From contig JBHHYJ010000002.1 in the NCBI GenBank assembly GCA_046757485.1, positions 8,073-72,072 on the forward strand: DNA of 64,000 nt, read 5' to 3'. The notes below the pieces were generated by a model. It worked only from the letters and a program-made list of their open reading frames with translations, searched no databases and had not been told where the DNA came from. Origin of the DNA: Gemmatimonadota bacterium (lineage in GTDB: Bacteria > Gemmatimonadota > Gemmatimonadetes > Palauibacterales > Palauibacteraceae). Below, in pieces: positions 1 to 64,000 of this stretch (the first letter of the stretch is position 1; the number at the start of each line of letters is the position of its first letter). Both the position numbers and the translations under genes were made by a program.

Positions 1-226
1 GGAGCTCGGACTCGTGTACGACATCGAGGTGGAGGACGGGAACGCCCGGGTGACCATGACTCTGACCAGCCCCGGGTGCCCGGCCGGCGGCCAGATTCTC
101 AGCGGCGCCCAGGCCGCCGCCGCCTCCGTGACGGGAGTGGAGACGGCGGAGGTGAACCTCGTGTGGAAGCCGTTCTGGACGCCGGACCGCATCGATCCGA
201 AGGTGCGGGCCGTGATGGGCTTCTGA
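1..226 (+). CDS. DUF59/MIP18-family Fe-S cluster assembly protein (SufT/PaaD-like), C-terminal part. The gene begins upstream of the window.
   Basis: The frame is open from position 2 (ELGLVYDIEV...). Motifs TMTLTSPGCP and LVWKPFWTPDRI are typical of the DUF59 family. Stop at 224-226. Confidence 0.6.
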   Translation, partial: ELGLVYDIEVEDGNARVTMTLTSPGCPAGGQILSGAQAAAASVTGVETAEVNLVWKPFWTPDRIDPKVRAVMGF

Positions 227-278
227 GACCCGGCATGCCGACGATACGACACGCGGAGCGGGCGCCTGCGCCCCGGGA

Positions 279-698
279 GTGGAGCTGAATCCGATGCTCC
301 TCCGCCTCTTCCTGCTCTTCACCCTCGTCCCTTTGGTGGAGCTTGTCGTCCTCATCCGGCTGGGAGCGCTTTTCGGATTCGGGCCGACGCTCCTCCTGGT
401 CCTCGGGACCGGGATGGCAGGGGCGTGGCTGGCCCGAAGGGAGGGACTGCGGAGCTGGCGCGCGGTCCAGGCCGAGCTCGGAGAGGGACGGTTGCCGGGC
501 GAGGAGCTGGTACACGGCCTCCTGATCCTGGGGGCCGGCATCGTCCTCATCACCCCGGGCGTCTTCACGGACCTGGCCGGGATTCTTCTGCTCGTGCGTC
601 CCGTCCGGACGGCGCTGATTCGGCGAGTGCGGACCCGGATGGAGCGAACCCTGGAGAGCGAGGCGGCCGACCGGCGGCCTCGGATCATCGAGGTGTAG
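279..698 (+). CDS. fxsA: FxsA family cytoplasmic membrane protein
   Basis: 139 aa. Two N-terminal TM helices (LLRLFLLFTLVPLVELVVLIRLG...), a conserved GxxGxxLxTPGxxTD-like core (LITPGVFTDLAGILLLV) and a basic tail. Probable true start is M at about 294. Confidence 0.65.
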   Translation: MELNPMLLRLFLLFTLVPLVELVVLIRLGALFGFGPTLLLVLGTGMAGAWLARREGLRSWRAVQAELGEGRLPGEELVHGLLILGAGIVLITPGVFTDLAGILLLVRPVRTALIRRVRTRMERTLESEAADRRPRIIEV

Positions 699-702
699 CG
701 GG

Positions 703-1347
703 ATGACGCGATGGGCCGTCAGTCGCTCCGGATGCCCGACCCGCGCCCGGAGGGAGCGGCCGCTCGCCGCGGCTCGCGCCTCGACGCGGAAGGGCTCGGT
801 CCGACGGCTCGCCGTGGCTCCGTTCGCGCTCGCCCTGGTGGCGCTCGCTCCGGCCGACTCGCGTCTGCCGTCGGCCTCGGGCGGGACTGTCCTCTCTACG
901 CCGTCCGCCGGCCTCTGGGCCTGCCCGACCGCGGACCCACAGAGGGTGCTCCTCAAAGCCACCTCCTCCACCGGCGGGGGGTCGGGCTACGTGGAGCTCA
1001 CGATGGCCACCTCGCCGTTCGGAGTCTCCGTCTCCCCGGCCGGACACTACCTGTTCGACCTCAAGGTGGCGGTTCAGCAGCTCCGTCGGCGACCCGGCCT
1101 CTCGTATGTCGTGTGGGTCGCCACCCCCGAGCTGGACAGGGTGAGGAAGCTCGGCGTGTTGGGAGAGGGCGGGGTCGTCTCGGGCCAGGTCGACTGGAAC
1201 AAGTTCCTCGTCTTCGTGACGGCCGAAACGAGCACGGAGGTCTCGACGTGGAAGGGCCCGATCCTCCTTACCGCTCTCTCCCCGAGCGGGCTGATGCACA
1301 CGATGCGAGGACACGGGATCTTCGAGGCACACGGCATCGGCTGCTGA
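703..1347 (+). CDS. Hypothetical secreted protein with a Met/His-rich C-terminus (possible periplasmic metal-binding protein)
   Basis: Signal-peptide-like LAVAPFALALVALAPADS. C-terminal MHTMRGHGIFEAHGIGC. The protein text is non-repetitive, whereas the overlapping frame 711-1400 is Arg/Gly low-complexity. It lies directly upstream of a multicopper oxidase. True start uncertain. Confidence 0.45.
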   Translation: MTRWAVSRSGCPTRARRERPLAAARASTRKGSVRRLAVAPFALALVALAPADSRLPSASGGTVLSTPSAGLWACPTADPQRVLLKATSSTGGGSGYVELTMATSPFGVSVSPAGHYLFDLKVAVQQLRRRPGLSYVVWVATPELDRVRKLGVLGEGGVVSGQVDWNKFLVFVTAETSTEVSTWKGPILLTALSPSGLMHTMRGHGIFEAHGIGC

Positions 1348-1416
1348 AGGCGTGGGCCGCGGCACAGCCACCCGGGAGCGTCGGTACCCGCTGCTCGTGA
1401 ACCGCTTCACCTCACC

Positions 1417-3141
1417 GTGAAGAGCCCGGGAGCCGCGTCCGCCGCTCTGCTGCTCGCCGTGCTCCCGCGCGTGACCGCGGGACAGGCCGGGGAGCGCGTG
1501 GAGACGCGGTCGGCCGGACAGGCGGAAGAGGAGGCTCTGGCCGCCCGCTGGCGGATGCCCCCCATGGAGATGGCGATGCCGATGCTCCCGGGGCTGCGGG
1601 ACCTCGTGCCCGATGTCTCCCCGTTCCTTCCCGGGCTGGGGGCAGACCTGACCGAGCTCCCGGAGGCGCGCCCTCCGTCCGTCGTCCGGCTGACCGACGG
1701 AGACACGCTCGACCTCGAGGCGGCCCTCCTGCGTCGCACGCTCGGGGACCGGGCCGTCAAGCTCTACGGTTTCAACGGAGAGCAGCCCGGCCCCCTGATT
1801 CGGGTTCGCCGGGGAGCCACCATCGTCGTCCGCTTCAGGAACCGGATCGAGCTTCCCATCACGCTCCGGTGGCACGGCGTCCGGCTGGAGAACCGTTACG
1901 ACGGCGTGCCCGGCCTGACCCAGAAGCCGGTCAGCCCCGGGGAGTCCTTCGTGTACCGGGTCCGGTTCGACGATCCCGGGCTTTTCTGGTATCACCCTCA
2001 TCAGCACGGGGAGATCGCCCAGGACCTCGGCCTGTACGGAAACATCCTCGTCGAGCCCGACCGGACGGACTACTACGCCCCGGTGAACCGGGAGGCGTTC
2101 CTCCTGCTCGACGACCTGCAGGTGGATGAGAAAGGGCTGCTGCCGTACGGGTTCGAGGCGCCGAACAACGCCCTCATGGGGCGGTTCGGCAATCTCCGCC
2201 TGGTGAACGGCGAGCCGGCGTACTCCCTCGAGGTCCACAGGGGAGAGGTCGTCCGGTTCTACGTCACCAACGCCTCGAACACGCGCACCTTCAACCTTTC
2301 CATGGGCCAGGCGCCGATGAAGCTGGTGGCCGCCGACCTGAGCAAGTACGAGCGGGAGGTCCGGGTGCCGAACGTGCCGGTCGCCCCGGGGCAGCGCTAC
2401 GTGATCGATGTCCACTTCCCCACCCCGGGCCGGGTGGCGATCACCAGCCACATCCAGGCGATGAACCATTTCGCCGGCGTGTTCGAGCCGCGGGTGGACA
2501 CGCTCGGAGCGGTGGTCGTGGACGAGAAGGCGGTGCAGGAGGAGTACGCCGAGGAGTTCGAGGAGCTCCGCGAGAACGAGGATGTGCGGGCCGACGTGGA
2601 GGGCCTGCGTGATTCCTTCGATCGACCCGTGGACCGGGAGCTGGTGCTCTCCGCCCGGGTAGGGGCCCTTCCCACCGTGGTCCTCGCGGTCATGGCGATG
2701 GACACGCTCTACTACCCACCGATCGAGTGGAACGACGCCATGCCGATGATGAACTGGCTCTCCACGGGTCGGGAGGTGCGGTGGATCGTGCACGAACCCG
2801 TCGCCGGCGGAGGGACGGCGGAGCTCCGACCGGCGGTCGGCTGGCGGTTTCGGCAGCACGACATCGTGAAGCTGCGGATTCGGAACCCCGCGCGCGGGTT
2901 CCATCCGATGCAACACCCGATTCATCTGCACGGACAGCGCTTCCTCGTCCTCGAGAGGGACGGAGTGCGGCAGTCCAACTTCGTGTGGCGGGACACGGTG
3001 CTCCTTCCGGTGGGGGCCACGGTGGATCTCCTGGTGGAGATGTCGAATCCGGGCCGCTGGATGCTGAACTGCCAGATTCCCGAGCACCTGGGATCCGGGA
3101 TGGCGATCACCTTCACGGTGCTTCCCTCTCCCGCCCGGTGA
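1417..3141 (+). CDS. Multicopper oxidase family protein (three-domain, laccase/CueO-like) with a non-canonical trinuclear copper site
   Basis: 574 aa with a Sec signal peptide. Cupredoxin motifs LRWHG, WYHPHQHG, HPIHLHG and C-terminal LNCQIPEHLGSGM. The T1 ligands Cys, His and Met are present, but the flanking T3 His residues are N and Q. GTG start. Confidence 0.85.
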   Translation: MKSPGAASAALLLAVLPRVTAGQAGERVETRSAGQAEEEALAARWRMPPMEMAMPMLPGLRDLVPDVSPFLPGLGADLTELPEARPPSVVRLTDGDTLDLEAALLRRTLGDRAVKLYGFNGEQPGPLIRVRRGATIVVRFRNRIELPITLRWHGVRLENRYDGVPGLTQKPVSPGESFVYRVRFDDPGLFWYHPHQHGEIAQDLGLYGNILVEPDRTDYYAPVNREAFLLLDDLQVDEKGLLPYGFEAPNNALMGRFGNLRLVNGEPAYSLEVHRGEVVRFYVTNASNTRTFNLSMGQAPMKLVAADLSKYEREVRVPNVPVAPGQRYVIDVHFPTPGRVAITSHIQAMNHFAGVFEPRVDTLGAVVVDEKAVQEEYAEEFEELRENEDVRADVEGLRDSFDRPVDRELVLSARVGALPTVVLAVMAMDTLYYPPIEWNDAMPMMNWLSTGREVRWIVHEPVAGGGTAELRPAVGWRFRQHDIVKLRIRNPARGFHPMQHPIHLHGQRFLVLERDGVRQSNFVWRDTVLLPVGATVDLLVEMSNPGRWMLNCQIPEHLGSGMAITFTVLPSPAR

Positions 3142-3830
3142 AGGAGAGCCCGGGCGTCGGACGGAGGTCCGCTCGTCGGCTCGCCCTCGCGGCGGCCCTG
3201 TGGGCCGGGATCGCCTGGATTCCGGCGGACGTCGCCCCGGCGAGCGGGGCAGGCGGTCCGCACGAGGCCAGGGGCCGGCTCGAAGGCCGGGTCTCCTGGA
3301 GTGGCGGCCCACTCCCCGAGTGGGAGAGCGTCACCGATGTCGTCGTGTACCTCCTCGGAGGTGACCTCGAGGACGCCACGCACACTCCGGCCGTGCCGGC
3401 CGTGCTCGCGCAGAAGGACTTCACGTACGTGCCGCACGTCCTCCCGATCGCCGTGCGCGCGGCGCTCACGATCACGAACGGCGACACGGCTCTGCACAAC
3501 ATTCACACATACAGCAAGGGCCGGCGCCGGAATCCGTCCTTCAACCGCGCCCAGCGGGCCCACACCACGCTGACGACGGCGTTCCGCGCCCCCGACAGCC
3601 TCCTCGTCCTGTGCGACATCCACCCGCAGATGGAGGCCCACATCATGGTCCTCCCGAACCCGTACTTCGCGAAGCCCGACGAGAAAGGCGCTTACACGAT
3701 CACGGAGATCCCGGCCGGCCGATACGAGCTGGTGGCCTGGCATCCGAGCTACACCTCGGTGCGAGACACGGTGGAGGTCGAGGCGGGGCGCACCACGCGG
3801 ACGGACCTCGTCTTCGCGGCCCAGCCATGA
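3138..3830 (+). CDS. Cupredoxin-like (type-1 copper) protein, secreted
   Basis: GTG start at 3138 overlaps the oxidase stop as GTGA. N-terminal GRRSARRLALAAALWAGIAW signal. His (ALHNIH) plus CDIHPQM (C-x2-H-x2-M) form a blue-copper ligand set. Confidence 0.6.
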   Translation: MKESPGVGRRSARRLALAAALWAGIAWIPADVAPASGAGGPHEARGRLEGRVSWSGGPLPEWESVTDVVVYLLGGDLEDATHTPAVPAVLAQKDFTYVPHVLPIAVRAALTITNGDTALHNIHTYSKGRRRNPSFNRAQRAHTTLTTAFRAPDSLLVLCDIHPQMEAHIMVLPNPYFAKPDEKGAYTITEIPAGRYELVAWHPSYTSVRDTVEVEAGRTTRTDLVFAAQP

Positions 3831-4068
3831 TCACGCCGCCGGCTCCCACCCCGGTCGCCCTTCGGCCTCGCCGCCGGCCATCGCCCCCCGTCCAGGTGCC
3901 GCCGCCATGGCCGCCGCACACGTGCGCGGACGGACCACGGCGAAGTACCTTCCGGTGCCAGGAGCCGGTCCGAGTCATGTCGCGGCCGCGCGCAGGGGTC
4001 TTTGGGTGCGCTCAGCCGCGACCGTGGGCCTCGAGTTCATCGTGACGACGTCGCAGCAGGAGGAAGAG

Positions 4069-5487
4069 ATGAGGCGAAGATTCCCGTCGGCTAAGAACCC
4101 TTTCACCTCGGCATGTGCCGGCGCCCTCCTCGTGGCGGCGGGTCCGGCGATCCTCGCCCACCCCGCTCTCGCCCAGCCGAGCCAGCCCGTGGTGACGCGC
4201 GGGACTCCCAACATCGAGGTCCTCGGGCACCGCCCGCTCGGGCCGGCGCTCAGCGTGGCAGACCTCGACGTCGAGCAGGAGCTTTCCCGGCCGTACGCCT
4301 ACGTCGCCCGGATGGCGTTCGGCCCGACGGGCACCAAGGGCACCGACATCATCGACATCAGCGATCCCTCGAGTCCGCGGGTGGTTTACCGGTGGCGGAT
4401 CGAGAACCAGGAGCTTCACCAACGGACGGGCGGGATGGACGTGAAGCACTTCAAGTGGAAGAACCGCTACTACGTCGTCCAATCCCTCCAGTTCGGCCAG
4501 GGAGGCCCGGACACGGACCTGGGGGCGGTCGTCCTCGACGTCACCGGACTCCCCGACGCCGCGAAGGTCAAGGAGGTGGCCCGCATCCGGGAGCCGGAGC
4601 ACCCCGGGGGTTTTCACAACATCTTCATCTACCGGCACTCCGACGGGCGGGTGTACCTCTTCACCACGATCCGGGGCCCGGGCGCCAACGTCTACGATCT
4701 GGGCAACGTCGTGGAGGGAAAGCCGGAGTCCGACTGGCGGGTGGCGAACGTCCCCGTGCCGCCGAGCCCGGAGTCCGCGGCCCTGCCGGTCCCCGGCGGG
4801 TTCTACCACGACTTCTACGTCGGCTTCCACCCGGCGACCGGCCAGGACCGTTTCTACGGGGGCGGGTCGGGCGGCTACTACATCTACGACGTGACCGACC
4901 TCCAGAGCCCGACGCTCCTCACCTCGATCACCGGCGTCTCCGGCGTCCGCTGGGGCCATACCTTCACCCCGACGCCCGATGGCAACTACGCCGTCGGCGA
5001 GACGGAGTACCAGTACGCCCCGCTCCGCATCTACGATCTCCGGCCCGGCCTGAACGGCGAGGTGCCGACGATCCGCGCCCCGATCGGCGCCTGGACAGCG
5101 AACTGGAAGAACCTGGCCCACAACCACGAGGTCCGTTGGCCGTACGTCTTCGTCTCCGGCTACCTGGACGGGCTCCAGGTGTTCGACATGCAGGACCCCG
5201 CGAACCCGATCACGGTGGGCTACTACGACACGTACCTCGGACCGTCGGCCGACCCCAGCAATCCCTCCTCCATCTTCAACGGGGCGTTCGGAGTGGACGT
5301 GCGGAACGCCGACGGCCTCATCGTCGTGAGCGACATGACGACCGGCTTCTGGACCTTCCGCATGGAGGGGTTCCAGGGGTGGAACGGCCACGACTGGGGA
5401 ATGCCGAACGTCTCCAGCGCCCAGGACTGGGAGAACGGTCCAGAGGGCGCCGTCCGGATGACGACCGACGAGGACAGCGGAGACTGA
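4069..5487 (+). CDS. Secreted LVIVD-repeat beta-propeller protein, tandem paralogue 1
   Basis: ATG at 4069 preceded by AGGAGGAAG. Signal peptide MRRRFPSAKNPFTSACAGALLVAAGPAILAHPALA. It has GLIVVSD-type LVIVD repeats. About 75-80% identity to the next two ORFs. Confidence 0.7.
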   Translation: MRRRFPSAKNPFTSACAGALLVAAGPAILAHPALAQPSQPVVTRGTPNIEVLGHRPLGPALSVADLDVEQELSRPYAYVARMAFGPTGTKGTDIIDISDPSSPRVVYRWRIENQELHQRTGGMDVKHFKWKNRYYVVQSLQFGQGGPDTDLGAVVLDVTGLPDAAKVKEVARIREPEHPGGFHNIFIYRHSDGRVYLFTTIRGPGANVYDLGNVVEGKPESDWRVANVPVPPSPESAALPVPGGFYHDFYVGFHPATGQDRFYGGGSGGYYIYDVTDLQSPTLLTSITGVSGVRWGHTFTPTPDGNYAVGETEYQYAPLRIYDLRPGLNGEVPTIRAPIGAWTANWKNLAHNHEVRWPYVFVSGYLDGLQVFDMQDPANPITVGYYDTYLGPSADPSNPSSIFNGAFGVDVRNADGLIVVSDMTTGFWTFRMEGFQGWNGHDWGMPNVSSAQDWENGPEGAVRMTTDEDSGD

Positions 5488-5494
5488 GAGGACC

Positions 5495-6892
5495 ATGAGA
5501 CACGGAACGGTGCGGGCGTGGGTGCCGGTTCTCCTGGCCGGGGGCGCCCTCGGGGCGCTCCCGCCGGCTCCGCTGGGAGCCCAGCAGGCGTACCTGGAGC
5601 GCCGGGGGGGCGGCATCGAGGTTCTCGGCCACCTGCCGCTGGGACCCGCTCTCAGCGTGGCCGACGTGGAGATCGAGCAGGATCTCTCCCGGCCGTTCGC
5701 CTACGTGGCCCGCATGCAGTATCGGGACGTCGGGGAGAAGGGGCTGGACGTCATCGACATCAGCGATCCCTCGAGTCCGCGGGTGATCTACCGGTGGCGG
5801 ATCGAGAACCAGGAGCTCCACCAGCGGACGGGCGGGATGGACGTGAAGCAGTTCAAGTGGAAGAGACGCTACTACGTCGTCCAGTCCCTCCAGTTCGGCC
5901 AGGGAGGGCCGGACCCGGATCTGGGGGCGGTCGTGCTCGACGTCACCGGGCTCCCTGATCCCGCGAAGGTGAAGGAGGTGGCCCGGATCCGGGAGCCCGA
6001 GCTGCCCGGGGGCTTCCACAACATCTTCGTGTACCGGCACTCCGACGGGCGGGTCTACCTCCTCTCCACCGTCTCCGGCCCGTTCGCCCACGTCTACGAT
6101 CTGGGGAACGTCGTGGAGGGGAAGGCCCGTGAAAGCTGGCTCGCGGCGCGGGTCCCCGTGCCCCCGGCGGCGGAGGAGCAGGGGCGTCGCACGGGCCGGC
6201 TGCGCGGCTACCACGACTTCTACGTCGGCTTCCACCCGGCCAGCGGCCAGGACCGCTTCTACGGGGGCGGCACCGGGGGATACTACGTGTACGACATCAC
6301 CGACCTGCGGAGCCCTCGCCTGCTCACCTCCATCGTGGGGGTGGCCGGCGTTCGCGGCGGACACACCTTCACGCCGACGCCCGACGGCCGCTATGCGGTC
6401 GGCGAGACGGAGTACCAGTACGCCCCGCTCCGCATCTACGATCTCCAGCCCGGCCTGAACGGCGAGCTGCCCGCGATCCGTCGCTCGATCGGCGCCTGGA
6501 CGGCGGACTGGAAGCACCTGTCCCACAACCACGAGGTCCGCTGGCCGTACGTCTTCGTCTCCGGTTACGAGGACGGGCTCCAGGTCTTCAGCCTCCTGGA
6601 TCCCGCGAACCCGGTGACCGTCGGGTACTACGACACGTACCCCGGCCCTCACAAGGTCGGGGCGTGCCGGGACCGGGTCTGCAACGGGGCGTTCGGGGTG
6701 GACGTGCGGAACGCCGACGGCCTCATCGTGGTCAGCGACTCGAGCACGGGCTTCTGGAGCTTCCGCATGGAGGGGTTCCAGGGGTGGAACGGCCGCGACT
6801 GGGGAGTGCCGAACATCTCCAGCGCCCAGGATTGGGAGAACGGTCCCGAGGGGGCCACCCGGGTCGCCGACGACGAGGATGCCGGAGGCTGA
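5495..6892 (+). CDS. Secreted LVIVD-repeat beta-propeller protein, tandem paralogue 2
   Basis: 465 aa. Signal peptide MRHGTVRAWVPVLLAGGALGAL. Long blocks of identity with paralogue 1 (IEVLGHxPLGPALSVAD, YVVQSLQFGQGGPD, WPYVFVSGY, GLIVVSD). Confidence 0.7.
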   Translation: MRHGTVRAWVPVLLAGGALGALPPAPLGAQQAYLERRGGGIEVLGHLPLGPALSVADVEIEQDLSRPFAYVARMQYRDVGEKGLDVIDISDPSSPRVIYRWRIENQELHQRTGGMDVKQFKWKRRYYVVQSLQFGQGGPDPDLGAVVLDVTGLPDPAKVKEVARIREPELPGGFHNIFVYRHSDGRVYLLSTVSGPFAHVYDLGNVVEGKARESWLAARVPVPPAAEEQGRRTGRLRGYHDFYVGFHPASGQDRFYGGGTGGYYVYDITDLRSPRLLTSIVGVAGVRGGHTFTPTPDGRYAVGETEYQYAPLRIYDLQPGLNGELPAIRRSIGAWTADWKHLSHNHEVRWPYVFVSGYEDGLQVFSLLDPANPVTVGYYDTYPGPHKVGACRDRVCNGAFGVDVRNADGLIVVSDSSTGFWSFRMEGFQGWNGRDWGVPNISSAQDWENGPEGATRVADDEDAGG

Positions 6893-6936
6893 ACCGACCT
6901 CCCAACAGACCAGCTTCCGGAGCCACAGAGGAGCCG

Positions 6937-8337
6937 ATGAAGCAGACTCGCCTTCCGAGACCGATTCCGATCTCCGCCCTTGCCCTGACCGCGACGCTCG
7001 GCGCGGGCCCGATCCCCGGCCACGGGCTTCGAGCCCAGGAGCGGGAGGGGTACCTGAGGAGGGGCACCGACAACGTCGAGGTGCTCAGCCATCTGCCTCT
7101 GGGCCCGGCGCTCAGCGTGGGCGACCTCGACATCGAGCAGGAGCTCTCGCGGCCGTTCGTCTACATCGCCCGCACCGCGGTCGGCCAGGTGGGCGAGCGG
7201 GGGATGGACGTCATCGACGTCGGCGACCCGCGCCATCCGAAGGTCATCTACCGGTGGCGGATCGAGAACCAGGAGCTCCACCAGGGTCGCGGCGGTCGGG
7301 ACCAGAAGCACTTCAAGTGGAAGGGACGCTACTACCATGCGATCTCGCTGCAGTTCGGGCAGGGCGGGCCGGACGCGGACCTGGGGGCGGTGATCCTCGA
7401 CGTGACCGGGCTCCCGGACCCGAAGAAGGTAAAGGAGGTGGCTCGCATCCGGGAGCCGGAGCTGCCCGGCGGGTTCCACAACATCTTCGTCTACCGGCAC
7501 TCCGACGGCCGGGTGTATCTGTTCACCACGCTCCGGGGGCCGGGCGCCAACGTCTACGATCTGGGGAGCCTCGTCGAGGGGAGGCCCGAGGCGGAGTGGA
7601 AGGTGGCCAACGTCCCCGTCCCGCCCGGGCCGGCGACGGGGGGCGGTCCCGGACAGGCGTTCTACCACGACTTCTACGTGGGCTTTCACCCGGCCAGCGG
7701 TCAGGACCGCTTCTACGGGGGCGGAGCGGGGGGCTACTACGTCTACGACGTCACCGACCTCCGGGAGCCGAAGCTCCTCACCTCGATCACGGGCGTCGCG
7801 GGGGTCCGCTGGGGCCACACCTTCACCCCGAGCCCCGACGGACGCTACGCGGTCGGCGAGACGGAGTACCAGTACGCCCCGCTTCGCGTCTACGATCTCA
7901 AGCCGGGCCTGGACGGTGAGGTGCCGACGATCCGCTCCTCGATCGGAGCCTGGACGGCGAACTGGCGGAACCTGGCCCACAACCACGAGGTCCGCTGGCC
8001 GTACGTCTTCGTCTCCGCCTACGAGGACGGTCTCCAGGTCTTCGGCCTGATGGACCCGAAGAATCCCGTCACCGTGGGCTACTACGACACGTACATCGGC
8101 CCCCACAAGGTGGGGCTGTGCGGCGACCGGATCTGCAACGGGGCGTTCGGGGTGGACGTGCGGAACGCCGACGGCCTCATCGTGGTGGGCGACATGAGCT
8201 CGGGCTTCTGGGCGTTTCGCCTGGAGGGTTTCGACGGCTGGAACGGGCACGACTGGGGGATGCCGAACATCTCCAGCGCCCAGGACTGGGAGCACGGCCC
8301 GGAGGACGCGGCGGCCGGGATGGAGGGCGGCCGCTAA
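6937..8337 (+). CDS. Secreted LVIVD-repeat beta-propeller protein, tandem paralogue 3
   Basis: ATG at 6937 with AGGAGC upstream. Signal peptide MKQTRLPRPIPISALALTATLGA. Same conserved blocks as paralogues 1 and 2. The upstream part of track ORF 6664-8337 is a spurious extension. Confidence 0.7.
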   Translation: MKQTRLPRPIPISALALTATLGAGPIPGHGLRAQEREGYLRRGTDNVEVLSHLPLGPALSVGDLDIEQELSRPFVYIARTAVGQVGERGMDVIDVGDPRHPKVIYRWRIENQELHQGRGGRDQKHFKWKGRYYHAISLQFGQGGPDADLGAVILDVTGLPDPKKVKEVARIREPELPGGFHNIFVYRHSDGRVYLFTTLRGPGANVYDLGSLVEGRPEAEWKVANVPVPPGPATGGGPGQAFYHDFYVGFHPASGQDRFYGGGAGGYYVYDVTDLREPKLLTSITGVAGVRWGHTFTPSPDGRYAVGETEYQYAPLRVYDLKPGLDGEVPTIRSSIGAWTANWRNLAHNHEVRWPYVFVSAYEDGLQVFGLMDPKNPVTVGYYDTYIGPHKVGLCGDRICNGAFGVDVRNADGLIVVGDMSSGFWAFRLEGFDGWNGHDWGMPNISSAQDWEHGPEDAAAGMEGGR

Positions 8338-8440
8338 GCCGGTCCGGCCCGTCCGGTCTGACTTCCTCTCAACGAGCTGCACCGTAACCGACCGTCCGCG
8401 GCGTCAAGCGGAGGCGGGAACCCGCGGCGAACCGCAAGCG

Positions 8441-9148
8441 TTGACGGTCAACAACCTGGCGCCGAACGACAGCCTGGCTTCGGCGATCAACGCGGCCACC
8501 TTCGTGCTCAAAGCGGACGTGATCAGCGCCAGCTGGGGGATCGGTCCGGCACCCGACCCCGCGATCGCCCAACAGCTCGAGTGGGCCGTCAAGGACGGAC
8601 GGAAGCCCGACCTGCCCTTCTTTCCCCCTCTGGGCACGCCCGTGGTCTTCTCGGCCGGCAACACGAGGGGTTCCGTCGCCTTCCCTGCCAGCGACTCGAA
8701 CGCGATCGCTGTGAGCGGGCTGGACCGCACGGGGGCCTTGTGGGAAGACCCCGACCCAACCCGCGGCAGCAACTTCGGGGCCGAGATCGAGATCGCCGCC
8801 TTCAGCGGCAGCGGCGCGGCGTGCTTCGGGGAGATCACGACGACGGACCTCTCGGGGGCGGAGGGGTGCAACAACGGGCCGGGGGGCAACGTGAACTACA
8901 CCACAGGGTTCAGCGGGACCTCGGCAGCGGCCCCGCAGGTGGCCGGCGCCATCGCGCTGCTCCTGCAGAGCGAGCCAGGCCTCACGGTCGCACAGGTCCG
9001 CCAGCGGCTGGCGAGCTCGGCGGACAAGGGGAATACAGGCTTCTGGAACAATTCCCTCAGGTTCGGCGCGGGGAAGCTGAACGTGGGCGCCCTGCTCGGC
9101 GTGTGGCCGCCGCCCGGGAGCTGTGCCCCGAACCAGGTCGTCTGCTGA
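8441..9148 (+). pseudogene. 5'-truncated subtilisin-like serine protease (peptidase S8) remnant
   Basis: Contains the S8 oxyanion-hole region VVFSAGN and the catalytic Ser motif GTSAAAPQVAGAIALL. It lacks the N-terminal signal/propeptide, the Asp (DTG) and the His (HGT) blocks. The only start is TTG at 8441, and the frame stays open upstream into paralogue 3 without a start codon. Confidence 0.55.
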
Positions 9149-9222
9149 GGGTGGAGGCGACGCTCGAGCGCTGCCGTCGCGTGTATAGAACGCCAGCCTG
9201 TGACGGGCACGGTAGCCGGCGC

Positions 9223-10419
9223 ATGCGCTTCACCGGACGGCCTGGGTCCGGGCGAGGGAGGCTCCCTCTGACCGTGATGGTTCTCGGCCTGTCGCTTCCC
9301 GGCTGCTCGGACTCGACCGGCCCCGACGAGCCCATCGGACCCGAGGGTCCGTGGCTTTCGGTCCGCGTGGCGAAAGGCGGGGCGTTCACCTGCGGCCTGA
9401 CCGCCGAGCGGGAAGCCTTCTGTTGGGGAGGGAACGCGGATGGGCAGCTGGGGAACGGGACCCGCGAGGGAAGCCTCAGTCCGGGGCCGGTGGTCGGCGG
9501 GCTCACCTTCGAGCAGATCAGCCCGGGGATTGCGCACACCTGCGCCGTGACGCCGGAGGGGAAGGCGTTCTGCTGGGGAAGGAACGACCGCACCGGCGCG
9601 CTGGGGGACGGAACGACGATGGACCGGCTGGCGCCGACCCCCGTGGCCGGCGGGCTCAGCTTCCGACAGATCAGTGCCGGGAGCGCTCACACCTGCGCGC
9701 TGACGCCGGCGGGGGAGGCGTTCTGCTGGGGGAACGACGCGCACGGCCAGCTCGGAGATGGACAGAGCAACGGCGGCCCGAACCCGCTCCCGGCTCCGGT
9801 GGCCGGTGGCCTCACCTTCCAGCAGATCAGTGCGGGCCAGTTCGGGACCTGCGGCCTGACACGTGAGGGGAAGGCGTTCTGCTGGGGCGCCAACCACAAG
9901 GGCACGCTCGGGGACGGGACGATGACGGACCGGGCCACCCCCGGCCCCGTGGCGGGAGGTTTGAGCTTCGCCCGGATCAGCGCAGGGCTCCGCCACGTGT
10001 GTGGCGTGACCCCAGAGGGGGAAGCTTATTGCTGGGGTAGGAACAGCTTAGGTGCCCTGGGCGATGGCGCGATGGTCGATCGCCCGGTACCCACCCGCGT
10101 GGCCACCGAGCTACGGTTCCAACAGATCAGTGCGGGCGAGCAGAGCTGTGCGCTGACGCGCGAGGGTCAAGCCTTCTGCTGGGGGGACAACAGCTTCGGC
10201 GAGCTGGGCGACGGCACGACGATGCATCGGCTCACGCCGACGCCGGTGGCCGGCGGGCTCAGCTTCCACGAGATCAGCACCGGCTTCAGCAGCAGCTGTG
10301 GAGTGACCCTCGACGGAGAGGCGTTCTGTTGGGGCGCTCGTGGGCTCGTCGGTGACGGGACCAACATGGATCGCCTCGTGCCCACCCGAATCCCGCCACC
10401 GCAGACCCGGCAGGGTTAG
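9223..10419 (+). CDS. RCC1-repeat (regulator of chromosome condensation-like) beta-propeller lipoprotein
   Basis: About seven repeats of the form GxxHTCALT(x)G(x)AFCWGxNxxGQLGDG. N-terminal MRFTGRPGSGRGRLPLTVMVLGLSLPGC ends in a lipobox. The upstream part of track ORF 8581-10419 overlaps the S8 remnant in another frame and is rejected. Confidence 0.75.
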   Translation: MRFTGRPGSGRGRLPLTVMVLGLSLPGCSDSTGPDEPIGPEGPWLSVRVAKGGAFTCGLTAEREAFCWGGNADGQLGNGTREGSLSPGPVVGGLTFEQISPGIAHTCAVTPEGKAFCWGRNDRTGALGDGTTMDRLAPTPVAGGLSFRQISAGSAHTCALTPAGEAFCWGNDAHGQLGDGQSNGGPNPLPAPVAGGLTFQQISAGQFGTCGLTREGKAFCWGANHKGTLGDGTMTDRATPGPVAGGLSFARISAGLRHVCGVTPEGEAYCWGRNSLGALGDGAMVDRPVPTRVATELRFQQISAGEQSCALTREGQAFCWGDNSFGELGDGTTMHRLTPTPVAGGLSFHEISTGFSSSCGVTLDGEAFCWGARGLVGDGTNMDRLVPTRIPPPQTRQG

Positions 10420-10438
10420 GATGGCTTCGATGCGACCG

Positions 10439-12505
10439 TCATGATTTCGACGTTCTATCCCCGTCCCCGGCCGCTTCCTTCGGCTTCACCTGGATGAGCC
10501 GGTCGATGAGGAGTCGGCCGGCCCCGCTCCTTACCTCCAGGTGCAGCTCCCCGGGCCGCCGCGGCGTGATCTCGAAGTCGAACGTCTCCCCGATGCTCAC
10601 CGTCCGCTCCGCGGGCACCAGCGCTCGCTGGTGGGCCGGCAGGTCCCAGCCGTCCTCGGCCACCGGCCGCCACAGGACCGGGGCGCCGCCCCGGACGAGA
10701 CGCACCCGCAGGTTGCCGTTTCCCAACGTGATGTTCATGAGCCGCAGTCGGTAGGTCGTTCCGACCCGAAACTCCGTCGGCCCGGGCTTGGACGTCCCGT
10801 TCAACTGAGGTCCCTGGCCCGTCGGGGAGAGCCCGAGCAGCAGGATCCGATCCGTCTCGGGGTCCCACTCCTCGCCCTCGTCCAGCACCACGAAGGCCCC
10901 GTACAGCCCCGAGCCCTGCTGGCGCAGGTCGCTCACGTGGGTGTGGTACATGTAGCTTCCGGCCCTGGGCGGCGTGATCCGCATCTCGAAGGAGTCTCCC
11001 GGCATGATCGCCGGGGTCAGCTTCTTCGGGTAGCCGCTCGCCCCCGCCACCCCGTCGAAGTAGCTCTCGATCTCCAGCCCGTGCCAGTGGACCTGGGTGG
11101 GCTCCGGGGTCCGGTTGATCACCGTCACGCTGGTGGGTTCTCCCTTCCACAGGACGATGGGGGAGCCGGGCAGGCGCACGGAGTCCGGGGGCGGCTCCCG
11201 CTCCCCCTCCTGGAGGACGTAGGCGTAGCGTTTCTGGAACGGCTTCTGGAGGAACGCGCGGGTCGCGGAGTCGGCCGGCACGGAGTCCGCCTGCACGAAG
11301 AGGCGCAGCCGCCGGCGCCGCGGCTCCCGGGGAACCCATCCCTCGGGCGGCCGGATGTAGGTGAAGAGGAGGAGGCCTCCCATGCCAGTCTCCGCGTGGT
11401 GCTCGGCGTCCCCCTCGTGCCCGACGAAGATCTTCCGGAAGCGGACCGCCTCCGTCTCCTCCTCCCCCGGCCGGAGAGAGGGGTTGGGGACGACGTGGAA
11501 GCTGTTGTGGCAGTGGAAGATCCACCCTCCTGGCCGGTCCGGCGACCAGACGATCTTCATCGTGGTCCCCGGCGCCATCCGCTCGGTGACCGCCATGCGC
11601 CGCTGGGCCAGCCAGTAGATCGTGTCCCGGCCGATGTCGCCGCGGGAGTCCACCCGGTAGAAGAAGCCGTGCAGGTGCATCGGGTGGACCGCACCCGAGG
11701 CGTTGATCAGTCGCCAGCGGATCGAGTCTCCGAGCGCGTAGGTGAAGCGCTCGGTGAGCGGCCACGGCCGCCCGTTGATCGTCAGGAACTCCTTGCCGAA
11801 ATCGGGCTCGCCGTTCGGGTGCTTGCCGGGGATCCAGATCTGCATCACGAAAACGCGGTCCGTGGGCGGGCCCGCGGCGTCCGGTGGATCCACGATGAGC
11901 GCGCCGGCCAGGGGGGCGTCCTCGGCGATCCGGATCGCCGTGGGCGAGCCCTTCAGACGCCCCCGGTAGTAGTAGGTCCCCTCGGCGTCGGCCGGAAAGC
12001 GAACCTCCCGGCTCTCCCCCGGCCGCACGACGAGGCTGTCCATCGCCGCCACCCGGCGGGCCGCGAGCCCCCACACGACGAGATCCGCATCCAGCGGGTT
12101 CCGCACCGTCGCCCGGATCTCGGTCCCCAGGGGAACGCGGATCATCGGGCCGGGAATCTGGAGCTCCTTCCCGGCCTCCCCGAACGCCAGGACCTCGCCT
12201 CCCGGCTCTTCCTCGCCCAGCAGGTGCCACACGCCGCGCCGCACCTCGAGCTCCAGGGTCAGCACGCCGTCTCGTAGCGTGCCGGCCGGCGTCTGGTTGT
12301 CGTTCCACCCCACGCTCGGAAGGCGACCGACCGACGAGAGCTCGCCTCCCGCGGCGTTTCCTCGCACATCGGAGAGCGCGGGGGGCGCCGACGGCCAATC
12401 CGAGCCGGGGCCCGACGGCCCCGGGCCGGGGAGCCACACCCAGAGACCCGCGAGCCCCGCCAAGCTCAACCAGGTGAAACGCTGTCCAAGGCTTTCGCCC
12501 CTCAT
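10439..12505 (-). CDS. Multicopper oxidase family protein, four cupredoxin-like domains with unusual motif order
   Basis: 688 aa with signal peptide. HPMHLHG and HCHNSFH (T1/T3 set) at about aa 265-330 precede VHWHG and YMYHTHV (T2/T3 set) at about aa 470-520. The first and last cupredoxin-like domains lack copper ligands (LVVWGLAARR in place of HWHG). Confidence 0.85.
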   Translation of the reverse strand: MRGESLGQRFTWLSLAGLAGLWVWLPGPGPSGPGSDWPSAPPALSDVRGNAAGGELSSVGRLPSVGWNDNQTPAGTLRDGVLTLELEVRRGVWHLLGEEEPGGEVLAFGEAGKELQIPGPMIRVPLGTEIRATVRNPLDADLVVWGLAARRVAAMDSLVVRPGESREVRFPADAEGTYYYRGRLKGSPTAIRIAEDAPLAGALIVDPPDAAGPPTDRVFVMQIWIPGKHPNGEPDFGKEFLTINGRPWPLTERFTYALGDSIRWRLINASGAVHPMHLHGFFYRVDSRGDIGRDTIYWLAQRRMAVTERMAPGTTMKIVWSPDRPGGWIFHCHNSFHVVPNPSLRPGEEETEAVRFRKIFVGHEGDAEHHAETGMGGLLLFTYIRPPEGWVPREPRRRRLRLFVQADSVPADSATRAFLQKPFQKRYAYVLQEGEREPPPDSVRLPGSPIVLWKGEPTSVTVINRTPEPTQVHWHGLEIESYFDGVAGASGYPKKLTPAIMPGDSFEMRITPPRAGSYMYHTHVSDLRQQGSGLYGAFVVLDEGEEWDPETDRILLLGLSPTGQGPQLNGTSKPGPTEFRVGTTYRLRLMNITLGNGNLRVRLVRGGAPVLWRPVAEDGWDLPAHQRALVPAERTVSIGETFDFEITPRRPGELHLEVRSGAGRLLIDRLIQVKPKEAAGDGDRTSKS

Positions 12506-13110
12506 CGGTCCTCCCCCGCGCCGACGTCAGGAAGGATCATGATGTGGGAGAAGAGCTGTCCGGAGTTCATCATCCACGGCGCGCCGTCGCGTCGCTCCTT
12601 CGAGAGACCGACCGCCTCGGCCGTCGCGTACGGCGTGACGAGGATGTAGAGGCGCTCCACCTCATCGCTCAACGCGTTTGTGCCCGCGTCATAGCCGTCG
12701 GCGGGGCCGCTGAGCACGTAGAGTGCCGCCGGGCCATCCGGAAGGTCGAGGTCGCCGGCCTTCGCCTCCGCATTCAACCTGGCCGTGACGTCGCTCGCCT
12801 CCAGCCCGAGTCGCCGAAGCTCGCGCCGCCGCTCGAGGAGAGGTCGCAAGGACTCTGCATAGCACAGGGACCGAAACCGGTCATCGTCCGGATCGTCCGC
12901 CTCGCACACGATTCCGTTGGTGCCGCGCCGGAGCTCGACGAGGGGCTGGCCGTCTCGGTATCCGAGCACGGTCGCCTCCTCGCGCAGCGCCTCGGGCAGG
13001 GGAAGGACCGCCGAGGCCAGCTGTTGCGAGAGCGGCGGCTGCTGGCCCGTCAGGAGAGGAGGCAGGCAGAGCAGCAGAAAGCTCGGGATGGCAAGCGTCC
13101 ATCGTCGCAT
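12502..13110 (-). CDS. Hypothetical secreted protein, first gene of the oxidase operon
   Basis: 202 aa. Signal peptide MRRWTLAIPSFLLLCLPPLLTG. Its stop overlaps the downstream oxidase start by 4 nt. No recognisable family. Confidence 0.5.
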   Translation of the reverse strand: MRRWTLAIPSFLLLCLPPLLTGQQPPLSQQLASAVLPLPEALREEATVLGYRDGQPLVELRRGTNGIVCEADDPDDDRFRSLCYAESLRPLLERRRELRRLGLEASDVTARLNAEAKAGDLDLPDGPAALYVLSGPADGYDAGTNALSDEVERLYILVTPYATAEAVGLSKERRDGAPWMMNSGQLFSHIMILPDVGAGEDR

Positions 13111-13264
13111 GAGGTCCTCCCTATGTCCCGGTCAGCTGTCGCCCCCGGAGTGGCGGAGAACGGAGGCTACGAGGAGGTCCGCCCGCCGCGGGCGGCCGGA
13201 CGCACACCGCGGTTATCGGATCGAGCGACCTCGGCACAAGCTTGGCGAGCCGTCGTCTCCCCGT

Positions 13265-13283
13265 CGTTAGCTTCGCGCTAACG
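13265..13283. promoter_or_regulatory. Palindrome CGTTAGC-TTCGC-GCTAACG between the SARP gene 3' end and the promoter region of the hypothetical-protein/oxidase operon. An extra GCTAACG half-site lies at 13324-13330.
   Basis: Read directly from sequence. It lies about 155 nt upstream of the operon start codon (13110, minus strand). Confidence 0.5.
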
Positions 13284-13343
13284 CAGGCCGAAGCGCCTCC
13301 GACGACCCGCTCCGAGCCGGCGCGCTAACGGCTCCGGCCTGCA

Positions 13344-16300
13344 TCAGCGGAGCTCGGCCAGGCGGTGGCGGGCAGCGGCCACGGTGCTCTCGAGCTCCGG
13401 CTCGGCGGCTGTCCACAGCTCGACGAAGCGAGCGTAGTGAGTGGCGGCCTGTGGACCGTTGCCCAGCACGTCGAGGATCTGGGCGCGACGGAGGTGGGAG
13501 GGGGCCAGGAAAGGCAGATCGTGCCCGGCGGGATCCGGAAAGGTCGAGTACCAGCGCATTGCCTCGGTCGCTCGCCCCAGCTCCTGATTCACGACTCCGC
13601 GCAGGTAGCGCTCGTAGCCGCGAGGATAGTCCAGCAGGTGCTCGTAGGACGCCCGTGGAGGAAGGGGGAGGCCGTCGAGAATCACGCGGGCCTTCTCCGG
13701 ATTCCCTTCCCGCCGGGCGGCTTCCGCCCGAAGCACCCCCGCCAGCCGCCGCGCCAATCGGGACCCCGGACCTTCCTCCACCGCCAGGGTGTCGATGAGC
13801 CGGCGCGCCGTCCGCGCGTCCCCCATGCGCAGGGAGAGCAACCCCTCCAGGTAATACCGGCGAGGCCGGTACAGGCCAGGCCACAGGATCGGGGGAAACT
13901 CCGCGCTCTGCCACCAGATCGGGTCACTCCGCGGGGGGAGCGGCCGGTTCCGCTCCAGCGCGTCCAGGGCCCCCCACAGGCTGTCCCGCGACTCCAGCGA
14001 GTGGGGAGCGAGCGGAAGCACAGCCGCCATGGCTCGATACTCCAGCACCCGGGCCCTCGGCAGAGACCCCGATCTCCGCAACAGCTCCCCGGCTTCCCGA
14101 AACCGCCCCTGAGCCAGGAGGAGCTGGCCAAGGAGCAGCTGGAGCTTCGCCCGTTCCGCTCGGGGGAGCTCCCCCGCGAGCACGTAGCGGGCCATCCGGA
14201 CGGCACCTTCCAGATTGTTCGTGTTCGAGGCGACGCTCGCGAGGACGTGTCGGGCGCGAACCGGGGCCGCCGCGACAGCTCGAATCGCTCGTTCCTGCCG
14301 AGCGAGATCTCCGGAGAGAAACGCCCGCAGGGCTTCAAGCTCCAGGGCCCACCGGCCCGTGGCACGGTATGCGTGAGCGAGGAGGGTGAGAGAGTCCAGC
14401 TCGGCGACGTTCCTTTCGCGAGCCGCCAGCCGGGCCAGATGGACGATCGGCTCGACGCGCGAGGGCTCCAGGGCTACGGCCCGCTCGAGCGCCTCCCGCG
14501 CTTCCAGCGACGCATGGCCGAGGCTGGGTCCCCAGTGGAAGCGAAGCTCGCCGAGCTGTTCCCAGGCCTCCGCGTGGCTCGGTCGCAGCGTGACCGCCTC
14601 CCGATAGTACTCCTCGGCCGAGTCCACGACACCTGCCAGGTGATACCGCCACGCCGCGACGAGCAGGCTGTCGTCCCGGGAGAGCCGGTCCGCATGGCGC
14701 AGGGCCGCTCTGGCGGCGGGGACGGGGATCCCCGAGCGTCCGCCCGCGTACGCCGCGCTGCTCAGACGATAATGGGCCAGCGCGAAGGCCGAGTCCTCGC
14801 GCACGGCTTCCTGGTACTCCCGGACCGCTTCCTCGTAGCGGCCGGCGCGCAGGGCTTCCTCTCCACGCAGGAACTCCTTGAGCGCATTCAGGTTCTCGGT
14901 CGCTCGCGTCGCCCGCCGCGCGACCTGGGTGACGCTCCGCAGACCCAGGAGCTGCGCCGCGAGCCGATCGGCCAGCGTGAATACGTCAGCCGTGGAAGCT
15001 TCCACGACTGCCTCCGTGGGACCGCCGAGGCCGAAGTGGTCGCGCCCGTACAACGCGGCACGCACCCGGAGCCTGCCGCCCACCTCGGTGATCTCTCCCA
15101 GAACGAAGGAGCCGGCTCCGAACCGGCGTGCCACCGCGGCCGCGGCGTCCGGCTCCCATCGGGGCTCGGAGCCGCCATCCAGGAAGCCGAGCAGGGAGCG
15201 AGAATCCACGCTCCGAAGAGCTCCGGCTCCATCCAGGTTAGCGGACAGGAGGCCGACCATCCCCTCCCGCAGGAACGCGAACTCCTCGTCCCCCTGGTAG
15301 GCGAACGGAAAGACGGCGACCACGCCCTCGGACCACGTCTCGGAGGAAGACTCGGTCCGGCCGACCAGCAGCCCGATCGCCAGCAGAGCGAGCGCACTCG
15401 CCGACAGCCCACTCATGACGGCCCACCGGCGCAAACCCCGCCAGGATCGCCGGGCGGCTGCCCGCGGGGGTCCCGCCTCCGACTCTCGTCGGCCGGGGGA
15501 CGCCGTCCCGTCGGTCGGCACCGGGCCATCGGTCGAACCGCTCTCGGGCGACCGCGACGCCACCGAGGCCCCCGCCACGGCGGCCCCTGCCACCGGCTCC
15601 GTGGCGGCGTCACCCCGAGAGCGGAGGCCGACGCCGGCCCGGGCCCCGGCCCGGGCGGGCCCCGACCGTTTCACCTCCGCCACCACGGCCCGGGTCTGCG
15701 GTGAGGGCTCCACCCCGTACGCCGCCGAGACCCGAGCCGCGAACTCCTCGTACGCCCGGACCGCCCCCGTCCGGTCGCCGGCGCTCACGAGCAGAGAGAG
15801 CAGACGGCGCGCGACGACCTCATCGTCCCGCGACAGCACGAGGGCACGCCGAACGTAGTGTACGGCCAGATCATGGTTTCCGTCCGCCTCGGCCGCCGCC
15901 GCGAGCCGGCCGGCGACGGCCACCGCCCGGTGGCAGAGGCGACCCCGCTCCGCCTCCAACCAGCGCTCGAACTCGAACGCCTCCCCGATGAAGAAGCCCT
16001 CCAGAAGGTCTCCCCGATACAGCTCCAGGGCATCCGCCTCTCGACCCGCTTCCAGGCAGCGCTCGAACTCGACCGCGTCACACTGCACCCGGGCGAGATC
16101 CACGCGCAGTTCCCCATCGCCTCGGGAGAGGATCGTCTCGGCACCCAGGGCGCGGCGCAGGTAGTGGATCGCGTTCCGCAGCGCTCCGCGGGCGCGCGCC
16201 TCGTCCGACTCCGGCCAGAAGACGCCGAGGAGCGCGTCCCGGCGCTCCGGGCCACGGGCGCTCCGCAGCGTCAGGTAGGCGAACAGGGCCAACCGGCGCG

Positions 16301-16382
16301 GCTGCGCGAGCACGGAACGGATCTCTTGGCCGCCCAGATGACGCAACTCGACGGCACCCAGGAGGCGAAACTCGATCGTCAT
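13344..16382 (-). CDS. SARP/AfsR-family (BTAD) transcriptional regulator with a transmembrane segment and C-terminal TPR-repeat region
   Basis: 1012 aa. N-terminal OmpR-type winged helix plus bacterial transcriptional activation domain (LLGAVELRHLGGQ...LALFAYLTL..., RGDLLEGFF, ERWLEAER). One TM helix (WAVMSGLSASALALLAIGLLVG) follows, then about 600 aa of TPR-like repeats. Confidence 0.8.
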   Translation of the reverse strand: MTIEFRLLGAVELRHLGGQEIRSVLAQPRRLALFAYLTLRSARGPERRDALLGVFWPESDEARARGALRNAIHYLRRALGAETILSRGDGELRVDLARVQCDAVEFERCLEAGREADALELYRGDLLEGFFIGEAFEFERWLEAERGRLCHRAVAVAGRLAAAAEADGNHDLAVHYVRRALVLSRDDEVVARRLLSLLVSAGDRTGAVRAYEEFAARVSAAYGVEPSPQTRAVVAEVKRSGPARAGARAGVGLRSRGDAATEPVAGAAVAGASVASRSPESGSTDGPVPTDGTASPGRRESEAGPPRAAARRSWRGLRRWAVMSGLSASALALLAIGLLVGRTESSSETWSEGVVAVFPFAYQGDEEFAFLREGMVGLLSANLDGAGALRSVDSRSLLGFLDGGSEPRWEPDAAAAVARRFGAGSFVLGEITEVGGRLRVRAALYGRDHFGLGGPTEAVVEASTADVFTLADRLAAQLLGLRSVTQVARRATRATENLNALKEFLRGEEALRAGRYEEAVREYQEAVREDSAFALAHYRLSSAAYAGGRSGIPVPAARAALRHADRLSRDDSLLVAAWRYHLAGVVDSAEEYYREAVTLRPSHAEAWEQLGELRFHWGPSLGHASLEAREALERAVALEPSRVEPIVHLARLAARERNVAELDSLTLLAHAYRATGRWALELEALRAFLSGDLARQERAIRAVAAAPVRARHVLASVASNTNNLEGAVRMARYVLAGELPRAERAKLQLLLGQLLLAQGRFREAGELLRRSGSLPRARVLEYRAMAAVLPLAPHSLESRDSLWGALDALERNRPLPPRSDPIWWQSAEFPPILWPGLYRPRRYYLEGLLSLRMGDARTARRLIDTLAVEEGPGSRLARRLAGVLRAEAARREGNPEKARVILDGLPLPPRASYEHLLDYPRGYERYLRGVVNQELGRATEAMRWYSTFPDPAGHDLPFLAPSHLRRAQILDVLGNGPQAATHYARFVELWTAAEPELESTVAAARHRLAELR

Positions 16383-16413
16383 GCGAAGAGCCCGACCTCG
16401 GAAAGGAAGAGGG

Positions 16414-16432
16414 CGTTAGCTGACAGCTAACG
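16414..16432. promoter_or_regulatory. Perfect palindrome CGTTAGCTG-A-CAGCTAACG (half-site CGTTAGC, N5 spacer), about 32-50 nt upstream of the SARP regulator start
   Basis: Read directly from sequence. Same half-sites and spacing as the palindrome at 13265-13283. Confidence 0.5.
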
Positions 16433-16652
16433 ACACACAAACGGGGCCGCGGGAGATTGTCAAGCACTGGAGCGGAGGGTCTCCCTCCCCACGCGGCCGC
16501 ACCCCGGTCAGTGGCTGTTCCACTGTTATGTAGCTGACCACCTGAGGAACGGAATGTCCTCTACCTACACCGTGATCCCCCGGGGACGCCGGCCGGGTGG
16601 CCGAGTCGTCCCGTTGACCGCAGCACGACCCGAAACCGATGGAGGAGCTTCG

Positions 16653-17120
16653 ATGCGAACCGCACACCTCATCCCGACGCTCGCGTGTCTGGCCGGCCTG
16701 GCACTCCCCGCGACCCTCCGTGCCCAGGACCAGGAAGAGGCACCGCCGGAGACGCGGGTTCTCACCGTCACCACCTTCCAGCTCCCCTCGGGCGAGGACG
16801 GACAGAAGGTGATGCAGTTCATCGATCGGGTGGTTGCCCCGCAGGCTCGAAACAACCCGAACATCCTCAGCTACCGGATCGCCCAGCACTACTGGGGCTC
16901 GAACTCCGCCGAGGTGAAGATCATCGCGGAGTACGCGAACTGGGCGGCGGTCGAGGCGCCGTGCGGCACTCCGTGCCAGGAGTGGGCGGAGGCCAACACC
17001 CCGGAGGAGGGAACACCGGAGCGCGAGGAGTTCGACGACCTCGCCCAGGCGTGGCAGCGCGCCTTCTTCCAGGGACACTCGGACGAGATCTACAGCGTAA
17101 ACATGAGTCGAGCGAAGTAG
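16653..17120 (+). CDS. Hypothetical secreted protein
   Basis: ATG at 16653 preceded by GGAGGAG. Signal peptide MRTAHLIPTLACLAGLALPATLRAQ. About 155 aa with two Cys (CGTPC). No family recognised. Confidence 0.45.
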   Translation: MRTAHLIPTLACLAGLALPATLRAQDQEEAPPETRVLTVTTFQLPSGEDGQKVMQFIDRVVAPQARNNPNILSYRIAQHYWGSNSAEVKIIAEYANWAAVEAPCGTPCQEWAEANTPEEGTPEREEFDDLAQAWQRAFFQGHSDEIYSVNMSRAK

Positions 17121-17276
17121 GAGACGGCCGGAGGGACTCGGAGGGGGCCCGGCGCCCCGGAGCCCTCTCCGAAGCCCGACCTGCCGTCCGGAGGTGAGGG
17201 GGACGAGGGGCTCGAGACTCTCGTCGAGCGGGGTGGCCGGGCCATAACTTGTTCCGATGACCCAGGGACCCGCCGC

Positions 17277-18083
17277 GTGACGCCCACCTCCCGGGACCGG
17301 CCGCCGACCCGGCGGATCCCGGAGCTCACCCTGGCCGTTCTGGTGGGAGTGTACCTGGCCGTCTCCATCGTGGCCTACACGGATCATCCACGTCACGGAT
17401 CCGACCCACCGCTGACCGACCTCGAGCGACGCGGCCTCGGCGTATGGCGTAGCCACGACTGCCAGGCGTGCCACCAGCTCTACGGCTTCGGCGGATTCCT
17501 GGGCCCCGACCTCACGAATCGGGTCACCGACGGGACACCGGATGCGGAGCTCCGCTCCATCCTCGAGGAGGGGGCCCGAGCCATGCCGGCCTTCCACCTC
17601 TCGCCAGCGGAGCGGCGCGCGGTCCTCGCGTTCCTGCGGGCCGTCGACCGCACGGGCCAGTCGCAGCCCACGCCGGTCGCGGCCCGCCGCCGAGTAAACC
17701 CGACCGAGCAGCTCGAGCGCCTGGCCGGCGCATGGTTGGAGAGCGGAGCTCCGGATCTGACCCGCGGCGAGCGTCACGGGCTCCAGGCATGGAGCCGCTT
17801 CGGCTGCGGTGCCTGCCACACGCCGTTCACTCTCGGTCGGCTGAGGGCGCCGGATCTGTCGCGCGCCGCCGTGGACCGTTCCGTTTCGGGCCTGCGCCGG
17901 GTCCTCCGGCACGGACGGCGAAACATGCCCCCCTACCCTCGGGCGGCGGAGCAGGCGGAGGAGCTGAGCGCCTTCCTCACGTGGGTCTCCTTGAATCGGG
18001 CCGAGCTGAGGGCTCTGAACGACCGCATGCTGGAGCGGGAGGCGTTTTCCTGGAGTGCCGTGCCATGGTGGGAGTACCGGTGA
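17277..18083 (+). CDS. Membrane-anchored di-haem c-type cytochrome
   Basis: Two CxxCH motifs (CQACH, CGACH). N-terminal TM helix LTLAVLVGVYLAVSIV. Met residues consistent with axial ligands. Confidence 0.75.
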   Translation: MTPTSRDRPPTRRIPELTLAVLVGVYLAVSIVAYTDHPRHGSDPPLTDLERRGLGVWRSHDCQACHQLYGFGGFLGPDLTNRVTDGTPDAELRSILEEGARAMPAFHLSPAERRAVLAFLRAVDRTGQSQPTPVAARRRVNPTEQLERLAGAWLESGAPDLTRGERHGLQAWSRFGCGACHTPFTLGRLRAPDLSRAAVDRSVSGLRRVLRHGRRNMPPYPRAAEQAEELSAFLTWVSLNRAELRALNDRMLEREAFSWSAVPWWEYR

Positions 18084-19468
18084 CGGCGGCCGACGAAGGA
18101 CGCCCTCTCGCCTGGGCCGCCCTTCTGGCCCTCGGCGCGTGCGCCGGGACGCTCGTCGCCGGTGTGGGAGCCGCGCTCGCCTACACCAGGTGGGAAGCGC
18201 TCCTGCGAGGCGCTCACCTGACGTTGCCGCAGCTCCGATCCGTTCACGAATCGTTCGCCTTCGCGTGGGTGTTTCTGGGTGGCGTCGCCGTGGTGTATCT
18301 CTACCTCTTCCGCGACTGTCGCCCCCCCGCCCGGTGGGCCAGGCGACGCCTCCTGTGGCACGTGGGGCTGTGGGCGACCGCGGGCATCGGCATACTCGGG
18401 ACGCTCCTGGCGGGGCGCTTCACGGGGCGGGAGTACTTCGGCTACGACCCCGCTTTCTCCGTCCTCATCGGGCTCGGGTGGCTCTTGTTCGCCTGGAACT
18501 TCTTCGGACGGGGCGGGGCGTCCCTCCGTGGTCAGCCGGTGTACGTCTACATGTGGTCGGTGGCGATTCCGCTCTTCCTCGTCACCTTCGCGGAGGGGCA
18601 CCTCTACCTGCTGGAGCTCGTGAGCCGACGGCCGGTGCGGGATATCGCCATCCAGTGGAAGTCCAACGGCACGCTGGTCGGATCCTTCAACCTGCTCGCC
18701 TACGGCTCGTTGATGTACGTTTCCGCCTGTATCCAGGGGAGCGGGCGGTACGCTCGCTCCCGCACCGCGTTCAGCCTCTTCTTCGTCAGCCTCCTGAACA
18801 CGTTCACCAACTACGGACACCACACGTACCATCTCCCCCAGAGCTCCTGGATCCACTGGATCAGCTTCCTCGCCAGCATGCTCGAGGCGATCATCCTGGC
18901 CAAGGTGTTCCTGGATCTCATCGGGATGCTGAAGACCCGTCGAGCGGTGGCCGACCGGTCGGTGCCCGGGCGGCTCATCCGGTGGGGGACGGTATGGACG
19001 TTTCTGATGTTGCTCCTCGCGGTGGCCCTCGCGATTCCTCCTCTCAACGCGTTGGTCCACGGGACACACGTGGTCGTCGCTCATTCGATGGGGAGCATGA
19101 TCGGCATCGACTCCCTGATCCTGTGGGCCGGCCTCGCGTACCTGATCGGGCACCTGCTGGGCCCGCAACATCCCGCCCTGAACGGTGGACGGGTTCGGAT
19201 GGCGCTCCCCCTCCTCAGCGTCTGCCTCCTCGTGTTCCTGCTCGCCTACCTCGTCCGCGGCGCCGCCGCCGGGTGGGTCCGGTACATGGGACCGTCCGCC
19301 CCCGACCCTTCCCGGGTGTTCGAGCTCTTTCCCCTCGTCATGCTCGTCTCCGGCATCGGGCTGGCGGGGACCGCGCTGTGGGTCATCGGCCCATGGATGA
19401 TCGCCCTGGCGCCGGTGGCGATCGGGAGCCGTCGAGAACGCCGGCCGATACGGCCACCCGCACGGTGA
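18065..19468 (+). CDS. Haem-copper oxidase superfamily subunit I-like protein (NorB/CcoN-like, divergent)
   Basis: About 467 aa with about 12 predicted TM helices. Conserved His in helix II (SVHESF), EGH, an HH pair (NYGHHTYH), and an atypical helix-X pattern LVHGTHVVVAHSMGSM instead of HxH. The start overlaps the cytochrome c gene by 19 nt. Confidence 0.55.
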   Translation: MVGVPVTAADEGRPLAWAALLALGACAGTLVAGVGAALAYTRWEALLRGAHLTLPQLRSVHESFAFAWVFLGGVAVVYLYLFRDCRPPARWARRRLLWHVGLWATAGIGILGTLLAGRFTGREYFGYDPAFSVLIGLGWLLFAWNFFGRGGASLRGQPVYVYMWSVAIPLFLVTFAEGHLYLLELVSRRPVRDIAIQWKSNGTLVGSFNLLAYGSLMYVSACIQGSGRYARSRTAFSLFFVSLLNTFTNYGHHTYHLPQSSWIHWISFLASMLEAIILAKVFLDLIGMLKTRRAVADRSVPGRLIRWGTVWTFLMLLLAVALAIPPLNALVHGTHVVVAHSMGSMIGIDSLILWAGLAYLIGHLLGPQHPALNGGRVRMALPLLSVCLLVFLLAYLVRGAAAGWVRYMGPSAPDPSRVFELFPLVMLVSGIGLAGTALWVIGPWMIALAPVAIGSRRERRPIRPPAR

Positions 19469-19642
19469 CGAGCGCCGATCCTCTCTTCGCCACCCGCGGT
19501 TCGGAGGCACGCCGCGGTTGGGGCGTCGTGCCGCGGCACGCACCCGCAACGGGACAGGCCGAAACCGTTCCACCAGGTAGGTCGTACGGAATCCCGCTCC
19601 CGTTCCTTACAGCTTTCGCCCTCGACGCGAGGAGAGATACAG

Positions 19643-19975
19643 ATGGGGTTCCTGGTTCATATCCTGGTGACGGCGGTCCTTCTCCTGCTCATCGCCAAGC
19701 TCGTCTCCGGCTTCGAGCTGGACGGGTTCGGGGCGGCGGTGCTGGCGGCTCTCGGTCTCGGCCTGGTGAACGCCTTCCTGCGACCTCTGGCCCTCGTCCT
19801 GTCGCTCCCGGTGACCTTCCTGACCCTGGGCCTGTTCATCCTGGTCATCAACGCGCTGATGTTGTGGCTGGCCGCGGCGCTCGTCCCCGGCTTCCGGATC
19901 CGGGGCTTCGGGGCGGCGTTCACGGGCGCCCTCCTCCTCAGCGTGTTCAACTGGGTGGTGGGCCGGATCTTCTAG
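19643..19975 (+). CDS. Phage-holin-4_2 / DUF360 family small membrane protein
   Basis: 110 aa with four TM helices. Matches the DUF360 consensus ...LVNAFLRPLALVLSLPVTFLTLGLFILVINALMLWLAAALVPGF.I.GF.... Confidence 0.7.
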   Translation: MGFLVHILVTAVLLLLIAKLVSGFELDGFGAAVLAALGLGLVNAFLRPLALVLSLPVTFLTLGLFILVINALMLWLAAALVPGFRIRGFGAAFTGALLLSVFNWVVGRIF

Positions 19976-20074
19976 GAGCTCTTCCCGGGCAGCTAGAAGC
20001 CAGACGTCGCCGATCCCGGCCACGCCCGGGGTGATCGAGGTGAAGACGATCGGCACGACGGTCGCGGGCCGTCC

Positions 20075-20635
20075 TCAGACGAAGAGCCGGGCGAGCCATT
20101 CCGCCACGCGACCGAGCTCGCGCACGTCGTGCTCCGTGAAGGCGGCCGGCCGATCGCTGTCCAGGTCCAGCTGCCCGTGGATCTCCCCCGACTCGGGATC
20201 CCGGATCAGGACGACGAGCTCGGAGCGCGTCTCCAGGCTACAGGCGAGATAGTTGTCGAGCGCGCGCACGTCCGGGACGTTGATGTCGCGGCCTTCGGCG
20301 ACCGCCGTCCCGCACACCCCCACCCCTACGGGGATCCGGACGTGGTCCGTGGGCCGGCCGACGTAGTTGTGGAGGACGAGCTCCCCGGCGGGAGGCGTCG
20401 GAGGTCCGGGCCGCGGCGGCCCCCCTTCGCCCCCGACCCGCGCCGGCTCCGCTTGGCCCCCGGACCTCGTCGAGGGCTCCAGCAGGTAGACGCCCACCCA
20501 GTGGAAGCGCTCCTCGGCCGCTTCGATGAGGCAGACCGCCTCCCGCAGCAGGTCATCCCGGTCGCCTCCCGCCGCGCGCCGCGAGGCGAGCGCACGGATC
20601 ACTTCCTCCGCGCTCAGCACCGATCGATCAGCCAA
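20075..20635 (-). CDS. GAF-domain protein (free methionine-(R)-sulfoxide reductase fRMsr/MsrC-like)
   Basis: 186 aa. HWVGVYLLE...VCGTAVAEG...SELVVLIRDPESGEIHGQLDLDS is typical of single-domain GAF/fRMsr proteins. Confidence 0.65.
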   Translation of the reverse strand: MADRSVLSAEEVIRALASRRAAGGDRDDLLREAVCLIEAAEERFHWVGVYLLEPSTRSGGQAEPARVGGEGGPPRPGPPTPPAGELVLHNYVGRPTDHVRIPVGVGVCGTAVAEGRDINVPDVRALDNYLACSLETRSELVVLIRDPESGEIHGQLDLDSDRPAAFTEHDVRELGRVAEWLARLFV

Positions 20636-20659
20636 AGAGGCGTCGGCGCGGGGTACGCA

Positions 20660-21175
20660 TCATCCGCTTGAAGGCCTGTCCGGGGCCGCCCCCTGGGAGG
20701 CAGCCGACGGCCCGTCCCACGGGCCCTCCGCGGGGAGCTCCACCCCCTTCGGCTCCGCCACGGCCTCGGTTCCCCTGAGCCGATCCACCGCGGCGATCCC
20801 CGGGCCCGCGAAGACGAGGGTGAGAAGGGCGGCGATGAGCACGACGTTGAACTCCACCCCATCGTGCCCGGGGCCGATCACATACCACCCGCCGGCCGCG
20901 TGCACGAGCACGATCCCGAGGAACATCTCCACGCACAGGAGGAGCGCGATCGGGGTGACGAGGAACCCGACGATGAGGAGGAGCCCGCCGAAGAACTCCA
21001 GGACCGTGATGAGCCACGCCCAGTAGAGCGGCGCCGGGAAGCCGAGCTCGCCCAGCATCTGCGTCGTGAAGCCGACGCCGCCGATCAGCTTCGGGGCGCC
21101 ATGGGCGAGGTAGGTCACCCCGAGCACGACACGGAGAATCGCCAGCCCCAGCTGCGGATGCAGTCCTCTTCTCAT
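20660..21175 (-). CDS. DoxX family membrane protein
   Basis: 171 aa with four TM helices. LRVVLGVTYLAHGAPKL and GLLLIVGFLT match the DoxX pattern. Confidence 0.7.
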   Translation of the reverse strand: MRRGLHPQLGLAILRVVLGVTYLAHGAPKLIGGVGFTTQMLGELGFPAPLYWAWLITVLEFFGGLLLIVGFLVTPIALLLCVEMFLGIVLVHAAGGWYVIGPGHDGVEFNVVLIAALLTLVFAGPGIAAVDRLRGTEAVAEPKGVELPAEGPWDGPSAASQGAAPDRPSSG

Positions 21176-21247
21176 CGGCCGCCGTCATCGGTGAGCCCGG
21201 GCCCGAGACCGGGGCGCAACCGAGCCGCTCGACGGCCGGATCCCGCC

Positions 21248-22432
21248 TCAGGCCACGACCAACAGCGCCGTACCGTACATGAGGAGGAGGCCGAGCGCCA
21301 ATCCCCCGGCGTTCAACGGCTCGAAGATGCCCTGGGGCCACTCCCGGTGCACGAGCTTCCCGACGACCCACACGACCTGGAAGATGGCCCCCGCGCCGAG
21401 CGCCAGGAAGAGTGTGGCGGCGATCGGCGAGTACGAGAAGCCGCCGATCCACGCGCCGCCGATGGTGGGCAGGCCGGCCGTGGCGCCCATCCCGGCCAGC
21501 TTCCGAAGACCCGGTCGATCGCCCGCCACGGGCGCGACGATCGCCAGGCCCTCCGTCGTGTTGTGGAGCGCGAAGCCGATCACCAGAAAGCTCCCCAGGG
21601 CGATCTCGCCGACCGAGTACGCGGCGCCGATCGCCAGCCCTTCTCCCAGGTTGTGGAGACCGATCCCCACGGCGATCAGATAGGCGATGCGGAGCCGAGA
21701 GACGGCCCTCGTGGGCGCCCTGTCTCCCGCTTCCCCGAGAGCGCGGAGCGCGAGGACCGCCACGCTGACCCCGATCAGGGTGAGGCCCACCCCCTGAAAC
21801 GCCCCCGGGACCCGCTCCGCCGTCTCCAGCGCTTCCTCCAGGGCATCCACGCCCAGGAAGATGAGGAGCCCCAGGGTGAGACTCAGGAAGAAGTGGAGCC
21901 ACCGCCGATCCACGCGCCGGAGGAAAGGAAACCACAGGAGGCCGAGGAGAACCGGGACCACCCCGGCGTACAGGCCCAAAAGGGTGAACGTCCCCAGGTA
22001 GCGGGCGTTCGGCCGCGGCGTCAGGGTCGCCACCTCGACCACCCGGGTGAAGGTGAGCCCCGTGGAAGTCACGATGGTAACCTGGTGCGGCTCACCCTCC
22101 AGCCACGGATAGGCCACGGTGAGGGTTCTCCGCCCGAGACGTGGGATCGTGAGGCTCCCGTCGATCTCGAACAGCCGGTAGGCCACGTCCACCTGGAGCT
22201 GGGCGATGGTCGACGCTTCCGGTCCACCGTTCACGAGGTGAACCTCCATCGTGCCCGGCTCCGGGAAGGTGACCCGCTCGATCGTCAGCTCTTCGAGCGG
22301 CGGGAAAGCGGCCCGGAACGGCCCCGTCGGGTCGAACCGCACGAAGAGGCCTATCAGCCCCGCCAGCAGGAAGAGGGGCAGCAACCCCCATACCCACCGA
22401 CGCCCCGAGGCCACCCCTCGCCTCTCAGCCAT
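21248..22432 (-). CDS. ZIP family metal (Zn/Fe) transporter with an N-terminal extracytoplasmic extension
   Basis: C-terminal GLHNLGEGLAIGAAY and ALHNTTEGLAI are ZIP signature helices. The probable start is M29 of the track ORF (MAERRGVASGRRWVWGLLPLF), overlapping the upstream gene stop by 8 nt. Confidence 0.8.
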   Translation of the reverse strand: MAERRGVASGRRWVWGLLPLFLLAGLIGLFVRFDPTGPFRAAFPPLEELTIERVTFPEPGTMEVHLVNGGPEASTIAQLQVDVAYRLFEIDGSLTIPRLGRRTLTVAYPWLEGEPHQVTIVTSTGLTFTRVVEVATLTPRPNARYLGTFTLLGLYAGVVPVLLGLLWFPFLRRVDRRWLHFFLSLTLGLLIFLGVDALEEALETAERVPGAFQGVGLTLIGVSVAVLALRALGEAGDRAPTRAVSRLRIAYLIAVGIGLHNLGEGLAIGAAYSVGEIALGSFLVIGFALHNTTEGLAIVAPVAGDRPGLRKLAGMGATAGLPTIGGAWIGGFSYSPIAATLFLALGAGAIFQVVWVVGKLVHREWPQGIFEPLNAGGLALGLLLMYGTALLVVA

Positions 22433-23543
22433 ACTTGTACACCGGCACCCCGTCGTTGGCGGCCAGCGCGGGCACGGCGTCGAAGAATCCCAGCCAACCC
22501 AGCTCTGCGAACTCACTTTGGTGGGCGTGAAACAGGTGGAGGCCCGGATGCTCGAGCTCCATCTCCAGAATGTGCCGCTCGCCCTGGCAGAGCATCACGG
22601 TGTCGGTGAGCTCGTACTGGTCGGTCCGCGTGCCCGTCCGGTATACCCGGAACATCCCGGCGTGTAGGTGCAGGGAGTTCACCGGATCGAACTCGGTGAT
22701 GTTGACCAGGTAGATGCGAACAGGCTCGCCCACTCCGACCCGGATCGGGTGGGTCTGATAGTAGAAGGCCGCGGTGTTGACCGCGTACACCTCGTTCTCC
22801 TCGTCGAAATTCGTGTCGAAGCCGTTCATCACCATCACGAGCTCGCGGGCGGGTGGGCGACCCTCCGCCGGATCCACGATGAAGGCCCCGTACAGGCCTC
22901 TGTGGATGTGCCGCTTGAGGGGCAAGGTGTGGCAGTGATACAGGTGGAGGCCGAACGGCTTCGCCTCGAACTCGTAGGTGAACTTCTCCCCTGGCTCCAC
23001 GACCGGCTCCAGTCCGTCCATCTCCGGTGGGTGGGTCCCGTGGAAGTGGATCGTGTGGGGGTGGGATCCGGCGTTCACGAAGTGAACCCGCAGAAGGTCT
23101 CCCTCCGTGCAGCGGATGGTCGGGCCGGGAACCTGGCCGTTGTAGGTGTAGGCCGGAAACCATACTCCCGGGGCCACCTCGATCTCCCGGTCGAGGGCGA
23201 CCATCTGGAACTCGCGGACCGTTCGCCCACCGCCCGTGCGACTCACCTGGCCGAAGTCGAAGTCGGTGAGGAACGTCTCCGGGTCGAAGCCGTCCCGAGG
23301 CTTTCCGTCCCCGATCACTCCCATCCGGAGCTGGTGGCTCCCGGGCGAACCTCCCTGTGGCCCGCTCAGCTCGTGCAGCGCCTCCTCTTCCTGCAGGCCG
23401 GCAGTCGGGACTCCGGCCGCCGCCAAGGAGGCGGAGGCACCGCTTCGCGAAGCGAGACGCAAGACCGCCGTGCCGGAGAGCCCGGCCACACCGGCCGCCC
23501 CCAGCTTCAGCCAATCCCGTCGCGTCAGCTCCTGCGGCTTCAT
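22425..23543 (-). CDS. Two-domain multicopper oxidase (small laccase/NirK-like fold), Tat-secreted
   Basis: 372 aa. Tat motif TRRDWLKLGAAGVAG. His-rich copper motifs HPHTIHFHG, LYHCH...HIH, HLHAGM and LFHAHQ. Confidence 0.75.
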   Translation of the reverse strand: MKPQELTRRDWLKLGAAGVAGLSGTAVLRLASRSGASASLAAAGVPTAGLQEEEALHELSGPQGGSPGSHQLRMGVIGDGKPRDGFDPETFLTDFDFGQVSRTGGGRTVREFQMVALDREIEVAPGVWFPAYTYNGQVPGPTIRCTEGDLLRVHFVNAGSHPHTIHFHGTHPPEMDGLEPVVEPGEKFTYEFEAKPFGLHLYHCHTLPLKRHIHRGLYGAFIVDPAEGRPPARELVMVMNGFDTNFDEENEVYAVNTAAFYYQTHPIRVGVGEPVRIYLVNITEFDPVNSLHLHAGMFRVYRTGTRTDQYELTDTVMLCQGERHILEMELEHPGLHLFHAHQSEFAELGWLGFFDAVPALAANDGVPVYKYG

Positions 23544-23802
23544 GTCCCGCTCCGCGTGTTTTAGACTCGCCTAAAAAATCTTGCGCAATATCTCTCCCTC
23601 GTCGCCGGGCGTCAAGGGTGAGGCCCGGCGGCGTGGATGGATCCGTGCGGTTCCCGGTTCGAAACAGAGCCGCTTTCGGAGACTCCGCTCGACCGGGTAT
23701 CTTGGTGGCCGACCGTATCGAGAGGCAGCTACGACCGTGTCCGCCGCATCCCGCACCCTCCGACCGTTTCCGCGGACCTCGCCTTCCGACCTTCCCGAGC
23801 AG

Positions 23803-24486
23803 ATGGATGCGCCGGCGTGTGACCCGGCGGCGCTCTGGCGAGCGTTCGCGGTGATCACGCTCTGGAACCGCTGGTCCGGCGGTGACCGGCTTCTGTTTCG
23901 GCAGGTCGAACGGATCGTCGGAACGGGCGCACCGGGGCCGCTCCGGCTCCTGGACGTGGGGGCCGGGGCCGGCCACGCGTCGGTGCGCCTCGCGCGGAGG
24001 CTGGGGCGCGGCGGGCGGCGACCCCATCTCGTCCTGGCCGACCTCCACGAGGCCGCCCTGGAGATCGCCCGGAACCGGGCGCGAAGGAATCCGTTCTTGG
24101 TCAGGGGGGTCGAGCGCCTCGACTACGTTCGGTTGACCGGCCCCCGGCTCCCGTTCGGCGATCGGAGCTTCGACGTGGCGTTCTCCTCTACGACCCTGCA
24201 CCATATGGAGCGGCCCCAGGCGGTCGCTTTCCTCCGGGAGATGGCCCGCGTCTCCCGGCTCGGCTGGGTGGTGGCCGATCTTCGGCGTTCCCGAACGGCG
24301 TACGTTGGGGTGCGGCTGCTGGCCGCTCTCCTCCCCCGGGACGCCTTGCCTCGCCGCGACGGCCCCGTGTCGGTGCGCCGGGCGTTCACCCCGCGGGAGG
24401 TGGAGGAGCTGTGCGTGGACGCGGGGATCCGGCCCGCGACTGTCTCGAGTCGGCTGTTTCGCCTCGCCATTCGGGGCACGCCGTGA
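23803..24486 (+). CDS. Class I SAM-dependent methyltransferase
   Basis: LDVGAGAGHASVRLA (motif I) and VAFSSTTLHHM. ATG at 23803. The upstream part of the track ORF is a likely spurious extension. Confidence 0.7.
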   Translation: MDAPACDPAALWRAFAVITLWNRWSGGDRLLFRQVERIVGTGAPGPLRLLDVGAGAGHASVRLARRLGRGGRRPHLVLADLHEAALEIARNRARRNPFLVRGVERLDYVRLTGPRLPFGDRSFDVAFSSTTLHHMERPQAVAFLREMARVSRLGWVVADLRRSRTAYVGVRLLAALLPRDALPRRDGPVSVRRAFTPREVEELCVDAGIRPATVSSRLFRLAIRGTP

Positions 24487-25853
24487 CCGCGAGCGGCAGG
24501 CGCCGGGAGGTGGAGGTGGTGGTCGTGGGTGGCGGGCCCGCGGGTAGCTCGCTCGCCTGGCACCTCGCCCGACACGGGATCCCGACCCGGGTCCTCGACG
24601 CGCGCGGCTTCCCCCGCTCCAAACCGTGTGGTGATGCCCTCAGCCCGGGTGCCCAGCCGCTCCTGGAGGAGCTCGGGGTCCTCGGCGCGCTCGAGGAGGC
24701 CGGCGCCGCGCGCATCCGCGGCTGGAAGCTCCGGGCTCCGAACGGAACGTGGTTCGCCGGCACGTTCGGGCCCGGAGCGGGGAGTGGGCCGCCGTACGGC
24801 TTGTGTCTCCAGCGGGATCGGCTGGACTCCCTGCTGCTGGAGGCCGCGCTGCGGGCAGGTGCAGAGTTCCTCCCCCGCCGCCGGGTCTTCGGTCTCCTCC
24901 GCTCGACGGCCTCCCCCGGGGACACGCCGTCCGGGAGCGGAGCCCGGCGGGCGAGCGGAACCCGAGGTGCGGGCGCAGGATTGCCGGGTGGCACCGCGCG
25001 GCCCGCGGGGCGGATCGCCGGCGTGGTCGCCCGAGGGGCCGATGGGCGAGAGGAGTGCTTTCCGGCGCGCGTCGTCGTCGGCGCCGACGGGCTTCGGTCT
25101 CGCGTCGCGCGGCTGTTCGGCGGCGTCCGTCAGGGTGCCCGCGAGCGGCTGGCGCTCGTGGGTCGCTTCGAGGGAGCGGAAGGCCCCCGAGGGCTAGGAG
25201 CCATGCGGATCAGCGCCGAGGGCGTTCTGGGATGGGCGCCGATCGGGCCGGGACGGAGCAACCTCACGCTCGTCGTCCCGCGGCGGCGGGCCGGGGAGAT
25301 CGCTGCCGACCCGCGGGCGTTCTACCGATCCCGCCTACAACGCTACGGGGTGTGGGACCGCGTGGCGGGCGCCCGGCCACTCGGCGACCTCGCCGTGACC
25401 GGGCCGTTCGACGTGCGTCCCCGGCGGACGTCGGTCCCCGGCGGGATGCTGATCGGCGATGCGGCGGGCTACTTCGACCCGTTCACCGGTCAGGGGATTC
25501 ACCGCGCCCTCGCCACGGGACGCCTGGCCTCCGTCGCGATCCGGGCGTTACTCGAGCACCCCGAGGAGGAGCCCGAGATCCGGCGGGACTACGACCGGGC
25601 GCTCGCGCGGCTTCTCCGTCCGGGCCGCCGGGTCCAGCGACTCGTGGACGCCTGCATCTCCTCGCCCGCCGTCCTGAACCCGCTGGCCGGTCTTCTCGCC
25701 CGACGCCCCGGGCTCGTCGACCTTCTCCTGGAGGTGACGGGGGACCGGCTTCCGCCCGCCGCCCTGCTGGACCCGCGGCTCCTGTGGCGAGCTTTCCAGG
25801 GCAGGTCCGGGAGCTCCCCCCCGACCCGGAGCGAGGAGCATGCACACGCGTAA
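24483..25853 (+). CDS. FAD-dependent oxidoreductase, geranylgeranyl-reductase / halogenase-like family
   Basis: GTG start overlaps the methyltransferase stop as GTGA. Rossmann motif VVVVGGGPAGSSLAWHLAR. GADGLRS and GDAAG motifs. Confidence 0.75.
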   Translation: MTASGRRREVEVVVVGGGPAGSSLAWHLARHGIPTRVLDARGFPRSKPCGDALSPGAQPLLEELGVLGALEEAGAARIRGWKLRAPNGTWFAGTFGPGAGSGPPYGLCLQRDRLDSLLLEAALRAGAEFLPRRRVFGLLRSTASPGDTPSGSGARRASGTRGAGAGLPGGTARPAGRIAGVVARGADGREECFPARVVVGADGLRSRVARLFGGVRQGARERLALVGRFEGAEGPRGLGAMRISAEGVLGWAPIGPGRSNLTLVVPRRRAGEIAADPRAFYRSRLQRYGVWDRVAGARPLGDLAVTGPFDVRPRRTSVPGGMLIGDAAGYFDPFTGQGIHRALATGRLASVAIRALLEHPEEEPEIRRDYDRALARLLRPGRRVQRLVDACISSPAVLNPLAGLLARRPGLVDLLLEVTGDRLPPAALLDPRLLWRAFQGRSGSSPPTRSEEHAHA

Positions 25854-26361
25854 CGAAATCCTGATCAGAGGACCGCTGGAGACGTGTCTCCGGGCCGGAA
25901 TGGAGGTCGAGCGGTGGCCGGACATCCTTCCTCACTACCGCGAGGTCCGCTTCCTTCGCCGGGATGGTCCCGGGGCGGGGCGGGTACGGATGGCGGCCTC
26001 CCGGGACTTCGGGCCCGTTCCGTATCCCGTCTGGTGGGTCTCGGAGATGGTGACGGACGGGGCCCGGGCGGAGATTCGCTATCGACACGTGGAGGGGATC
26101 ACCCGCGGGATGGAGGTGAGCTGGCGGCTTCAGGAGGCGGGCGACGGCACTCGTATCGTCATCCTCCACGACTGGGATGGCCCCCGGTGGCCCGCCCTGG
26201 GAGGTGTGGCCGCGAGTCTCGTCATCGGGCCGGGCTTCATCCGCGTCGTCGCCGACAGAACCCTGAAGGGGATTCGCCGCCACGTCGAATCGGGCGGCCG
26301 TCCCGGCACGCGGGCGCGGGCAGCCGCCGGTGCCCTCCACGGGGAGGAGACGCGTGGCTGA
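25840..26361 (+). CDS. SRPBCC (START/Bet v1-like, polyketide cyclase/dehydrase-like) family protein
   Basis: 173 aa. Overlaps the upstream gene by 14 nt and the downstream gene by 8 nt. Helix-grip fold pattern (WPDILPHY..., ...RIVILHDW). Confidence 0.55.
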   Translation: MHTRNEILIRGPLETCLRAGMEVERWPDILPHYREVRFLRRDGPGAGRVRMAASRDFGPVPYPVWWVSEMVTDGARAEIRYRHVEGITRGMEVSWRLQEAGDGTRIVILHDWDGPRWPALGGVAASLVIGPGFIRVVADRTLKGIRRHVESGGRPGTRARAAAGALHGEETRG

Positions 26362-27601
26362 GAGACGGCGAGTCGTCGTGACCGGGATCGGCTCTGTTTC
26401 CGCCGCCGGCGAGGGGGTCGAGGGGCTGTGGAGAGGCCTGCGCCGGGGCCGCTCCGGTGTCGGCTTGATCACTCGCTTCGACGCGACGCCGTTCCGGACG
26501 AGAATCGCCGCGGAGGTCCCCGGTTTTCGCGCTGAGGAACGGCTCGGAGCCAAGCGGGCCCGCCGCGTGGACCGGTACAGTGCCCTGGCCCTCTGCTCGG
26601 CGGCGCGCGCCCTGGAGGACGCGGAGCTCCGGCCCGAGAGGGTCGACCGGGATCGGGTCGCCGTCCAGCTGGGCTCGGCGCTGGGAGGGGTGGCCTACGC
26701 GGAGGAACAGCACGCGCGCTTCGTCTCTCAGGGTCCACGCCGCGTGAACCCGATGCTGGCCCTGTCCGTCTTCGGGGGAGCGGCGAGCTGCAACCTGGCG
26801 ATCGAATTCGGCTTCACCGGGCCCAACTCCACGAACGCGATGAGTTGCGCTTCCGGAACGATCGCGATCGGCAACGCTTTCCGCCTCATTCGCGCGGGTG
26901 AGGCGGATGTGGCGCTCGCGGGCGGCGCCGAAGCCCCGCTGGCACCGCTCACCTTCGGAGCGTTCGCGCTCATCCGGGCCATGTCGACGAGGAACGCGGA
27001 TCCGGCCACCGCCTGCCGCCCGTTCGACGCGGCGCGGGACGGGTTCGTGATGGGCGAGGGCGCGGCCGTCCTGGTGCTGGAAGAGCTGGGTCACGCGTTG
27101 CGCCGGGACGCGCCGGTGTACGCCGAGCTGTGCGGTTTCGGGACGACGAACGACGCCCACCACATGACCGCTCCGCTCCCGGGAGGCGTACAGGCGGCCC
27201 GGGCCATGAGGTTGGCCCTCGCCGACGCGGGGGTCGGCTCTGGAAGCGTGGATTACGTGAACGCCCACGGCTCTTCCACGCCCCTGAACGACGCGACGGA
27301 GGCCGTGGCGATTCGGTCGATCTTCGATGGGCGGGCGGGCGAGGTCCGCGTGAGCGGCACGAAGGCGTACTACGGGCACGCACTGGGTGCGTCCGGCGCC
27401 ATCGAGACGGCGATCGCGTGCCTCGGGCTGGCGCGGGACTGGCTGGCCCCATCGCTCAACCTCGAACGCCCGGGCGAGGGGTGCGACCTGCGCTTCGTGC
27501 CGCCGCCGGGGGAGTCGTTTCAGGCGGAGTACGCCCTGAGCAACTCCTTCGGCTTCGGGGGGATCAACGCGGTGCTTCTTCTCCGGCGCTTCGACGGGTA
27601 A
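26354..27601 (+). CDS. Beta-ketoacyl-[ACP] synthase (FabF/KAS II-like)
   Basis: GGAGGAG then GTG at 26354. Active-site Cys motif (NAMSCASGTIAIG), His motifs (NAHGSSTPLNDATE, YYGHALGASGAIE) and C-terminal NSFGFGGINAVLLL. Confidence 0.85.
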   Translation: MAERRRVVVTGIGSVSAAGEGVEGLWRGLRRGRSGVGLITRFDATPFRTRIAAEVPGFRAEERLGAKRARRVDRYSALALCSAARALEDAELRPERVDRDRVAVQLGSALGGVAYAEEQHARFVSQGPRRVNPMLALSVFGGAASCNLAIEFGFTGPNSTNAMSCASGTIAIGNAFRLIRAGEADVALAGGAEAPLAPLTFGAFALIRAMSTRNADPATACRPFDAARDGFVMGEGAAVLVLEELGHALRRDAPVYAELCGFGTTNDAHHMTAPLPGGVQAARAMRLALADAGVGSGSVDYVNAHGSSTPLNDATEAVAIRSIFDGRAGEVRVSGTKAYYGHALGASGAIETAIACLGLARDWLAPSLNLERPGEGCDLRFVPPPGESFQAEYALSNSFGFGGINAVLLLRRFDG

Positions 27602-27690
27602 GCCCACGGGGACGCCGGGTGCGCAGCGGGCCGGCACGCGCCCGCGCTCGGGCCATGCGGGGCGGGCCCGGACAGGCCGCGCCGGCCAGG

Positions 27691-28800
27691 CTAGGCGGAC
27701 GCCGCGCGCTCCCGCAGCCGTTCCAGCGCCCAGGCGGCGTGCTCGCGGACGAGAGGCGACGGGTCGCGCCGAGCCCGCCGCAGCACCTCCACCGCCGCCG
27801 CGTGCCCGCTGTTCCCGAGGCCCACGCACAGGTTGCGGAGCAGCCCGTCGCGGCCCGGGCGATAGAAGACGCTCCTCCGGTAGCGGGCTCTGAAGCTGTC
27901 GGCATCGAGGCCCAGGAGCTCCTCCGCCCACTCGATCATCGTCGACGGAGCGACGGGGGACCCCGGGCGGACCCGTCCGCCCGGCGACGCGTCGTCTGGA
28001 GCGGTGGGGTCGGCGTTCCACGGGCAAACCTCCTGGCAGATGTCGCACCCGAAGATGCGGTTGCCCAGGAGGGGGCGCAGCTCCGCGGGGATCGAGCCCC
28101 GCAGCTCGATCGTCAGGTACGAGATGCACAACCGGGCGTCCAGCTCCCGGGGTCCCCGGATCGCGCCCGTGGGGCACGCCTCCAGACACCGGGTGCACGT
28201 GCCGCACCGGTCAGGCTCGAACGGGCCGTCCGGCGGCAGCTCCAGGGTCGTGAGGAGCTCCCCGAGCAGGAGGTAGGAGCCCAGCTCGGGATGAATCAAC
28301 AGGGTGTTCTTCCCGATCCAGCCGAGTCCCGCCCGCTGGGCGTGGTCGCGCTCCAGGACGGGACCGTAGTCCACGTACGGCAGCGTGCGGGTCCCGGGTG
28401 CCAGCTCCTCGATCCGCTCCGCCAGGCGGCCGAGGCGCTCCTCGAAGACCGCGTGGTAGTCCCGGTCCGCCGCGTAGCGGGCCACGACGGGAAAGAGCGG
28501 ATCGCCGGCACCCTCGGGAGCCCGACCCGCAGCCTCTGGCGCGTAGCTCAGCGACACGACGATCACGCTGCGGCACCCCGGCAGGGACTCCTGCAGCGAG
28601 AGCCGGCGGCGGACGGCATCCTCCCGGACCAGGTATCCCATCTCTCCGTGCCAGCCCCGGCGCAGCCACTCCCGATAGAACCCCGCGTGGGCCGGGGGCT
28701 CGGCGGGCGCGAACCCTACCTGGCAGAAGCCCAGCCCGAGGCCGGCGGCGCGGAGCCGCTCCCTCAGCTCAGCCGGGCCGGTATCGGGCACCGAACGCAT
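27691..28800 (-). CDS. queG: tRNA epoxyqueuosine(34) reductase QueG
   Basis: Two 4Fe-4S ferredoxin motifs, CGTCTRCLEACP and CDICQEVCPWN. HEAT-like C-terminus. Start at M51 of the track ORF (MRSVPDTGPAELRERL). Confidence 0.8.
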   Translation of the reverse strand: MRSVPDTGPAELRERLRAAGLGLGFCQVGFAPAEPPAHAGFYREWLRRGWHGEMGYLVREDAVRRRLSLQESLPGCRSVIVVSLSYAPEAAGRAPEGAGDPLFPVVARYAADRDYHAVFEERLGRLAERIEELAPGTRTLPYVDYGPVLERDHAQRAGLGWIGKNTLLIHPELGSYLLLGELLTTLELPPDGPFEPDRCGTCTRCLEACPTGAIRGPRELDARLCISYLTIELRGSIPAELRPLLGNRIFGCDICQEVCPWNADPTAPDDASPGGRVRPGSPVAPSTMIEWAEELLGLDADSFRARYRRSVFYRPGRDGLLRNLCVGLGNSGHAAAVEVLRRARRDPSPLVREHAAWALERLRERAASA

Positions 28801-29151
28801 CCAGACGGCGGAAGTGGACGGGCAACCGCGCCACGAAGCCGTCCCACGCTCGAGCGTTCGCCGGGGACCACCCGACTTCGGCGAGCGCCAGCATCCGGGA
28901 AGGAGCATGTACTCCACCTGGCTCGGCTCCGCCATGTACTCCGTCCACACGTTGCCCTGGGCACCGAGGATGTGCTTCGCCTCCCCCTGCGACAGCTCGG
29001 CCGGAACCGTGGCTCGGCGACGGAGCCGCGCACCCGGCGAGCATCGCGGCCGTCAGCGATCCGACGAACGCGGCGGGGCTTCGTCGCCTCCGGCTCGGTC
29101 TCACGCGGGCGGCCCACGGTGGTTCTTCCACGGGCCTCCAGGGCCCGTCGA

Positions 29152-29883
29152 TCAGCCGAAGCTGTGCGCGCTGGGACACAGCTCCGCCAAGGAACACCGC
29201 TCGCAGGCCGGCTTTCGCGCCGAGCACACGAGCCGCCCGTGCAGGATCAGCCGCCAGGCGAACTCCCTCCACTGCTCGCGAGGGAGGACCTCCATCAGCT
29301 CCCGCTCGATCTTCACCGGGTCCGTCTCGTCGGTGAGTCCGAGGCGGCCCGCGACCCGCCTCACGTGGGTGTCCACCACCACGCCCTCGACCTTCCCGAA
29401 TGCGTTGGAGAGCACGACGTTCGCCGTCTTCCGGGCCACCCCGGGGAGCTCGAGCAGCGCCTCCATCGTCTCCGGCACGACCCCCTCGTGCTCCTCGACG
29501 ATCTTTCGGGCCATCTCCTGAATGTGCTTCGCCTTGTTCCGGTAGAAGCCCGTGGGTCGCACGGCCTCCTCCAGCTCGGCCCGATCCGTCACGGCGTAAT
29601 CGCGCGCCGTTCGATACTGCCGGAAGAGCTCCTTCGTCACCCGATTCACCCGCTCGTCCGTACACTGCGCGGACAGGATCGTGGCCACCAGAAGCTCCAG
29701 CGGGTCGTTGAAGTTCAGGCTGATCGTCGTGTTCGGGTACTCCGCGGCCAGAATCGGGGCCAGCTTGGCGGCCCGCTCGGGGGGGTCGCCTCTCACCACG
29801 GGGCGGGTCCCGCTCACCCCGCCCCCGGCCACCGGCTCCCCGACCTCGTCCGCCGCATCTCCCGTCGGATCTCCCGCCGACAC
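29152..29883 (-). CDS. nth: Endonuclease III (DNA-(apurinic or apyrimidinic site) lyase)
   Basis: HhH-GPD motif LPGVARKTANVVL. 4Fe-4S cluster loop CSARKPACERCSLAELC. Confidence 0.85.
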   Translation of the reverse strand: MSAGDPTGDAADEVGEPVAGGGVSGTRPVVRGDPPERAAKLAPILAAEYPNTTISLNFNDPLELLVATILSAQCTDERVNRVTKELFRQYRTARDYAVTDRAELEEAVRPTGFYRNKAKHIQEMARKIVEEHEGVVPETMEALLELPGVARKTANVVLSNAFGKVEGVVVDTHVRRVAGRLGLTDETDPVKIERELMEVLPREQWREFAWRLILHGRLVCSARKPACERCSLAELCPSAHSFG

Positions 29884-29887
29884 GGGC

Positions 29888-31015
29888 TCACGTCACTCCT
29901 AGCTCGCGGGCACGCTTCACCCACTCGCCGATCTGCTCGAGAGTGAGGATCCCCACCAGCCGCCCGTCCTCCACCACCACGGCCTGCTCTTCCTTTCCGG
30001 GGCTGAGCCTCGCCAGGACCCGGTCCAGCGTCTCCCCGCGGTCGGTGACCGGCACCTCGTCCAGAGGCCGCATCACGTGCCGGACGGAGGTCGTGCGTCG
30101 CTCGACGGCCCCGAGCTTCGCCACGTCCTCCACCCCCACCAGGCCCAGCACGGCGCCGTCCTCGACGACCGGGTAAGCCCGGTGGGGATGCCCGAGGAAG
30201 TACTCCTCGATGAGCCGCTGCACCGATGTCTCCGGAGACACGGCGGGCGGTTGCGTCACCATTACCCGGGCGACGGATACCCGGGAGAGCATCTGGCGAA
30301 CCGTGAACTGCCGGTAACTCGTCGCCGCGGCGTTAGCGAGGAACCAGCCGATGAACCCGGACCACAGGCCCGGAATGAGCGCCTGGAAATGGAAGATCTC
30401 GATCGCGCCGAACGCGATGAGGAGGGCCCCGAAAGCTCGCCCTCCCATGGTGGCCCAACGGGTCGCTCTCTCCAGGTTCCCGGTGACGTACCACACGACG
30501 GAGCGGAAGATGCGCCCGCCGTCGAGCGGGAATCCCGGGAACATGTTGAAGATCGCCAGCACGAGGTTCAGCAGGGCCAGGAAGCCGAGGACGGTCCGGA
30601 CGGGGCCTGCCCAGCCGAGCGCACCCCCTACCCTGGCGAGCCCGAAGAAGGCGCCGGCCAGCAGCACGCTGGTGAGGGGGCCGGCGGCGGTGAGAAGAAA
30701 CTCGTCCGACGCCTTCTTCGCCTCCATGCGGGTCTGGGCCACCCCGCCGAACAGGAAGAGGGTGATCCCCTCCACCTCGATGCCGCGCGTGCGTGCCACC
30801 GCCGAGTGGGCAAGTTCGTGGAGGAGCACGGAGAGGAAGAAGAGAAGTCCCGCCGCCGTGCTCATCCCGTAGTAGGTCGGCGGGGCGTACCCCGGGAGCT
30901 GGTGGGAGAACTCCGCTCCGAACGTCCACACGACGAGCGCGAAGACGAGGAACCAGGAGTAGTCGATTCGGACCGGGAACCCGAACCAGCGACCGATGCC
31001 GAACCCCCCGAGCAT
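29888..31015 (-). CDS. Site-2 protease family (M50) zinc metalloprotease with tandem CBS domains
   Basis: HELAHS zinc motif. FPGFPLDGGR (LDG) motif. C-terminal CBS pair. Start at M69 of the track ORF with an AAGGGG RBS. Confidence 0.8.
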   Translation of the reverse strand: MLGGFGIGRWFGFPVRIDYSWFLVFALVVWTFGAEFSHQLPGYAPPTYYGMSTAAGLLFFLSVLLHELAHSAVARTRGIEVEGITLFLFGGVAQTRMEAKKASDEFLLTAAGPLTSVLLAGAFFGLARVGGALGWAGPVRTVLGFLALLNLVLAIFNMFPGFPLDGGRIFRSVVWYVTGNLERATRWATMGGRAFGALLIAFGAIEIFHFQALIPGLWSGFIGWFLANAAATSYRQFTVRQMLSRVSVARVMVTQPPAVSPETSVQRLIEEYFLGHPHRAYPVVEDGAVLGLVGVEDVAKLGAVERRTTSVRHVMRPLDEVPVTDRGETLDRVLARLSPGKEEQAVVVEDGRLVGILTLEQIGEWVKRARELGVT

Positions 31016-31023
31016 TCGCCCCT

Positions 31024-31722
31024 TCAGTCCGCCGGGGCCGGCAGGGCCCGGCACTCCACCTCGACGGGGGCCCGGGGGTGGGGGGCACCCCATACCTTCC
31101 ACCACGGCCGAGTCTCGCGGACGACCACCCACAGCCTTCCGTGCGCCAGGTTGCGAACCCGCACGAAGGCGCTCCGGGTGTCCCGAGGCAGCCGAAGCCC
31201 GTAGGTCTCTCCGCGCCAACCGAAGCGCGCCTCTCCACCGCGGTGCATCCGGGCCTCCACGAAGATGTCCGACTCCAGCCGCACCGTTCCGTCCGGTCCC
31301 GGCGGAACGGCCCGGTAGAAGGCGGGATCGAACGACTGGCCCGCATGGCGGCGCTGGTTCTGCTCCACCGCCCAGTCGTACTCCTCCAGGCCCCGTTCTC
31401 CCGCCGCCGCCTCACGGTGATGGAGCAGCTCGTGGAGAACCGTCTCCCACAGCTCCCGTTCCCAGTCGAAGCTCCCGTCCAGCCTCGCCAGCGCCTGGAA
31501 GGAACCGTAGTACAGGACGAGGCGGGAACGGGTCTCTCCCTGCCCCCCGTACTGGCTCGGCCACTCCTCCGTGAAGCACTCCCCCAGGGTGTGCACCCCC
31601 TTCAGTCCCGGGTGAGGCTTGACCACGTCCTCGACGGCCAGGGCCTGCACCCCCTCGCGCAGCTCCGAGGGGATCTCCTCCCACCCCTCCGCCGCGCGCT
31701 CACGAAAGCGCTCCAGCCTCAT
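31024..31722 (-). CDS. Zincin-like metallopeptidase family protein (DUF1025/Zincin_1-like) with an additional C-terminal region
   Basis: Only the last 232 codons of track ORF 31024-33627 are used. The start ATG overlaps the flavin-reductase stop as ATGA. HELLHH motif and WPSQ block. Confidence 0.5.
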   Translation of the reverse strand: MRLERFRERAAEGWEEIPSELREGVQALAVEDVVKPHPGLKGVHTLGECFTEEWPSQYGGQGETRSRLVLYYGSFQALARLDGSFDWERELWETVLHELLHHREAAAGERGLEEYDWAVEQNQRRHAGQSFDPAFYRAVPPGPDGTVRLESDIFVEARMHRGGEARFGWRGETYGLRLPRDTRSAFVRVRNLAHGRLWVVVRETRPWWKVWGAPHPRAPVEVECRALPAPAD

Positions 31723-32240
31723 GGACGAACGCTCGAGGCGCCCGGATCCGGCCCGCCTGCCAGGGTGCCGTACGCTCCCCGGAAGTGGACGAGCGGGGCT
31801 CTCGCAGGCTCCTCCGAGGCAGCGGAAGCCGCCCGCACCTGTCCCACGAAGATCGTGTGGTCGCCGGCCGGCACCGCCTGCACGACGGCGCACTCGCAGT
31901 AGGCCAGGGTCCGCGCGAGGAGCGGGGCTCCCGTGACCCCGGGGGTGGCCTCCGCTCCGTCGAACTTGGTCTCCCCCGTCTCGGCGAAGCGCCGGGCCAG
32001 GACCTCCTGCTCCCCGGCCAGCACGTTGATCGCGAAGATGCCGGAGACCTGGATCGCTCGATGGGTGTTCCGCTCGATCTCCAGGCAGGCGAGCACGAGC
32101 GGAGGTGTGAGCGACACGGAGCACACGGCCGTGGCGGTCATTCCGCACGGTACGCCGTCCCCGTCGCGGGAGGTGACCACCACCACACCCCCGGCCAGGT
32201 GGCCCAGAACGCGCCGAAAGCGCTCCGAGGAGATGGACAT
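31719..32240 (-). CDS. Flavin reductase family protein (FMN-binding split barrel)
   Basis: 173 aa. LAGGVVVVTSRDGDGVPCGMTATAVCSVSLTPPLVLACL is the classic flavin-reductase-like domain. Confidence 0.75.
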   Translation of the reverse strand: MSISSERFRRVLGHLAGGVVVVTSRDGDGVPCGMTATAVCSVSLTPPLVLACLEIERNTHRAIQVSGIFAINVLAGEQEVLARRFAETGETKFDGAEATPGVTGAPLLARTLAYCECAVVQAVPAGDHTIFVGQVRAASAASEEPARAPLVHFRGAYGTLAGGPDPGASSVRP

Positions 32241-32309
32241 GCCGCAATCTACCCAAGACGCCGGAACCGCACACGAGGCCGGGGCCTCGCCTCTCCCGGA
32301 GTCCCTCCC

Positions 32310-33776
32310 TCAGCCCGCCTCGCCCGCCTCCTCCCCCGCGGCCGCCGCCCGGCGCGCGAGCCAGCCGTTCAGGAACAGGAACGCGGCCAGGGCCAGGGTC
32401 CACTGGATGAGGACGGTGCCCACGTTGAAGGAGGAGAAGAGCGTGAAGCTCCCCGCCAGGTCGGTCCAATCCACCGCCTGCCACAACCACCATCCCATGA
32501 GGACGACCGCCTCCACGATCACGAGACGGATCGCCCAGTTCCACCAGCGGCCCACCCGGAGATCCGCCCCCTCGCCGTTGACGAGCCGTCGCCGGAAGCG
32601 ATCCACGCCGTGCTTCAGCACCAGGAAGGCGAAGAAGAACCCGCACAGCATGAGGCCCACCCCCCACACCCAGTCCTGATTCCGGAAGACCTCCATGAAG
32701 AGGGCGGACGGGAGACCGAGCAGGAACCCGAGGAGGCCCACGGCGAGAATGGCTCGCCGCCGCCCCACCCCCGCGTCCACCAGCACACGCGAGGCAAGCT
32801 CCAGCATGGCGATCAGGCTGCTCCACGCCGCGAAGACGAGCGCCAGAAAGAAGAGGACCATAAAGAACGGTCCGCCCGGCATGTGTCCGAACAGTTGGGG
32901 CACCCACACGAAGGTGAGCCCCTCGTTCCCCGCGCCCACGATCGTGTCGGCCGCGTCCGGCATCAGCGCGAAGACCGTGCACAGCACCATGATCCCGGCG
33001 AGGAGCGAGACCGAGTTGTTCCCGAAGCCGAGGAGGAAGCCGTTGAGCGTCGTGTCCTCCCGCCGACGCAGGTAGATGGCGTACGCCACGATCAGCCCCC
33101 AGCCCGCCCCCGTGTCCCAGGCGTTCTGGGTCAGAGCCTCCAGCCACACGCGGGCGGAGAGCAGATCGCGCCACTCCGGGGTGAAGAGGAACGCGAGCCC
33201 GCGGGAAGCTCCGTCCAGCGTCACGGCCCGGGCGGCCAGAACGATGACCAGAAGAAAGAGGCTGGGGATGAGTATCCGCGTGGCCCGCTCGATCCCCCGG
33301 ACCCCTCGGGCCACCACGGCGACGCCGAGCCCGATCGCGACCGCGTGCGTCCCGACCGCCCATCCGGAGCCCACGTAGCCATCCCAGAACTGCTGGGCCC
33401 GTTCCGGGGAGTGCATCGGAACGCTGCCCAGCAGGGAGCCGGCGAGGTAGCGGATCGTCCATCCCATGACGACCGAGTAGTAGAACATGATCGCGGTCGC
33501 GGTGAAGGCGATCCACGCCCCCATCCAGGCGAACCGGGGGCCCGCCAGCTTCACGAAGACCCCGATCGGGCCGGCACGCGCTCCCTTCCCGGCCGCGAAC
33601 TCGACCAGGATGAGCGGAACGGACCACAGCAGGAGGAAGACGGCCCAGGCGACGAGGAAGGAGCCGCCGCCGTTGGAGGCGGCCACCCGCGGAAACCGCC
33701 AGATGTTCCCCGTTCCCACCGCCATCCCCAGCATGGCGATCATCGTCGCCGATCGCGAAGAGAACCGTTGGCTCAT
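32310..33776 (-). CDS. Sodium-dependent transporter, SNF (neurotransmitter:sodium symporter) family
   Basis: Signature GTGNIWRFP near the N-terminus. About 12 TM helices. Start at M108 of the track ORF, overlapping the upstream stop as ATGA. Confidence 0.85.
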   Translation of the reverse strand: MSQRFSSRSATMIAMLGMAVGTGNIWRFPRVAASNGGGSFLVAWAVFLLLWSVPLILVEFAAGKGARAGPIGVFVKLAGPRFAWMGAWIAFTATAIMFYYSVVMGWTIRYLAGSLLGSVPMHSPERAQQFWDGYVGSGWAVGTHAVAIGLGVAVVARGVRGIERATRILIPSLFLLVIVLAARAVTLDGASRGLAFLFTPEWRDLLSARVWLEALTQNAWDTGAGWGLIVAYAIYLRRREDTTLNGFLLGFGNNSVSLLAGIMVLCTVFALMPDAADTIVGAGNEGLTFVWVPQLFGHMPGGPFFMVLFFLALVFAAWSSLIAMLELASRVLVDAGVGRRRAILAVGLLGFLLGLPSALFMEVFRNQDWVWGVGLMLCGFFFAFLVLKHGVDRFRRRLVNGEGADLRVGRWWNWAIRLVIVEAVVLMGWWLWQAVDWTDLAGSFTLFSSFNVGTVLIQWTLALAAFLFLNGWLARRAAAAGEEAGEAG

Positions 33777-34744
33777 GCGCTGCCCGCCTCGTTCGTAGGT
33801 ACCGAACCCGGGCTCGCCGAGAGCTTGTCGAGCCACGAGGAGAGAATCCGGTTGAACTCTTCCGACATCGAGATGTGGGCGCAGTGGCCGCCGCGGGGCA
33901 TGGGGACGTAGCGGGCTCCCGGAATCCCGGCCGCGATCTCCAGCGACCACTCCGCGGGACAGTAGCTGTCCTCCGATCCCTTGACGACCAGGGTGGGAGC
34001 GGAGATGGAACTCAGCTCCGGCCGCAGGTCCCTGCCTTTCAGGAGATTCACCCGGGCGGTGGAGACGCTCGCCGGCACGGTTCGCGGGCCCGTCCACAGC
34101 GCGTACTCCACCAGCCTCGCCCGGCCGGGAGAATCATCGTAGATCCAAACCGCGAGCCGGCTCCACACGGCCGCGGCCGCGGCGGCGAGGGAGGTGGGAA
34201 GGTAGCGGGTCGTGCCGATCGCCAGGGGCACGAGTGCCGTTCGGTTCAACCCCACGTGGTCGTACGCGACCCTCGCCAGGCTGTTGCACACCACGAGGGC
34301 CCGCACGCGCTCGGGGAAGCGGTACGCGAAGCGCAGAGCGATGGCGCCCCCCAGGCTCTGCCCGACCAGGACGACGGGGCCCGTCTCCAGCCGGTCCATG
34401 AGCTCGGCCAGATCCTCCGTCAGGCGATCGAACGTATGTGTCGGGGTGATCCGCCGTCGAAGGTCGGGGGCGACCGTTCGGTACCGGGCGGCAAAGAGGG
34501 GAAGCTGGAACCGCCACGTTTCCTTCACCCCGTCGGCGCCCGGCACCCACAGGATGGGCGTCCCCTCTCCCGCGTCCACGTAGGCGACGCGCTCTCCATC
34601 GGACAGCTCCAGCTCACCGCCGGGCAGGGGCGTGCGGTCCGCCCAAAGGACGGGCGGCGGAACCAGCGAGCGGTTGCGCCGCAGGATCGTCTTCCCGTAC
34701 GCCACGGCGCTCGCGGCGAGCGCGGCCTTCGTCCAGAGCCTCAA
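33773..34744 (-). CDS. Alpha/beta hydrolase fold protein
   Basis: Nucleophile elbow GQSLGG. The probable TTG start at 34742-34744 is preceded by GGAGG. Upstream codons of the track ORF overlap the M3-like peptidase gene and are rejected. Confidence 0.6.
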   Translation of the reverse strand: MRLWTKAALAASAVAYGKTILRRNRSLVPPPVLWADRTPLPGGELELSDGERVAYVDAGEGTPILWVPGADGVKETWRFQLPLFAARYRTVAPDLRRRITPTHTFDRLTEDLAELMDRLETGPVVLVGQSLGGAIALRFAYRFPERVRALVVCNSLARVAYDHVGLNRTALVPLAIGTTRYLPTSLAAAAAAVWSRLAVWIYDDSPGRARLVEYALWTGPRTVPASVSTARVNLLKGRDLRPELSSISAPTLVVKGSEDSYCPAEWSLEIAAGIPGARYVPMPRGGHCAHISMSEEFNRILSSWLDKLSASPGSVPTNEAGSA

Positions 34745-34752
34745 CGGGCCTC

Positions 34753-36246
34753 CTACGGCAGCCAGCGCCGTACGGCTTCGACCACCGGTTGGACGGCGAG
34801 GCGCTCCGCGCCCAGCTCCCTTGCCAGCAGGGTCGCATCCTCCCGCTGGCCTCCCGAGAAGAGCTCGAAGAGGAAGCGCCCGGCGGCGGGATTCCGGAAC
34901 CAGTCCTCGTCGAAGCGGTCCCGCACCACCCGCCACAGCGTGGCCCACAACATCCAGGCGCGCAGCTGCCGGGCCACCCAGAACCTTCGGTCCGTTCCCT
35001 CCAGATAGGTCCGGCCGTCGTACCGGAAGCCGGTCGCTTCGCTCATGATCTCGGCGTACGCGTCCGCCAGCTCCGACGGCCGGTCGCTCCTCCACACCTC
35101 CAGCTCGTACAGGAGCTTCCCGGCCTGGCGGCGGAGCTCGACGACGCGGAGCAGACCGGTCAGCAGAAGGTACTCCTCCAACTCCTCCCCCCCCAGTCGG
35201 GCCGCGCGCTGCACCCAGCAGCGCTCCTGGGAGAGGAGCTCGAAGAGGAGGGCGTACGCCTCCGTCACCGCCGTGTCGCCCAGGGCCCGGAACTCCCACG
35301 GGAGGCTTCTCTCCGTGTGGGCGAAGTGCAGCCCGTGTCCCACCTCGTGGAGCAACGCCCGGGTGTCGGGCCACCCGCCGGTGGACGAGACTCCGAGCAC
35401 GACCTCATCCGGTACGCTCAGCGGAACGCAGAAGGAGCCCGACCAGCGGAGGGGCCGCTCCTCCAGGTCGAGGCGCAGCTTCCCTCCCGCCTCGAGCGGG
35501 AGCCCCGCGGCGGCCAGATCCTCACGAACCCGCTCCAGCGTCCGGGAGAGGCCGAAGCGGCCGTTCAGCCAGGGCATCCGCCGCAGCCAGGCGGCATCGG
35601 ACCGTGCCGCCTGCTCCCGGGTCACGCCCAGGTGTCGCTCGAGCTGCCGGGCCAGATGAGCGGCGTGCGCCTCCCGCGTGGCGGCCAGGATCTCGACCGC
35701 CTGATGTTCCAGGGCGCCGACGTTCAGCCCGGAAAGCCGCCCCCGTGCCTCCACGTACGAGCCGAAGCCGAGATCGGCGATCGCCTCCCGTTCCCGATAC
35801 AACAGATCGATCTGGAGGGAGCGGGCCTCCTCGAACCGCTCGTTCCGCGCCCTCTCCAGGGCGATGCGGGTCCCGCGGTTCGGCTCGTTCTCCAGGGTGC
35901 GGGCGACCCGGCGGATCGGCAGCTCACGGCGCCCCAGCCGCACCGTCACGGTGGACTGCCAGGCGCGCAGCTCGTCCTCCAGCGGAGCCACCGCCGCCTC
36001 GACGCGCTGTTCCGCCACCCAGGCGAGTAGATACCGAAGCCGCCGCTGCTCCTCGCCCGTGGCCTGGGCCAGTTCCCGCTGGATGGCGGGGATCGCCTCC
36101 TCCCCGAGGAGAAGCTCGTGAGACGCGTATCGGTCCGAGAGGTTGGGTCGCTCCTTGAGGCCGGCCTTCGTCTCGTAGCGCTCTCGGGCGATCTCTCTCT
36201 TCAGGCGCTCGGCCCTGGCGCGAAGCTCCGGGACCCGGGGGCCCAT
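34753..36246 (-). CDS. Zinc metallopeptidase, M3-like (HExxH, oligoendopeptidase-like)
   Basis: HEVGHGLH zinc motif with a downstream Glu (TEAYALLFE). About 497 aa. Start at M45 of the track ORF. Confidence 0.5.
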   Translation of the reverse strand: MGPRVPELRARAERLKREIARERYETKAGLKERPNLSDRYASHELLLGEEAIPAIQRELAQATGEEQRRLRYLLAWVAEQRVEAAVAPLEDELRAWQSTVTVRLGRRELPIRRVARTLENEPNRGTRIALERARNERFEEARSLQIDLLYREREAIADLGFGSYVEARGRLSGLNVGALEHQAVEILAATREAHAAHLARQLERHLGVTREQAARSDAAWLRRMPWLNGRFGLSRTLERVREDLAAAGLPLEAGGKLRLDLEERPLRWSGSFCVPLSVPDEVVLGVSSTGGWPDTRALLHEVGHGLHFAHTERSLPWEFRALGDTAVTEAYALLFELLSQERCWVQRAARLGGEELEEYLLLTGLLRVVELRRQAGKLLYELEVWRSDRPSELADAYAEIMSEATGFRYDGRTYLEGTDRRFWVARQLRAWMLWATLWRVVRDRFDEDWFRNPAAGRFLFELFSGGQREDATLLARELGAERLAVQPVVEAVRRWLP

Positions 36247-36268
36247 TCCGCAACGCCCTCGCCCGCCC

Positions 36269-37636
36269 TCAGGCGGAGGAACGGGAGAGGATGGCCCCCT
36301 CCAGGTGTTCGCCGAGCTCCTCGATCGACACGCGGACCTGCTGGAGCGTGTCCCGGTCGCGCACGGTGACCGTCTCATCCTCTAGGGACTGGCCATCCAC
36401 CGTGACGCAGAACGGCGTCCCGGCCTCATCCTGGCGGCGGTAGCGACGACCGATGGAGCCGGACTCGTCGTAGAAGGCGGGCAGACGCGACCGGAGCCGC
36501 TCGACGACGCGCCGCGCCACGTCGGGCATTCCGTCCTTCTTGACCAGTGGAAAGACGGCGACCTTGATCGGCGCCAGGCGAGGCAGCAGGCGCAGCACCA
36601 CCCGCGTCTCGCCGGCCACCTCCTCCTCGTGGTAGGCGTCGGTCAGCAGAACGAGCAGCGTACGGTCGAGGCCGGCAGACGTCTCGATGACGTACGGCAC
36701 GTAGCGCTCTCCGCTCGCCGTGTCGAAGTACTCCAGCTTCTTGCCGGAGCTCTCCTGGTGGCGGGAGAGGTCGAAGTCCGTGCGGTTGTGGATTCCCTCG
36801 AACTCCTGCCAGCCGAACGGGAACCGGTACTGGATGTCGTACGCGGCCTTCGCGTAGTGGGCCAGCTCGTCGGGGCCGTGCTCGTGGAAGCGGAGGCGGT
36901 CCGGCCGGATCCCCAGTGAGAGGAGCCACTCCATGCGGCTCTGGCGCCACCGTTCGAGCCACTCCTCATCCGTGCCCGGCTTCACGAAGTACTGCATCTC
37001 CATCTGCTCGAACTCACGTGTTCGAAAGATGAAGTTCCCGGGGGTGATCTCGTTGCGGAACGCCTTGCCCACCTGCGCGATCCCGAACGGGATCTTCTGG
37101 CGGGAGCTGTCCAGCACGTTGCGGAAGTTCACGTAAATCCCCTGCGCCGTCTCGGGCCGCAGGTAGACGACCGCGGCTTCCTCCTCCACCGGTCCCATGA
37201 ACGTCCGGAACATGAGGTTGAACTGCCGGGGATCGGTGAACTGCCCCTTCGTTCCGCACACGGGGCACTGCTGCGCCGCGGTCTCTCCCGCCTCCACCTC
37301 GGGGAGATCGTCGGCGCGGAAGCGGCGGTGGCAGCTCCGACATTCCACCAACGGGTCGGAGAACCCCTCCACGTGCCCGCTGGCCTCCCAGACCCCCGGG
37401 TGCATCAGGATGCCGGCGTCCAGACCCTCCACATCCTCCCGCCGGTGGACCATCTCCTCCCACCAGGCCTTCCGGATGTTCCTCTTCAGCTCCACGCCCA
37501 GCGGACCGTAGTCGTAGACAGAGCCCAGTCCGCCGTAGATCTCGGAGGACTGGAAGGCGTACCCCCTCCGCTTGCACAGGGAGACCAGTCGTTCCATCAG
37601 GTCCGGGGGTCGCCGATCCTGGGTGTCGCCCGCCAT
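36269..37636 (-). CDS. glyQS: Glycine--tRNA ligase (class II, homodimeric GlyQS type)
   Basis: YAFQSSEIYGGLGSVYDYGPLG, FRNEITPGNFIFRTREFEQME (motif 2) and CPVCG zinc knuckle. Start at M78 of the track ORF. Confidence 0.9.
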   Translation of the reverse strand: MAGDTQDRRPPDLMERLVSLCKRRGYAFQSSEIYGGLGSVYDYGPLGVELKRNIRKAWWEEMVHRREDVEGLDAGILMHPGVWEASGHVEGFSDPLVECRSCHRRFRADDLPEVEAGETAAQQCPVCGTKGQFTDPRQFNLMFRTFMGPVEEEAAVVYLRPETAQGIYVNFRNVLDSSRQKIPFGIAQVGKAFRNEITPGNFIFRTREFEQMEMQYFVKPGTDEEWLERWRQSRMEWLLSLGIRPDRLRFHEHGPDELAHYAKAAYDIQYRFPFGWQEFEGIHNRTDFDLSRHQESSGKKLEYFDTASGERYVPYVIETSAGLDRTLLVLLTDAYHEEEVAGETRVVLRLLPRLAPIKVAVFPLVKKDGMPDVARRVVERLRSRLPAFYDESGSIGRRYRRQDEAGTPFCVTVDGQSLEDETVTVRDRDTLQQVRVSIEELGEHLEGAILSRSSA

Positions 37637-37853
37637 CGGCCGCTCACTCGCGCTCGTCTGCACGCCTCTCCTCGTCCGTCGGGTCGCGCCCGCGTGCGGA
37701 CGCCTCGGCAAGGCAAGAGCCGGAGCCTCTCCTCGGCCCCGGCCCTTGCGTACTGAAGGATAGCCCGGGGCCAGAAGAGGCGGCAACCGAGGGCCCGCCC
37801 TCGCCGGACGGCCCGACCGCCTCCTACTTTGTGGCATCCCCACGGAGGCACGC

Positions 37854-38675
37854 ATGGCGTTCGACACATCCCGAGTTCCGGAGGAGGCTTTCGGACCCGG
37901 CTCTCCCCTTCGGGTGATCGGTCACCGGGGAGCCGCCGGGGTGGCGCCCGAGAACACTCTTCTCTCCTTCCGCCGGGCCTTGGAGGCGGGCGCTCACGCC
38001 GTCGAGCTGGACGTGCACTGCACGCGCTGCGGCCACCTCGTGGTGATCCACGACGAGACGGTGGAACGCACGACCGAGGGATCCGGGCGCGTCACGGGAA
38101 TGGATCTGACGGAGCTGAAAGAGCTGGACGCCGGGTACCGCTTCACGCGGGACGGGGGGGACAGCTTCCCGTACCGGGGCCACGGGCTCCGGATCCCGAC
38201 GCTGGACGAGGTCATGGCCGACATTCCGGATCTGCCGGTGATCGTGGAGATCAAGTCCGCCCGGGCGGGAGTCTCCCTCGGGAACTGGCTGCTGGAGAGT
38301 CCCGACGCGGACCGCATTCTCGTCGGGGGGTTCAACCGGGCTCACGTCGAGCCGGCCGGGCGGCGGGCCCGGTGGCGGTGCGCCTACACGGATGAGCTCC
38401 GGAGCTACGTGCTTCTCGGCAAGCTCGGGCTCGGCTCCCTGGCCACGCCACGGGTGGATGCCGTCATGGTTCCCGAGCGACGCGGCTGGCTTCGAATCGT
38501 GACGCCGCGCTTCGTTCGGCAGGCCCACGGGGACCGGCTTGGAGTCTTCGTGTGGACGGTAAACGAGGCCCCGGAGATGCGACGCCTCCTGGAGTGGGGG
38601 GTGGACGGCCTGGTGAGCGACTACCCGGCCACGCTCCGCCGCGTCGTCGAGGAGCGGAGGGCGGAGGGACGGTGA
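37854..38675 (+). CDS. Glycerophosphodiester phosphodiesterase (GDPD family)
   Basis: VIGHRGAAGVAPENTLLSF and HCTRCGHLVVIHDET are GDPD catalytic motifs. Confidence 0.85.
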   Translation: MAFDTSRVPEEAFGPGSPLRVIGHRGAAGVAPENTLLSFRRALEAGAHAVELDVHCTRCGHLVVIHDETVERTTEGSGRVTGMDLTELKELDAGYRFTRDGGDSFPYRGHGLRIPTLDEVMADIPDLPVIVEIKSARAGVSLGNWLLESPDADRILVGGFNRAHVEPAGRRARWRCAYTDELRSYVLLGKLGLGSLATPRVDAVMVPERRGWLRIVTPRFVRQAHGDRLGVFVWTVNEAPEMRRLLEWGVDGLVSDYPATLRRVVEERRAEGR

Positions 38676-39916
38676 GCCAACCACCGTCGGCACCCCGGGC
38701 GACGACGTTCCCGGCTCGAGGGGCGGGCCGTCCGGATCGAACGATCCTCCACGTGGACATGGACGCCTTCTACGCGGCCGTGGAGGTGCGCGAGAACCCG
38801 GAGCTCCGCGGCCGGCCGGTGGTCGTGGGGGCCGATCCTCGGGAGGGTCGGGGGAGAGGGGTGGTGGCCGCTGCCAGCTACGAGGCTCGGGCGTACGGCA
38901 TCCACTCCGCGATGCCGATCTCCCAGGCGTATCGCCGGTGTCCCCGTGCCGCCTTTCTGCGACCCCGCCTTCGCCTGTACGCATCGGTCTCCGGGCGCAT
39001 CTTCGAGATCCTCCGGAGCTACACGGACCAGGTGGAGCCGCTCAGCCTCGACGAGGCGTTCCTGGACGTCACCGGGAGCCGGGAACTTTTCGGGGACGGG
39101 GCACAGATCGCCCGCGGGGTGAAGGAGGAGATCCGTCGCCGGGAGAGCCTGACCGCCTCGGTGGGCGTGGCGGCATCCAAGTTCGTGGCCAAGCTGGCAA
39201 GCGATCTCGAGAAGCCGGACGGCCTCGTGGTCGTGCCATCCGGACGCGAGCGCGAGCTCCTGGAGCCCCTGGACATCTCCCGGCTGGGGGGCGCCGGCCC
39301 CCGGACCCGGGAGAAGCTTCGCCGCATCGGAGTCCGCACGATCGGGGATGTGGCGCGTCTTCCGCTCGCGGAGCTCGTGCGAACGTTCGGGGAGCTCCGG
39401 GGGCGCTTGTTTGCCGAGCTGGCCCGGGGAATCGACGAGCGCCCGGTCATCCCGGACCGGCGGCGCAAGTCGCTGGGACGCGAAACGACCTTTCCGACCG
39501 ACGTCGGCGACCGCCGAACGGTGGAAGCGGCTCTGCTGGCCCTGTGCGACGAGGTGGCGCGGCATCTGCGGCGGAGGGGGCTCGCGGGAACGACCGTGAC
39601 CGTCAAGCTCCGCTGGGAACCGTTCGATACGGTCACCCGCCAGGCGACCCTGGCGGATCCCATCAACACGCCCGAACGCCTGTGGCCCGTGGCCCGCCGC
39701 CTGCTGGCGGAGGCGGATCGGCCGGAGCGCCGGGTCCGACTCGTCGGCGTGACGGTCTCCGGCTTCACCACCGATGCCCAGCTCTCCCTCTTCCCCGACC
39801 GGAAGTCCGCGCTCGATACCCGGGTGGCGCGAGCCATCGATGAGCTGACGGAGCGGTTCGGAGAGGGGACGATCACCCGGGCCGCGCTCCTCCAGCGCGC
39901 CGAGGCGAGCTCGTGA
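38672..39916 (+). CDS. dinB: DNA polymerase IV (Y-family translesion polymerase)
   Basis: ILHVDMDAFYAAVE, SLDEAFLDVTG and ASKFVAKLASDLEKPDG are conserved. The GTG start overlaps the GDPD stop as GTGA. Confidence 0.85.
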   Translation: MSQPPSAPRATTFPARGAGRPDRTILHVDMDAFYAAVEVRENPELRGRPVVVGADPREGRGRGVVAAASYEARAYGIHSAMPISQAYRRCPRAAFLRPRLRLYASVSGRIFEILRSYTDQVEPLSLDEAFLDVTGSRELFGDGAQIARGVKEEIRRRESLTASVGVAASKFVAKLASDLEKPDGLVVVPSGRERELLEPLDISRLGGAGPRTREKLRRIGVRTIGDVARLPLAELVRTFGELRGRLFAELARGIDERPVIPDRRRKSLGRETTFPTDVGDRRTVEAALLALCDEVARHLRRRGLAGTTVTVKLRWEPFDTVTRQATLADPINTPERLWPVARRLLAEADRPERRVRLVGVTVSGFTTDAQLSLFPDRKSALDTRVARAIDELTERFGEGTITRAALLQRAEASS

Positions 39917-39926
39917 GCCCGGCACG

Positions 39927-40970
39927 ATGAGACTCCGGCCATCGCCGCGAGCGGCCGAGGATCGCCGGGGCTCCGAAGAGGGGGGGGAGCCGCCGAACGC
40001 CGCCCCGAGTCTCCTGGACGAGGTCCGGGCCCGTTGCGCCGACGTGGCCCGCCGCGCCCGCCACGTCCGGGTGGAACCGCGGCGCGTTCCCGGATACGCC
40101 GCGGAGCTCGCCCAGGCCGCGCTCGCCGGGGGGCGGCCGGAGGTGGATCCCGACAGTCACCACCTGGACCGAGGAGAGGAGACGGTGGCCTTCTTCCTCA
40201 CCCTGGATGCCGTGAACTTCGGCTCCGGCTACTTCCCCCATCTCCGCAAGCGACCCGGTCTCTCCGGCTACTTCACCGTGGCCACCTCCCTCAAGGAGCA
40301 GTTCGAGGAGCACGGGGCGTTCACGGCGGAAGAGCTCACCCGAATCACCGCCGAGGAGTGTGGCCGGATCTTCGGTCAGGCCGGGGCCTCCGGGCCGGTG
40401 GCGGAGCTGATGCGCCTGTTCGCCAACGCTCTCAACGACCTCGGCGTCTGGCTGCTGGACGGCTTCGGGGGAGATTTCATCGGGCCGGTGGCGGCGGCGG
40501 GCGGAAGCGCGGAGCGACTCGTCGAACGCCTGATCGAGATGCCCTACTTCCGGGACGTGTCCCGCCACGACGGATCGGAGGTGCCGTTCTACAAGCGGGC
40601 CCAGATCACCGCCGCCGACCTCCACTTCGCCTTCGGGGGAGAGGGAGCGGGCGAGTTCACGGATCTGGACCGCCTCACGATCTTCGCCGACAACCTCGTC
40701 CCGCACGTGCTGCGGGTGGACGGACTGCTCACGTATGCCCCGGCGCTGGCCGCGCGGGTGGACGCGGAGGAGCTGATCCCTCCCGGGTCCTCCGAGGAGA
40801 TCGAGATCCGGGCCTGCGCGCTCCACGCGGTCGAGCTCCTCGTGCGCGAGCTCGACGGCGGGTCGGACCCTGTGAACGCCATGCGGCTCGACTACCTTCT
40901 GTGGAACCGGGGCCAGGGGGCCGGCTACAAGGCACGCCCCCGCCACCGGACGCGCACCGTCTATTACTGA
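39927..40970 (+). CDS. DUF2419-like protein (possible queuosine-salvage Qng1-family hydrolase), low-confidence family call
   Basis: 347 aa, cytoplasmic. Blocks FFLTLDAVNFGSGYFP and FYKRAQITAADLHFAF and a C-terminal ...TRTVYY recall the DUF2419 family. I cannot confirm without a search. Confidence 0.4.
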   Translation: MRLRPSPRAAEDRRGSEEGGEPPNAAPSLLDEVRARCADVARRARHVRVEPRRVPGYAAELAQAALAGGRPEVDPDSHHLDRGEETVAFFLTLDAVNFGSGYFPHLRKRPGLSGYFTVATSLKEQFEEHGAFTAEELTRITAEECGRIFGQAGASGPVAELMRLFANALNDLGVWLLDGFGGDFIGPVAAAGGSAERLVERLIEMPYFRDVSRHDGSEVPFYKRAQITAADLHFAFGGEGAGEFTDLDRLTIFADNLVPHVLRVDGLLTYAPALAARVDAEELIPPGSSEEIEIRACALHAVELLVRELDGGSDPVNAMRLDYLLWNRGQGAGYKARPRHRTRTVYY

Positions 40971-41017
40971 ATGCCGCCGAGCGGAATCGGCCGAAGATAC
41001 CACGGGGAGGAGCTCGA

Positions 41018-41623
41018 ATGTCGAAGGTCCCGTCGCGCGAGGAGGCGCTCGCCCTCGTCCACGAGTACACGGAGAGCCCGAACCTCCGGAAGCACATGTA
41101 CGCCGTGGAGGCGGCGATGCGCGCCTACGCCGAGAAGTACGGAGAGGATCCCGAGCTGTGGGGCGTGACGGGCCTGCTGCACGACTTCGACTACGAGCGC
41201 TGGCCGAACGACGAGCACCGCCCCGACGCGGAGCACCCGTCGACCGGGGTGGCGATTCTCCGCGAGCGGGGCGTCTCCGAGGGGATCTGCCGGGCGATCC
41301 TCGCTCACGCGGACTACACGGGGGTCCCCGCGGAGTCGCGCATGGCCAAGGCCCTGCGGGCGGTGGACGAGCTCACCGGCTTCCTGGTCGCCTGCTCGCT
41401 CGTGCGACCGAACGGCATCTCGGACCTGAAGCCGAAGTCGGTCAAGAAGAAGATGAAGGACCGCTCCTTCGCCGCGGCCGTCGATCGGGAGGAGATGCGG
41501 GCAGCGTGCGAGGCCCTGGGTGTGGAGTTCACCGACCACCTGGCGTTTGTCATACAGGCGATGAGGGAGATCGCCCCGGAGCTGGGGCTCGAGGGCACCG
41601 AGTCGGGCTCACCCCAAGGCTGA
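41018..41623 (+). CDS. HD-domain metal-dependent phosphohydrolase (HDIG-like)
   Basis: ATG at 41018 with GGAGG upstream. HxxxLLHD pattern (GVTGLLHDFD), HPSTGVAIL and AILAHADY. Confidence 0.7.
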   Translation: MSKVPSREEALALVHEYTESPNLRKHMYAVEAAMRAYAEKYGEDPELWGVTGLLHDFDYERWPNDEHRPDAEHPSTGVAILRERGVSEGICRAILAHADYTGVPAESRMAKALRAVDELTGFLVACSLVRPNGISDLKPKSVKKKMKDRSFAAAVDREEMRAACEALGVEFTDHLAFVIQAMREIAPELGLEGTESGSPQG

Positions 41624-41673
41624 CTCTGGCCGGAGATTCGGGGCGCCCCCGCGCCGGACCGTCGTGATCCGAG

Positions 41674-43053
41674 ATGGCTGCCATGAAGACGATCATCGAG
41701 CCGTTCCGAATCAAGAGCGTCGAGCCGATCCGCATGACCTCGCGGGAGGACCGCGAGGCGCTGATTCGTGGAGCCGATTACAACGTTTTCCGGCTGCCCG
41801 CCCGCGACGTGATCATCGACTTCCTCACCGACAGCGGCACGGGGGCGATGAGCGCCAACCAGTGGGCGGCGGTCATGCGAGGTGATGAGTCGTACGCGGG
41901 CAGCGAGAGCTTCTATCGTTTCGAGGCCGCGGTCCGGGAGATCTTCGGCTTCAAGCACGTGATCCCCACCCACCAGGGCCGGGCCGCCGAGCGGATCCTC
42001 TTCAGCACGGTGTGCCGGGCCGGCGATGTCGTCCCGAACAACACGCACTTCGACACCACGAGGGCCAACATCGAGTTCACGGGTGCGGAAGCTCTCGACC
42101 TGCCCTGCCCGGAGGCCAGGGAGATCGGAACGCCCCACCCGTTCAAGGGGAACATCGATCTGGAGGGGCTCGAGGCGACGATCCGGGAACGACGGGAGAG
42201 AATCCCGCTCGTCATGCTGACGATCACGAACAACTCCGGCGGCGGGCAGCCCGTCTCGCTGGCGAACGTCCGGGCCACGGCCGAGCTGTGTCACGCCCAC
42301 GACATCCCGCTGTACATCGACGCCTGTCGCTTCGCGGAGAACGCCTACTTCATCCGCCGGCGGGAGGACGGATACGGAGAGAAAAGCTACCTCCAAATCG
42401 CCCGGGAGATCTTCTCCCACGCGGACGGCTGCACGATGTCCGCCAAGAAGGACGGGCTGGCGAACATCGGGGGCTTCCTGGCCACCAACGACGACCGCCT
42501 GGCGCGCCGGGAGGAGGAGCTGCTCATCCTGACCGAGGGTTTCCCCACCTACGGGGGGATGGCGGGGCGCGATCTGGAGGCGATCGCCGTGGGGCTCTAC
42601 GAGGTGCTGGAGCCAGACTATCTGGAGTATCGGGCCGCCTCCTCCCACTACCTGGGACGTCACATCGCCGAGGGGGGAGTCCCGATCGTCCAACCGCCGG
42701 GCGGTCACGCCATCTACATAGACGCCGCCGCCTTCTGTCCCCAGATCCGTCCGCTCCACTTCCCCGGCATCGCGCTCACGGTGGAGCTCTACCGGGAAGC
42801 CGGAATCCGGAGCGTGGAGATCGGGAGCGTGATGTTCGGCTCGGCGGACCCGGAGACCGGGGAGGCCGTCCCGGCCCGCCAGGAGCTCGTGCGCCTGGCG
42901 ATCCCCCGCCGCGTCTACACCCAGAGCCACGTGGACTACGCCGTGGAGGCGATCCTGTCCGTGTACGGGCGCCACGACGCCCTCCGGGGCTTCCGCCTCG
43001 TGGAGGCGCCCCCGGTCCTCCGGCACTTCACCGCTCGCTTCGAGCCGCTGTAG
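41674..43053 (+). CDS. Tryptophanase / tyrosine phenol-lyase family beta-eliminating lyase (PLP-dependent)
   Basis: 459 aa, collinear with E. coli TnaA. EPFRIKSVEPI, DLLTDSGTGAMS, IPTHQGRAAE and SAKKDGLANIGGFL (PLP-Lys). Confidence 0.85.
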   Translation: MAAMKTIIEPFRIKSVEPIRMTSREDREALIRGADYNVFRLPARDVIIDFLTDSGTGAMSANQWAAVMRGDESYAGSESFYRFEAAVREIFGFKHVIPTHQGRAAERILFSTVCRAGDVVPNNTHFDTTRANIEFTGAEALDLPCPEAREIGTPHPFKGNIDLEGLEATIRERRERIPLVMLTITNNSGGGQPVSLANVRATAELCHAHDIPLYIDACRFAENAYFIRRREDGYGEKSYLQIAREIFSHADGCTMSAKKDGLANIGGFLATNDDRLARREEELLILTEGFPTYGGMAGRDLEAIAVGLYEVLEPDYLEYRAASSHYLGRHIAEGGVPIVQPPGGHAIYIDAAAFCPQIRPLHFPGIALTVELYREAGIRSVEIGSVMFGSADPETGEAVPARQELVRLAIPRRVYTQSHVDYAVEAILSVYGRHDALRGFRLVEAPPVLRHFTARFEPL

Positions 43054-43145
43054 GCCGCTTCGGGTTCGGTTGCGGCGGGGCCGCGAGTCCCATGTGGCGC
43101 CGGACCGGCCTACCAAGCGAGGGGCCTCATTCGGGGGTGCCGCCG

Positions 43146-44444
43146 TCAGCCGCGGCTCAGCGCCCCGACGACCTCGCCCAGCGCCGCCATCGCCTCCCGG
43201 AGCTGGTCGTCGCACAGATACGGCGCCGGCCCGAGACGCAGGAGCTCGCCCCGGTGATCGGTTCGGACGTCCCGCTCGCGAAGGAGCCGGGAGATCTCCG
43301 CGGCCCGGGGGCTCCGGAGGGCCAGGAAGCCGCCGAGCTCCCCGAGATCCATTGAGCGGTCGCGGCGGATGAGGCGGGGGTCGGCGTCCAGCTCATCGAA
43401 CCGCTCGGCGAGGAGCCCCACCTGGTGCTGGCTCACCTCGCGCAGGAACTCCGGTGCGAGTCCCTCCTCCTCGCAGAAGGCGAACACCTCGGCGGCCCGG
43501 TAGTGGCTCGTCGGATCGTACGTGCTCCCGGCGAACCGGTCCGGTCCGCGGCCGTACACGACGGGGGTCGGGCCCTGGTCGGCCCCCTCCTCCCGCTCCG
43601 TGCTCGTCCCGCGCTCCAGGGCGCCGTCGGGGCCGGAGGGGGGACGCCCACGGCCTGCCAGCGGCGCTCCGCGCGTCCCTTCCAGGGCGCCGAACTCGCT
43701 GAACCAGCCGGTGATCGCGGGGCGGAACTCCCGGCCGGTCGGAAAGCGGAGGAAGCAGTTCCCCTCTCCGAGCTGGCAGTACTTGTAGCCCCCGCCCACC
43801 ACGAACGCGCCCTCCAGGCCCTCCCCCCCGAGCGACAGGGGCACGGCGTTCAGGGAGTGGTAGGCGTCCATCAGCAGCTCCGCCCCCCTCCGCTCGCACG
43901 CCCGGGCGACCTCGCCCAGGCCCCGCACGATGCGGGCGTCCTCGTAGAAGACGGAGGAGACGAGGGCGGCCGCCGTCCGGTCGTCGATCCGCTCGGCGAG
44001 GCGGGTGGCGACCGTGCTTACCGGATCGCGGCTCACCCTGACCACCTCGAGGCCCTCCTCCGCCAGCCGGTCGAGCTGGCGCCGAATCGTGTGGAACTCC
44101 CCGTCCGTCGTGACGAGCCTCGGCCGCTCCCGGAGGGGGCAGGCGGAGAGGAAGCGGACCACGAGGTCGTGCGTGCTGGAGGCGAGCGCGATCCGGTCCG
44201 CCGAATCGCCCAGCAGGCGGGCGAACCCGGCGCGCACCCGGGCCGCCCGCTCGAACGCCCGCTCCCACTTCTCGTCCACGCACTCCGCCGCGTCCTCCCA
44301 TGCCCGCCGCTGGCCCTCGAACCCCCGGTCGGGCCACGCCTGGTGGGAATGGCCCGTCAGCAGCAGCCGCTCCTGCACCCGGAAGGCGGAGTAGTGGGGC
44401 GCCAGCGCGTTCGGACGCCGATAGAGATCCTCCGGGCTCCGCAC
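43146..44444 (-). CDS. kynU: Kynureninase (aminotransferase class V fold)
   Basis: Collinear with Pseudomonas kynureninase (LMDAYHSLNAVPLSL, GGYKYCQLGEG, C-terminal ...LRLGPAPY...). The GTG start at about 44444 is preceded by GAGG. The upstream 300 codons of the track ORF overlap the TDO gene and are rejected. Confidence 0.75.
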   Translation of the reverse strand: MRSPEDLYRRPNALAPHYSAFRVQERLLLTGHSHQAWPDRGFEGQRRAWEDAAECVDEKWERAFERAARVRAGFARLLGDSADRIALASSTHDLVVRFLSACPLRERPRLVTTDGEFHTIRRQLDRLAEEGLEVVRVSRDPVSTVATRLAERIDDRTAAALVSSVFYEDARIVRGLGEVARACERRGAELLMDAYHSLNAVPLSLGGEGLEGAFVVGGGYKYCQLGEGNCFLRFPTGREFRPAITGWFSEFGALEGTRGAPLAGRGRPPSGPDGALERGTSTEREEGADQGPTPVVYGRGPDRFAGSTYDPTSHYRAAEVFAFCEEEGLAPEFLREVSQHQVGLLAERFDELDADPRLIRRDRSMDLGELGGFLALRSPRAAEISRLLRERDVRTDHRGELLRLGPAPYLCDDQLREAMAALGEVVGALSRG

Positions 44445-44455
44445 GGCATCCCGCC

Positions 44456-45295
44456 TCACAGCTGGGTGCGAATCTCCCACAGGTCCGGGAAGAGGGGGCG
44501 GAAGATCCGCCTCTTCAGGTACTCGACGCCGCTCGTCCCGCCCGTTCCCCGCTTCGCGCCGATCGTCCGCTCCACCATCTTCACGTGCCGGTAGCGCCAC
44601 TCCTGAAGGCCCTCGTCCAGGTCCACCAGCCGCTCGCACAGCTCGGCGGCCGCGGGGTTCTCCCGGTACACGTCGATGAGCACGCCCTGCAAGCCGGGCG
44701 ACGGCTCGACGGGGCGGGTCACGTCGCGGCCCAGGAGCTCCTCCGGGACCGCGTACCCCTCGCCCGCCAGGTAGTGGAGGAAGGCGTCCCACAGGGTCGG
44801 CTCCTCCAAGCGGCGCTCGAGCACCGCCCGGGCCTCGCCCCCCTCGGGGTAGCGCTCGAAGACCCTCTTGTCCTTCAGGCCGAGGAGGAACTCGAGCTCC
44901 CGGAACTGCCGGGACTCCAGCCCGCTGGCCGCCTCCAGCCGCTCCCGGAAGGCGAGGAACTCCAGCGGCGTCATCGTCTCCAGGATGTCGAGCTGCGAGA
45001 CGAGGACCTTCAGGATCGTCAGGACTCGCTTCATCGTGTGGAGGGCCGGGGCCGTCGCATCCCCTTCCAGGAGGCGGCAGGCGTACTCCAGCTCGTGCAG
45101 CAGCTCCTTGAACCACAGCTCGTACACCTGATGGATCACGATGAACAGCATCTCGTCGTGATCCCGGCCTCCGGAGCGCGGCTGCTGGAGGGCGAGGAGC
45201 TCGTCCAGCTTCAGGTAGCCGGAGTAGGTCAAATACTTCGAGCCGCCTCCGCCGTCCGTCTCGTCTCGACCGGCCATCTCCGTCTCCCCGCTCAT
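44456..45295 (-). CDS. kynA: Tryptophan 2,3-dioxygenase
   Basis: YLKLDELLALQ, EMLFIVIHQVYELWFK and RLLEGD blocks. Start at M39 of the track ORF (MSGETEM...), overlapping the upstream stop by 1 nt (TGATG). Confidence 0.8.
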   Translation of the reverse strand: MSGETEMAGRDETDGGGGSKYLTYSGYLKLDELLALQQPRSGGRDHDEMLFIVIHQVYELWFKELLHELEYACRLLEGDATAPALHTMKRVLTILKVLVSQLDILETMTPLEFLAFRERLEAASGLESRQFRELEFLLGLKDKRVFERYPEGGEARAVLERRLEEPTLWDAFLHYLAGEGYAVPEELLGRDVTRPVEPSPGLQGVLIDVYRENPAAAELCERLVDLDEGLQEWRYRHVKMVERTIGAKRGTGGTSGVEYLKRRIFRPLFPDLWEIRTQL

Positions 45296-47574
45296 CAGTA
45301 TCCCCACTCGAAGCGAGGCGTGTAGTCGTCCAGCACGGAGTAGGGGAGGGGCCACGGGAGGTCGTAGCCCAGCGCGTACGCCGCATGGCGCGTCCAGTAG
45401 GGATCCCACAGGTGGGCGCGCGCCAGGCAGCAGAGGTCCGCCCGCCCGGCCGCCAGGATCGTGTTCACGTCCATGAAGGAGGAGATGTTGCCCACCGCCA
45501 TCGTGTGGATCTCCGCCTCGTGCCGGATCCGATCGCTGAACGGCGTCTGAAACTGCCGTCCGTAGCGTGGCTTCGCGTACGGTACCGTCTGGCCGGCCGA
45601 GACGTCCACGATGTCACACCCGTGCGCCTTGAGCATCCGGGCGACCTCGACCGCGTCCTCCGCCTCCATCCCACCCGGAGCCCAATCCACGGCGGAGATG
45701 CGTACGGAGAGCGGCTTGCGCGCCGGCCACACCGTCCGAACGGCGTCCAGAACCTCCAGCGGAAACCGCATCCGGTTCTCCAGGGGGCCGCCGTACTCGT
45801 CCGTGCGGATGTTGGTGAGGGGGGAGATGAAGCTCGCGAACAGGTAGCCGTGCGCGAAGTGGATCTCGACGAGATCGAAGCCCGCCTCCTCCGCCATGCG
45901 GGTGGCCCGAACGAACTCCTCCCGCACGCCCTCCATGTCGTCCCGGTCCATCTCTCGCGGAACGGGGCTGTGGGGATAGTATGGCACGGGCGAGGCGGCG
46001 ATGATCGGCCAGCCCCCTACCTCCAACGGCTCGTCGATCCCCTCCCAGGCGAGTCTCGTCGAGCCCTTCCGGCCCGCGTGCCCGAGCTGGAGGCCGATCT
46101 TGGCATAGCTGTTCTCGTGGACGAAGCCGACGATGCGGCGCCATGCTTCCACGTGCTCGGGTCGATACATGCCGGCGCACCCGGGCGAGATCCGGCCTTC
46201 CCGACTCACGTCCGTCATCTCGGTGCACACGAGGCCCGCGCCCCCGATCGCCCGGCTGGCGAGGTGGACGAAGTGCCATTCGTTCGGCAGCCCGTCCTCG
46301 GCCAGATACTGGCACATCGGCGAGACGACGACCCGGTTGGCCAGCACGAGATCCCGGAGCTTGAATGGGGTGAAGAGCGGCGGGGGCGGAGGGTTCTCGG
46401 GCCCGGCCACCCCCGTCTGCTCGCTCGCACGACGGGCCACCCACTCGTCCACGCTCGCGGTGAAGGCCGGATCCCGGAGCTGGAGGTTCGAGTGGGTGAT
46501 CCGCAGGCTGCGGGTGAGGATGTTGAAGGCGAACTGGGTCGGCTCGGTCTGCATGTAGCGCTCCGTCCCCTCGAACCACTGAAGGCTCGCGTGGGCGGCG
46601 CGCTGCAGGCTCTCCACGCCAGGCCGACGTTCCTCCTCGTAGGAGGCGAGGGCGGCCGGCACGTCGTGACGGTGTTCGGCGAGCGCCTCCGCGAGCGCGA
46701 TCGCGTCGAGCATTGCCATGCGCGTGCCGGAACCCACGGAGAAGTGCGCCGTGTGGGCCGCGTCCCCCACCAGCACGACGTTGCCGTGCGACCAGCGCTC
46801 CGTGGAGACGGTGGGAAACTGCCGCCAGATGGACCGGTTCGCGATCAGATCGTGCCCCTCGAGCTCCGCGGCGCACAGGGCCTCGCAGAAAGCGAGCGTC
46901 TCCGTCTCGTCGGCCTCGCCCAGCCCGGCCGAGCGCCACGTTTCCTCTCGAGCCTCGACGATGAGGGTGGAGCTCGCCTCCCCGTCGCGGGCCGGCTCGT
47001 ACTGGTAACAGTGCACCCGCCACAGCCCGTGGGCGTCTTCCTTGAAGTAGAAGGTGAAGGCGGGAAACGGCTTCGTAGTCCCGAGCCACACGAACCGGTT
47101 CGGCCGCCGGTCGATCACGGGCCGGAACTCCACGCGGTACAGCTCCCGAACGGCGCTGTTCACGCCGTCGGCGCCCAGGATGAGGTCCGCATCGGCAAAC
47201 GGAGCCAGCTCCGTGACCTCTGTCTCGAAACGGAGCTCGACCCCCAGCTCCTCGCACCGCCGGTTCAGAATCTCGAGCAGCGTGAGGCGCGCCAGGCCGG
47301 CGAAGCCGTGGCCCGTGGAGCTGAGCACCCGGCCCCGATAGTGGATGTCGATGTCGTCCCAGTGGTAGAACTCCCGGGTGATCGCCTCGAAGGTGGGCGA
47401 ATCCGCCTCCTTCAGCTCCTCCAGGGTGGCGTCGGAGAAGACGACCCCGAAGCCGTACGTGTCGTCCCGGGCGTTTCGCTCCAGGACGAGGATCTCGTGG
47501 GACGGGTCCGCCTTCTTCATCAGGATCGCGAAGTAGAGCCCGGCAGGCCCTCCGCCCACGCTGACGATCCTCAC
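45295..47574 (-). CDS. Bifunctional FAD-monooxygenase / Old-Yellow-Enzyme reductase fusion (2-aminobenzoyl-CoA monooxygenase/reductase-like, also annotated in databases as salicylyl-CoA 5-hydroxylase/oxidoreductase)
   Basis: 759 aa. N-terminal [18 protein letters not shown] and GDAAHT flavin-monooxygenase motifs. C-terminal OYE TIM barrel ([51 protein letters not shown]). Confidence 0.8.
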
Positions 47575-48821
47575 GGCCGCTCTCCGGCCTCCGTGCCGTC
47601 GGGGCTCTGGGGCCGAACGGTGCCACCCCGGGCAGGCTCCGTGCCTCCGGCCGCCTCGTCATCCTCCCGATCCGCGGCCGCCGCCTCGATCAGCCCCTTG
47701 GCGATGATGAGCCGCTGGATCTCCGTCGTGCCTTCGTAAATCCGGAGGGCGCGGACGGAGCGGTACAGACGGTCGAGGGGGTTCTCCTTCAGCACCCCCC
47801 TCCCCCCCAGGATCTGCACCGCGTCATCCACGATCCGCTGGGCCGCCTCCGTGGCGAACGCCTTCGCCATGGAGGCCTCCGTCGCGGTTCGGTCGGCCCC
47901 GGCGTCCGTCTCCCAGGCCGCCCTGTAGACGAGGAGACGCGCGGCGGCCAGCTCGGTGGCCATCCGTGCGAGCTTCTCCTGCACGATCTGGAAGCGGGCC
48001 AGGGGGCGGCCGAACTGCTCGCGGCGCGAGGCGTGGCGCACGGCTTCCCGCAGAGCCCGAGCCGCCATCCCGCACGCGGCGGCCCCGACGGTGGGCCGCA
48101 GGCGCTCCAGGGTGAGGATCCCGATCCCGAACCCCTCTCCCTCCGCGCCCAGCCGGTCCGAGGCAGCCACCCGGCACCCATCCAGCTCGATCTCTCCGAG
48201 AGGGTGGGGCGCGGAGAGGACCTGTGCCTTCACGAAGCGCAGACCGGGCGCGTCCGCGGGGACGACGAAGCAGGTGATGCCCCGTCGACCGTCGTCGGGG
48301 TCCGTGGTGGCGAACGTCACGTAGAAGTCGGCGATCCCGGCGTTGGAGATGAGCGTCTTCCGCCCCGAGAGAACGTACTCGTTCCCGTCGCGGCGCGCCG
48401 TCATCCGAAGAGAGGCGACGTCGGATCCGGCCTCCGGCTCCGTCATCGCGAAGGCGGCCATCAGCGTCCCCTCCAGGAGCCCGGGAAGCCAGCGGTCTCG
48501 CAGGGCTTCGTTCCCAGCCAGCAGGAGCGGCGTTCCTCCGAGGGTCTGAAGCGCGAAGACGGCGTCGGCGAGCGGCGAGGCGGCGGCCAGCGCCTCCCGG
48601 ATGAGGCAGCAGGCCCGGAAGTCCTGCTCCGCGATCGGGGCGTACCAGCCGCCCGCGCCCAGCCGGCTCAGGATCTCCCGGGCCTGGCGGCGGGCCTCGG
48701 CGTCGTCGGCCGGCTCCGGACGGCCCGCGAGCTCCTGGCTGACGAGCTCGCCGATCCGCTCCGCGAGCTCCACGTGGCGTGGCTCCAGGAAGGCGCGCAC
48801 CGGCCGGATCGAGGGAACCAC
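47571..48821 (-). CDS. Acyl-CoA dehydrogenase
   Basis: [33 protein letters not shown] and [18 protein letters not shown] start at 48819-48821 preceded by GGAAGGAG. ATGA overlap with the downstream gene. Confidence 0.85.
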
Positions 48822-48844
48822 GGACGTCTCCTTCCCGGGCGGCG

Positions 48845-49714
48845 TCAGACGAACTCCGCGTCCCGCTTCGTCACGAACGCCTCGTATGCCTCCCGGAAGT
48901 TCTGGTTCTGCATGCAGATGGCCTGGACCTGCGCCTCCGCCTCCAGGGCGCTGGCCAGATCCATCGAGGCCTCCCGGTTCAGCGCGTCCTTCGTGATCTC
49001 CAGGGCGAAGGAGGGGCCGCGGGCCAGCTTTTCCGCCAGGGACCGCGCCTCCTCCTGAAGCCGCTCCGCCGGTACCACCCGGTTGTAGAGGCCGATCCTC
49101 AGCGCCTCGGCGGCGTCGATGAAGTCGCCCGACATGAGGAGCTCCGTAGCGCGGCCCAGCCCGACGATGCGGGGGAGGAGCCAGGAGGCGCCCATGTCGG
49201 CCCCCGAGAGCCCGACGCGGGTGAACAGGTAGGCGATCTTCGCCGTCTCCGCGGCGATCCGCACGTCGCACGCCGTGGCGATCACCGCCCCCGCGCCTGC
49301 CACCGTGCCGTTCAGGGCCGCCACCACCGGGCGTCGGCAGCGGCGGATCGCGAGGATCAGGTCGCAGGTCAGCCGGGTGAACTCCAGGAGCCCCTCGTAG
49401 TCCCGCTCGAAGAGGGGGCCGATGATCTCCTCCACGTCGCCGCCGGAGCAGAACGCCCGACCCGCGCCCGTGATCACGACTGCCCGTACGCCGGGCTCCG
49501 TGTCCAGGGCGCGGAAGGTGTCCCGGAGCTCCGCGTAGACCTCGAAGGTCAGCGCGTTCAGCCGCTCCGGGCGGTTCAGGGTGATCGTCGCCACGGAGCT
49601 GTCGGGGTCCTTTTCGTACAGGAAAGAGCGGGGTGTCAGCACGTTCCCTCTCCGTTGGTTCGCCGGCTCTCTTCCGGCGCCGGCCTCTCGCGCCGGTCTC
49701 GTTCGCGTCCTCAC
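48845..49714 (-). CDS. Enoyl-CoA hydratase/isomerase (crotonase) family protein
   Basis: ITGAGRAFCSGGDV and AALNGTVAGAGAVIATACDVRIA are crotonase oxyanion-hole motifs. Confidence 0.85.
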   Translation of the reverse strand: MRTRTRPAREAGAGREPANQRRGNVLTPRSFLYEKDPDSSVATITLNRPERLNALTFEVYAELRDTFRALDTEPGVRAVVITGAGRAFCSGGDVEEIIGPLFERDYEGLLEFTRLTCDLILAIRRCRRPVVAALNGTVAGAGAVIATACDVRIAAETAKIAYLFTRVGLSGADMGASWLLPRIVGLGRATELLMSGDFIDAAEALRIGLYNRVVPAERLQEEARSLAEKLARGPSFALEITKDALNREASMDLASALEAEAQVQAICMQNQNFREAYEAFVTKRDAEFV

Positions 49715-49787
49715 GTGCCCGGCGGCCGGCGGGCCGCGTCCGCCGGGCCCTCCTCCCTCCCGGGCGAGCTGGCGAAGGACTCCGGCG

Positions 49788-50189
49788 CTACGGCACGACC
49801 GCGGTCGCCTCGATCTCCAGCAACGCCTCCTCGTCTGCCAGCCCCTTCACCTCCACGAGCGCCATGGTGGGGTAGTGCCGATCCATCAGCCGGCGGTAGG
49901 CTACGCCCAGCGCCCTGCGGTTCCCCAGGTACTCCTCCAGGTCCGTGACGTACAGCGTGAGGCGCCCGATGTCCGCCGGTTCCCCGCCCGCCTCTCGGAC
50001 GACGGCCACGACCTTCGAGAGAGCCCGCTCGAACTGCTCCACCAGGCCGAAGGTGCGGACGACGCCGTCCGCGTCGCTCGCCGTCTGCCCGGCGACGAAC
50101 AGGAGGCGCCCGGGCGCCGTCGTCAGGAGACCGTGGTTCCAGCCGCGGGGGGTCCCCAGCGGTTCCGGGTTGATGATGCGGTATCTCAC
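49788..50189 (-). CDS. RidA/YjgF family enamine/imine deaminase
   Basis: 133 aa. LLFVAGQTA...VVRTF...RLTLYVTD...VEVKGLA is the RidA fold signature. Confidence 0.8.
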   Translation of the reverse strand: MRYRIINPEPLGTPRGWNHGLLTTAPGRLLFVAGQTASDADGVVRTFGLVEQFERALSKVVAVVREAGGEPADIGRLTLYVTDLEEYLGNRRALGVAYRRLMDRHYPTMALVEVKGLADEEALLEIEATAVVP

Positions 50190-50247
50190 TCGAGCCTCGC
50201 TTCCTGGACGGGGTCTCCCGCCGGTCGACCGGGGTGACGCGGCTCCC

Positions 50248-51078
50248 TCACTCGTCCGGCGCCACCCCGCCGTCCGGTCCGGCCGCCGATCCGTCTCCCA
50301 TGACGATGGCCTCCCCGTTCGTTCGGCCGCCCTCCTCGCCGCACAGGGCGAGGACCGCCCTGGCGACCTCCGCCGGGGAGAGGAGCCGGGACTGGCCCGC
50401 GGCCCGCAGGATCGCCTCCCGCGCCTCCTCCTCCGTCCTCCCGGTCTTCCGCACGATGCGGCGGACGGACTCTCGGGTCATCTCCGTGTCCACGTAGCCC
50501 GGGCACACGGCGTTCACGGTCACCCCGGTTCCCTCGACCTCCGCCGCGGCGCAGCGCGTGAGGCCGACGACGGCGTGCTTCGAGGCGGCGTACGCCGCGA
50601 TGTAGGGCGCCCCCCCGAGACCCGCCACGGACGCCACGTTCACGATCCGCCCCCGGCCCCGCTCCACCATGCGGGGCAGGAAGGCGCGGAGGACGAGGAA
50701 CGTCCCCGTCGCGTTCACCGCGAGCGTCCGGTTCCACTCCTCGAGCGTCAGACCCGTCACCGGGGCGGAGCCCGCCACCCCGTGGCTGTTCACCAGGATC
50801 TCCACCCGGCCCACGAGCTCGGCCGCCTCCCCCGCCAGGCTCCGCACGCTGGCCGGGTCCGTCACGTCGCAGCGGACCGCCGCCGCTACGTCACCGCGCT
50901 CGCGCAGCTCGGCGGCCACCCGCTCGATCTCCTCCTCCGTGCGGGCCGCGACCACGACCGCGGCTCCGGCGCCGGCCAGCTCCCGGGCGACCGCCGCACC
51001 GATCCCCCGGCCCCCGCCGGTGACAACGGCCCCGCGCCCCGCGAGCCTCCCGTCGAGGGCTCCGCGCGCCCCGCTCAC
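50248..51078 (-). CDS. SDR family oxidoreductase (3-hydroxyacyl-CoA/3-oxoacyl reductase-like)
   Basis: TGGGRGIGAAVA (cofactor motif), NSHGV and YAASKHAV (YxxxK). ATGA overlap with the upstream gene. Confidence 0.85.
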   Translation of the reverse strand: MSGARGALDGRLAGRGAVVTGGGRGIGAAVARELAGAGAAVVVAARTEEEIERVAAELRERGDVAAAVRCDVTDPASVRSLAGEAAELVGRVEILVNSHGVAGSAPVTGLTLEEWNRTLAVNATGTFLVLRAFLPRMVERGRGRIVNVASVAGLGGAPYIAAYAASKHAVVGLTRCAAAEVEGTGVTVNAVCPGYVDTEMTRESVRRIVRKTGRTEEEAREAILRAAGQSRLLSPAEVARAVLALCGEEGGRTNGEAIVMGDGSAAGPDGGVAPDE

Positions 51079-51884
51079 GGCCCCCCTCCCGCTCCCCCCT
51101 TCCGTCTCCCTTCGCCTCCGCCTCCCACGGAACGATCGATCTCCGCCCGCACGGCCTCCGCCAGGATCTCGCCCAGCCGCTCGATCGTGCGCCGGCCCTC
51201 CGCCTCCGTGGCCTCGGCCGGAGCGCCGAAGTACGCGCGCGGGCCGCCCGCCTCCTCGAAGCTCGCCTTCCCGTCCCGAATCGCCTCGGAGAGAGAGACC
51301 GGGTTAGGGGGAAGCTCCCGGCACACCGCCTCCCGCACGAGCTCCGGCCGCCGGGCGAGGACGATCGAGGTCTCGTACCGACCGGCGTGGCAGGCTCCGC
51401 TCCGGAACTCCTCCGTCAGCCGGAGCGCCCACGGCTTCCGGGTGAGGTCGGGGAAGACGACCCGCGCTCCGGCCTCCCGCCGCGCCTCCTCGGCGCCCGT
51501 CCGGAGCGCCGCGAGGTGGGCCGGGTCCAGGTGCGCGTTGGCGATCGCCAGGTGCCCGATCCCGTGCCGGGCGAGCCCGCGGGCGACCTCGGCCACGAGG
51601 GCACTCACCGTCGCGGGGCGCGCCGAGATCGTCCCGGGGAACCCGGCGCCGAACTCCGCCGCCGTGTACGCCAGCGGGGGGAGAAGGAGCGGCTCGAATC
51701 CCTCGCCGGCCAGTCGCTCCGCCGCCGCCTCGGCCATCGCCTCGGCGATCAGGACGTCCGTGCCCAGGGGGAGGTGCGGGCCGTGGGCCTCTACCGCTCC
51801 CACGGGCAGGACCGCCACCGCCCGCGACCGATCCCGGTCCCGGAGCTCCTCCCAGGTCATCTCGAACAGCCTCGACACCGGCAT
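51075..51884 (-). CDS. Creatininase / ArfB-family amidohydrolase (candidate formamidase)
   Basis: VLPVGAVEAHGPHLPLGTDVLIAEA and GHLAIANAH..RYETS are creatinine-amidohydrolase-fold motifs. First gene of the minus-strand catabolic operon. Confidence 0.75.
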   Translation of the reverse strand: MPVSRLFEMTWEELRDRDRSRAVAVLPVGAVEAHGPHLPLGTDVLIAEAMAEAAAERLAGEGFEPLLLPPLAYTAAEFGAGFPGTISARPATVSALVAEVARGLARHGIGHLAIANAHLDPAHLAALRTGAEEARREAGARVVFPDLTRKPWALRLTEEFRSGACHAGRYETSIVLARRPELVREAVCRELPPNPVSLSEAIRDGKASFEEAGGPRAYFGAPAEATEAEGRRTIERLGEILAEAVRAEIDRSVGGGGEGRRKGGAGGGP

Positions 51885-51942
51885 CGCGCGGCCCCCGTCT
51901 CCCGTTGCCCGTCATTCTAGCCGCGGAGTATCATCCGGCACC

Positions 51943-53547
51943 ATGCCGTTCTCGCCACCCCCAGCGTTCAACATCGCCGACCACTTCCTCGACGCCCGCA
52001 TCCGCGAGGGCCGGGGCGGCCGGACGGCGATCCTGACGGACGACGGCCGCCTCACGTACGCCGACGTCCAGGCGCTCGCCCACCGGTTCGGGAACCTCCT
52101 GCGCGCGGCCGGCGTGGCCCCGGAGCAGCGGGTCCTCCTCGCCCTGCCGGACGGCCCGGCGTTCGTCGGCGCGCTTTTCGGCGCGCTGAAGATCGGCGCG
52201 GTGGCCGTGATGCTGAACCCGGAGCTCAGGCCCGCGGAGATCGAGCAAGTGTGCGGCTACACGCGGGCCGTGGCCGTGGTCACGTGGCCCGGGGGCCGGG
52301 AGGCGTTCGAGGCGGCCGCGCGCGGGTCCGGGCCGCGGACGATCCTGGTGGCGGGGGACGCCGGGTTCGAAGCCGATCTCGCTGCCGCGTCCCCCGAGCT
52401 CGAGGGCTTCCCGACCCACCGGGACGACGCGGCGATCTGGCTCTTCTCCGGCGGCACGACGGGCCGTCCCAAGGCGGTCATCCAGTCTCACGCCTCCTTC
52501 GCGAACACGACGGAATGCTACGCGAAAGGCGTGATCGGGTACGGCGAGGAGGACATCACCCTCTCCGTTCCGAAGCTGTACTTCGGCTACGCCACCGGCT
52601 CGAACCTCTTCTTCCCGTTCGCCGTCGGCGGGGCGACCGTCCTCTTTCCCGAGCGGTGCACGGCGGAAGGCCTGTTCGACAGGATCGAGCGTTTTCGGCC
52701 GACGATCCTGGTGAACGTACCGACCATGGTCCAGCGGATGGTCGGCCACCCGGACGCCGCGGGCCGCGACCTCTCCTCCCTGCGGCTGGCCACCTCCGCC
52801 GGCGAGGCGCTGGCGGCGGATCTCCACCGCCGCTGGGCGGAGACGTTCGGCGTGGAGCTCCTGGACGGGCTCGGGACGGCCGAGATGTGGCACATCTTCC
52901 TCTCCAACCGGCCGGACGAGGTCCGTCCGGGCACCCTGGGGCGGGCGGTCCCCGGCTTCGACGTGCGGGTCCGGGATGAGGAGGGGCGGGACCTCCCCCC
53001 GGGCGAGGTCGGGTGGCTGTGGGTGCGGGGCCGGTCGCGGGCCATCGGCTACTGGCAACGGATGGAGCAGACGATGGAGGCGTTCCGGGGCGAGTGGTAC
53101 GTCTCCGGCGATATGGTCCGGCGGGATGCGGACGGGTACTTCACCTACTGCGGCCGGGGGGACGACATGCTGAAGGTCTCCGGCAAGTGGCTCTCCCCCG
53201 TGGAGGTGGAGGAGTGTCTCCTCGAGCACCCGGCCGTCCGGGAGGTCGCGGTGGTCGGCGTCGTCGGTCCGGACGGGCTCACGAAGCCGCACGCCTACGT
53301 CGTCCCGGCTGTGTCGCGGGAGGAGGGCAGTGGAGCGTCGGGGGAAGCCGGAGGCGTGCGGGAGGAGGCCCGGGAGGCGCTCGAGGGGGCCGGCGCGGAG
53401 CTCGAGGAGGAGCTCCAGGCGTTCGTCAGGGAGCGATTGGCCCCGTACAAGTACCCCCGCCGGGTGATCTTCGTGGAGGCGCTCCCGCGGACCCACCTGG
53501 GCAAGGTGGACCGGGGGCGCATCCGGAGGACGGGCGGGCCGGCGTAG
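51943..53547 (+). CDS. Benzoate-CoA ligase family protein (AMP-forming; candidate 2-aminobenzoate-CoA ligase)
   Basis: ATG at 51943. N-terminal FNIADHFLD...GRTAI...TYADVQ is typical of the benzoate-CoA ligase family. AMP-binding motifs (FSGGTTGRPKAV, YRTGD-like WYVSGD, PRTHLGKV). Divergent from the catabolic operon. The upstream 660 codons of the track ORF are rejected. Confidence 0.85.
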   Translation: MPFSPPPAFNIADHFLDARIREGRGGRTAILTDDGRLTYADVQALAHRFGNLLRAAGVAPEQRVLLALPDGPAFVGALFGALKIGAVAVMLNPELRPAEIEQVCGYTRAVAVVTWPGGREAFEAAARGSGPRTILVAGDAGFEADLAAASPELEGFPTHRDDAAIWLFSGGTTGRPKAVIQSHASFANTTECYAKGVIGYGEEDITLSVPKLYFGYATGSNLFFPFAVGGATVLFPERCTAEGLFDRIERFRPTILVNVPTMVQRMVGHPDAAGRDLSSLRLATSAGEALAADLHRRWAETFGVELLDGLGTAEMWHIFLSNRPDEVRPGTLGRAVPGFDVRVRDEEGRDLPPGEVGWLWVRGRSRAIGYWQRMEQTMEAFRGEWYVSGDMVRRDADGYFTYCGRGDDMLKVSGKWLSPVEVEECLLEHPAVREVAVVGVVGPDGLTKPHAYVVPAVSREEGSGASGEAGGVREEAREALEGAGAELEEELQAFVRERLAPYKYPRRVIFVEALPRTHLGKVDRGRIRRTGGPA

Positions 53548-53690
53548 GGGGCCCCGCCGGGCATCGGGAGCGAATCGGACACCTCTGCCCTCGATGGCTG
53601 ACCACGGCCCCGGAGCTTCCGGATCCGTGCTCCCGCCCGGTCGTTCCTTTAGATTCTCCCCGCACGCGGCCCGAGCCGGAGGGAGATCCC

Positions 53691-53822
53691 GTGTCCGCCA
53701 CCGCCATCGTCGTCATGGTCATGATCCTCGCGTTCGTGTGGGGAGGCTTCCTCCTCATCCTGGCGACCGCCATGCGAAAGGAGCGGCGGAAGGGGGAACC
53801 CGCCTCGCCGGGCGGGACGTGA
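53691..53822 (+). CDS. Small single-TM membrane protein (43 aa), hypothetical
   Basis: A strong GGAGGGAG RBS lies 5 nt before GTG at 53691. Peptide VSATAIVVMVMILAFVWGGFLLILATAMRKERRKGEPASPGGT has a hydrophobic helix then a basic tail. The stop overlaps the next start as GTGA. Not called in the ORF track as an independent gene. Confidence 0.3.
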   Translation: MSATAIVVMVMILAFVWGGFLLILATAMRKERRKGEPASPGGT

Positions 53823-54439
53823 GGCGAAGCGCTCCGCCCACCCACCGCGCGCACTCGGCCCGGCCGGGACCCGCCCGGGCCGTCCGTCTCCCGTTGCTTC
53901 TTCCGGTCCTTCTGATCGCCGCTCTTTCGGCGGCCGGTTGCTTCCGCACTCCTCCCCCTCAGCCGCGGCCTCGCGGCCAGCCGGGCCAGACCGCCGAGCC
54001 AGGCCAGACCGCCGAGCCAGGCCAGACCGCCGAGACCGCCCCGGCCCGCGACGGAGCCGAGGCCGCCGGGCCCGCGAGATCCCCCGAGACGGCCCGGATC
54101 GAGGTGGAGCGCCTCAAGGCGCTCGGCCCGATCTACACCCCGTACGAGGTGAGCCCGCGTCTCCGGTGGGACGAGGACACGCAGCGGCTCCTGGTGGAGA
54201 CCCTGGCTCCCGTGCTGGAGGAGAACGAGCTTCCAGTCGGAACGCATGCGCTGGTCTGGGTGCTGATCGGGGCGGACGGAGCGGTGGCCGACGCGGTGAT
54301 CCAGACGACCTCCGAGTCGGAGGCGTTCGACGAGGCGGCCCTGAAGGTGGCGAAAGGACTCCGGTTCTTGCCGGCCGGCGTCGGCGGACAGCCCGTCGCC
54401 GTGTGGGTGATCCGGGAAATCTCCCTGACGATGGAATGA
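53819..54439 (+). CDS. TonB C-terminal-domain lipoprotein with a Pro/Gln-rich linker
   Basis: Lipobox LSAAGC. GQTAEP x3 linker. C-terminal TonB_C-like VWVLIGADGAVADAVIQTTSESEAFDEAALKVAKGLRFLPA. The GTG start is uncertain (the alternative TTG is about 55 nt downstream). Confidence 0.5.
   Translation: MRRSAPPTHRAHSARPGPARAVRLPLLLPVLLIAALSAAGCFRTPPPQPRPRGQPGQTAEPGQTAEPGQTAETAPARDGAEAAGPARSPETARIEVERLKALGPIYTPYEVSPRLRWDEDTQRLLVETLAPVLEENELPVGTHALVWVLIGADGAVADAVIQTTSESEAFDEAALKVAKGLRFLPAGVGGQPVAVWVIREISLTME
53985..54038 (+). repeat. Three tandem copies of an 18-nt unit GGCCAGACCGCCGAGCCA (encoding GQTAEP) inside the TonB-C lipoprotein gene
   Basis: Read directly from sequence. The third copy has one substitution (..GAGACC). 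Confidence 0.8.
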
Positions 54440-54455
54440 GAAAGAGGCCGGAGCG

Positions 54456-56261
54456 ATGATGAGACGACGGACCCGATCCCGGCACCGTACCGCAACCACC
54501 CCGCTCGAGGATGGGGTCGACCGCCAGGGCCGCCGGAAGGGCCGGGTGGGCTCCGCGGGAGTCCCTCTCCTCGTGGCCCTCGCCGCGTGCGGAAGCGAGC
54601 AAACCGTGAAGGAGAGCGCCCCCGGTGTGAGCCCCGGAGGAGAGGTCCAGCTCGCGGAGGGGGTCGATGCCTCCGCCCTCGCCCGACGGGTGGAGCAGTT
54701 CGCCCCGGTCACCTTGACGTTCGACGCCTCGCTGCTGGACGTGCGCCAGAAGGGCGTCCTCAAGAAGCTGGTCGAGGCCTCCGACCGCCTCCAGCGCGTC
54801 TTCCTCCGCCAGGTGTGGCGGAAGAACCCGGCCCTGGCGGACGCCCTGGCGGACGCCACGGGCCCGGGCGCGGAGCCCGCCCGCCGCTACTACGAGATCA
54901 TGGCCGGGCCGTGGGACCGGCTGGCCGAGGACGAGCCGTTCCTGGCCGTCGGCCCGAAGCCGCCCGGCGCCGGCTACTACCCGGAGGACGCGACGAAGGA
55001 GGAGATCGAGGCGTGGCTCGACGCCCGCCCCGAGGACCGGGAGGCGTTCACCTCCTACTACACGGTGATCGAGCGGACGGAGGACGGGGGGCTCCGGGCC
55101 GTCCCGTACAGCGAGGCGTACGGGGAGGAGCTGGCGGCGGCGGCCGGCCTGTTGAGGGAGGCAGCGGAGCTGGCCGAGAATCCATCGCTCAAGCTCTTCC
55201 TCGAGACCCGGGCCGACGCGCTCCTCTCCAACGACTACTTCGAGAGCGAGGTCGCCTGGATGCGCCTGAAGGAGAACCTCCTCGACCCGACGATCGGCCC
55301 GTACGAGGTGTACGAGGACAACCTCTTCGGCTACAAGGCGGCGTTCGAGTCCTTCCTAGCGATCCGAGATCCCGAGGAGAGCCGGAAGCTGGCCGCGCTC
55401 GTGAGCCACCTGCCCGAGCTCGAGCGGGCCCTGCCGATCCCCGACGAGCACAAGAACCTGGACCGCCCCTTCACCTCCCCCATCTCCGTGGTGACCGAGG
55501 TGTACACGGCCGGCGACACGCGGGCCGGGGTCCAGACGCTCGCCTTCAACCTGCCGAACGACCCCCGGGTACGGGAGCAGGAGGGCTCGAAGAAGGTGAT
55601 GCTGAAGAACGTGGTGGAGGCGAAGTTCGAGAAGATCCTCCGGCCGATCGCCGGGCAGGTGATGGACGGCGGCCAGGCCGAGGAGATCACCTTCGAGCCG
55701 TACTTCACCCGCATCGTGATGCACGAGCTGGCCCACGGGCTGGGGCCCGACTACGTGACCGGCCGGCCCGACCTCACGGTGAACAAGGCGCTCCAGGACC
55801 GCTACTCCGCCATCGAGGAGGCGAAGGCCGACGTGGTGGGCACTCACAGCCTCGGCGTGCTGGGGAAGCGGGGCGTGTACGACGCGGAGTTCGTCCGGCA
55901 GGTGCATCTCAGCCACGCGGCCGACCTCTTCCGCTGCGTGCGCTTCGGCGTGAGCGAGGCGCACGGCAAGGGCTGCCTCATGCAGTTCAACTACCTCGTG
56001 GACCGCGGGGCGCTGGAGTACGAGCCCGACGGGGGCACGTTCCGGCTGGAGGTGGAGAGGATGTCCGCGGCGATCGCGACCCTGGCCCGGGAGTTCCTCC
56101 TGCTGGAGGCCACCGGAGACTACGAGGCCACCGGCGCCTTCCTGCAGCGCTACGGGGGAGAGATCCCCGAGAGCCTCCGGGCCGCCCTCGACAAGCTCGC
56201 CTCCGTCCCGGTGGACATCGCCCCCCGCTACGCCGTCAGGGAGCTGATGTCGGAGTGGTAA
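54456..56261 (+). CDS. Zinc metallopeptidase lipoprotein, DPP III (M49)-like
   Basis: Lipobox [19 protein letters not shown] followed 28 aa later by EEAKADVVG resembles the M49 HExxGH...EExxAE arrangement. 601 aa. Confidence 0.45.
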
Positions 56262-56322
56262 GGCGCGGTGCCGGGCGCGAAGCTTCCCACTGACGATCAC
56301 GCCCGATAGCTTCCCTCCCCCG

Positions 56323-59586
<3,264 letters not shown>

Positions 59587-59779
59587 CCGGAGGCTCCGGA
59601 CGGGCTGTCGGGCCCGGCCCCGCGAGATCCCGAAGGGTGGTTGGATCGTTGCGCGGCAGGCTCGCTCAGCCGCGCGGGCGGAAGTCGGTCTCGCAACCCC
59701 TACTCGGAAGCGCTATTCTGGGGTCGTTCCTTTCGCCCCGGAGCCGCGACCGCGGCCTACTCCAGCACCGGAGGCCCCC

Positions 59780-60286
59780 ATGTGGAGAAGCATCCGAAGG
59801 CTCTCGTTCCTGTCGCTCGCCGCTGCCCCGCTCGCCGCCTGCTATGGGGAAGAAGGCGAACCGGCCGTGGACGTGGAGGCCGAGGCACAGACCATACGCA
59901 CGATTTCGCAGCAGTGGCTGGAGTACCAGCGCGCGCGCGACGCCGCCTCCATTGCGGGCCTCTTCGCCGAGGACGGAGTCGGCCTGTACCCGGACAATGA
60001 CCCGTGGGAGGGGCCGTCGGGCGTCCAGGCGGGTCAGGAGGAGGAGTTCGCCGAGTTCCCCGCCGTCGAGTGCGATTGGTCCACCGTCTCCGTGGAGGTC
60101 GACCCCGGCGGCCGAATGGCCTGGGAGCGCGGCGAGTTCACCTGCGACCCGGACGGGCCGGGGGCTCTCGGAGCCGACTCCGGCAGCTACCTCACGGTCT
60201 ACAAGAAGATCGGCGGAGAGTGGAAGGTCGCCGCCGACATCTCCACGACCCACCACCCGGGAACCCCGGCCGAGAGCGAGGGCTAG
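59780..60286 (+). CDS. NTF2-like (SnoaL/DUF4440-type) lipoprotein
   Basis: Lipobox LAACYG. IRTISQQWLEYQRARDAASIAGLFAEDGV...YLTVYKKIGGEWKVAADISTT is the DUF4440/SnoaL-like pattern. GGAGG RBS. Confidence 0.6.
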   Translation: MWRSIRRLSFLSLAAAPLAACYGEEGEPAVDVEAEAQTIRTISQQWLEYQRARDAASIAGLFAEDGVGLYPDNDPWEGPSGVQAGQEEEFAEFPAVECDWSTVSVEVDPGGRMAWERGEFTCDPDGPGALGADSGSYLTVYKKIGGEWKVAADISTTHHPGTPAESEG

Positions 60287-60448
60287 CCGCTGTTGACAAG
60301 CACGTTCCCGCCGGGCGCTCTCCGCAGGCTGGCGCCCGGCCGGTAGACGCGGGGCCCGCGCTCGATCCGTGACTCGCCGGCCCTCTCCCTGTCCCAGAGC
60401 TGCGACCTCCTGTTTTGTAAACTGTCCTTGCCAGTATGACAAGTCTGC

Positions 60449-60477
60449 TTGACATCATGTGAAGGTAGCATTACATT
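60449..60477 (+). promoter_or_regulatory. Sigma70-like promoter: TTGACA, 17-nt spacer, TACATT, in a locally AT-rich (~45% GC) intergenic stretch upstream of the membrane-protein/XRE locus
   Basis: Read directly from sequence. A second TTGACA-like copy (tgacaa) lies about 15 nt upstream, and an imperfect inverted repeat CTTGCCAgtatGACAAG is at about 60429-60445. Confidence 0.45.
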
Positions 60478-60553
60478 CCCGCTGCGGATTAAGAGAGCGG
60501 GCGACCTTCACGTCGTCCCTGCCCTGCTAGCAACGACCGGACGGAGGAGGAAG

Positions 60554-60958
60554 ATGACCGTGTGCGCGGAAGGGGACCGCCGGGCCGTCGCCGCGAGGGC
60601 GGCGCGGACGCTCGGCGCTGCCTGCGTGGCCGCCCTGATTATTCTGGTGGCCTCCTGGTTCGAGAAGGGTGAGCCGACGGGCACGACCCTGCGCTACCTC
60701 CTCGCCGGCGTCCAGATCGCGGCCGGCGTCCTGGCCGTGATCGCCATGGCGCGCTGGAGCCCGTGCGGGGATGAGCTCCAGCGCCGCATCCGGCTCGAGG
60801 CGCTCTCCTTCGCCTTCTGGAGCACGGCGGTGGCCACCTTCAGCTACAGCTTCCTGCACGACGCGGGGCTCCCGGAGGTGGACTATGCCATGATCTTCCC
60901 GGCGATGATGCTCCTCTACGCTCTGGGGACCGGGGTCGCCTGGCGGCGCTACCGATGA
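60554..60958 (+). CDS. Small integral membrane protein (DUF2975-like), paralogue A
   Basis: GGAGGAGGAAG then ATG at 60554. Four predicted TM helices. Shares DELQRRIRLEALSFAF with the ORF at 61377-61808. Confidence 0.5.
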   Translation: MTVCAEGDRRAVAARAARTLGAACVAALIILVASWFEKGEPTGTTLRYLLAGVQIAAGVLAVIAMARWSPCGDELQRRIRLEALSFAFWSTAVATFSYSFLHDAGLPEVDYAMIFPAMMLLYALGTGVAWRRYR

Positions 60959-61031
60959 GCACCGGTCCCCGACAGCGGTACGGCCGGCAGCGGCAGGGCT
61001 GCGCCGAGCAGCGGAGCGGGCGCGCCCGGCC

Positions 61032-61274
61032 ATGGAGCAGGACCTCGCGATGCCGGAGCGGGCGGCGGGGCCGGTGAAAAACCGCCTCCGAGTCCTGCGG
61101 GCGGAGAGGGAGTGGACCCAGGAGGAGCTGGCGGCGCGGCTGGGTGTCTCCCGTCAGACGGTCCACGCGATCGAGGCGCGGAAGTACGACCCGAGCCTTC
61201 CCCTGGCGTTCAAGATCGCCGAGACGTTCGAGCGGCCGATCGAGGAGATCTTCGAACCGGATCGTGCAAGGTAG
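61032..61274 (+). CDS. Short XRE-family helix-turn-helix transcriptional regulator (YozG-like)
   Basis: 80 aa. LRVLRAEREWTQEELAARLGVSRQTVHAIEARKYDPSLPLAFKIAETF is a canonical Cro/C1-type HTH. Confidence 0.8.
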   Translation: MEQDLAMPERAAGPVKNRLRVLRAEREWTQEELAARLGVSRQTVHAIEARKYDPSLPLAFKIAETFERPIEEIFEPDRAR

Positions 61275-61376
61275 CCCGCCCGCGGTCGACGACCGCGTCG
61301 ATCGCGACAGCGACCGGGACAGACGGTGCGAGACAGGGAAAGACGAGACACGGAAAAGCGACGAGGAGTTCTTCCG

Positions 61377-61808
61377 ATGCAGACCGACGCACTCGAGTCC
61401 GGCAAGCCGAGTGAGCTGCCCCTCCTGGTGGCCGCCGGAATGCTCATCGTACTGTATATGGTCGTGAAGCTGGCCATCGCAGCGGGCGATCTGCCCGGCC
61501 CGGTCCGGCTGGCGCGAGGACTGCTTCCGGCCACCGCGATAGGCCTCGGGATCCTGGCCGAGCTCCGCCTCGTCCGTCGGCTGGACGAGCTTCAGAGGCG
61601 GATCCAGCTCGAGGCGCTGGCGTTCGGATACCCGACGGCCCTGCTCATCTTCGTGGCGATCCGCTTCCTACAGGCGGACGGGTTCCTGGCCGGCTGGGAG
61701 CTCGGCGACGTGTGGCCTTTCATCCCGTTTCCGTACGCGCTCGGGCTCTGGCTGGCCGTGCGGCGATACACTCCCACCACACACGCGAACGACGAGGAAG
61801 AGAGATGA
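61377..61808 (+). CDS. Small integral membrane protein (DUF2975-like), paralogue B
   Basis: GAGGAG then ATG at 61377 (the track ORF starts at 61326 with a charged 17-aa extension). DELQRRIQLEALAFGY is shared with paralogue A. Its stop overlaps the next gene as ATGA. Confidence 0.5.
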   Translation: MQTDALESGKPSELPLLVAAGMLIVLYMVVKLAIAAGDLPGPVRLARGLLPATAIGLGILAELRLVRRLDELQRRIQLEALAFGYPTALLIFVAIRFLQADGFLAGWELGDVWPFIPFPYALGLWLAVRRYTPTTHANDEEER

Positions 61809-63388
61809 GTCAGAGGAACACGATGAAGAGGAAGTCGATGGAGCTCGCACCGGCCTCGGCGGCACGAGCGGGGCTGCTCGCCGCCGGGTGGCTGGCCGCC
61901 GCCGGGTGGCTGGCCGCTCCCGACCCTTTGGCCGCCGCCGCACTGCGTGCCGCTCCCGGCCCGCTGGCCGCCCAATCCGCCCGGGGGGCGTCCGACCAGG
62001 AGATCCCGCCGCAGATCGTCGGCACGTGGCTGGGAACGCTCACCGTCCAGGCGGGGATCGAGCTCCGAATCGTCTTCCACATCGACGCGGGGGAGGAGGA
62101 CGGCTTCACGGCCACCCTCGACAGCCCCGACCAGGGAGCCACGGGGATTCCCGTCGACAGCGTGGAGTTCGACGGAACCACCGTCCACCTCACCCTCGCC
62201 GCGATTCGCGGCGCCTACGAGGGAACTCTGCAGCCCGACGGTGAGCACCTGGAGGGAGAGTGGACCCAGGGAGGCGCTTCGCTTCCGCTGGACCTGGAGA
62301 GGGTGGAGAAGGTCGAGGCGGCCCGGCGCCCGCAGGAGCCGAAGCCTCCGTTTCCGTACGCCTCCGAGGAGGTGCGCTTCCCGAACCCGGAGGCGGGAAT
62401 CGAGCTCGCCGGCACCCTGACGCTCCCCGAGGGAGAGGGTCCGTTCCCCGCCGCCGTGCTCATCTCGGGCTCCGGACCGCAGGACCGCGACGAGGCTCTC
62501 CTCGGACACAGGCCGTTCCTCGTCCTCTCCGACTACCTCACCCGGCACGGGATCGCGGTGCTCCGGTTCGACGACCGGGGGGTGGGAGAGTCCGGCGGCC
62601 GTTTCGCGGATGCCACCACGGAGGACTTCGCCGGCGATGCGCTGGCGGCCGCCGCTCATCTCCGGAGCGTTCCGCGAGTGGACCCGGAGGGTATCGGGCT
62701 CATCGGACACAGCGAGGGAGGTCTCATCGCTCCGCTGGCTGCCGCGAGATCGGATTCCATCGCCTACGTCGTCCTGATGGCGGGGCCGGGCCTGCCGGGC
62801 GAGGAGATCCTCTACCTCCAGGGGGAGGCGATTCTCCGGGCGAACGGAGTGAGCGAAGAGATGATCGCGGGACAGCGCAGCGTACAGGAGGGGATGTTCG
62901 CCATCGTGCGGGAGGAGACGGACGCCGAGGCGCGGAACGCGCATCTCCGCGAGTACCTGGCGATGCGCCTCGCGGAGCTGACCCCGGAGGAGAAGGCCGC
63001 CGCCCAGATCCCGGATGACGTCGAGGGCTGGATCACCGCCCAGGTGGCGCGAGTGGGAACCGAGTGGTTCCGCTTCTTCCTGACCCACGACCCACGGCCG
63101 GTGCTCCGGCGGGTCGCCGTGCCGGTGCTGGCGATCAACGGCGAGCTGGACCTCCAGGTGCCGGTCGCCGAGAACCTCCCTGCCGTGGAGGCGGCGCTCC
63201 GAGACGGCGGCAATCCGGACGTCACCGCCCTCGAGCTGGAGGGCCTGAACCACCTCTTCCAGCACGCGCAAACCGGCTCGCCCGCCGAGTACGGCCGCAT
63301 CGAGGAGACGTTCGCGCCGGAGGCGATGCAGGCGATCGCCGACTGGATCTCGGCGCGCTTTGCAACCCCCGGCGCCCCCGGCTCGTAG
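61805..63388 (+). CDS. Secreted alpha/beta hydrolase (dienelactone hydrolase/S9-like)
   Basis: Signal peptide with a repeated AAGWLAA segment. Nucleophile elbow GHSEGG. Upstream codons of the track ORF are rejected. Confidence 0.75.
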   Translation: MSQRNTMKRKSMELAPASAARAGLLAAGWLAAAGWLAAPDPLAAAALRAAPGPLAAQSARGASDQEIPPQIVGTWLGTLTVQAGIELRIVFHIDAGEEDGFTATLDSPDQGATGIPVDSVEFDGTTVHLTLAAIRGAYEGTLQPDGEHLEGEWTQGGASLPLDLERVEKVEAARRPQEPKPPFPYASEEVRFPNPEAGIELAGTLTLPEGEGPFPAAVLISGSGPQDRDEALLGHRPFLVLSDYLTRHGIAVLRFDDRGVGESGGRFADATTEDFAGDALAAAAHLRSVPRVDPEGIGLIGHSEGGLIAPLAAARSDSIAYVVLMAGPGLPGEEILYLQGEAILRANGVSEEMIAGQRSVQEGMFAIVREETDAEARNAHLREYLAMRLAELTPEEKAAAQIPDDVEGWITAQVARVGTEWFRFFLTHDPRPVLRRVAVPVLAINGELDLQVPVAENLPAVEAALRDGGNPDVTALELEGLNHLFQHAQTGSPAEYGRIEETFAPEAMQAIADWISARFATPGAPGS

Positions 63389-63437
63389 GGATGCCCGTGC
63401 CGACGCCCGAAACCGATCTCCCGAACCGCGAACCCGC

Positions 63438-64000
63438 GAGGCAACCGTGAAGACCCATCGGATCCGACCAACGAAGTCCCGTCCCCCCGCGCGACCGGCG
63501 GCCCGGGTCGGGATCCTTTCCGCCCTCCCCCCGCTCGCGCTGCTCGGCGTCACCGCGTGCGGCGGAGAATCGCGCACCGACTCCGGAGAGATCGCCGAGG
63601 CGATCCCGCCCGTGATCCCGGTTCAGCAGTTCTTCGACAACCCGGAGATCGCAGGGGCCCAGATCTCGCCGGACGGCGAACGGGTCTCCTACCTGAAGCC
63701 GTACCGGGGGAAGTTGAACATCTTCCTCCGCCCCGCGGGGGGCGAGGAGGAGCGCCGCATGACGTCGGACACGATCCGGCCCGTCGTCGGCTACTTCTGG
63801 TCGGCGGACGCGAGCCGTCTGCTGTACGTACAGGACAAGGGCGGCAACGAGAACTATCACGTGTACGGCGTGCCCGTCGCCGGCTCCGAGGAGGCGCCGC
63901 AAGCGACCGACCTCACCCCGTTCGAGGGGGCGCGGGCCATCATCTTCGATGTGCCCCGGGAGACGCCGGAGAAGATCCTCATCGGCCTGAACCGGCGCGA
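63438..64000 (+). CDS. S9 family peptidase (prolyl oligopeptidase/dipeptidyl aminopeptidase-like), N-terminal beta-propeller part. The gene continues past the window end.
   Basis: GTG start at 63438. Lipoprotein-like LLGVTACGG. PVIPVQQFFDNPEIAGAQISPDGERVSYLKPYRGKLNIF is the typical start of the S9 N-terminal domain. Confidence 0.55.

Follow-up and report, generated by a model that had tools for sequence, protein, structure and literature searches.

In this work, we describe two overlapping genes at positions 17277–19468 of the window (the whole stretch of 64,000 nucleotides that was analysed), which are predicted to encode a di-haem cytochrome c and a haem-copper oxidase (HCO) subunit I-like protein. 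Judged from its sequence, the latter is a member, of subtype 1a, of an uncharacterised sister family of the cNOR subunit NorB. We hold this family placement, together with the cofactor architecture described below, with high confidence.

The first gene (17277..18083, + strand) codes for a membrane-anchored di-haem cytochrome of 268 aa, recognised as an ORF with Pfam matches, and the second (18065..19468, + strand) for a divergent HCO subunit I-like protein of 467 aa with 12 TM segments. The GC3 of both ORFs is of the coding type for this 70% GC genome, with the cytochrome gene scoring 0.85. The two overlapping genes claimed by an earlier sequence-only reading were thus found as ORFs, and their overlap (18065..18083, + strand) measures 19 nt with the ATG at 18065 as HCO start and 4 nt (GTGA) with the GTG at 18080. 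The same layout recurs among relatives: among the window and the 80 loci fetched for comparison, 80 of the 81 sequences have a cytochrome ORF immediately 5' of the HCO gene and in the same orientation, and in most of the 80 loci the candidate HCO start overlaps the cytochrome stop by 1–25 nt, while in the remaining few it is located at most 1 nt after it. This overlap suggests translational coupling of the cytochrome and HCO genes. The cytochrome ends with the motif P-W-[WF]-E-[YF] (18063..18077, + strand), whose bases also encode the first HCO residues; the motif recurs in almost every one of the 80 loci, with P263 and W264 invariant and E266 conserved in at least 90%. Since the N-terminal 'MVRV' of many HCO homologues is probably a frame shadow of this cytochrome PWFEY motif, either start, 18065 or 18080, is possible. 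A consensus scan of positions 16300–19800 found no promoter or terminator.

The di-haem nature of the cytochrome was confirmed by two matches of Pfam Cytochrome_CBB3 to the ORF and by two CxxCH motifs. Specifically, the first haem c motif, C62-Q-A-C-H66 (17460..17474, + strand), is followed by an MP methionine, M103 (17583–17585, + strand), as the presumed distal ligand, and the second, C177-G-A-C-H181 (17805..17819, + strand), by the corresponding MP methionine M217 (17925–17927, + strand). Both CxxCH motifs and both MP motifs are invariant in the cytochrome homologues: C62, C65, H66, M103 and P104 in the 35 sequences compared, and likewise C177, C180, H181 and M217. Two CxxCH motifs were counted in 76 of 81 homologous cytochrome ORFs. 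At the N-terminus, a hydrophobic anchor spans approximately residues 13–37 (17313..17387, + strand), with Kyte–Doolittle 19-residue windows above 1.6 beginning at residues 13–19, and it aligns with the N-terminal region of NorC. The anchor is preceded by an Arg-rich segment, which places the haem domains outside the membrane.

Sequence comparisons attribute a different relative to each haem domain. A phmmer search with the cytochrome matched NorC (3o0r_C) with E=2e-6, and the cytochrome family profile (A6) matched the same chain with E=3.8e-14 over positions 21–116 and CcoP (8smr_G) with E=4e-12 over positions 150–225. On these matches, the cytochrome is assigned as a NorC-like N-terminal haem domain followed by a CcoP-like C-terminal haem domain, in line with the NorC/NorB-like pair that had been proposed.

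The product of 18065–19468 has the HCO subunit I fold, and its ability to bind cofactors is predicted from the conserved ligands. Pfam COX1 matches the 467-aa protein with 61 bits (cutoff 34.8), and the AlphaFold2 model, which contains no cofactors, shows 12 transmembrane helices with a mean pLDDT of 87, dropping to about 59 around the HH loop; size, helix number and class therefore agree with what the sequence alone had indicated. The closest structural matches of the model are CcoN and NorB (TM 0.72–0.80, at 16–18% identity), with a Foldseek probability of 1.00 against CcoN, NorB, qNOR, ba3 and aa3. When the single sequence was used in a phmmer search of the PDB no match was obtained, and CcoN and NorB were reached by family profiles only. 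In this case, the HCO family profile matched CcoN weakly (E=9e-5), whereas the profile of the type-2 clade matched NorB only (4xyd_A with 61 bits, 3o0r_B with 55 bits) and not CcoN. In addition, canonical NorB emerged as the first outgroup of the family in a search of a large protein database.

Identification as a standard enzyme was rejected on both sides. With 22.8 bits, the protein falls below the cutoff of 583 of the TIGR00780 ccoN model, and the helix-VI His is replaced by Gly, which sets the protein apart from standard CcoN; only four of the six canonical His residues align, which sets it apart from standard NorB. The outcome that the sequence-only reading had named as its own refutation, a clean match to either enzyme with all six His in place, therefore did not occur. 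[quoted passage not shown] Membership of these families was also rejected, as the closest sequences and structures are those of cNOR and the C-family, not of ba3, and subunit II is a c-type cytochrome. Hence, the proposal of an alternative NOR/oxidase family stood as far as a distinct family is concerned; the eNOR, sNOR and gNOR candidates did not, and a separate sister family of cNOR takes their place.

The ligand positions were assigned by three HMMER alignments to CcoN, one HMMER alignment to NorB and an hhalign comparison with a NorB family alignment, and conservation was counted over 278 full-length members. By both methods, the four canonical His residues retained are H61, H252, H253 and H340. 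H61 on helix II (18245..18247, + strand), the predicted first axial ligand of low-spin haem b, aligns with the His of CcoN 'LRPLH' and NorB 'ARMVH' and is present in 278/278 members. The HH pair of predicted active-site metal ligands lies in H252-H253-T-Y-H256 (18818..18832, + strand) and aligns with NorB GHH; each of the two residues is found in 277/278 members, and the helix-II His and the HH pair are therefore kept, as the earlier reading had it. The third His of this segment, H256, is subtype-specific: it occurs in 145/278 members, all of them carrying G202 and E274. Moreover, the G-R-E-Y segment R122-E123-Y124 (18428..18436, + strand) aligns with CcoN 'KEY' and NorB 'GREF', so that E123 (276/278; Y124, 278/278) coincides with the Ca2+-binding Glu that bridges both haems in cbb3 and cNOR.

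A distinct substitution is observed on helix X. The sequence LVH332GTH335VVVAH340SM342G (H332 to M342, 19058..19090, + strand) aligns with 'THGTQITAAHGH' of NorB and 'SHYTDWTIGHVH' of CcoN, and AH-S-M replaces AH-x-H; the HGTH....AH pattern previously pointed out in place of HxH was thus borne out. In the HMMER and hhalign alignments with CcoN and NorB, H340 occupies the position of the proximal ligand of the high-spin haem, while M342 falls on the second His of HxH. The conservation of these residues is nearly complete (H340 in 278/278, M342 in 276/278 and H332 in 277/278 members). According to these alignments, the helix-X ligand of low-spin haem b is changed from His to Met342.

On helix VI, the position of the canonical His ligand of CuB/FeB is occupied by G202 (18668..18670, + strand), and HMMER and hhalign agree on the absence of the ligand, which is H207 in P. 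aeruginosa NorB and H200 in the aligned NorB sequence P0355. This loss had not been remarked upon in the sequence-only reading. Across the family, position 202 is G in 178 and D in 99 of the 278 members. E274 on helix VIII (18884..18886, + strand), which aligns with the Glu of NorB 'SALEP', is the sole conserved active-site carboxylate of subtype 1, and the two positions exchange: E274 accompanies G202 in 177 members, D202 accompanies A, G or S at position 274 in 99, and there are 2 exceptions. This exchange maps to a single deep split in the tree, that is, to one evolutionary event rather than many. In the HMMER alignment of the type-2 profile with 4xyd, the helix-VI region comes out differently aligned, with a gap, and the equivalence of D202 and His207 in type 2 is based on the conserved R-D anchor, in our own reading, and on the A1-model alignment. 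Near the HH pair no invariant Tyr was found in the 278 members, position 250 being F, Y or W and position 255 Y or F. Homologues of the protein reach 73% identity and the ligand pattern is shared by the 278 full-length members; we consider that it does not arise by chance. The metal-binding residues of the binuclear site, and the identity of its metal, are predictions.

As for function, we see roughly an even chance that the pair is an operon complete in itself and specifies a two-subunit reductase, dependent on cytochrome c and equipped with haem and a non-haem metal, from a family that branches off beside cNOR. Its substrate would be a small N-oxide, most likely NO, an assignment that we put forward tentatively, at somewhat less than even confidence. 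The architecture of this enzyme is taken from the sequence, and the electron path, the chemistry and the substrate are deduced from it. Specifically, a periplasmic donor would reduce the outer, CcoP-like haem c, and electrons would move on through the NorC-like haem c to low-spin haem b. The axial ligands of this haem would be His61 and Met342, and such a His/Met pair is expected to shift its potential upwards. From haem b, electrons would arrive at a binuclear site, in which a high-spin haem with His340 as proximal ligand is paired with a non-haem metal. The candidate ligands of this metal are His252, His253 and Glu274, with His256 a likely third His in the subtype; the site would operate without the canonical helix-VI His and the Glu211 of cNOR, an absence that counts against the proposal. 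By analogy with cNOR, protons would probably be taken from the periplasmic side, and the reaction would most likely be 2 NO + 2 e- + 2 H+ -> N2O + H2O.

The closest sequence relative of the family is cNOR. The two share a subunit II N-domain of the NorC type with a TM anchor, a 12-TM subunit I and a series of motifs, namely the helix-II His, G-R-E with the Ca-site Glu, R-D before helix VI, the HH pair, the helix-VIII Glu (NorB E280, corresponding to E274) and N...HGT....AH. With NorB H207, Glu211, Glu215, Glu280 and H349 in P. aeruginosa numbering, and Glu211 the FeB ligand, the HCO protein differs in having Gly for the helix-VI His H207, G206 (HMMER) or V205 (hhalign) for Glu211, N209 (hhalign) or L210 (HMMER) for Glu215, and Met for the low-spin haem ligand H349. 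Furthermore, its identity to solved NorB is 16–18%; subunit II adds a second, CcoP-like haem c domain to the mono-haem NorC and carries Phe in place of the Ca ligand Tyr73 of NorC; and the census of flanking ORFs shows no norQ or norD nearby. Similarities to cbb3 (CcoNOP; PDB 3mk7, 8smr) include the fold (TM ~0.75), the helix-II 'LRPxH', the Ca-site Glu of 'KEY/REY', the CcoP-like second cytochrome domain and, in some relatives, fusion to a FixO/CcoO-like domain. Unlike cbb3, the HCO protein has neither the helix-VI His (CcoN His207, here G202) nor the helix-VII Tyr of the cross-linked cofactor, the family has Met rather than His on haem b, and a separate CcoO gene is missing from the locus.

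Two predicted NO reductases of the B-family branch provide a precedent for such substitutions. nNOR is B-family related; its subunit II homologue is of the CuA type and its active-site residues remain cNOR-like. Its low-spin haem is reported to be ligated by His and Met as well, with an estimated rise in potential of ~150 mV (PMC11214002). The HCO family shares this His/Met ligation, but it is cNOR-related, its subunit II is a cytochrome c, and one active-site His and Glu211 are gone; because lineage, subunit and active site differ, we regard the His/Met ligation in the two families as convergent. In gNOR, which is also B-family related and possibly quinol-dependent and whose cupredoxin subunit has no CuA, an active-site His is replaced by Asp (PMC11214002). 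The type-2 clade similarly has Asp at the helix-VI His position, whereas the window protein has Gly202 and uses Glu274.

The genomic surroundings of the pair were analysed by all-against-all clustering of ORFs within ±7 kb at the 80 loci, and the conserved unit consists of the two genes only. The other large neighbour clusters are shadow ORFs or generic proteins (histidine kinase, ABC ATPase, WD40, SDR). A Pfam census of 174 flanking ORFs from the 80 loci gave no enrichment of nir, nor, nos, SCO or haem-biogenesis genes; the commonest neighbours were histidine kinases, found in 5–6 of the ORFs scanned (76 upstream and 98 downstream). Since nothing is enriched in the flanking ORFs, no substrate is supported by context. 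Within the 64-kb window, no nir, nor or nos (denitrification) genes were detected among the predicted genes, a point against the proposed N-oxide reductase. A multicopper oxidase at 22425–23543 was considered as NirK and rejected, as this two-domain protein with an HCH motif scores 97 bits against the TIGR02376 cutoff of 296.

Reactions other than the classical conversion of NO to N2O, either HCO-type N2O reduction or reduction of another small oxidant, are in our judgement rather unlikely. The other oxidant could be reduced at a haem/His-carboxylate metal centre that receives its electrons from a His/Met haem b of unusually high potential. To our knowledge, no HCO has yet been shown to reduce N2O, which counts against an HCO-type nitrous oxide reductase in the membrane (N2O + 2 e- + 2 H+ -> N2 + H2O), a reading that would equate the family with the 'putative N2O red' of Murali et al. 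2024 and that we rate as improbable. Compared by description and size only, the two families may be the same: exactly one new family 'closely related to cNOR' is named in the C-family branch, with 293 GTDB genomes and 597 IMG metagenome sequences, and a membrane N2O reductase activity of Flexibacter canadensis, which is insensitive to acetylene and sulfide, has been connected with it (PMC11214002). The present family is likewise closest to cNOR, with NorB as the sole PDB match of its type-2 profile and as first outgroup; it is similar in size, with relatives in 243 species genomes, and Gly at 202 and 206 in place of bulky His and Glu may open the pocket for a different substrate. On the other hand, the main text of PMC11214002 gives no sequence features for 'putative N2O red', and the family is not described in the preprint of that paper or in the FIND preprint. 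A search seeded with a Saprospirales (Bacteroidota) member returned no protein from Solitalea or Flexibacter and none from cultured Bacteroidota, and the flanking-ORF census shows no nos accessory genes nearby, which also speaks against this reading.

An O2-reacting enzyme, that is, a very divergent cbb3-like oxidase, a peroxidase or an O2 scavenger, would fit the homologues' annotation as cbb3 subunits, the presence of CcoN among the best structural matches, the CcoP-like second cytochrome domain and hosts in Gemmatimonadota, Planctomycetota and Acidobacteriota, which are largely aerobic groups. However, the low TIGR00780 score and the match of the type-2 profile to NorB and not to CcoN argue against it, and the residues of the cofactor are missing: the helix-VI His of the His-Tyr pair is Gly and no conserved Tyr is found at or near the C-family position, a loss of the active-site Tyr that is taken to indicate no O2 reduction (PMC11214002). 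Because no His-Tyr cofactor can form, O2 reduction is unlikely, and we consider such an enzyme very improbable. The option of a non-catalytic homologue, which had been left standing by the sequence-only reading, is disfavoured. A relic, or a pure electron-transfer or sensor protein lacking a binuclear centre, could explain the loss of two of the six canonical His, the absence of a functional gene context and the histidine kinases as the most frequent neighbours, although these amount to 5–6 ORFs. Against this, H340, H252, H253, E123, the carboxylate and a large number of polar residues hardly vary in 278 sequences from at least six phyla; the substitutions at the lost ligands are coordinated, with Met taking the place of His and a carboxylate provided by E274 or D202; and the family retains both its cytochrome partner and the overlap of the two genes. 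The conservation of ligands, carboxylate, partner and overlap points to selection on an intact redox site, which leaves the non-catalytic explanation barely credible.

If the preferred reading of an NO-reducing enzyme is right, the consequences extend beyond this locus. HCO-type NO reductases yield N2O, a greenhouse gas, and gene surveys count the named families only; many seemingly NOR-less Planctomycetota, Gemmatimonadota and Acidobacteriota would then be N2O producers or NO detoxifiers. Should N2O be reduced instead, the family would represent a second kind of N2O sink, and any non-classical reaction would imply an unrecognised terminal reductase in Planctomycetota, Gemmatimonadota, Acidobacteriota, Verrucomicrobiota and marine Proteobacteria. 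Thus, a widespread HCO family may be an unrecognised player in nitrogen-oxide chemistry. It also offers a natural experiment on the HCO scaffold, with a His-to-Met change on the electron-entry haem, one active-site carboxylate placed in two ways (E274 or D202) and an apparent migration of the third His.

With respect to its distribution, the 243 species-level genomes with relatives are MAGs in all the cases listed, and no member encountered in this analysis originates from a cultured organism. The family forms at least 429 clusters at 50% identity. NCBI labels homologues 'cbb3-type cytochrome c oxidase subunit I', and members are annotated as 'cbb3 oxidase' or 'NorB', yet the family lacks the defining ligands of both. 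Natural fusions among the relatives join the HCO subunit with FixO-like and cytochrome c domains.

The cytochrome c gene (17277-18083, plus strand, 268 aa) and the gene for the haem-copper oxidoreductase (HCO) subunit I-like protein (18065-19468, plus strand, 467 aa) both show, in a window of 70% GC, the codon-position GC bias typical of real genes. They overlap by 19 nt from ATG 18065, or by 4 nt from GTG 18080, and the sequence-only reading of two overlapping genes, encoding a di-haem cytochrome and an oxidase-like subunit, is confirmed as written by the ORF coordinates, the two CxxCH motifs, the COX1 match and the fold. In 80 of 81 sequences, comprising the window and 80 fetched homologous loci, the gene immediately upstream of HCO on the same strand is that of the cytochrome, the one exception being a contig that ends at the HCO gene; the candidate HCO starts in the fetched loci overlap or abut the cytochrome stop codon. 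The cytochrome ends in a conserved P-W-[WF]-E-[YF] motif, whose bases double as the opening codons of the HCO reading frame. At this junction (18063-18083, and likewise in loci L002-L080) the HCO frame translates them as M-V-R/G-V; the seemingly conserved HCO N-terminus may be a frame shadow of the cytochrome motif, and translation may really begin at the codon giving the 4-nt overlap (GTG 18080 in the window).

The HCO protein passes the Pfam COX1 threshold weakly (61 bits), and single-sequence phmmer detected no PDB relative. A standard CcoN was rejected: the equivalog model for CcoN gives 22.8 bits, where 583 are required. An AlphaFold2 model built with 40 homologues was confident (pLDDT 87, pTM 0.89) and contains twelve transmembrane helices. 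Structurally it comes closest to CcoN (3mk7, 8smr) and NorB (3o0r, 4xyd) (TM-scores 0.72-0.80, sequence identity 16-18%), followed by qNOR, bo3, ba3 and aa3.

Ligand positions were mapped by aligning the profile of 40 HCO homologues end to end with PDB CcoN and NorB using HMMER, and by hhalign against a canonical NorB alignment, the latter displayed in the numbering of protein P0355; all the ligand alignments were in agreement. NorB residues are given in P. aeruginosa numbering. Specifically, H61 corresponds to the helix-II His of the low-spin haem, H252 and H253 to the HH pair, H340 to the proximal His of the high-spin haem, E123 (in G-R-E-Y) to the Ca-site Glu (NorB E135, CcoN E122) and E274 to NorB E280. 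The helix-X anomaly noticed by the sequence-only reading is real: M342, the other low-spin haem ligand, sits on the second His of HxH. In addition, the alignments to CcoN and NorB revealed a loss that this reading had not mentioned, G202 occupying the position of the helix-VI His of CuB/FeB (H207). The FeB Glu211 falls on G206 (HMMER) or V205 (hhalign), and Glu215 on N209 (hhalign) or L210 (HMMER). Aligning the ligand positions, as had been proposed, thus places four of the six canonical His of CcoN/NorB in the HCO protein, which is cleanly neither a standard CcoN nor a standard NorB.

Homologues number 268 in a 90%-clustered database, with identity down to 44% among the 120 listed; clustering at 50% gave 429 representatives at E<=1e-3, 151 of them at E<=1e-30, and relatives occur in 243 species-level genomes. 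All 80 loci listed come from MAGs, labelled mostly Planctomycetota, Gemmatimonadota or Acidobacteriota, with single bins of Anaerolineae, Gammaproteobacteria and Pseudobdellovibrionaceae. Among 278 full-length members, H61, H340 and Y124 are invariant, H252 and H253 are each present in 277, and M342 and E123 each in 276; E177, D193, Q197, W198, N209, S271, N328 and H332 are near-invariant. A His at position 202 occurs in none of the 278, and no invariant Tyr lies near the HH pair, position 250 being F/Y/W and position 255 Y/F.

Residues 202 and 274 vary together: G202 accompanies Glu274 in 177 members and D202 accompanies Ala/Gly/Ser274 in 99, with two exceptions. Subtype 1a, which includes the window's protein, carries K/R199, G202, H256 and E274 (145 members); subtype 1b is alike without H256 (32 members); subtype 2 has H/Q199, D202, usually G-H-H-H-Y, and A/G274 (99 members). 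The more distant type-2 clade comprises MAGs of Opitutales/Verrucomicrobia, Alpha- and Gammaproteobacteria and Saprospirales. Its members, such as P0218 (MDP6096938.1; marine Gammaproteobacteria MAG), have Asp at the helix-VI His position, a His three residues ahead of it (Q-W-H-x-x-D), the G-H-H-H-Y motif, and Ala or Gly in place of type 1's Glu274. This clade appears to be another solution to the same active site as type 1. An approximate neighbour-joining tree with NorB as root shows type 2 as monophyletic and type 1b as a grade basal to 1a, which would make the Glu274/Asp202 exchange one ancient event; as a single event it is suggestive, and no statistical proof, of compensation.

As regards the nearest relatives, the type-2 profile matched only NorB in the PDB (4xyd_A, 61 bits; 3o0r_B, 55 bits), with no CcoN at E<=10, and the first proteins outside the family in a large protein database are canonical NorB, marked by HLWVEG, GHH, SALEP and AHGH. 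Since both searches lead to NorB, we place the family as a sister of cytochrome c nitric-oxide reductase (cNOR) rather than of cbb3.

The cytochrome has an Arg-rich N-terminus, one hydrophobic anchor and two haem c motifs (C62QACH and C177GACH), each followed by a conserved M-P; both CxxCH and both MP methionines are invariant across 35 homologues. In the profile of these homologues, the N-terminal half matched NorC (3o0r_C, E=3.8e-14; 4xyd_B, 4.3e-13) and the C-terminal half CcoP (8smr_G, 4e-12; 3mk7_C, 3e-9). NorC Tyr73, which helps bind Ca2+, is Phe in the window's cytochrome, whereas the adjoining Gly is retained. The suggestion that the pair is of NorC/NorB or CcoP/CcoN type, possibly from an alternative NOR/oxidase family, was essentially right, judging from the ligand alignment and profile matches. 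In some lineages, HCO, FixO-like and cytochrome c domains are fused in proteins of about 800 aa, and such natural fusions support a fixed electron entry through cytochrome c. In the metagenomic proteins P0137, P0156, P0180 and P0189 (~790-824 aa) the HCO domain is followed C-terminally by a segment resembling FixO/CcoO and then by a single or double cytochrome c domain, the opposite order to the qNOR-type N-terminal fusion.

What the sequences show is a two-subunit unit that is conserved and has two c-haem sites; its HCO scaffold keeps the residues that ligate two b-type haems, together with the Ca-site Glu and, at the active site, two His and one carboxylate. Electrons would pass from the CcoP-like haem c to the NorC-like haem c, to haem b (His61/Met342), with its potential raised by His/Met ligation, before reaching the high-spin haem (His340) together with a non-haem metal. 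This metal would be held by His252, His253 and Glu274, in subtype 1a probably with His256 as well; the ligand set would then be three His plus one Glu, like that of FeB, or, in subtype 1b, 2-His-1-carboxylate. Protons would enter from the periplasm, since the cNOR-type R-D and G-R-E motifs are retained. We hold the cofactor architecture itself to be highly probable.

The main uncertainty concerns the substrate, which may be NO, N2O or another compound. The His-Tyr cofactor required for O2 reduction (PMC11214002) cannot form, because the helix-VI His is absent. The most likely activity, proposed tentatively, would be NO reduction, by the same reasoning as for the predicted sNOR, gNOR and nNOR. 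Murali et al. 2024 (PMC11214002), who catalogued the known HCO families, name but do not describe a single new family "closely related to cNOR" ("N2O red"); they tally 25 genomes for it at NCBI, 293 in GTDB and 597 metagenome sequences in IMG, and speculate that it reduces N2O in a manner insensitive to acetylene and sulfide. In position and size our family fits theirs and may already have been flagged under that name; no Flexibacter/Solitalea protein turned up when a Bacteroidota member served as the search seed. In the same source, nNOR shares the His/Met low-spin haem, with an estimated potential rise of ~150 mV, yet it is a relative of the B-family and its subunit is of the CuA type; gNOR has Asp for an active-site His, yet it too is a B-family relative, and its subunit is a cupredoxin. 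No cNOR-like enzyme with this ligand set was described in the literature searched; the pair belongs to an uncharacterised sister family of cNOR of which no description was found there. Three features appear not to have been reported together: the His/Met low-spin haem b, the helix-VI His loss with a single mobile carboxylate, and the NorC+CcoP-type di-haem subunit.

The neighbourhood is without functional clue, given that no other conserved neighbours of the pair were found across the window and the 80 loci, no nir, nor or nos genes within the 64-kb window, and no sigma-70 promoter or intrinsic terminator consensus in a scan at the pair. A Pfam census of 174 flanking ORFs yielded nothing beyond scattered histidine kinases. 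Elsewhere in the window, a 1200-aa ORF (49945-53547, plus) overlaps ORFs 50248-51078 and 51075-51884 (both minus), and the coding strand is ambiguous because all three have high third-position GC. Just upstream of the pair, on the same strand, 16554-17120 encodes a protein of 188 aa whose N-terminus resembles a signal peptide; it matches nothing in Pfam or NCBIfam and is not conserved beside the pair in other genomes. After a 174-nt gap, the HCO gene is followed by a 110-aa, four-TM protein of Pfam family Phage_holin_4_2 (19643-19975, plus; 117 bits), not conserved downstream of HCO elsewhere. Amid ordinary housekeeping genes, a large BTAD/TPR transcriptional-regulator-like protein (13344-16382, minus, 1012 aa) lies upstream of the secreted-protein gene and the pair. 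A 22-kb stretch around the pair contains three multicopper oxidase genes (1417-3141, plus; 10439-12505, minus; 22425-23543, minus). The third, beside a ZIP transporter (21248-22516), DoxX (20660-21175) and a GAF protein (20075-20635), is a two-domain protein whose N-terminus is Tat-like; it carries an HCH motif and bears only a partial likeness to NirK (TIGR02376, 97 bits versus a cutoff of 296).

Follow-up and report, generated by a model that had tools for sequence, protein, structure and literature searches.

A translationally coupled methyltransferase, flavoprotein, SRPBCC and ketosynthase cassette in a Gemmatimonadota bacterium and its possible role in phenolic lipid synthesis

Four overlapping genes on a 64-kb stretch of DNA from a Gemmatimonadota bacterium (the window) raise the question of what could be made by a ketosynthase that is encoded together with a methyltransferase, a flavoprotein and an SRPBCC protein, and without an acyl carrier protein (ACP) of its own.

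Organization of the cassette

The cassette consisted of four intact, translationally coupled ORFs at 23803-27601 on the plus strand, in the order methyltransferase (MT), flavoprotein (FAD), SRPBCC and beta-ketoacyl-ACP synthase (KAS).

23803..24486, plus strand: MT, SAM-dependent methyltransferase of 227 aa, PRK06202-like family (ATG to TGA)
24483..25853, plus strand: FAD, flavoprotein of 456 aa, between the FADH2-dependent halogenases and the geranylgeranyl reductases (GTG to TAA)
25840..26361, plus strand: SRPBCC, 173 aa, diverged relative of the type II polyketide synthase (PKS) aromatase/cyclases (ARO/CYCs) (ATG to TGA)
26354..27601, plus strand: KAS, FabF-like beta-ketoacyl-ACP synthase of 415 aa, SRPBCC-linked clade (GTG to TAA)

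All ORFs and junctions of the coupled, specialised four-gene cassette that a preliminary description had proposed were confirmed. The MT and FAD genes overlapped by GTGA (MT TGA ending at 24486, FAD GTG starting at 24483), FAD and SRPBCC by 14 nt with AGGAG upstream of the SRPBCC ATG at 25840, and SRPBCC and KAS by 8 nt with GGAGGAG upstream of the KAS GTG at 26354. GC3 was 0.82-0.87 in each reading frame, matching the rest of the genes in this window, whose GC content is 70%. An independent gene call, available from two identical Logan contigs, reproduced the MT, SRPBCC and KAS starts and set the FAD start 33 nt later. Since this later start leaves only 3 residues ahead of the GxGxxG motif, where orthologs have 7-15, GTG 24483 was preferred.

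The methyltransferase, flavoenzyme, SRPBCC and KAS assignments made earlier were upheld by Pfam and NCBIfam scores, and the reported lack of an ACP, a chain-length factor (CLF) and a dehydratase held for the window and, as regards the ACP and a second ketosynthase (KS), for the related loci as well. The tblastn searches of the 64-kb window and 82 Gemmatimonadota loci gave no match to an ACP with E. coli AcpP and no second KS with the cassette KAS. A second tblastn, of 80 metagenome loci, gave no ACP either, and these loci did not contain a conserved family of small ORFs; ORF clustering of the metagenome loci contained a single KS family, with one KS per locus. No dehydratase was found near the cassette, and no acpP or fab genes lay beside KAS in the window or in the approximately 160 fetched loci.

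Conservation of the module across lineages

SRPBCC and KAS were adjacent at 78 of 79 GTDB Gemmatimonadota loci and, for another SRPBCC subfamily, at 56 of 65 metagenome loci with a GC content of 49-73%. Exceptions in which no KAS adjoined SRPBCC were seen in Herpetosiphonaceae (FAD-SRP) and at locus L093 (SRP-DUF4126-CMD). The gene orders at metagenome loci included MFSK (11 loci), SK (3 loci), SKMF, SKM and MSKF, where M, F, S and K denote MT, FAD, SRPBCC and KAS, and fusions were present in other lineages, of both the FAD::SRPBCC type (P0382, P0322) and the MT::SRPBCC type (P0252, P0333). The gene-neighbourhood comparison that had been suggested as a check, which covered approximately 160 loci, revealed only the same four families recurring around SRPBCC and no fifth conserved family. 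Hundreds of species, spread over several bacterial lineages, carry the cassette. It is a real, autonomous biosynthetic module, conserved both vertically and horizontally, with SRPBCC as its hub. It is also an uncharacterised biosynthetic unit, and no known housekeeping function was tied to it in the searchable literature.

Ketosynthase

KAS contained the N- and C-terminal ketoacyl-synt domains and passed the PRK07314 subfamily cutoff. Against fabF TIGR03150 (equivalog cutoff 493.75) the window KAS scored 491.7 bits and its relatives in other cassettes 446.7-507.1. The Cys-His-His triad, the active-site Lys and the GFGG loop were kept, with SCASG, NAHGSST, TKAYYGH and GFGG aligning with FabF, and KAS was nearer to FabF than to PKS ketosynthases (387 vs 248 bits). 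The family score is FabF-type, in keeping with the original designation as KAS II, but the sequences did not group with canonical FabFs: in an unrooted neighbor-joining tree of 10 SRPBCC-linked KASs and a small sample of 5 canonical FabFs (Thermus, Bacillus, Listeria, Staphylococcus, Synechocystis), the KAS clade split from the canonical FabFs with 100% support in 200 bootstraps. KAS also scored about 100 bits below FabF-FabF comparisons between different phyla, and the phylogeny proposed earlier for comparison with housekeeping FabF placed it apart from them.

The clade was marked by the motifs G[ST]ALGG, LAL.VFGG[AS] and N[SD]SC[AS][AS]G, and these substitutions were common to the SRPBCC-linked KASs of Gemmatimonadota and of other lineages. 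Pocket residues were changed at FabF I108 (G-S-G-I-G-G to G-S-A-L-G-G) and in segment 131-142 (PFFVPMMI to P.LAL.VF), and the acyl pocket is remodelled compared to that of canonical FabF.

SRPBCC protein

The SRPBCC protein matched Polyketide_cyc with 37 bits. An hmmsearch of its profile against the PDB matched aromatase/cyclases (E-values of 3e-9 to 4e-7 for WhiE-ORFVI, BexL and TcmN and of 2e-3 for ZhuI) and no other family; Coq10-type structures were not among the matches. Some family members are labelled RatA/COQ10 by JGI. The AF2 model (pLDDT 87) retrieved TTHA0849 first in Foldseek, followed by ARO/CYCs, with TM-scores of 0.65-0.75. A polar set (H32, Y33, R34, R55, H83, H110) was conserved, and the equivalents of the ARO/CYC pocket residues (W28, Y35, W65, S67, M91, W95) were kept. 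The catalytic residues of TcmN/WhiE-type aromatase/cyclases are Tyr35 and Arg69. The Tyr35 equivalent, Y33, was invariant; the Arg69 column was occupied by Met in the Gemmatimonadota proteins and, across most of the wider family, by Gln, and therefore classical ARO/CYC chemistry is not guaranteed.

Flavoprotein and methyltransferase

The flavoprotein could be assigned to FAD_binding_3, with matches to GG-red-SF, QhpG (100 bits) and, weakly, Trp_halogenase. Against the geranylgeranyl reductase family (TIGR02032, GG-red-SF) the window protein scored 117.1, below the cutoff of 158.8, and its orthologs 140-149; the match to MenJ was weak and far below its cutoff. The halogenase-like character described previously was retained in the nearest solved relatives but not in the catalytic features. 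The best PDB matches of the family profile were the halogenases 8ZOP (182 bits), CndH (170), CmlS (156) and PltA (140), with the reductase 3OZ2 next (127), but the halogenase Lys position (CndH K76 column) was variable across orthologs (R, D, A, H, Y, S, K, P), and the WxWxIP motif was absent, a G..G.aP. pattern being present instead (GVLGWAPIG in the window). The GxGxxG and GD(A)AG motifs were present, and in the invariant motif FPRxKxC49G[D/E]xLS, C49 aligned with the Cys of RCGEGLS in 3OZ2. The window flavoprotein carried a unique 33-aa low-complexity insert. The nearest solved relatives act on phenol or pyrrole rings, and several such flavoproteins use carrier-tethered substrates. Either a flavin reductase or a ferredoxin could be found as partner, the ferredoxin gene lying beside the flavoprotein in one genome. 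Given this neighbour and the reductase-type Cys, a C=C reductase role would also fit.

MT matched Methyltransf_25 (61 bits) and Methyltransf_11, and scored 132 bits against NCBIfam NF004851, below the cutoff of 243. It did not belong to the cyclopropane-fatty-acid-synthase family, and its UbiE/MenG matches were weak and far below the cutoffs. Over its full length it was 36% identical to a methyltransferase of Sphingobium indicum pSRL1 whose gene neighbours both a type III PKS and a GG-reductase/QhpG-like flavoprotein; the latter is only distantly related to that of the cassette (83 bits to the cassette profile). Cassette types A and B and locus L091 also carried a methyltransferase of this family, which adjoins type III PKS genes in Sphingomonadaceae.

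Genomic surroundings

The cassette was flanked by unrelated opposite-strand genes, a multicopper oxidase upstream and QueG downstream. The surrounding features were as follows.

20075-20635, minus strand: GAF protein (Pfam), part of syntenic block 20075..23543
20660-21175, minus strand: DoxX (Pfam), same block
21248-22516, minus strand: ZIP-like membrane protein (Pfam), same block
22425-23543, minus strand: two-domain multicopper oxidase (Pfam), same block
23544..23802, no strand assigned: intergenic region between the divergent multicopper oxidase gene and MT, presumed promoter region
31719..32240, minus strand: flavin reductase (PF01613; Flavin_Reduct 145 bits), candidate electron donor for the flavoprotein

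In 23544..23802, no significant Rfam family or riboswitch was found, and the single sigma-70-like site in a consensus scan was on the minus strand. The window flavin reductase, approximately 4 kb from the cassette, was 39% identical to the enzyme whose gene separates FAD from MT in the Gemmatimonadales operon. A PF01613 gene occupied this position at 17 Gemmatimonadales loci and at L164, and at least 6 window-like loci had an opposite-strand copy 5-7 kb downstream; we infer that the window copy is functionally tied to the flavoprotein. At 10 or more window-like loci the cassette was accompanied by the syntenic block, and DoxX-GAF was contiguous and co-directional with the MT gene in L083, L005, L029 and L048; the four genes of the block are possible accessory genes. 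An FA_desaturase gene adjoined the cassette in L085 and L086, and a DUF92 (phytyl-phosphate-kinase family) gene lay inside the Gemmatimonadales operon.

Proposed function and alternatives

We tentatively propose, with somewhat less than even confidence, that the cassette encodes a type-II-like route, without CLF and ACP, to a phenolic (resorcinol- or quinone-like) lipid. At its core a dedicated ketosynthase of FabF descent would be coupled to an SRPBCC enzyme that resembles aromatase/cyclases. Tailoring would fall to a PRK06202-type methyltransferase and to a flavoprotein that receives reduced flavin or electrons from a flavin reductase or ferredoxin encoded separately. KAS, which probably forms a homodimer and has no chain-length factor, would load a fatty acyl primer from an ACP encoded elsewhere, most simply the AcpP of fatty acid synthase, and extend it with malonyl-ACP, full reduction being omitted. 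SRPBCC would bind the ACP-tethered beta-keto chain and fold it, or cyclise and dehydrate it, to a phenolic ring (alkylresorcinol, resorcylate). Hydroxylation of the ring by the flavoprotein and its methylation by MT could yield an alkyl-methoxyphenol or alkylquinone-type membrane lipid. KAS and SRPBCC would thereby replace the type III PKS of the widespread methyltransferase-flavoprotein-type III PKS operons (hid, srs, pkq). If true, a phenolic lipid would be made by a route that nobody has described.

Several observations were counted in favor of this proposal: the four-gene coupling, SRPBCC-KAS adjacency, order shuffling and fusions; the separate KAS clade with changed pocket and kept catalytic residues; the matching of SRPBCC to ARO/CYCs only, with pocket equivalents kept; the ring-acting relatives of the flavoprotein and the operon-internal flavin reductase of Gemmatimonadales; and the occurrence of the MT family beside the Sphingobium type III PKS, together with the hid, srs and pkq products. 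Counted against it were the Met or Gln at the Arg69 position of SRPBCC, the closeness of KAS to FabF, the relatives without KAS beside SRPBCC, and the reductase-type Cys, ferredoxin neighbour and distant Sphingobium counterpart of the flavoprotein. We know of no precedent for iterative non-reducing extension by a FabF-like homodimer.

A variant of the fatty-acid pathway is a rather unlikely explanation. SRPBCC would then be a new dehydratase/isomerase serving a FabB-like elongating KAS in the formation of unsaturated chains (cf. fabA-fabB, fabM, fabN-fabO), and the flavoprotein and MT would introduce a mid-chain methyl branch (BfaAB-like) or another saturation or methylation. The FabF type of KAS would agree with this, and with no ACP, KR or AT among its genes the cassette has to rely on components of FAS II; the external electron donors of the flavoprotein and its Cys motif of the geranylgeranyl-reductase type, the FA_desaturase gene in L085 and L086, and the phylum-wide conservation of the pair, as expected for a core lipid function, point the same way. 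However, MT lies outside the cyclopropane-fatty-acid-synthase family and its own family adjoins type III PKS genes, the relatives of SRPBCC are aromatic polyketide cyclases and not hot-dog dehydratases, and among solved structures the flavoprotein lies nearest to enzymes that modify aromatic rings. Fatty-acid profiles of Gemmatimonas show iso-C15:0, C16:1 and C14:0; to our knowledge the published profiles hold no mid-chain methyl acids, which was also counted against this variant.

The cassette could otherwise be an isoprenoid-quinone (menaquinone) modification unit. In such a unit SRPBCC would be a Coq10-like quinone chaperone, the flavoprotein would reduce the side chain as MenJ does or hydroxylate the ring, and MT would methylate the ring in the manner of UbiE/MenG. 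This is improbable, as the ketosynthase, the most constant partner of SRPBCC, would be left unexplained. The JGI RatA/COQ10 labels suggest such a role, but the sequence matches were to ARO/CYCs and not to Coq10-type structures; likewise, UbiE/MenG and MenJ matches exist, but with scores far under the cutoffs. The DUF92 gene and the DoxX and multicopper oxidase neighbours would be consistent with it.

It is very improbable that KAS is a housekeeping FabF whose neighbours are unrelated or loosely linked. Although TIGR03150 scores fall on both sides of the equivalog cutoff (447-507 vs 493.75) and some orthologs are named beta-ketoacyl-ACP synthase II by PGAP, the shared signature substitutions, the 100% bootstrap split, the scores about 100 bits under the inter-phylum FabF level and the absence of acpP or fab genes beside KAS at approximately 160 loci speak against this reading, as do the translational coupling, the partner-gene fusions and an SRPBCC linkage that outlasts repeated rearrangement. 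Finally, the likeness to aryl-polyene cassettes drawn in the preliminary description was not sustained, and a halogenating aryl-polyene or pigment-like tailoring cassette is scarcely credible: the solved structures most similar to the flavoprotein are those of FADH2-dependent halogenases, and there are flavin reductase partners, but its catalytic Lys column is variable, WxWxIP is absent, and KS/CLF pair, ACP, KR, DH, LolA-like and MMPL genes were absent from all of the approximately 160 related loci.

Comparison with known systems

The cassette is better likened to a minimal type II PKS (KS and ARO/CYC) equipped with the two tailoring genes of the type III PKS operons for phenolic lipids. As in minimal type II PKSs with TcmN/WhiE-ORFVI/ZhuI-type ARO/CYCs, a Cys-His-His ketosynthase lies beside a single-domain SRPBCC protein, which shares the fold and most pocket aromatics of the ARO/CYCs, and the tailoring genes include a methyltransferase and a flavoenzyme of the FAD oxygenase type. 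The MT::SRPBCC fusions have a parallel in TcmN, in which the ARO/CYC is fused to an O-methyltransferase. In contrast to type II PKSs, the cassette has neither CLF nor ACP (approximately 160 loci), its KS is FabF-like and not KS-alpha-like (387 vs 248 bits), and its SRPBCC has Met or Gln at Arg69 and three His in the pocket.

Housekeeping FabF (KAS II, TIGR03150) shares fold, length and catalytic residues with the cassette KAS, which scores just under the equivalog cutoff and differs in its separate clade, its remodelled acyl pocket, the lack of acpP linkage at approximately 160 loci and the obligate SRPBCC linkage. Among solved structures the flavoprotein is closest to the FADH2-dependent halogenases (CndH, CmlS, PltA, Mpy16, ChlB4; 140-182 bits), with which it has in common a separate flavin reductase, GxGxxG and GD(A)AG, whereas the halogenase Lys and WxWxIP are missing from the cassette protein. 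With geranylgeranyl reductase 3OZ2 (127 bits) the flavoprotein shares the Cys of CG[D/E]xLS, but it misses the GG-red-SF cutoff.

The products of the hid, srs and pkq operons are methoxyphenols and quinones derived from alkylresorcinols (PMC10896814, PMC9927152). In hidABC (hierridins), srsABC (alkylquinones) and pkqABC (polyketide quinones), the order of methyltransferase, flavoprotein and condensing enzyme is the same as in the cassette (PMC10896814). KAS and SRPBCC stand in place of the type III PKS, which was found neither by tblastn of 160 GTDB and metagenome loci with the Sphingobium enzyme nor as a Pfam domain in the cassette genes. The PKS-linked flavoprotein of Sphingobium is not orthologous to that of the cassette (83 bits), but belongs to the same GG-reductase/QhpG-like superfamily and has the same Cys, and the MT family is common to the cassette and the PKS-linked methyltransferase of Sphingobium (36% identity, both PRK06202-like).

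Organization of the cassette and its surroundings

The four cassette genes, encoding a methyltransferase, an FAD flavoprotein, an SRPBCC protein and a ketosynthase (KAS), were found at positions 23803–27601 on the + strand with GC3 values of 0.82–0.87, in a window with 70% G+C content. The start-to-stop overlaps proposed in the preliminary description could all be located, and its statement that the cassette carries no acyl carrier protein (ACP) of its own was confirmed, as neither an ACP nor a second ketosynthase occurs anywhere in the 64-kb window. The window matches a Gemmatimonadota MAG, and its SRPBCC and KAS proteins are identical to NCBI proteins of that origin. Gene calls on two identical Logan contigs match the cassette except for a later start of the flavoprotein, which is considered the less plausible start. 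The cassette is flanked on both sides by unrelated genes on the opposite strand: multicopper oxidase, ZIP-like, DoxX and GAF genes upstream, and QueG, endonuclease III, M50 peptidase, flavin reductase and SNF transporter genes downstream. The overlaps and other features of the window are as follows.

24483–24486, + strand: GTGA overlap of the methyltransferase and flavoprotein genes
25840–25853, + strand: 14-nt overlap, preceded by AGGAG
26354–26361, + strand: 8-nt overlap, preceded by GGAGGAG
1348–3141, + strand: multicopper oxidase
10439–12526, − strand: multicopper oxidase
22425–23543, − strand: third multicopper oxidase within 23 kb, heading the multicopper oxidase/ZIP-like/DoxX/GAF block
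17468–19468, + strand: 666-aa ORF matching COX1 (heme-copper oxidase subunit I) only weakly, at 61 bits; GC here falls to the minimum of the window (0.676), and AT skew is at its strongest (−0.28)
31719–32240, − strand: PF01613 flavin reductase with 39% identity to the flavin reductase within the Gemmatimonadales operon; at least six window-like loci also have a copy, 5–7 kb downstream of their cassettes
45295–47658, − strand: 787-aa protein with two domains, FAD_binding_3 (aromatic-hydroxylase type) and Oxidored_FMN (old yellow enzyme)
54429–59586, + strand: carB (1112 aa) and its upstream neighbour, with GC3 of 0.95–0.96 against 0.80–0.91 for most other genes of the window

At least ten related Gemmatimonadota loci keep the block headed by the third multicopper oxidase in synteny with the cassette; the oxidases and the block may have to do with copper or phenol oxidation, or may show mere local synteny. 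Rfam searches of the whole window (1–64000) gave no family, tRNA included, at the gathering score, and no riboswitch upstream of the cassette. A consensus scan for promoters and terminators was uninformative.

Conservation and architectures of the module

A GTDB scan using the SRPBCC alignment revealed relatives in at least 582 species, with the best 80 matches all belonging to Gemmatimonadota. A KAS gene lies directly downstream of the SRPBCC gene in 78 of the 79 Gemmatimonadota loci with enough flanking sequence. Three gene arrangements could be distinguished.

Architectures of the cassette
A (as in the window): methyltransferase–flavoprotein–SRPBCC–KAS, often with DoxX–GAF and the multicopper oxidase and ZIP-like pair, and with a PF01613 flavin reductase a few kb downstream
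B (Gemmatimonadales): ECF sigma–DUF92–flavoprotein–flavin reductase–methyltransferase–SRPBCC–KAS
C (Longimicrobiaceae): SRPBCC–KAS only, flanked by an M42 peptidase gene on one side and an rpoD-like gene on the other

An exhaustive HMMER search gave 760 representatives of the SRPBCC family at 50% clustering, and the non-Gemmatimonadota subfamily alone comprised more than 1,700 clusters at 90% identity; a Herpetosiphonaceae MAG (representative P0273) is one carrier outside the phylum. The 25-sequence SRPBCC alignment held no stretch conserved enough for a metagenome search, and the scan built on seven sequences covered the largest non-Gemmatimonadota subfamily, giving 80 metagenome loci with 49–73% GC. 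KAS follows SRPBCC in 56 of the 65 testable loci, while the flavoprotein is present in 42 and the methyltransferase in 33 of all 80. In the 17 loci flanked on each side by more than 3 kb, the gene order (M, methyltransferase; F, flavoprotein; S, SRPBCC; K, KAS) was MFSK in 11 and SK in three, with SKMF, SKM and MSKF making up the rest. ORF clustering revealed no fifth conserved family in the metagenome loci, and tblastn found neither an ACP nor a type III polyketide synthase (PKS) in them. Flavoprotein::SRPBCC fusions (P0382, on a 2.2-Mb contig, adjoining a ferredoxin and then KAS; and P0322) and methyltransferase::SRPBCC fusions (P0252, P0333) tie the parts together. The cassette is a conserved module.

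Several loci show additional genes or departures from this layout. In 17 Gemmatimonadales loci (L043, 4248–5186, and 16 others), genes for a DUF92 membrane protein and an ECF sigma factor lie directly upstream and co-directional. DUF92 is the family to which VTE6, the phytyl-phosphate kinase of plants, belongs, so a connection with prenylation or isoprenoids is conceivable. In two related contigs (L085, 11753–12910; L086, 4218–5375), the KAS gene ends facing a convergent gene for a fatty-acid desaturase (PF00487). SRPBCC genes without an adjacent KAS were seen in the Herpetosiphonaceae loci L087 and L088 (flavoprotein–SRPBCC, then Amidase_3) and in L093 (SRPBCC–DUF4126–CMD), so the SRPBCC enzyme may work in other contexts too.

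SRPBCC protein

Alignment of 20 SRPBCC sequences revealed 52 invariant columns, and W26, H32, Y33, R34, R55, W66, H83, M91, W95 and H110 were near-invariant in 121 representatives. In PDB, the family profile matched only the type II PKS aromatase/cyclases (ARO/CYC) WhiE-ORFVI, BexL, TcmN and ZhuI; the AlphaFold model (pLDDT 87) retrieved TTHA0849 first, followed by the same ARO/CYCs. Alignment with WhiE demonstrated that the pocket positions W28, Y35, W65, S67, M91 and W95 are retained, that the position of the catalytic Arg69 is occupied by Met (Gln in most relatives), and that positions 34, 82 and 110 are now conserved histidines. Because the pocket is kept while the arginine is replaced and three conserved histidines are new, the protein is regarded as an ARO/CYC-derived enzyme, probably with shifted chemistry, and a putative metal site is conceivable. 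The main rival explanation gives this protein another role: in a fatty-acid-modifying unit it would be the dehydratase/isomerase partner of a FabB-like KAS, with the Cys-bearing flavoprotein acting as a C=C reductase. With ARO/CYCs as the only PDB matches of the profile, we regard such a unit as unlikely.

BioC/BioZ-type pimelate synthesis and the furan or methyl-branched fatty acid pathways were also considered and rejected, as the methyltransferase and SRPBCC families give them no support.

Methyltransferase and type III PKS operons

Every cassette methyltransferase belongs to one PRK06202-like family, recognisable by a distinctive N-terminal MDxPxxD and by an extension at the C-terminus, DLxR...DG..S..R.F. 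Within the collection of annotated plasmids, Sphingomonadaceae alone carry members of the family. The plasmid methyltransferase adjoins a type III PKS in both annotated records examined, and in one of the two a geranylgeranyl-reductase/QhpG-like flavoprotein with the same Cys adjoins it as well. [quoted passage not shown] A reading of the cassette as a quinone modification unit appears improbable.

Ketosynthase

The KAS scored 491.7 bits against TIGR03150 (cutoff 493.75) and retains the catalytic Cys, both His, the Lys and GFGG. Its best solved match was Thermus FabF with 387 bits, the actinorhodin ketosynthase reaching 248 bits. Thermus FabF scored 439–489 bits against FabFs from other phyla, compared with 387 against the window KAS and 349 against that of the related locus L091. 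A homolog search with the KAS gave only cassette orthologs, at 64% identity or more. The preliminary description had left the placement of the KAS relative to FabF to phylogeny; a neighbour-joining tree built on 402 columns with 200 bootstraps gave 100% support to the split between five canonical FabFs and ten SRPBCC-linked KASs, the latter from types A, B and C and three other lineages. The clade signatures are fixed in segments lining the acyl pocket and the dimer interface, where G-[ST]-G-I-G-G became G-[ST]-A-L-G-G, PFF[VI]PMMI.[ND]M became P.LAL.VF.G[AS], and TACATG became N[SD]SC[AS][AS]G; the signatures were seen again in 49 metagenome KASs. The sequence comparisons thus characterise the enzyme as FabF-type yet not a typical FabF. 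A plain housekeeping FabF would account for the near-cutoff TIGR03150 score and is very improbable given the separate clade. Current annotations call the module genes 'RatA toxin', 'COQ10' and 'FabF', and for the cassette KAS genes the automatic label of housekeeping fabF probably misleads. A much more divergent ketosynthase (41% identity), devoid of the clade signature motifs, lies downstream of SRPBCC in the metagenome locus L105 (6556–7791).

Flavoprotein and its candidate electron donors

Among curated models, the flavoprotein came nearest to the geranylgeranyl-reductase superfamily and QhpG, falling below both cutoffs. The best matches of a 14-member profile were FADH2-dependent halogenases (8ZOP, 182 bits; CndH, 170; CmlS, 156; PltA, 140), ahead of the Thermoplasma reductase (127 bits). 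The column of the halogenase Lys is variable and WxWxIP is missing, while the Cys of RCGEGLS in the solved reductase structure 3OZ2 has its aligned counterpart in an invariant FPRxKxCG[D/E]xLS. The in-operon flavin reductase of architecture B and the ferredoxin adjoining the cassette in locus L089 point to an external electron donor. Since such donor genes are present and the halogenase Lys and WxWxIP are missing, the flavoprotein is predicted to be a two-component oxygenase or a reductase, and not a halogenase. The preliminary description had called the enzyme geranylgeranyl-reductase/halogenase-like and had compared the cassette with aryl-polyene or other specialised-lipid tailoring cassettes; the halogenase and aryl-polyene readings were both rejected, with halogenase motifs and aryl-polyene genes missing, and despite the halogenase profile scores a maker of a halogenated aryl-polyene-like pigment is very improbable.

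The window flavoprotein carries a 33-residue insert rich in Gly, Ala, Ser, Arg and Pro at approximately residues 140–175, which is missing from all 13 aligned orthologs and is probably a surface loop expansion in the window lineage. The PKS-linked flavoprotein of Sphingobium showed only N-terminal similarity to the window protein by pairwise BLASTP and a full-length but distant match in the profile search; tblastn of the flavoprotein against plasmids gave no match.

Proposed function and comparison with known systems

The closest characterised relatives of three of the four cassette proteins act on aromatic polyketide-type substrates, and the fourth would provide C–C bond formation on ACP. KAS and cyclase, acting on a borrowed ACP, could form a type-II-like route to a phenolic lipid, which would next be hydroxylated and methylated; the KAS–cyclase route would stand in for the type III PKS found in operons of the hid/srs/pkq kind (methyltransferase–flavoprotein–type III PKS, for phenolic lipids and quinones). 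This replacement of a type III PKS is the most economical model, and we favour it tentatively, at somewhat less than even confidence. A broader proposal, held more tentatively still, is that the module represents an unrecognised class of polyketide-type machinery, in which a FabF-derived ketosynthase without a chain-length factor (CLF) or dedicated ACP and a re-tooled ARO/CYC-fold enzyme, possibly a three-His metalloenzyme, would act on the housekeeping ACP to give a phenolic or quinone-like membrane lipid. This lipid would be conserved across the phylum Gemmatimonadota and would also occur in several other soil lineages, and the machinery would have replaced, without being orthologous to it, the type III PKS of polyketide-quinone and alkylresorcinol pathways. 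Functions not yet imagined take the remaining probability.

If the favoured model is right, it would reveal a third source of lipids of the resorcinol or quinone type, next to type III PKSs and systems like DarAB, with a FabF offshoot and a cyclase-fold protein tapping fatty-acid synthesis directly. It would also give a function to the widespread SRPBCC–KAS pair and suggest that Gemmatimonadota, an abundant and little-studied soil phylum, have a membrane lipid or an alternative electron carrier that has gone unrecognised. Even with another product, the module would make a clean case for enzymology, as its flavoprotein resembles halogenases but lacks halogenase residues and its ARO/CYC homolog lacks the catalytic arginine; compact and widespread, it lends itself to tests in cultured Gemmatimonas.

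The module was not found described in the searchable literature on SRPBCC with FabF or ketosynthase, on Gemmatimonadetes type II PKS and on 8ZOP. It is best classed as a variant of type II PKS and phenolic-lipid operons that is missing defining parts of each: unlike type II PKSs, the cassette has no CLF, no ACP and no cyclase Arg; unlike phenolic-lipid operons, it has no type III PKS; and its flavoprotein differs from halogenases in lacking their Lys.

Follow-up and report, generated by a model that had tools for sequence, protein, structure and literature searches.

Gene content and operon structure

The window, a 64,000-nt stretch of a Gemmatimonadota contig, comes from an uncultured MAG. 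Positions 43146-53547 hold eight minus-strand genes in a row and, divergent from them, one gene on the plus strand. A GC3 frame plot and start-codon mapping bear out the original prediction, which had placed eight minus-strand genes and a divergent CoA ligase here. Gene identities were assigned by Pfam and NCBIfam model searches, scored against the model cutoffs. They are observed at the level of the family, and the operon structure is observed as well. The features are:

51943..53547, plus strand: LIG, aryl-CoA ligase, 534 aa, benzoate-CoA ligase family (TIGR02262)
51885..51942, no strand: divergent intergenic region, 58 nt, promoter-like elements back-to-back and a conserved motif
51075..51884, minus strand: CREAT, creatininase-family metal amidohydrolase, 269 aa, at the head of the operon (PF02633)
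50248..51078, minus strand: SDR, short-chain dehydrogenase/reductase, 276 aa, lower pathway (adh_short)
49788..50189, minus strand: Rid-family protein, non-canonical, 133 aa (PF01042, Rid/L-PSP)
48845..49642, minus strand: ECH, crotonase-family enoyl-CoA hydratase/hydrolase, 265 aa, lower pathway (NF006107)
47571..48821, minus strand: ACAD, acyl-CoA dehydrogenase, 416 aa, lower pathway (three ACAD domains)
45295..47574, minus strand: ACMR, fusion of FAD monooxygenase and old-yellow-enzyme (OYE) reductase, 759 aa (NF006101)
44456..45295, minus strand: TDO/KynA, tryptophan 2,3-dioxygenase, 279 aa (PF03301)
43146..44444, minus strand: kynU-like divergent class-V PLP enzyme, 432 aa (family profile against 1QZ9)
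41674..43053, plus strand: beta-eliminating lyase of the tryptophanase family, 459 aa, converging on the end of the operon (NF009709)

ECH has an alternative start at 49714 and TDO one at 45277. Three of the seven junctions in the operon overlap: CREAT/SDR (GTGA), the ACAD stop with the ACMR start (GTGA) and ACMR/TDO (TGATG). The remaining four have gaps of 11 (TDO/kynU-like), 23, 58 and 145 nt. Overlapping junctions, which the original prediction had proposed for the whole operon, are thus limited to three of seven.

The sole sigma-70-like match between 42.9 and 54 kb lies on the plus strand at 51905-51934 (TTGCCC-18-TATCAT) and ends 8 nt 5' of the ligase ATG. Across loci, the divergent spacer between the ligase and the creatininase-family gene has a median length of 66 nt, and the motifs TAGAAT...GGTCAACC and GATGATAC recur in it.

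The beta-eliminating lyase scores 677 bits against NF009709 (cutoff 285) and stays below the equivalog cutoffs of TnaA and tyrosine phenol-lyase. Elsewhere it adjoins the cluster only in loci L001 and L019. It is possibly an accessory gene of the cluster, but its membership is uncertain.

The kynurenine genes

TDO matches PF03301 (221 bits) and the solved TDO 2NOX (208 bits), and alignment to the latter shows the distal His, the Arg, the proximal His and the Thr all kept. The next gene had been called kynU (kynureninase). It is not a canonical kynureninase: the curated model TIGR01814 does not match, and KYNU_C gives 21.8 bits, under that model's cutoff. The assignment therefore relies on profile-level evidence. 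A profile of its family (22 sequences) matches the Pseudomonas fluorescens kynureninase 1QZ9 over the full length (E=1.7e-14), whereas cysteine desulfurases reach no better than about 3e-4. The motifs Y-K (PLP lysine), D..H and R.GP.PY are invariant in the family. Judged by its profile, the protein belongs to a divergent kynureninase family.

TDO lies directly upstream of the kynU-like gene in nearly every locus with sufficient upstream sequence; a count of adjacent TDO-kynU-like pairs gives 34 of 38 loci. The pair also stands alone in other genomes.

The bacterial KynA-KynB-KynU pathway is the obvious comparison. The TDO of the window is clearly orthologous to bacterial TDOs of solved structure, and the third enzyme has the kynureninase fold with its catalytic residues in both systems. 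In contrast, the window has no cyclase-type KynB, its kynureninase is divergent and missed by the curated model, and the product would go to a CoA ligase instead of anthranilate dioxygenase.

The CoA ligase and the monooxygenase/reductase fusion

LIG exceeds the cutoff of TIGR02262 (465.9 bits, cutoff 375). Its closest solved relatives are the benzoate-CoA ligases 2V7B and 4EAT, and the anthranilate-CoA ligase 4WV3 is also among the best (349 bits). With the ligases of proteobacterial and actinobacterial abm clusters it shares merely 32-34% identity; LIG and the proteobacterial AbmG are not orthologous. We infer that LIG, which is divergent from the operon, is an anthranilate-CoA ligase.

In ACMR, Oxidored_FMN spans residues 400-733, and FAD_binding_3 matches the N-terminal half, best at 128-324. 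A full-length solved structure does not exist for this protein. The protein passes NF006101 (1131 bits, cutoff 1078), a model named 'bifunctional salicylyl-CoA 5-hydroxylase/oxidoreductase'. NCBI gives its homologues this name, whereas JGI calls them 'anthraniloyl-CoA monooxygenase'. ACMR is 53-54% identical to proteins of Paracoccus, Ralstonia and the Arthrobacter plasmid pAL1. The pAL1 protein (53%) adjoins an anthranilate-CoA ligase that has been verified experimentally, and CoA esters fitting hydroxyanthraniloyl-CoA and cyclohexanedione-carboxyl-CoA were detected in that organism (PMC3534580). Since PGAP gives the pAL1 protein the salicylyl-CoA 5-hydroxylase name too, this name cannot separate the salicylyl from the anthraniloyl function. 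ACMR is probably a 2-aminobenzoyl-CoA monooxygenase/reductase.

Lower-pathway genes

The chemistry of the 2-aminobenzoyl-CoA (abm) pathway has been reviewed (PMC4539516). The Azoarcus evansii pathway and the abm-type clusters of Paracoccus, Ralstonia and Cupriavidus share with the window an FAD-monooxygenase/OYE fusion of about 87 kDa, its SDR, crotonase, acyl-CoA dehydrogenase and Rid-family companions, and an aryl-CoA ligase. Unlike these clusters, the window lacks a MarR regulator, a thioesterase and an ABC transporter, its ligase is of a different branch, and a creatininase-family gene, TDO and the kynureninase-like gene are extra. The six-gene core (ligase, ACMR, SDR, ECH, ACAD, Rid) is common to the Paracoccus, Ralstonia, Thalassospira and Sagittula clusters. 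Identity of the core to proteobacterial abm clusters is 40-54%, with the ligase as the exception.

SDR matches adh_short (208 bits) and is 40-53% identical to the SDRs of proteobacterial abm clusters. ECH passes NF006107 (PRK08258; 386.8 bits, cutoff 330) and reaches 52-54% with its counterparts there. ACAD has all three ACAD domains and is 44-53% identical to its counterparts there. In Ralstonia, SDR is fused to ACMR; L007 and 10 further loci have an SDR-Rid fusion. These fusions suggest that the three steps are tied together and hint at the order of the lower pathway.

The Rid protein matches PF01042 (58.8 bits) and falls short of TIGR00004 (41.7 bits, cutoff 106). The original prediction took a RidA to be a non-standard addition. 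This is incorrect: Rid orthologues are regular members of abm clusters (Paracoccus, Ralstonia, Thalassospira, Sagittula and Arthrobacter pAL1). The gene list that Schuhle et al. gave for the abm cluster in 2001 reportedly already had a 'putative translation inhibitor' (Rid family). The canonical substrate-carboxylate Arg, placed by alignment to what we take to be the E. coli Rid reference sequence, is Met in the window protein and in five of six aligned cluster Rids, and Val in L005. Such a protein would fit a CoA thioester rather than an imino acid as substrate. It may well be an enamine/imine deaminase acting on the ACMR product.

The cluster has no thiolase or 3-hydroxyacyl-CoA dehydrogenase. 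Hence the pathway is incomplete in cis.

The creatininase-family protein as a candidate formamidase

A canonical formamidase or cyclase-type KynB was not found in the cluster. The original prediction left the creatininase-family gene without a role and overlooked that its pathway had no formamidase gene.

CREAT matches PF02633 with 199 bits. It shares the fold, the binuclear-metal residues and the catalytic residues with the amidohydrolases of this family (creatininase, the peptidase MftE, archaeal ArfB, IolN). The metal-ligand and catalytic residues E32, H34, D43, H118, H166 and E171 are conserved relative to 1J2T and 1Q3K and invariant in the CREAT subfamily. In the alignment to creatininase 1Q3K, a Tyr beside a metal-binding His is replaced by Leu. 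Unlike known members, CREAT stays below every curated subfamily cutoff (creatininase 93 vs 235, MftE 111 vs 172, also IolN, NF041098, a weak match of 45 bits). Pairing with an aryl-CoA ligase is a context not described for any characterised PF02633 member. The family already includes a formamide hydrolase, ArfB.

CREAT and the ligase lie head-to-head in 56 of 66 loci, and 5 of 37 loci have the two alone. CREAT accompanies the ligase where every lower-pathway gene is absent (L025, L027, L046, L066, L069, L080). It also occurs in clusters with neither TDO nor kynU within 10 kb (L038, L075), and none was found near stand-alone TDO-kynU pairs. CREAT thus goes with the ligase rather than with the kynurenine genes as such. 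In the plasmid collection, which has 527 records with an ACMR homologue, no close homologue of CREAT occurs. On these data, CREAT is the foremost candidate for the aryl-formamidase that the pathway lacks, possibly one of a new type.

In Thalassospira an alpha/beta hydrolase occupies the slot of the creatininase-family gene. It shares 61% identity with the hydrolase of an Azospirillum kynU-kynA-hydrolase operon and 30-34% with the alpha/beta hydrolase encoded beside meqE in the pAL1 quinaldine genes.

Conservation and modularity

Many soil bacteria share the cluster in conserved form. All nine genes are observed in identical order in 22 of the 37 related loci with enough flank, among them Gemmatimonadota, Eisenbacteria and other phyla. 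Loci L003-L007 and many metagenome contigs show this same order. Such an arrangement far exceeds chance.

The original prediction regarded the fusion of kynurenine and anthraniloyl-CoA genes into one operon as non-standard. The combination is far from unique: hundreds of uncultured genomes have it, as do RefSeq genomes of cultured Alphaproteobacteria, where kynurenine genes lie within the ACMR operon in Thalassospira marina pCSC3H3, Sagittula stellata E-37 and Roseivivax sp. These operons share Rid, SDR, ECH, ACAD and a ligase with the window. They differ in gene order, in an AbmG-type ligase, in MarR and thioesterase genes, in a canonical kynureninase (TIGR01814, 289 bits) and in having an alpha/beta hydrolase or no hydrolase in place of CREAT. 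Our literature search found no paper on them. Judged by gene order and the non-orthologous kynU and ligase, they were assembled independently. The separate recruitment of kynA and kynU is convergent evidence that both routes cooperate.

The TDO-kynU-like and ligase-CREAT adjacencies, the upper-only loci (L025, L027, L045) and the stand-alone TDO-kynU pairs indicate a modular build. Ligase and creatininase-family genes also pair on their own in Myxococcota and Planctomycetota. A ligase<>TDO-kynU-like module as in the window lies in the enediyne-type cluster of Streptomyces sp. Mg1 (pSMg1-3; 47%, 47% and 57.5% identity), where the kynU-like protein belongs to the same non-canonical family. In contrast to the window, its context is biosynthetic, without ACMR, lower pathway or creatininase-family gene.

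Alternative explanations

Could the cluster degrade another substrate or serve another purpose? Salicylate degradation via salicylyl-CoA and gentisyl-CoA, as in Streptomyces sdg, would make the fusion a salicylyl-CoA 5-hydroxylase. The sdg enzyme and ACMR belong to one protein family, and the curated model and the NCBI annotations bear its name. However, the pAL1 protein beside the verified ligase has this name too (PMC3534580), and JGI names the homologues for anthraniloyl-CoA. Genes for a gentisate dioxygenase, a thioesterase and a salicylate-AMP ligase are all missing from the cluster; the companions ECH, ACAD, SDR and Rid are abm-type, and the co-operonic, conserved TDO and kynureninase-like genes would make anthranilate. 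We thus consider salicylate a very improbable substrate. We give equally little credit to the idea that TDO, kynU-like, ligase and creatininase-family genes produce an anthranilate-derived secondary metabolite. The Mg1 module, the lone ligase-creatininase pairs and the solved relative 4WV3 would suit biosynthesis, but in the window and 22 of 37 loci the module is co-operonic with ACMR and beta-oxidation-type genes, and the surroundings show no PKS, NRPS or tailoring genes.

The kynurenine and anthraniloyl-CoA genes might instead be mere neighbours, with TDO and kynU serving, for example, NAD synthesis. That the pair is found alone elsewhere agrees with this. Yet the junctions are tight (ACMR/TDO and TDO/kynU), gene order is kept across phyla, Alphaproteobacteria assembled the association independently, and the NAD-synthesis genes kynurenine 3-monooxygenase and 3-hydroxyanthranilate dioxygenase are absent in and next to the cluster. 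Of all alternatives this is the least credible. A lower-pathway role for CREAT deserves somewhat more weight, though it is still unlikely. CREAT could be a ring-opening hydrolase, like the C-C ring hydrolase IolN on diketo-inositol, or an amidase of a ring-opened amide; its weak IolN match, its translational coupling to SDR by the GTGA overlap and its presence in L038 and L075 point that way. Against this, the abm clusters of Proteobacteria and Actinobacteria depend on an identical lower pathway yet never carry CREAT (no close homologue in the plasmid collection with its 527 ACMR records), and six loci keep CREAT and the ligase without any lower-pathway gene.

Proposed pathway

Tryptophan is most likely broken down via kynurenine, anthranilate and anthraniloyl-CoA. 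The predicted sequence of tryptophan, N-formylkynurenine, kynurenine, anthranilate and 2-aminobenzoyl-CoA, followed by dearomatisation and beta-oxidation-like steps, is supported by homology and conserved synteny. All substrates, the formamidase role of CREAT and the order of the lower steps are predictions from sequence. TDO and the divergent kynureninase-family enzyme would convert tryptophan to anthranilate (or N-formylanthranilate) and alanine. CREAT, encoded head-to-head with the ligase, would strip off the formyl group, and LIG would turn anthranilate into 2-aminobenzoyl-CoA. ACMR would then hydroxylate and reduce the ring, yielding 2-amino-5-oxocyclohex-1-ene-1-carbonyl-CoA. Rid may hydrolyse the enamine/imine and release ammonia, and the crotonase-family enzyme may hydrate the product or open the ring by hydrolysis. 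Together with SDR and acyl-CoA dehydrogenase, these two would carry the ACMR product towards aliphatic CoA esters.

We consider it probable that this is a self-contained cluster for aerobic tryptophan catabolism, made up of three modules found apart from each other in other genomes, with CREAT carrying out the deformylation. The route itself is already recognised. What is unusual here are the enzymes: a divergent kynureninase, a ligase not orthologous to AbmG and a candidate formamidase of possibly new type.

Operon layout and conservation

Six-frame ORF lists are uninformative at 70% G+C, the composition of the window, hence we called genes from third-position GC and start-codon mapping. Pfam and NCBIfam then return exactly the gene set of the original prediction, in one continuous region:

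43146-53547: eight minus-strand genes in succession, and one plus-strand gene divergent from them

The minus-strand genes encode tryptophan 2,3-dioxygenase (TDO), a kynureninase-like enzyme (kynU-like), an FAD monooxygenase/OYE fusion (ACMR, the presumed 2-aminobenzoyl-CoA monooxygenase/reductase), an SDR, a crotonase, an acyl-CoA dehydrogenase, a Rid protein and a creatininase-family protein. The plus-strand gene encodes a CoA ligase. Three operon junctions overlap (GTGA, GTGA and TGATG); the remaining four gaps measure 11, 23, 58 and 145 nt.

The operon is real, and as a catabolic cluster it is widely conserved. Among species-representative genomes we found at least 517 relatives of the creatininase-family protein, and we fetched 80 loci from Gemmatimonadota, Eisenbacteria, Planctomycetota, Acidobacteriota and Myxococcota. 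All nine genes occur in the order of the window in 22 of the 37 loci with enough flank. Ligase and creatininase-family genes stand head-to-head in 56 of 66 loci, and TDO is directly followed by the kynU-like gene in 34 of 38. The locus variants show that the cluster consists of three separable modules.

Table. Variants of the cluster in related loci (L numbers)
Upper genes only (TDO, kynU, ligase, creatininase): L025, L027, L045
TDO-kynU upstream of the ligase: L047, L073, L105, L124
Divergent ligase and creatininase genes alone: 5 of 37 loci
Complete lower pathway with creatininase, neither TDO nor kynU within 10 kb: L038, L075
TDO-kynU pair standing alone: no conserved third neighbour

The core of the operon

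ACMR (759 aa) carries an N-terminal FAD_binding_3 domain and an Oxidored_FMN domain over residues 400-733, the two-domain fusion of about 760 aa that had been predicted. It scores 1131 bits with the NCBIfam model NF006101 (cutoff 1078). This model is named for salicylyl-CoA 5-hydroxylase, and the JGI name for homologues is anthraniloyl-CoA monooxygenase. A protein encoded by the Arthrobacter plasmid pAL1 is 53% identical to ACMR. The pAL1 gene adjoins an anthranilate-CoA ligase with experimentally shown activity, and the strain that bears the plasmid was shown to contain anthraniloyl-CoA as well as CoA esters downstream of it (PMC3534580).

Aerobic anthraniloyl-CoA (abm) clusters have the same composition. 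In Paracoccus denitrificans and Ralstonia the gene of the ACMR homologue shares its cluster with genes for an AMP-ligase, an SDR, a crotonase of the PRK08258 type, an acyl-CoA dehydrogenase and a Rid protein. The SDR, crotonase, acyl-CoA dehydrogenase and Rid proteins of the window are 40-54% identical to cluster proteins of Paracoccus, Ralstonia, Thalassospira and Sagittula. Judged by these similarities, the core of the operon is an abm-type anthraniloyl-CoA cluster. The reaction predicted for ACMR would then turn 2-aminobenzoyl-CoA into 2-amino-5-oxocyclohex-1-ene-1-carbonyl-CoA at the expense of O2 and 2 NADH.

Alternatively, the core could act on salicylate and gentisate, as the name of the model implies. 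This name does not discriminate, because PGAP calls the pAL1 protein of the anthranilate pathway 'salicylyl' as well. No gentisyl-CoA thioesterase, gentisate 1,2-dioxygenase or salicylate-activating enzyme is encoded in or beside the cluster, and a salicylate pathway is therefore unlikely. With both name and gene context accounted for, we reject it in favour of the anthraniloyl-CoA assignment.

An ACMR homologue also occurs in a cultured Gemmatimonadota species. Plasmid 2 of Gemmatirosa kalamazoonensis (L010, 12001-18313, an unannotated record) encodes a homologue with 54.6% identity, with an SDR and a crotonase gene about 3 kb downstream; its 18 kb examined contain no match to TDO, kynU, the creatininase family or the ligase. 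In two other loci an extra ORF of about 480-490 aa separates the acyl-CoA dehydrogenase gene from the fusion gene (L038 14617-16092, L075 14243-15691). Its Oxidored_FMN match is confined to the C-terminal half, and gaps resembling this insertion are found in L013, L015, L052 and L063.

The ligase and the divergent spacer

The ligase belongs to the benzoate-CoA ligase family (TIGR02262, 465.9 bits; cutoff 375.25). It is not of the AbmG type, being 32-34% identical to the ligases of abm clusters (33% for Paracoccus and Ralstonia). Relatives with solved structures are benzoate-CoA ligases and 4WV3, an anthranilate-CoA ligase. From the genomic context we infer that the window ligase is specific for anthranilate.

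The 58-nt divergent spacer (51885-51942) holds the sole sigma-70-like match of the region, 8 nt ahead of the ATG of the ligase gene. A promoter-like -10 box that ends so close to the start codon suggests a leaderless or near-leaderless mRNA. Across loci L003-L090 the spacer between ligase and creatininase-family gene has a median of 66 nt and a minimum of 8-11 nt, with the conserved motifs TAGAAT...GGTCAACC and GATGATAC. The cluster itself encodes no regulator.

TDO and a divergent kynureninase family

By alignment the TDO of the window is clearly related to solved bacterial TDOs. It matches PDB 2NOX with 208 bits, and the haem and substrate residues (distal His, Arg, proximal His and Thr) are conserved. 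With TIGR03036 it scores 292 bits, under the equivalog cutoff of 391.

The kynU assignment stands for the fold and the catalytic residues, but not for the curated kynureninase model: TIGR01814 gives no match at E<=0.001 (Thalassospira KynU, for comparison, scores 289 bits), and KYNU_C reaches 21.8 bits (cutoff 27). A profile of 22 homologues, however, aligns over its full length with Pseudomonas fluorescens kynureninase 1QZ9 (residues 14-400, E=1.7e-14). The motifs YK (with the PLP lysine), D..H and R.GP.PY are invariant in the family, and both the PLP lysine and the substrate-carboxylate arginine are present.

Homologues number in the thousands, mostly from Gemmatimonadota, under names that vary between kynureninase, cysteine desulfurase and hypothetical protein. 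The window protein has weak matches to cysteine desulfurases, and a cysteine desulfurase or selenocysteine lyase, as in some source names, would be the alternative. Two observations reject it. The match of the family profile to kynureninase is better than that to desulfurases by about ten orders of magnitude, and TDO lies immediately upstream of the kynU-like gene in almost every locus examined, including loci without abm genes. We accept the protein as a divergent enzyme of the kynureninase family.

Planctomycetota loci encode an intermediate type (L069 6851-8122 (-), also L041 and L068) that is 35% identical to the window protein and passes KYNU_C with 30.8 bits. In L069 its gene is the one immediately downstream of the ligase. 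It faces a 151-aa ORF (family not assigned) that is followed by the creatininase-family gene. The family also extends beyond catabolism. Plasmid pSMg1-3 of Streptomyces sp. Mg1 (L094 10279-13979) carries the TDO-kynU-like module divergent from a ligase within an enediyne-chromoprotein biosynthetic cluster; here the kynU-like protein beside TDO is 57.5% and the ligase 47% identical. The non-canonical kynureninase family is therefore common to catabolic and biosynthetic contexts.

Kynurenine and anthraniloyl-CoA genes in other operons

Most of the predicted pathway holds, while its claims of novelty were overstated. The fusion of kynurenine and anthraniloyl-CoA genes is not new as a concept, and it is not unique to the window: kynA and kynU lie inside ACMR operons on plasmids of Thalassospira marina, Sagittula stellata E-37 and Roseivivax. 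These operons differ from the window in gene order, in their canonical kynureninase (TIGR01814, 289 bits) and in their AbmG-type ligase. Such independent assembly in cultured Alphaproteobacteria is good evidence that the two routes work together. Nor is Rid an addition peculiar to the window, since the clusters of Paracoccus, Ralstonia, Thalassospira, Sagittula and pAL1 all include a Rid gene. Schuhle et al. in 2001, in the first description of the Azoarcus cluster, reportedly list a 'putative translation inhibitor' gene already. We found no description in the literature of fused kynurenine and abm operons, or of Rid in the anthraniloyl-CoA pathway.

A candidate formamidase

The predicted pathway requires a formamidase. 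A cyclase-family kynurenine formamidase (KynB) gene is absent from the cluster according to Pfam, and the KynB motif HxGTHxDxPxH does not occur in the window or in 97 loci (1.57 Mb in all). Stand-alone TDO-kynU pairs have no alternative formamidase as a conserved third neighbour. A 213-aa ORF without Pfam match overlaps the TDO start in one such locus (L002 7415-8056); it recurs in one other locus only (at the start of L106), and we discarded it. Where genes are inserted between TDO and kynU, as in Eisenbacteria and elsewhere, they encode kinases, channels and transporters, not hydrolases.

With the known kinds absent from the cluster, we considered the creatininase-family protein for this step. 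It matches PF02633 with 199 bits. Residues E32, H34, D43, H118, H166 and E171 align with creatininase residues (binuclear-metal ligands and catalytic His) and are invariant among 18 homologues. The protein falls outside the characterised subfamilies: creatininase TIGR04448 (93 against 235 bits), MftE TIGR03964 (111 against 172) and IolN NF041098 (45 against 245). The creatininase family already contains a formamide hydrolase, ArfB. We found nothing in the literature on a creatininase-family formamidase.

A ring hydrolase or amidase of the lower pathway is the other role that we considered. The gene is missing from proteobacterial abm clusters, which disfavours this. Moreover, a plasmid collection with an ACMR homologue in 527 of its records has no close homologue of the creatininase-family protein, and the gene is present in loci without any lower-pathway genes. 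A role in the lower pathway is therefore unlikely. The Thalassospira cluster has a divergent alpha/beta hydrolase instead. This hydrolase is 61% identical to one in an Azospirillum kynU-kynA-hydrolase operon and 30-34% identical to the pAL1 alpha/beta hydrolase beside meqE, which is the N-acetylanthranilate amidase. It looks like one 'aryl-amide hydrolase' slot filled non-orthologously across lineages. We tentatively propose, with somewhat less confidence than doubt, that the creatininase-fold protein is an aryl-formamidase of a new, non-orthologous class, which would act on N-formylkynurenine or N-formylanthranilate and supply the CoA ligase.

Counter-evidence comes from gene distribution. 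A strict rule of co-occurrence with the kynurenine genes failed, because the creatininase-family gene tracks the ligase and not TDO or kynU. One way to reconcile this with a formamidase is a reordered upper pathway, suggested by the pairing of TDO with the kynU-like gene and of creatininase with the ligase. In such a route the divergent kynureninase would cleave N-formylkynurenine directly to N-formylanthranilate and alanine, and the creatininase-fold enzyme would deformylate N-formylanthranilate just ahead of CoA activation. Both reactions are part of tryptophan metabolism in KEGG. This specific order is speculative, and we think it improbable.

Gene fusions and the lower pathway

The cluster Rid proteins are non-canonical and stay under the cutoff of the canonical RidA model TIGR00004; the window Rid scores 41.7 bits (cutoff 106). 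At the position of the carboxylate-binding Arg of the E. coli reference, the window protein and five of the six aligned cluster Rid proteins have Met; L005 has Val. Replacement of this Arg by Met fits an enamine or imine on a CoA thioester as the substrate, not an imino acid.

Fusions connect Rid to its neighbours. In a Ralstonia solanacearum megaplasmid (L009 10001-13132) ACMR and SDR form one three-domain CDS of 1044 aa, annotated simply as bifunctional salicylyl-CoA 5-hydroxylase/oxidoreductase. At least 11 related loci encode SDR and Rid as a fusion, in a single ORF of about 390 aa (L007 10798-11964; also L014, L023, L032, L038, L052, L060, L063, L064, L070 and L081). Together the fusions argue for consecutive action of ACMR, SDR and Rid on the 2-amino-5-oxocyclohexenecarbonyl-CoA series. 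Next may come the crotonase, with hydration or hydrolytic ring opening by analogy to the crotonase-family ring hydrolases of the benzoyl-CoA pathway, and the acyl-CoA dehydrogenase would then act on its product. Within the cluster there is no thiolase and no 3-hydroxyacyl-CoA dehydrogenase.

Genes around the operon

Further genes of the window are:

1417-3141 (+): multicopper oxidase
10439-12505 (-): multicopper oxidase
22425-23543 (-): multicopper oxidase
27691-28950 (-) and 39927-40970 (+): two queuosine-related genes, epoxyqueuosine reductase (QueG-like) and queuosine salvage protein
31719-32240 (-): flavin reductase
32310-34097 (-): sodium:neurotransmitter-symporter (SNF/NSS) transporter
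41674-43053 (+): tryptophanase-family beta-eliminating lyase

The lyase gene (NF009709, 677 bits) converges on the operon end. It therefore adds a second, independent tryptophan-cleaving enzyme beside the kynurenine-route genes, an adjacency found in L001 and L019 only. The transporter and flavin reductase genes are 9-11 kb away from the operon. Tryptophan is a substrate of some bacterial NSS transporters. The three multicopper-oxidase genes, all in the first 24 kb, are accompanied by a cytochrome c and a ZIP-like transporter.

Significance

The steps beyond 2-aminobenzoyl-CoA monooxygenase/reductase have not been settled since the enzyme was described. An automated pathway-annotation tool omitted this route of tryptophan degradation 'due to a lack of knowledge' (PMC9007349). 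The cluster supplies a minimal conserved gene set for the entire route, and its ACMR-SDR and SDR-Rid fusions predict which enzymes act consecutively. For the upper pathway it also offers two candidate enzymes of non-canonical type, a kynureninase of the divergent family and a creatininase-fold formamidase. Both are worth following up, as is the ordering of the lower pathway from the fusions. Automatic annotation would gain as well: ACMR is now named for salicylate metabolism, and kynU-like proteins are often 'hypothetical' or 'cysteine desulfurase'. Clusters of this family are common in Gemmatimonadota and further soil phyla, with the creatininase-family marker in at least 517 species-level genomes. 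They also bear on the use of an aromatic amino acid by abundant, rarely cultured soil bacteria.
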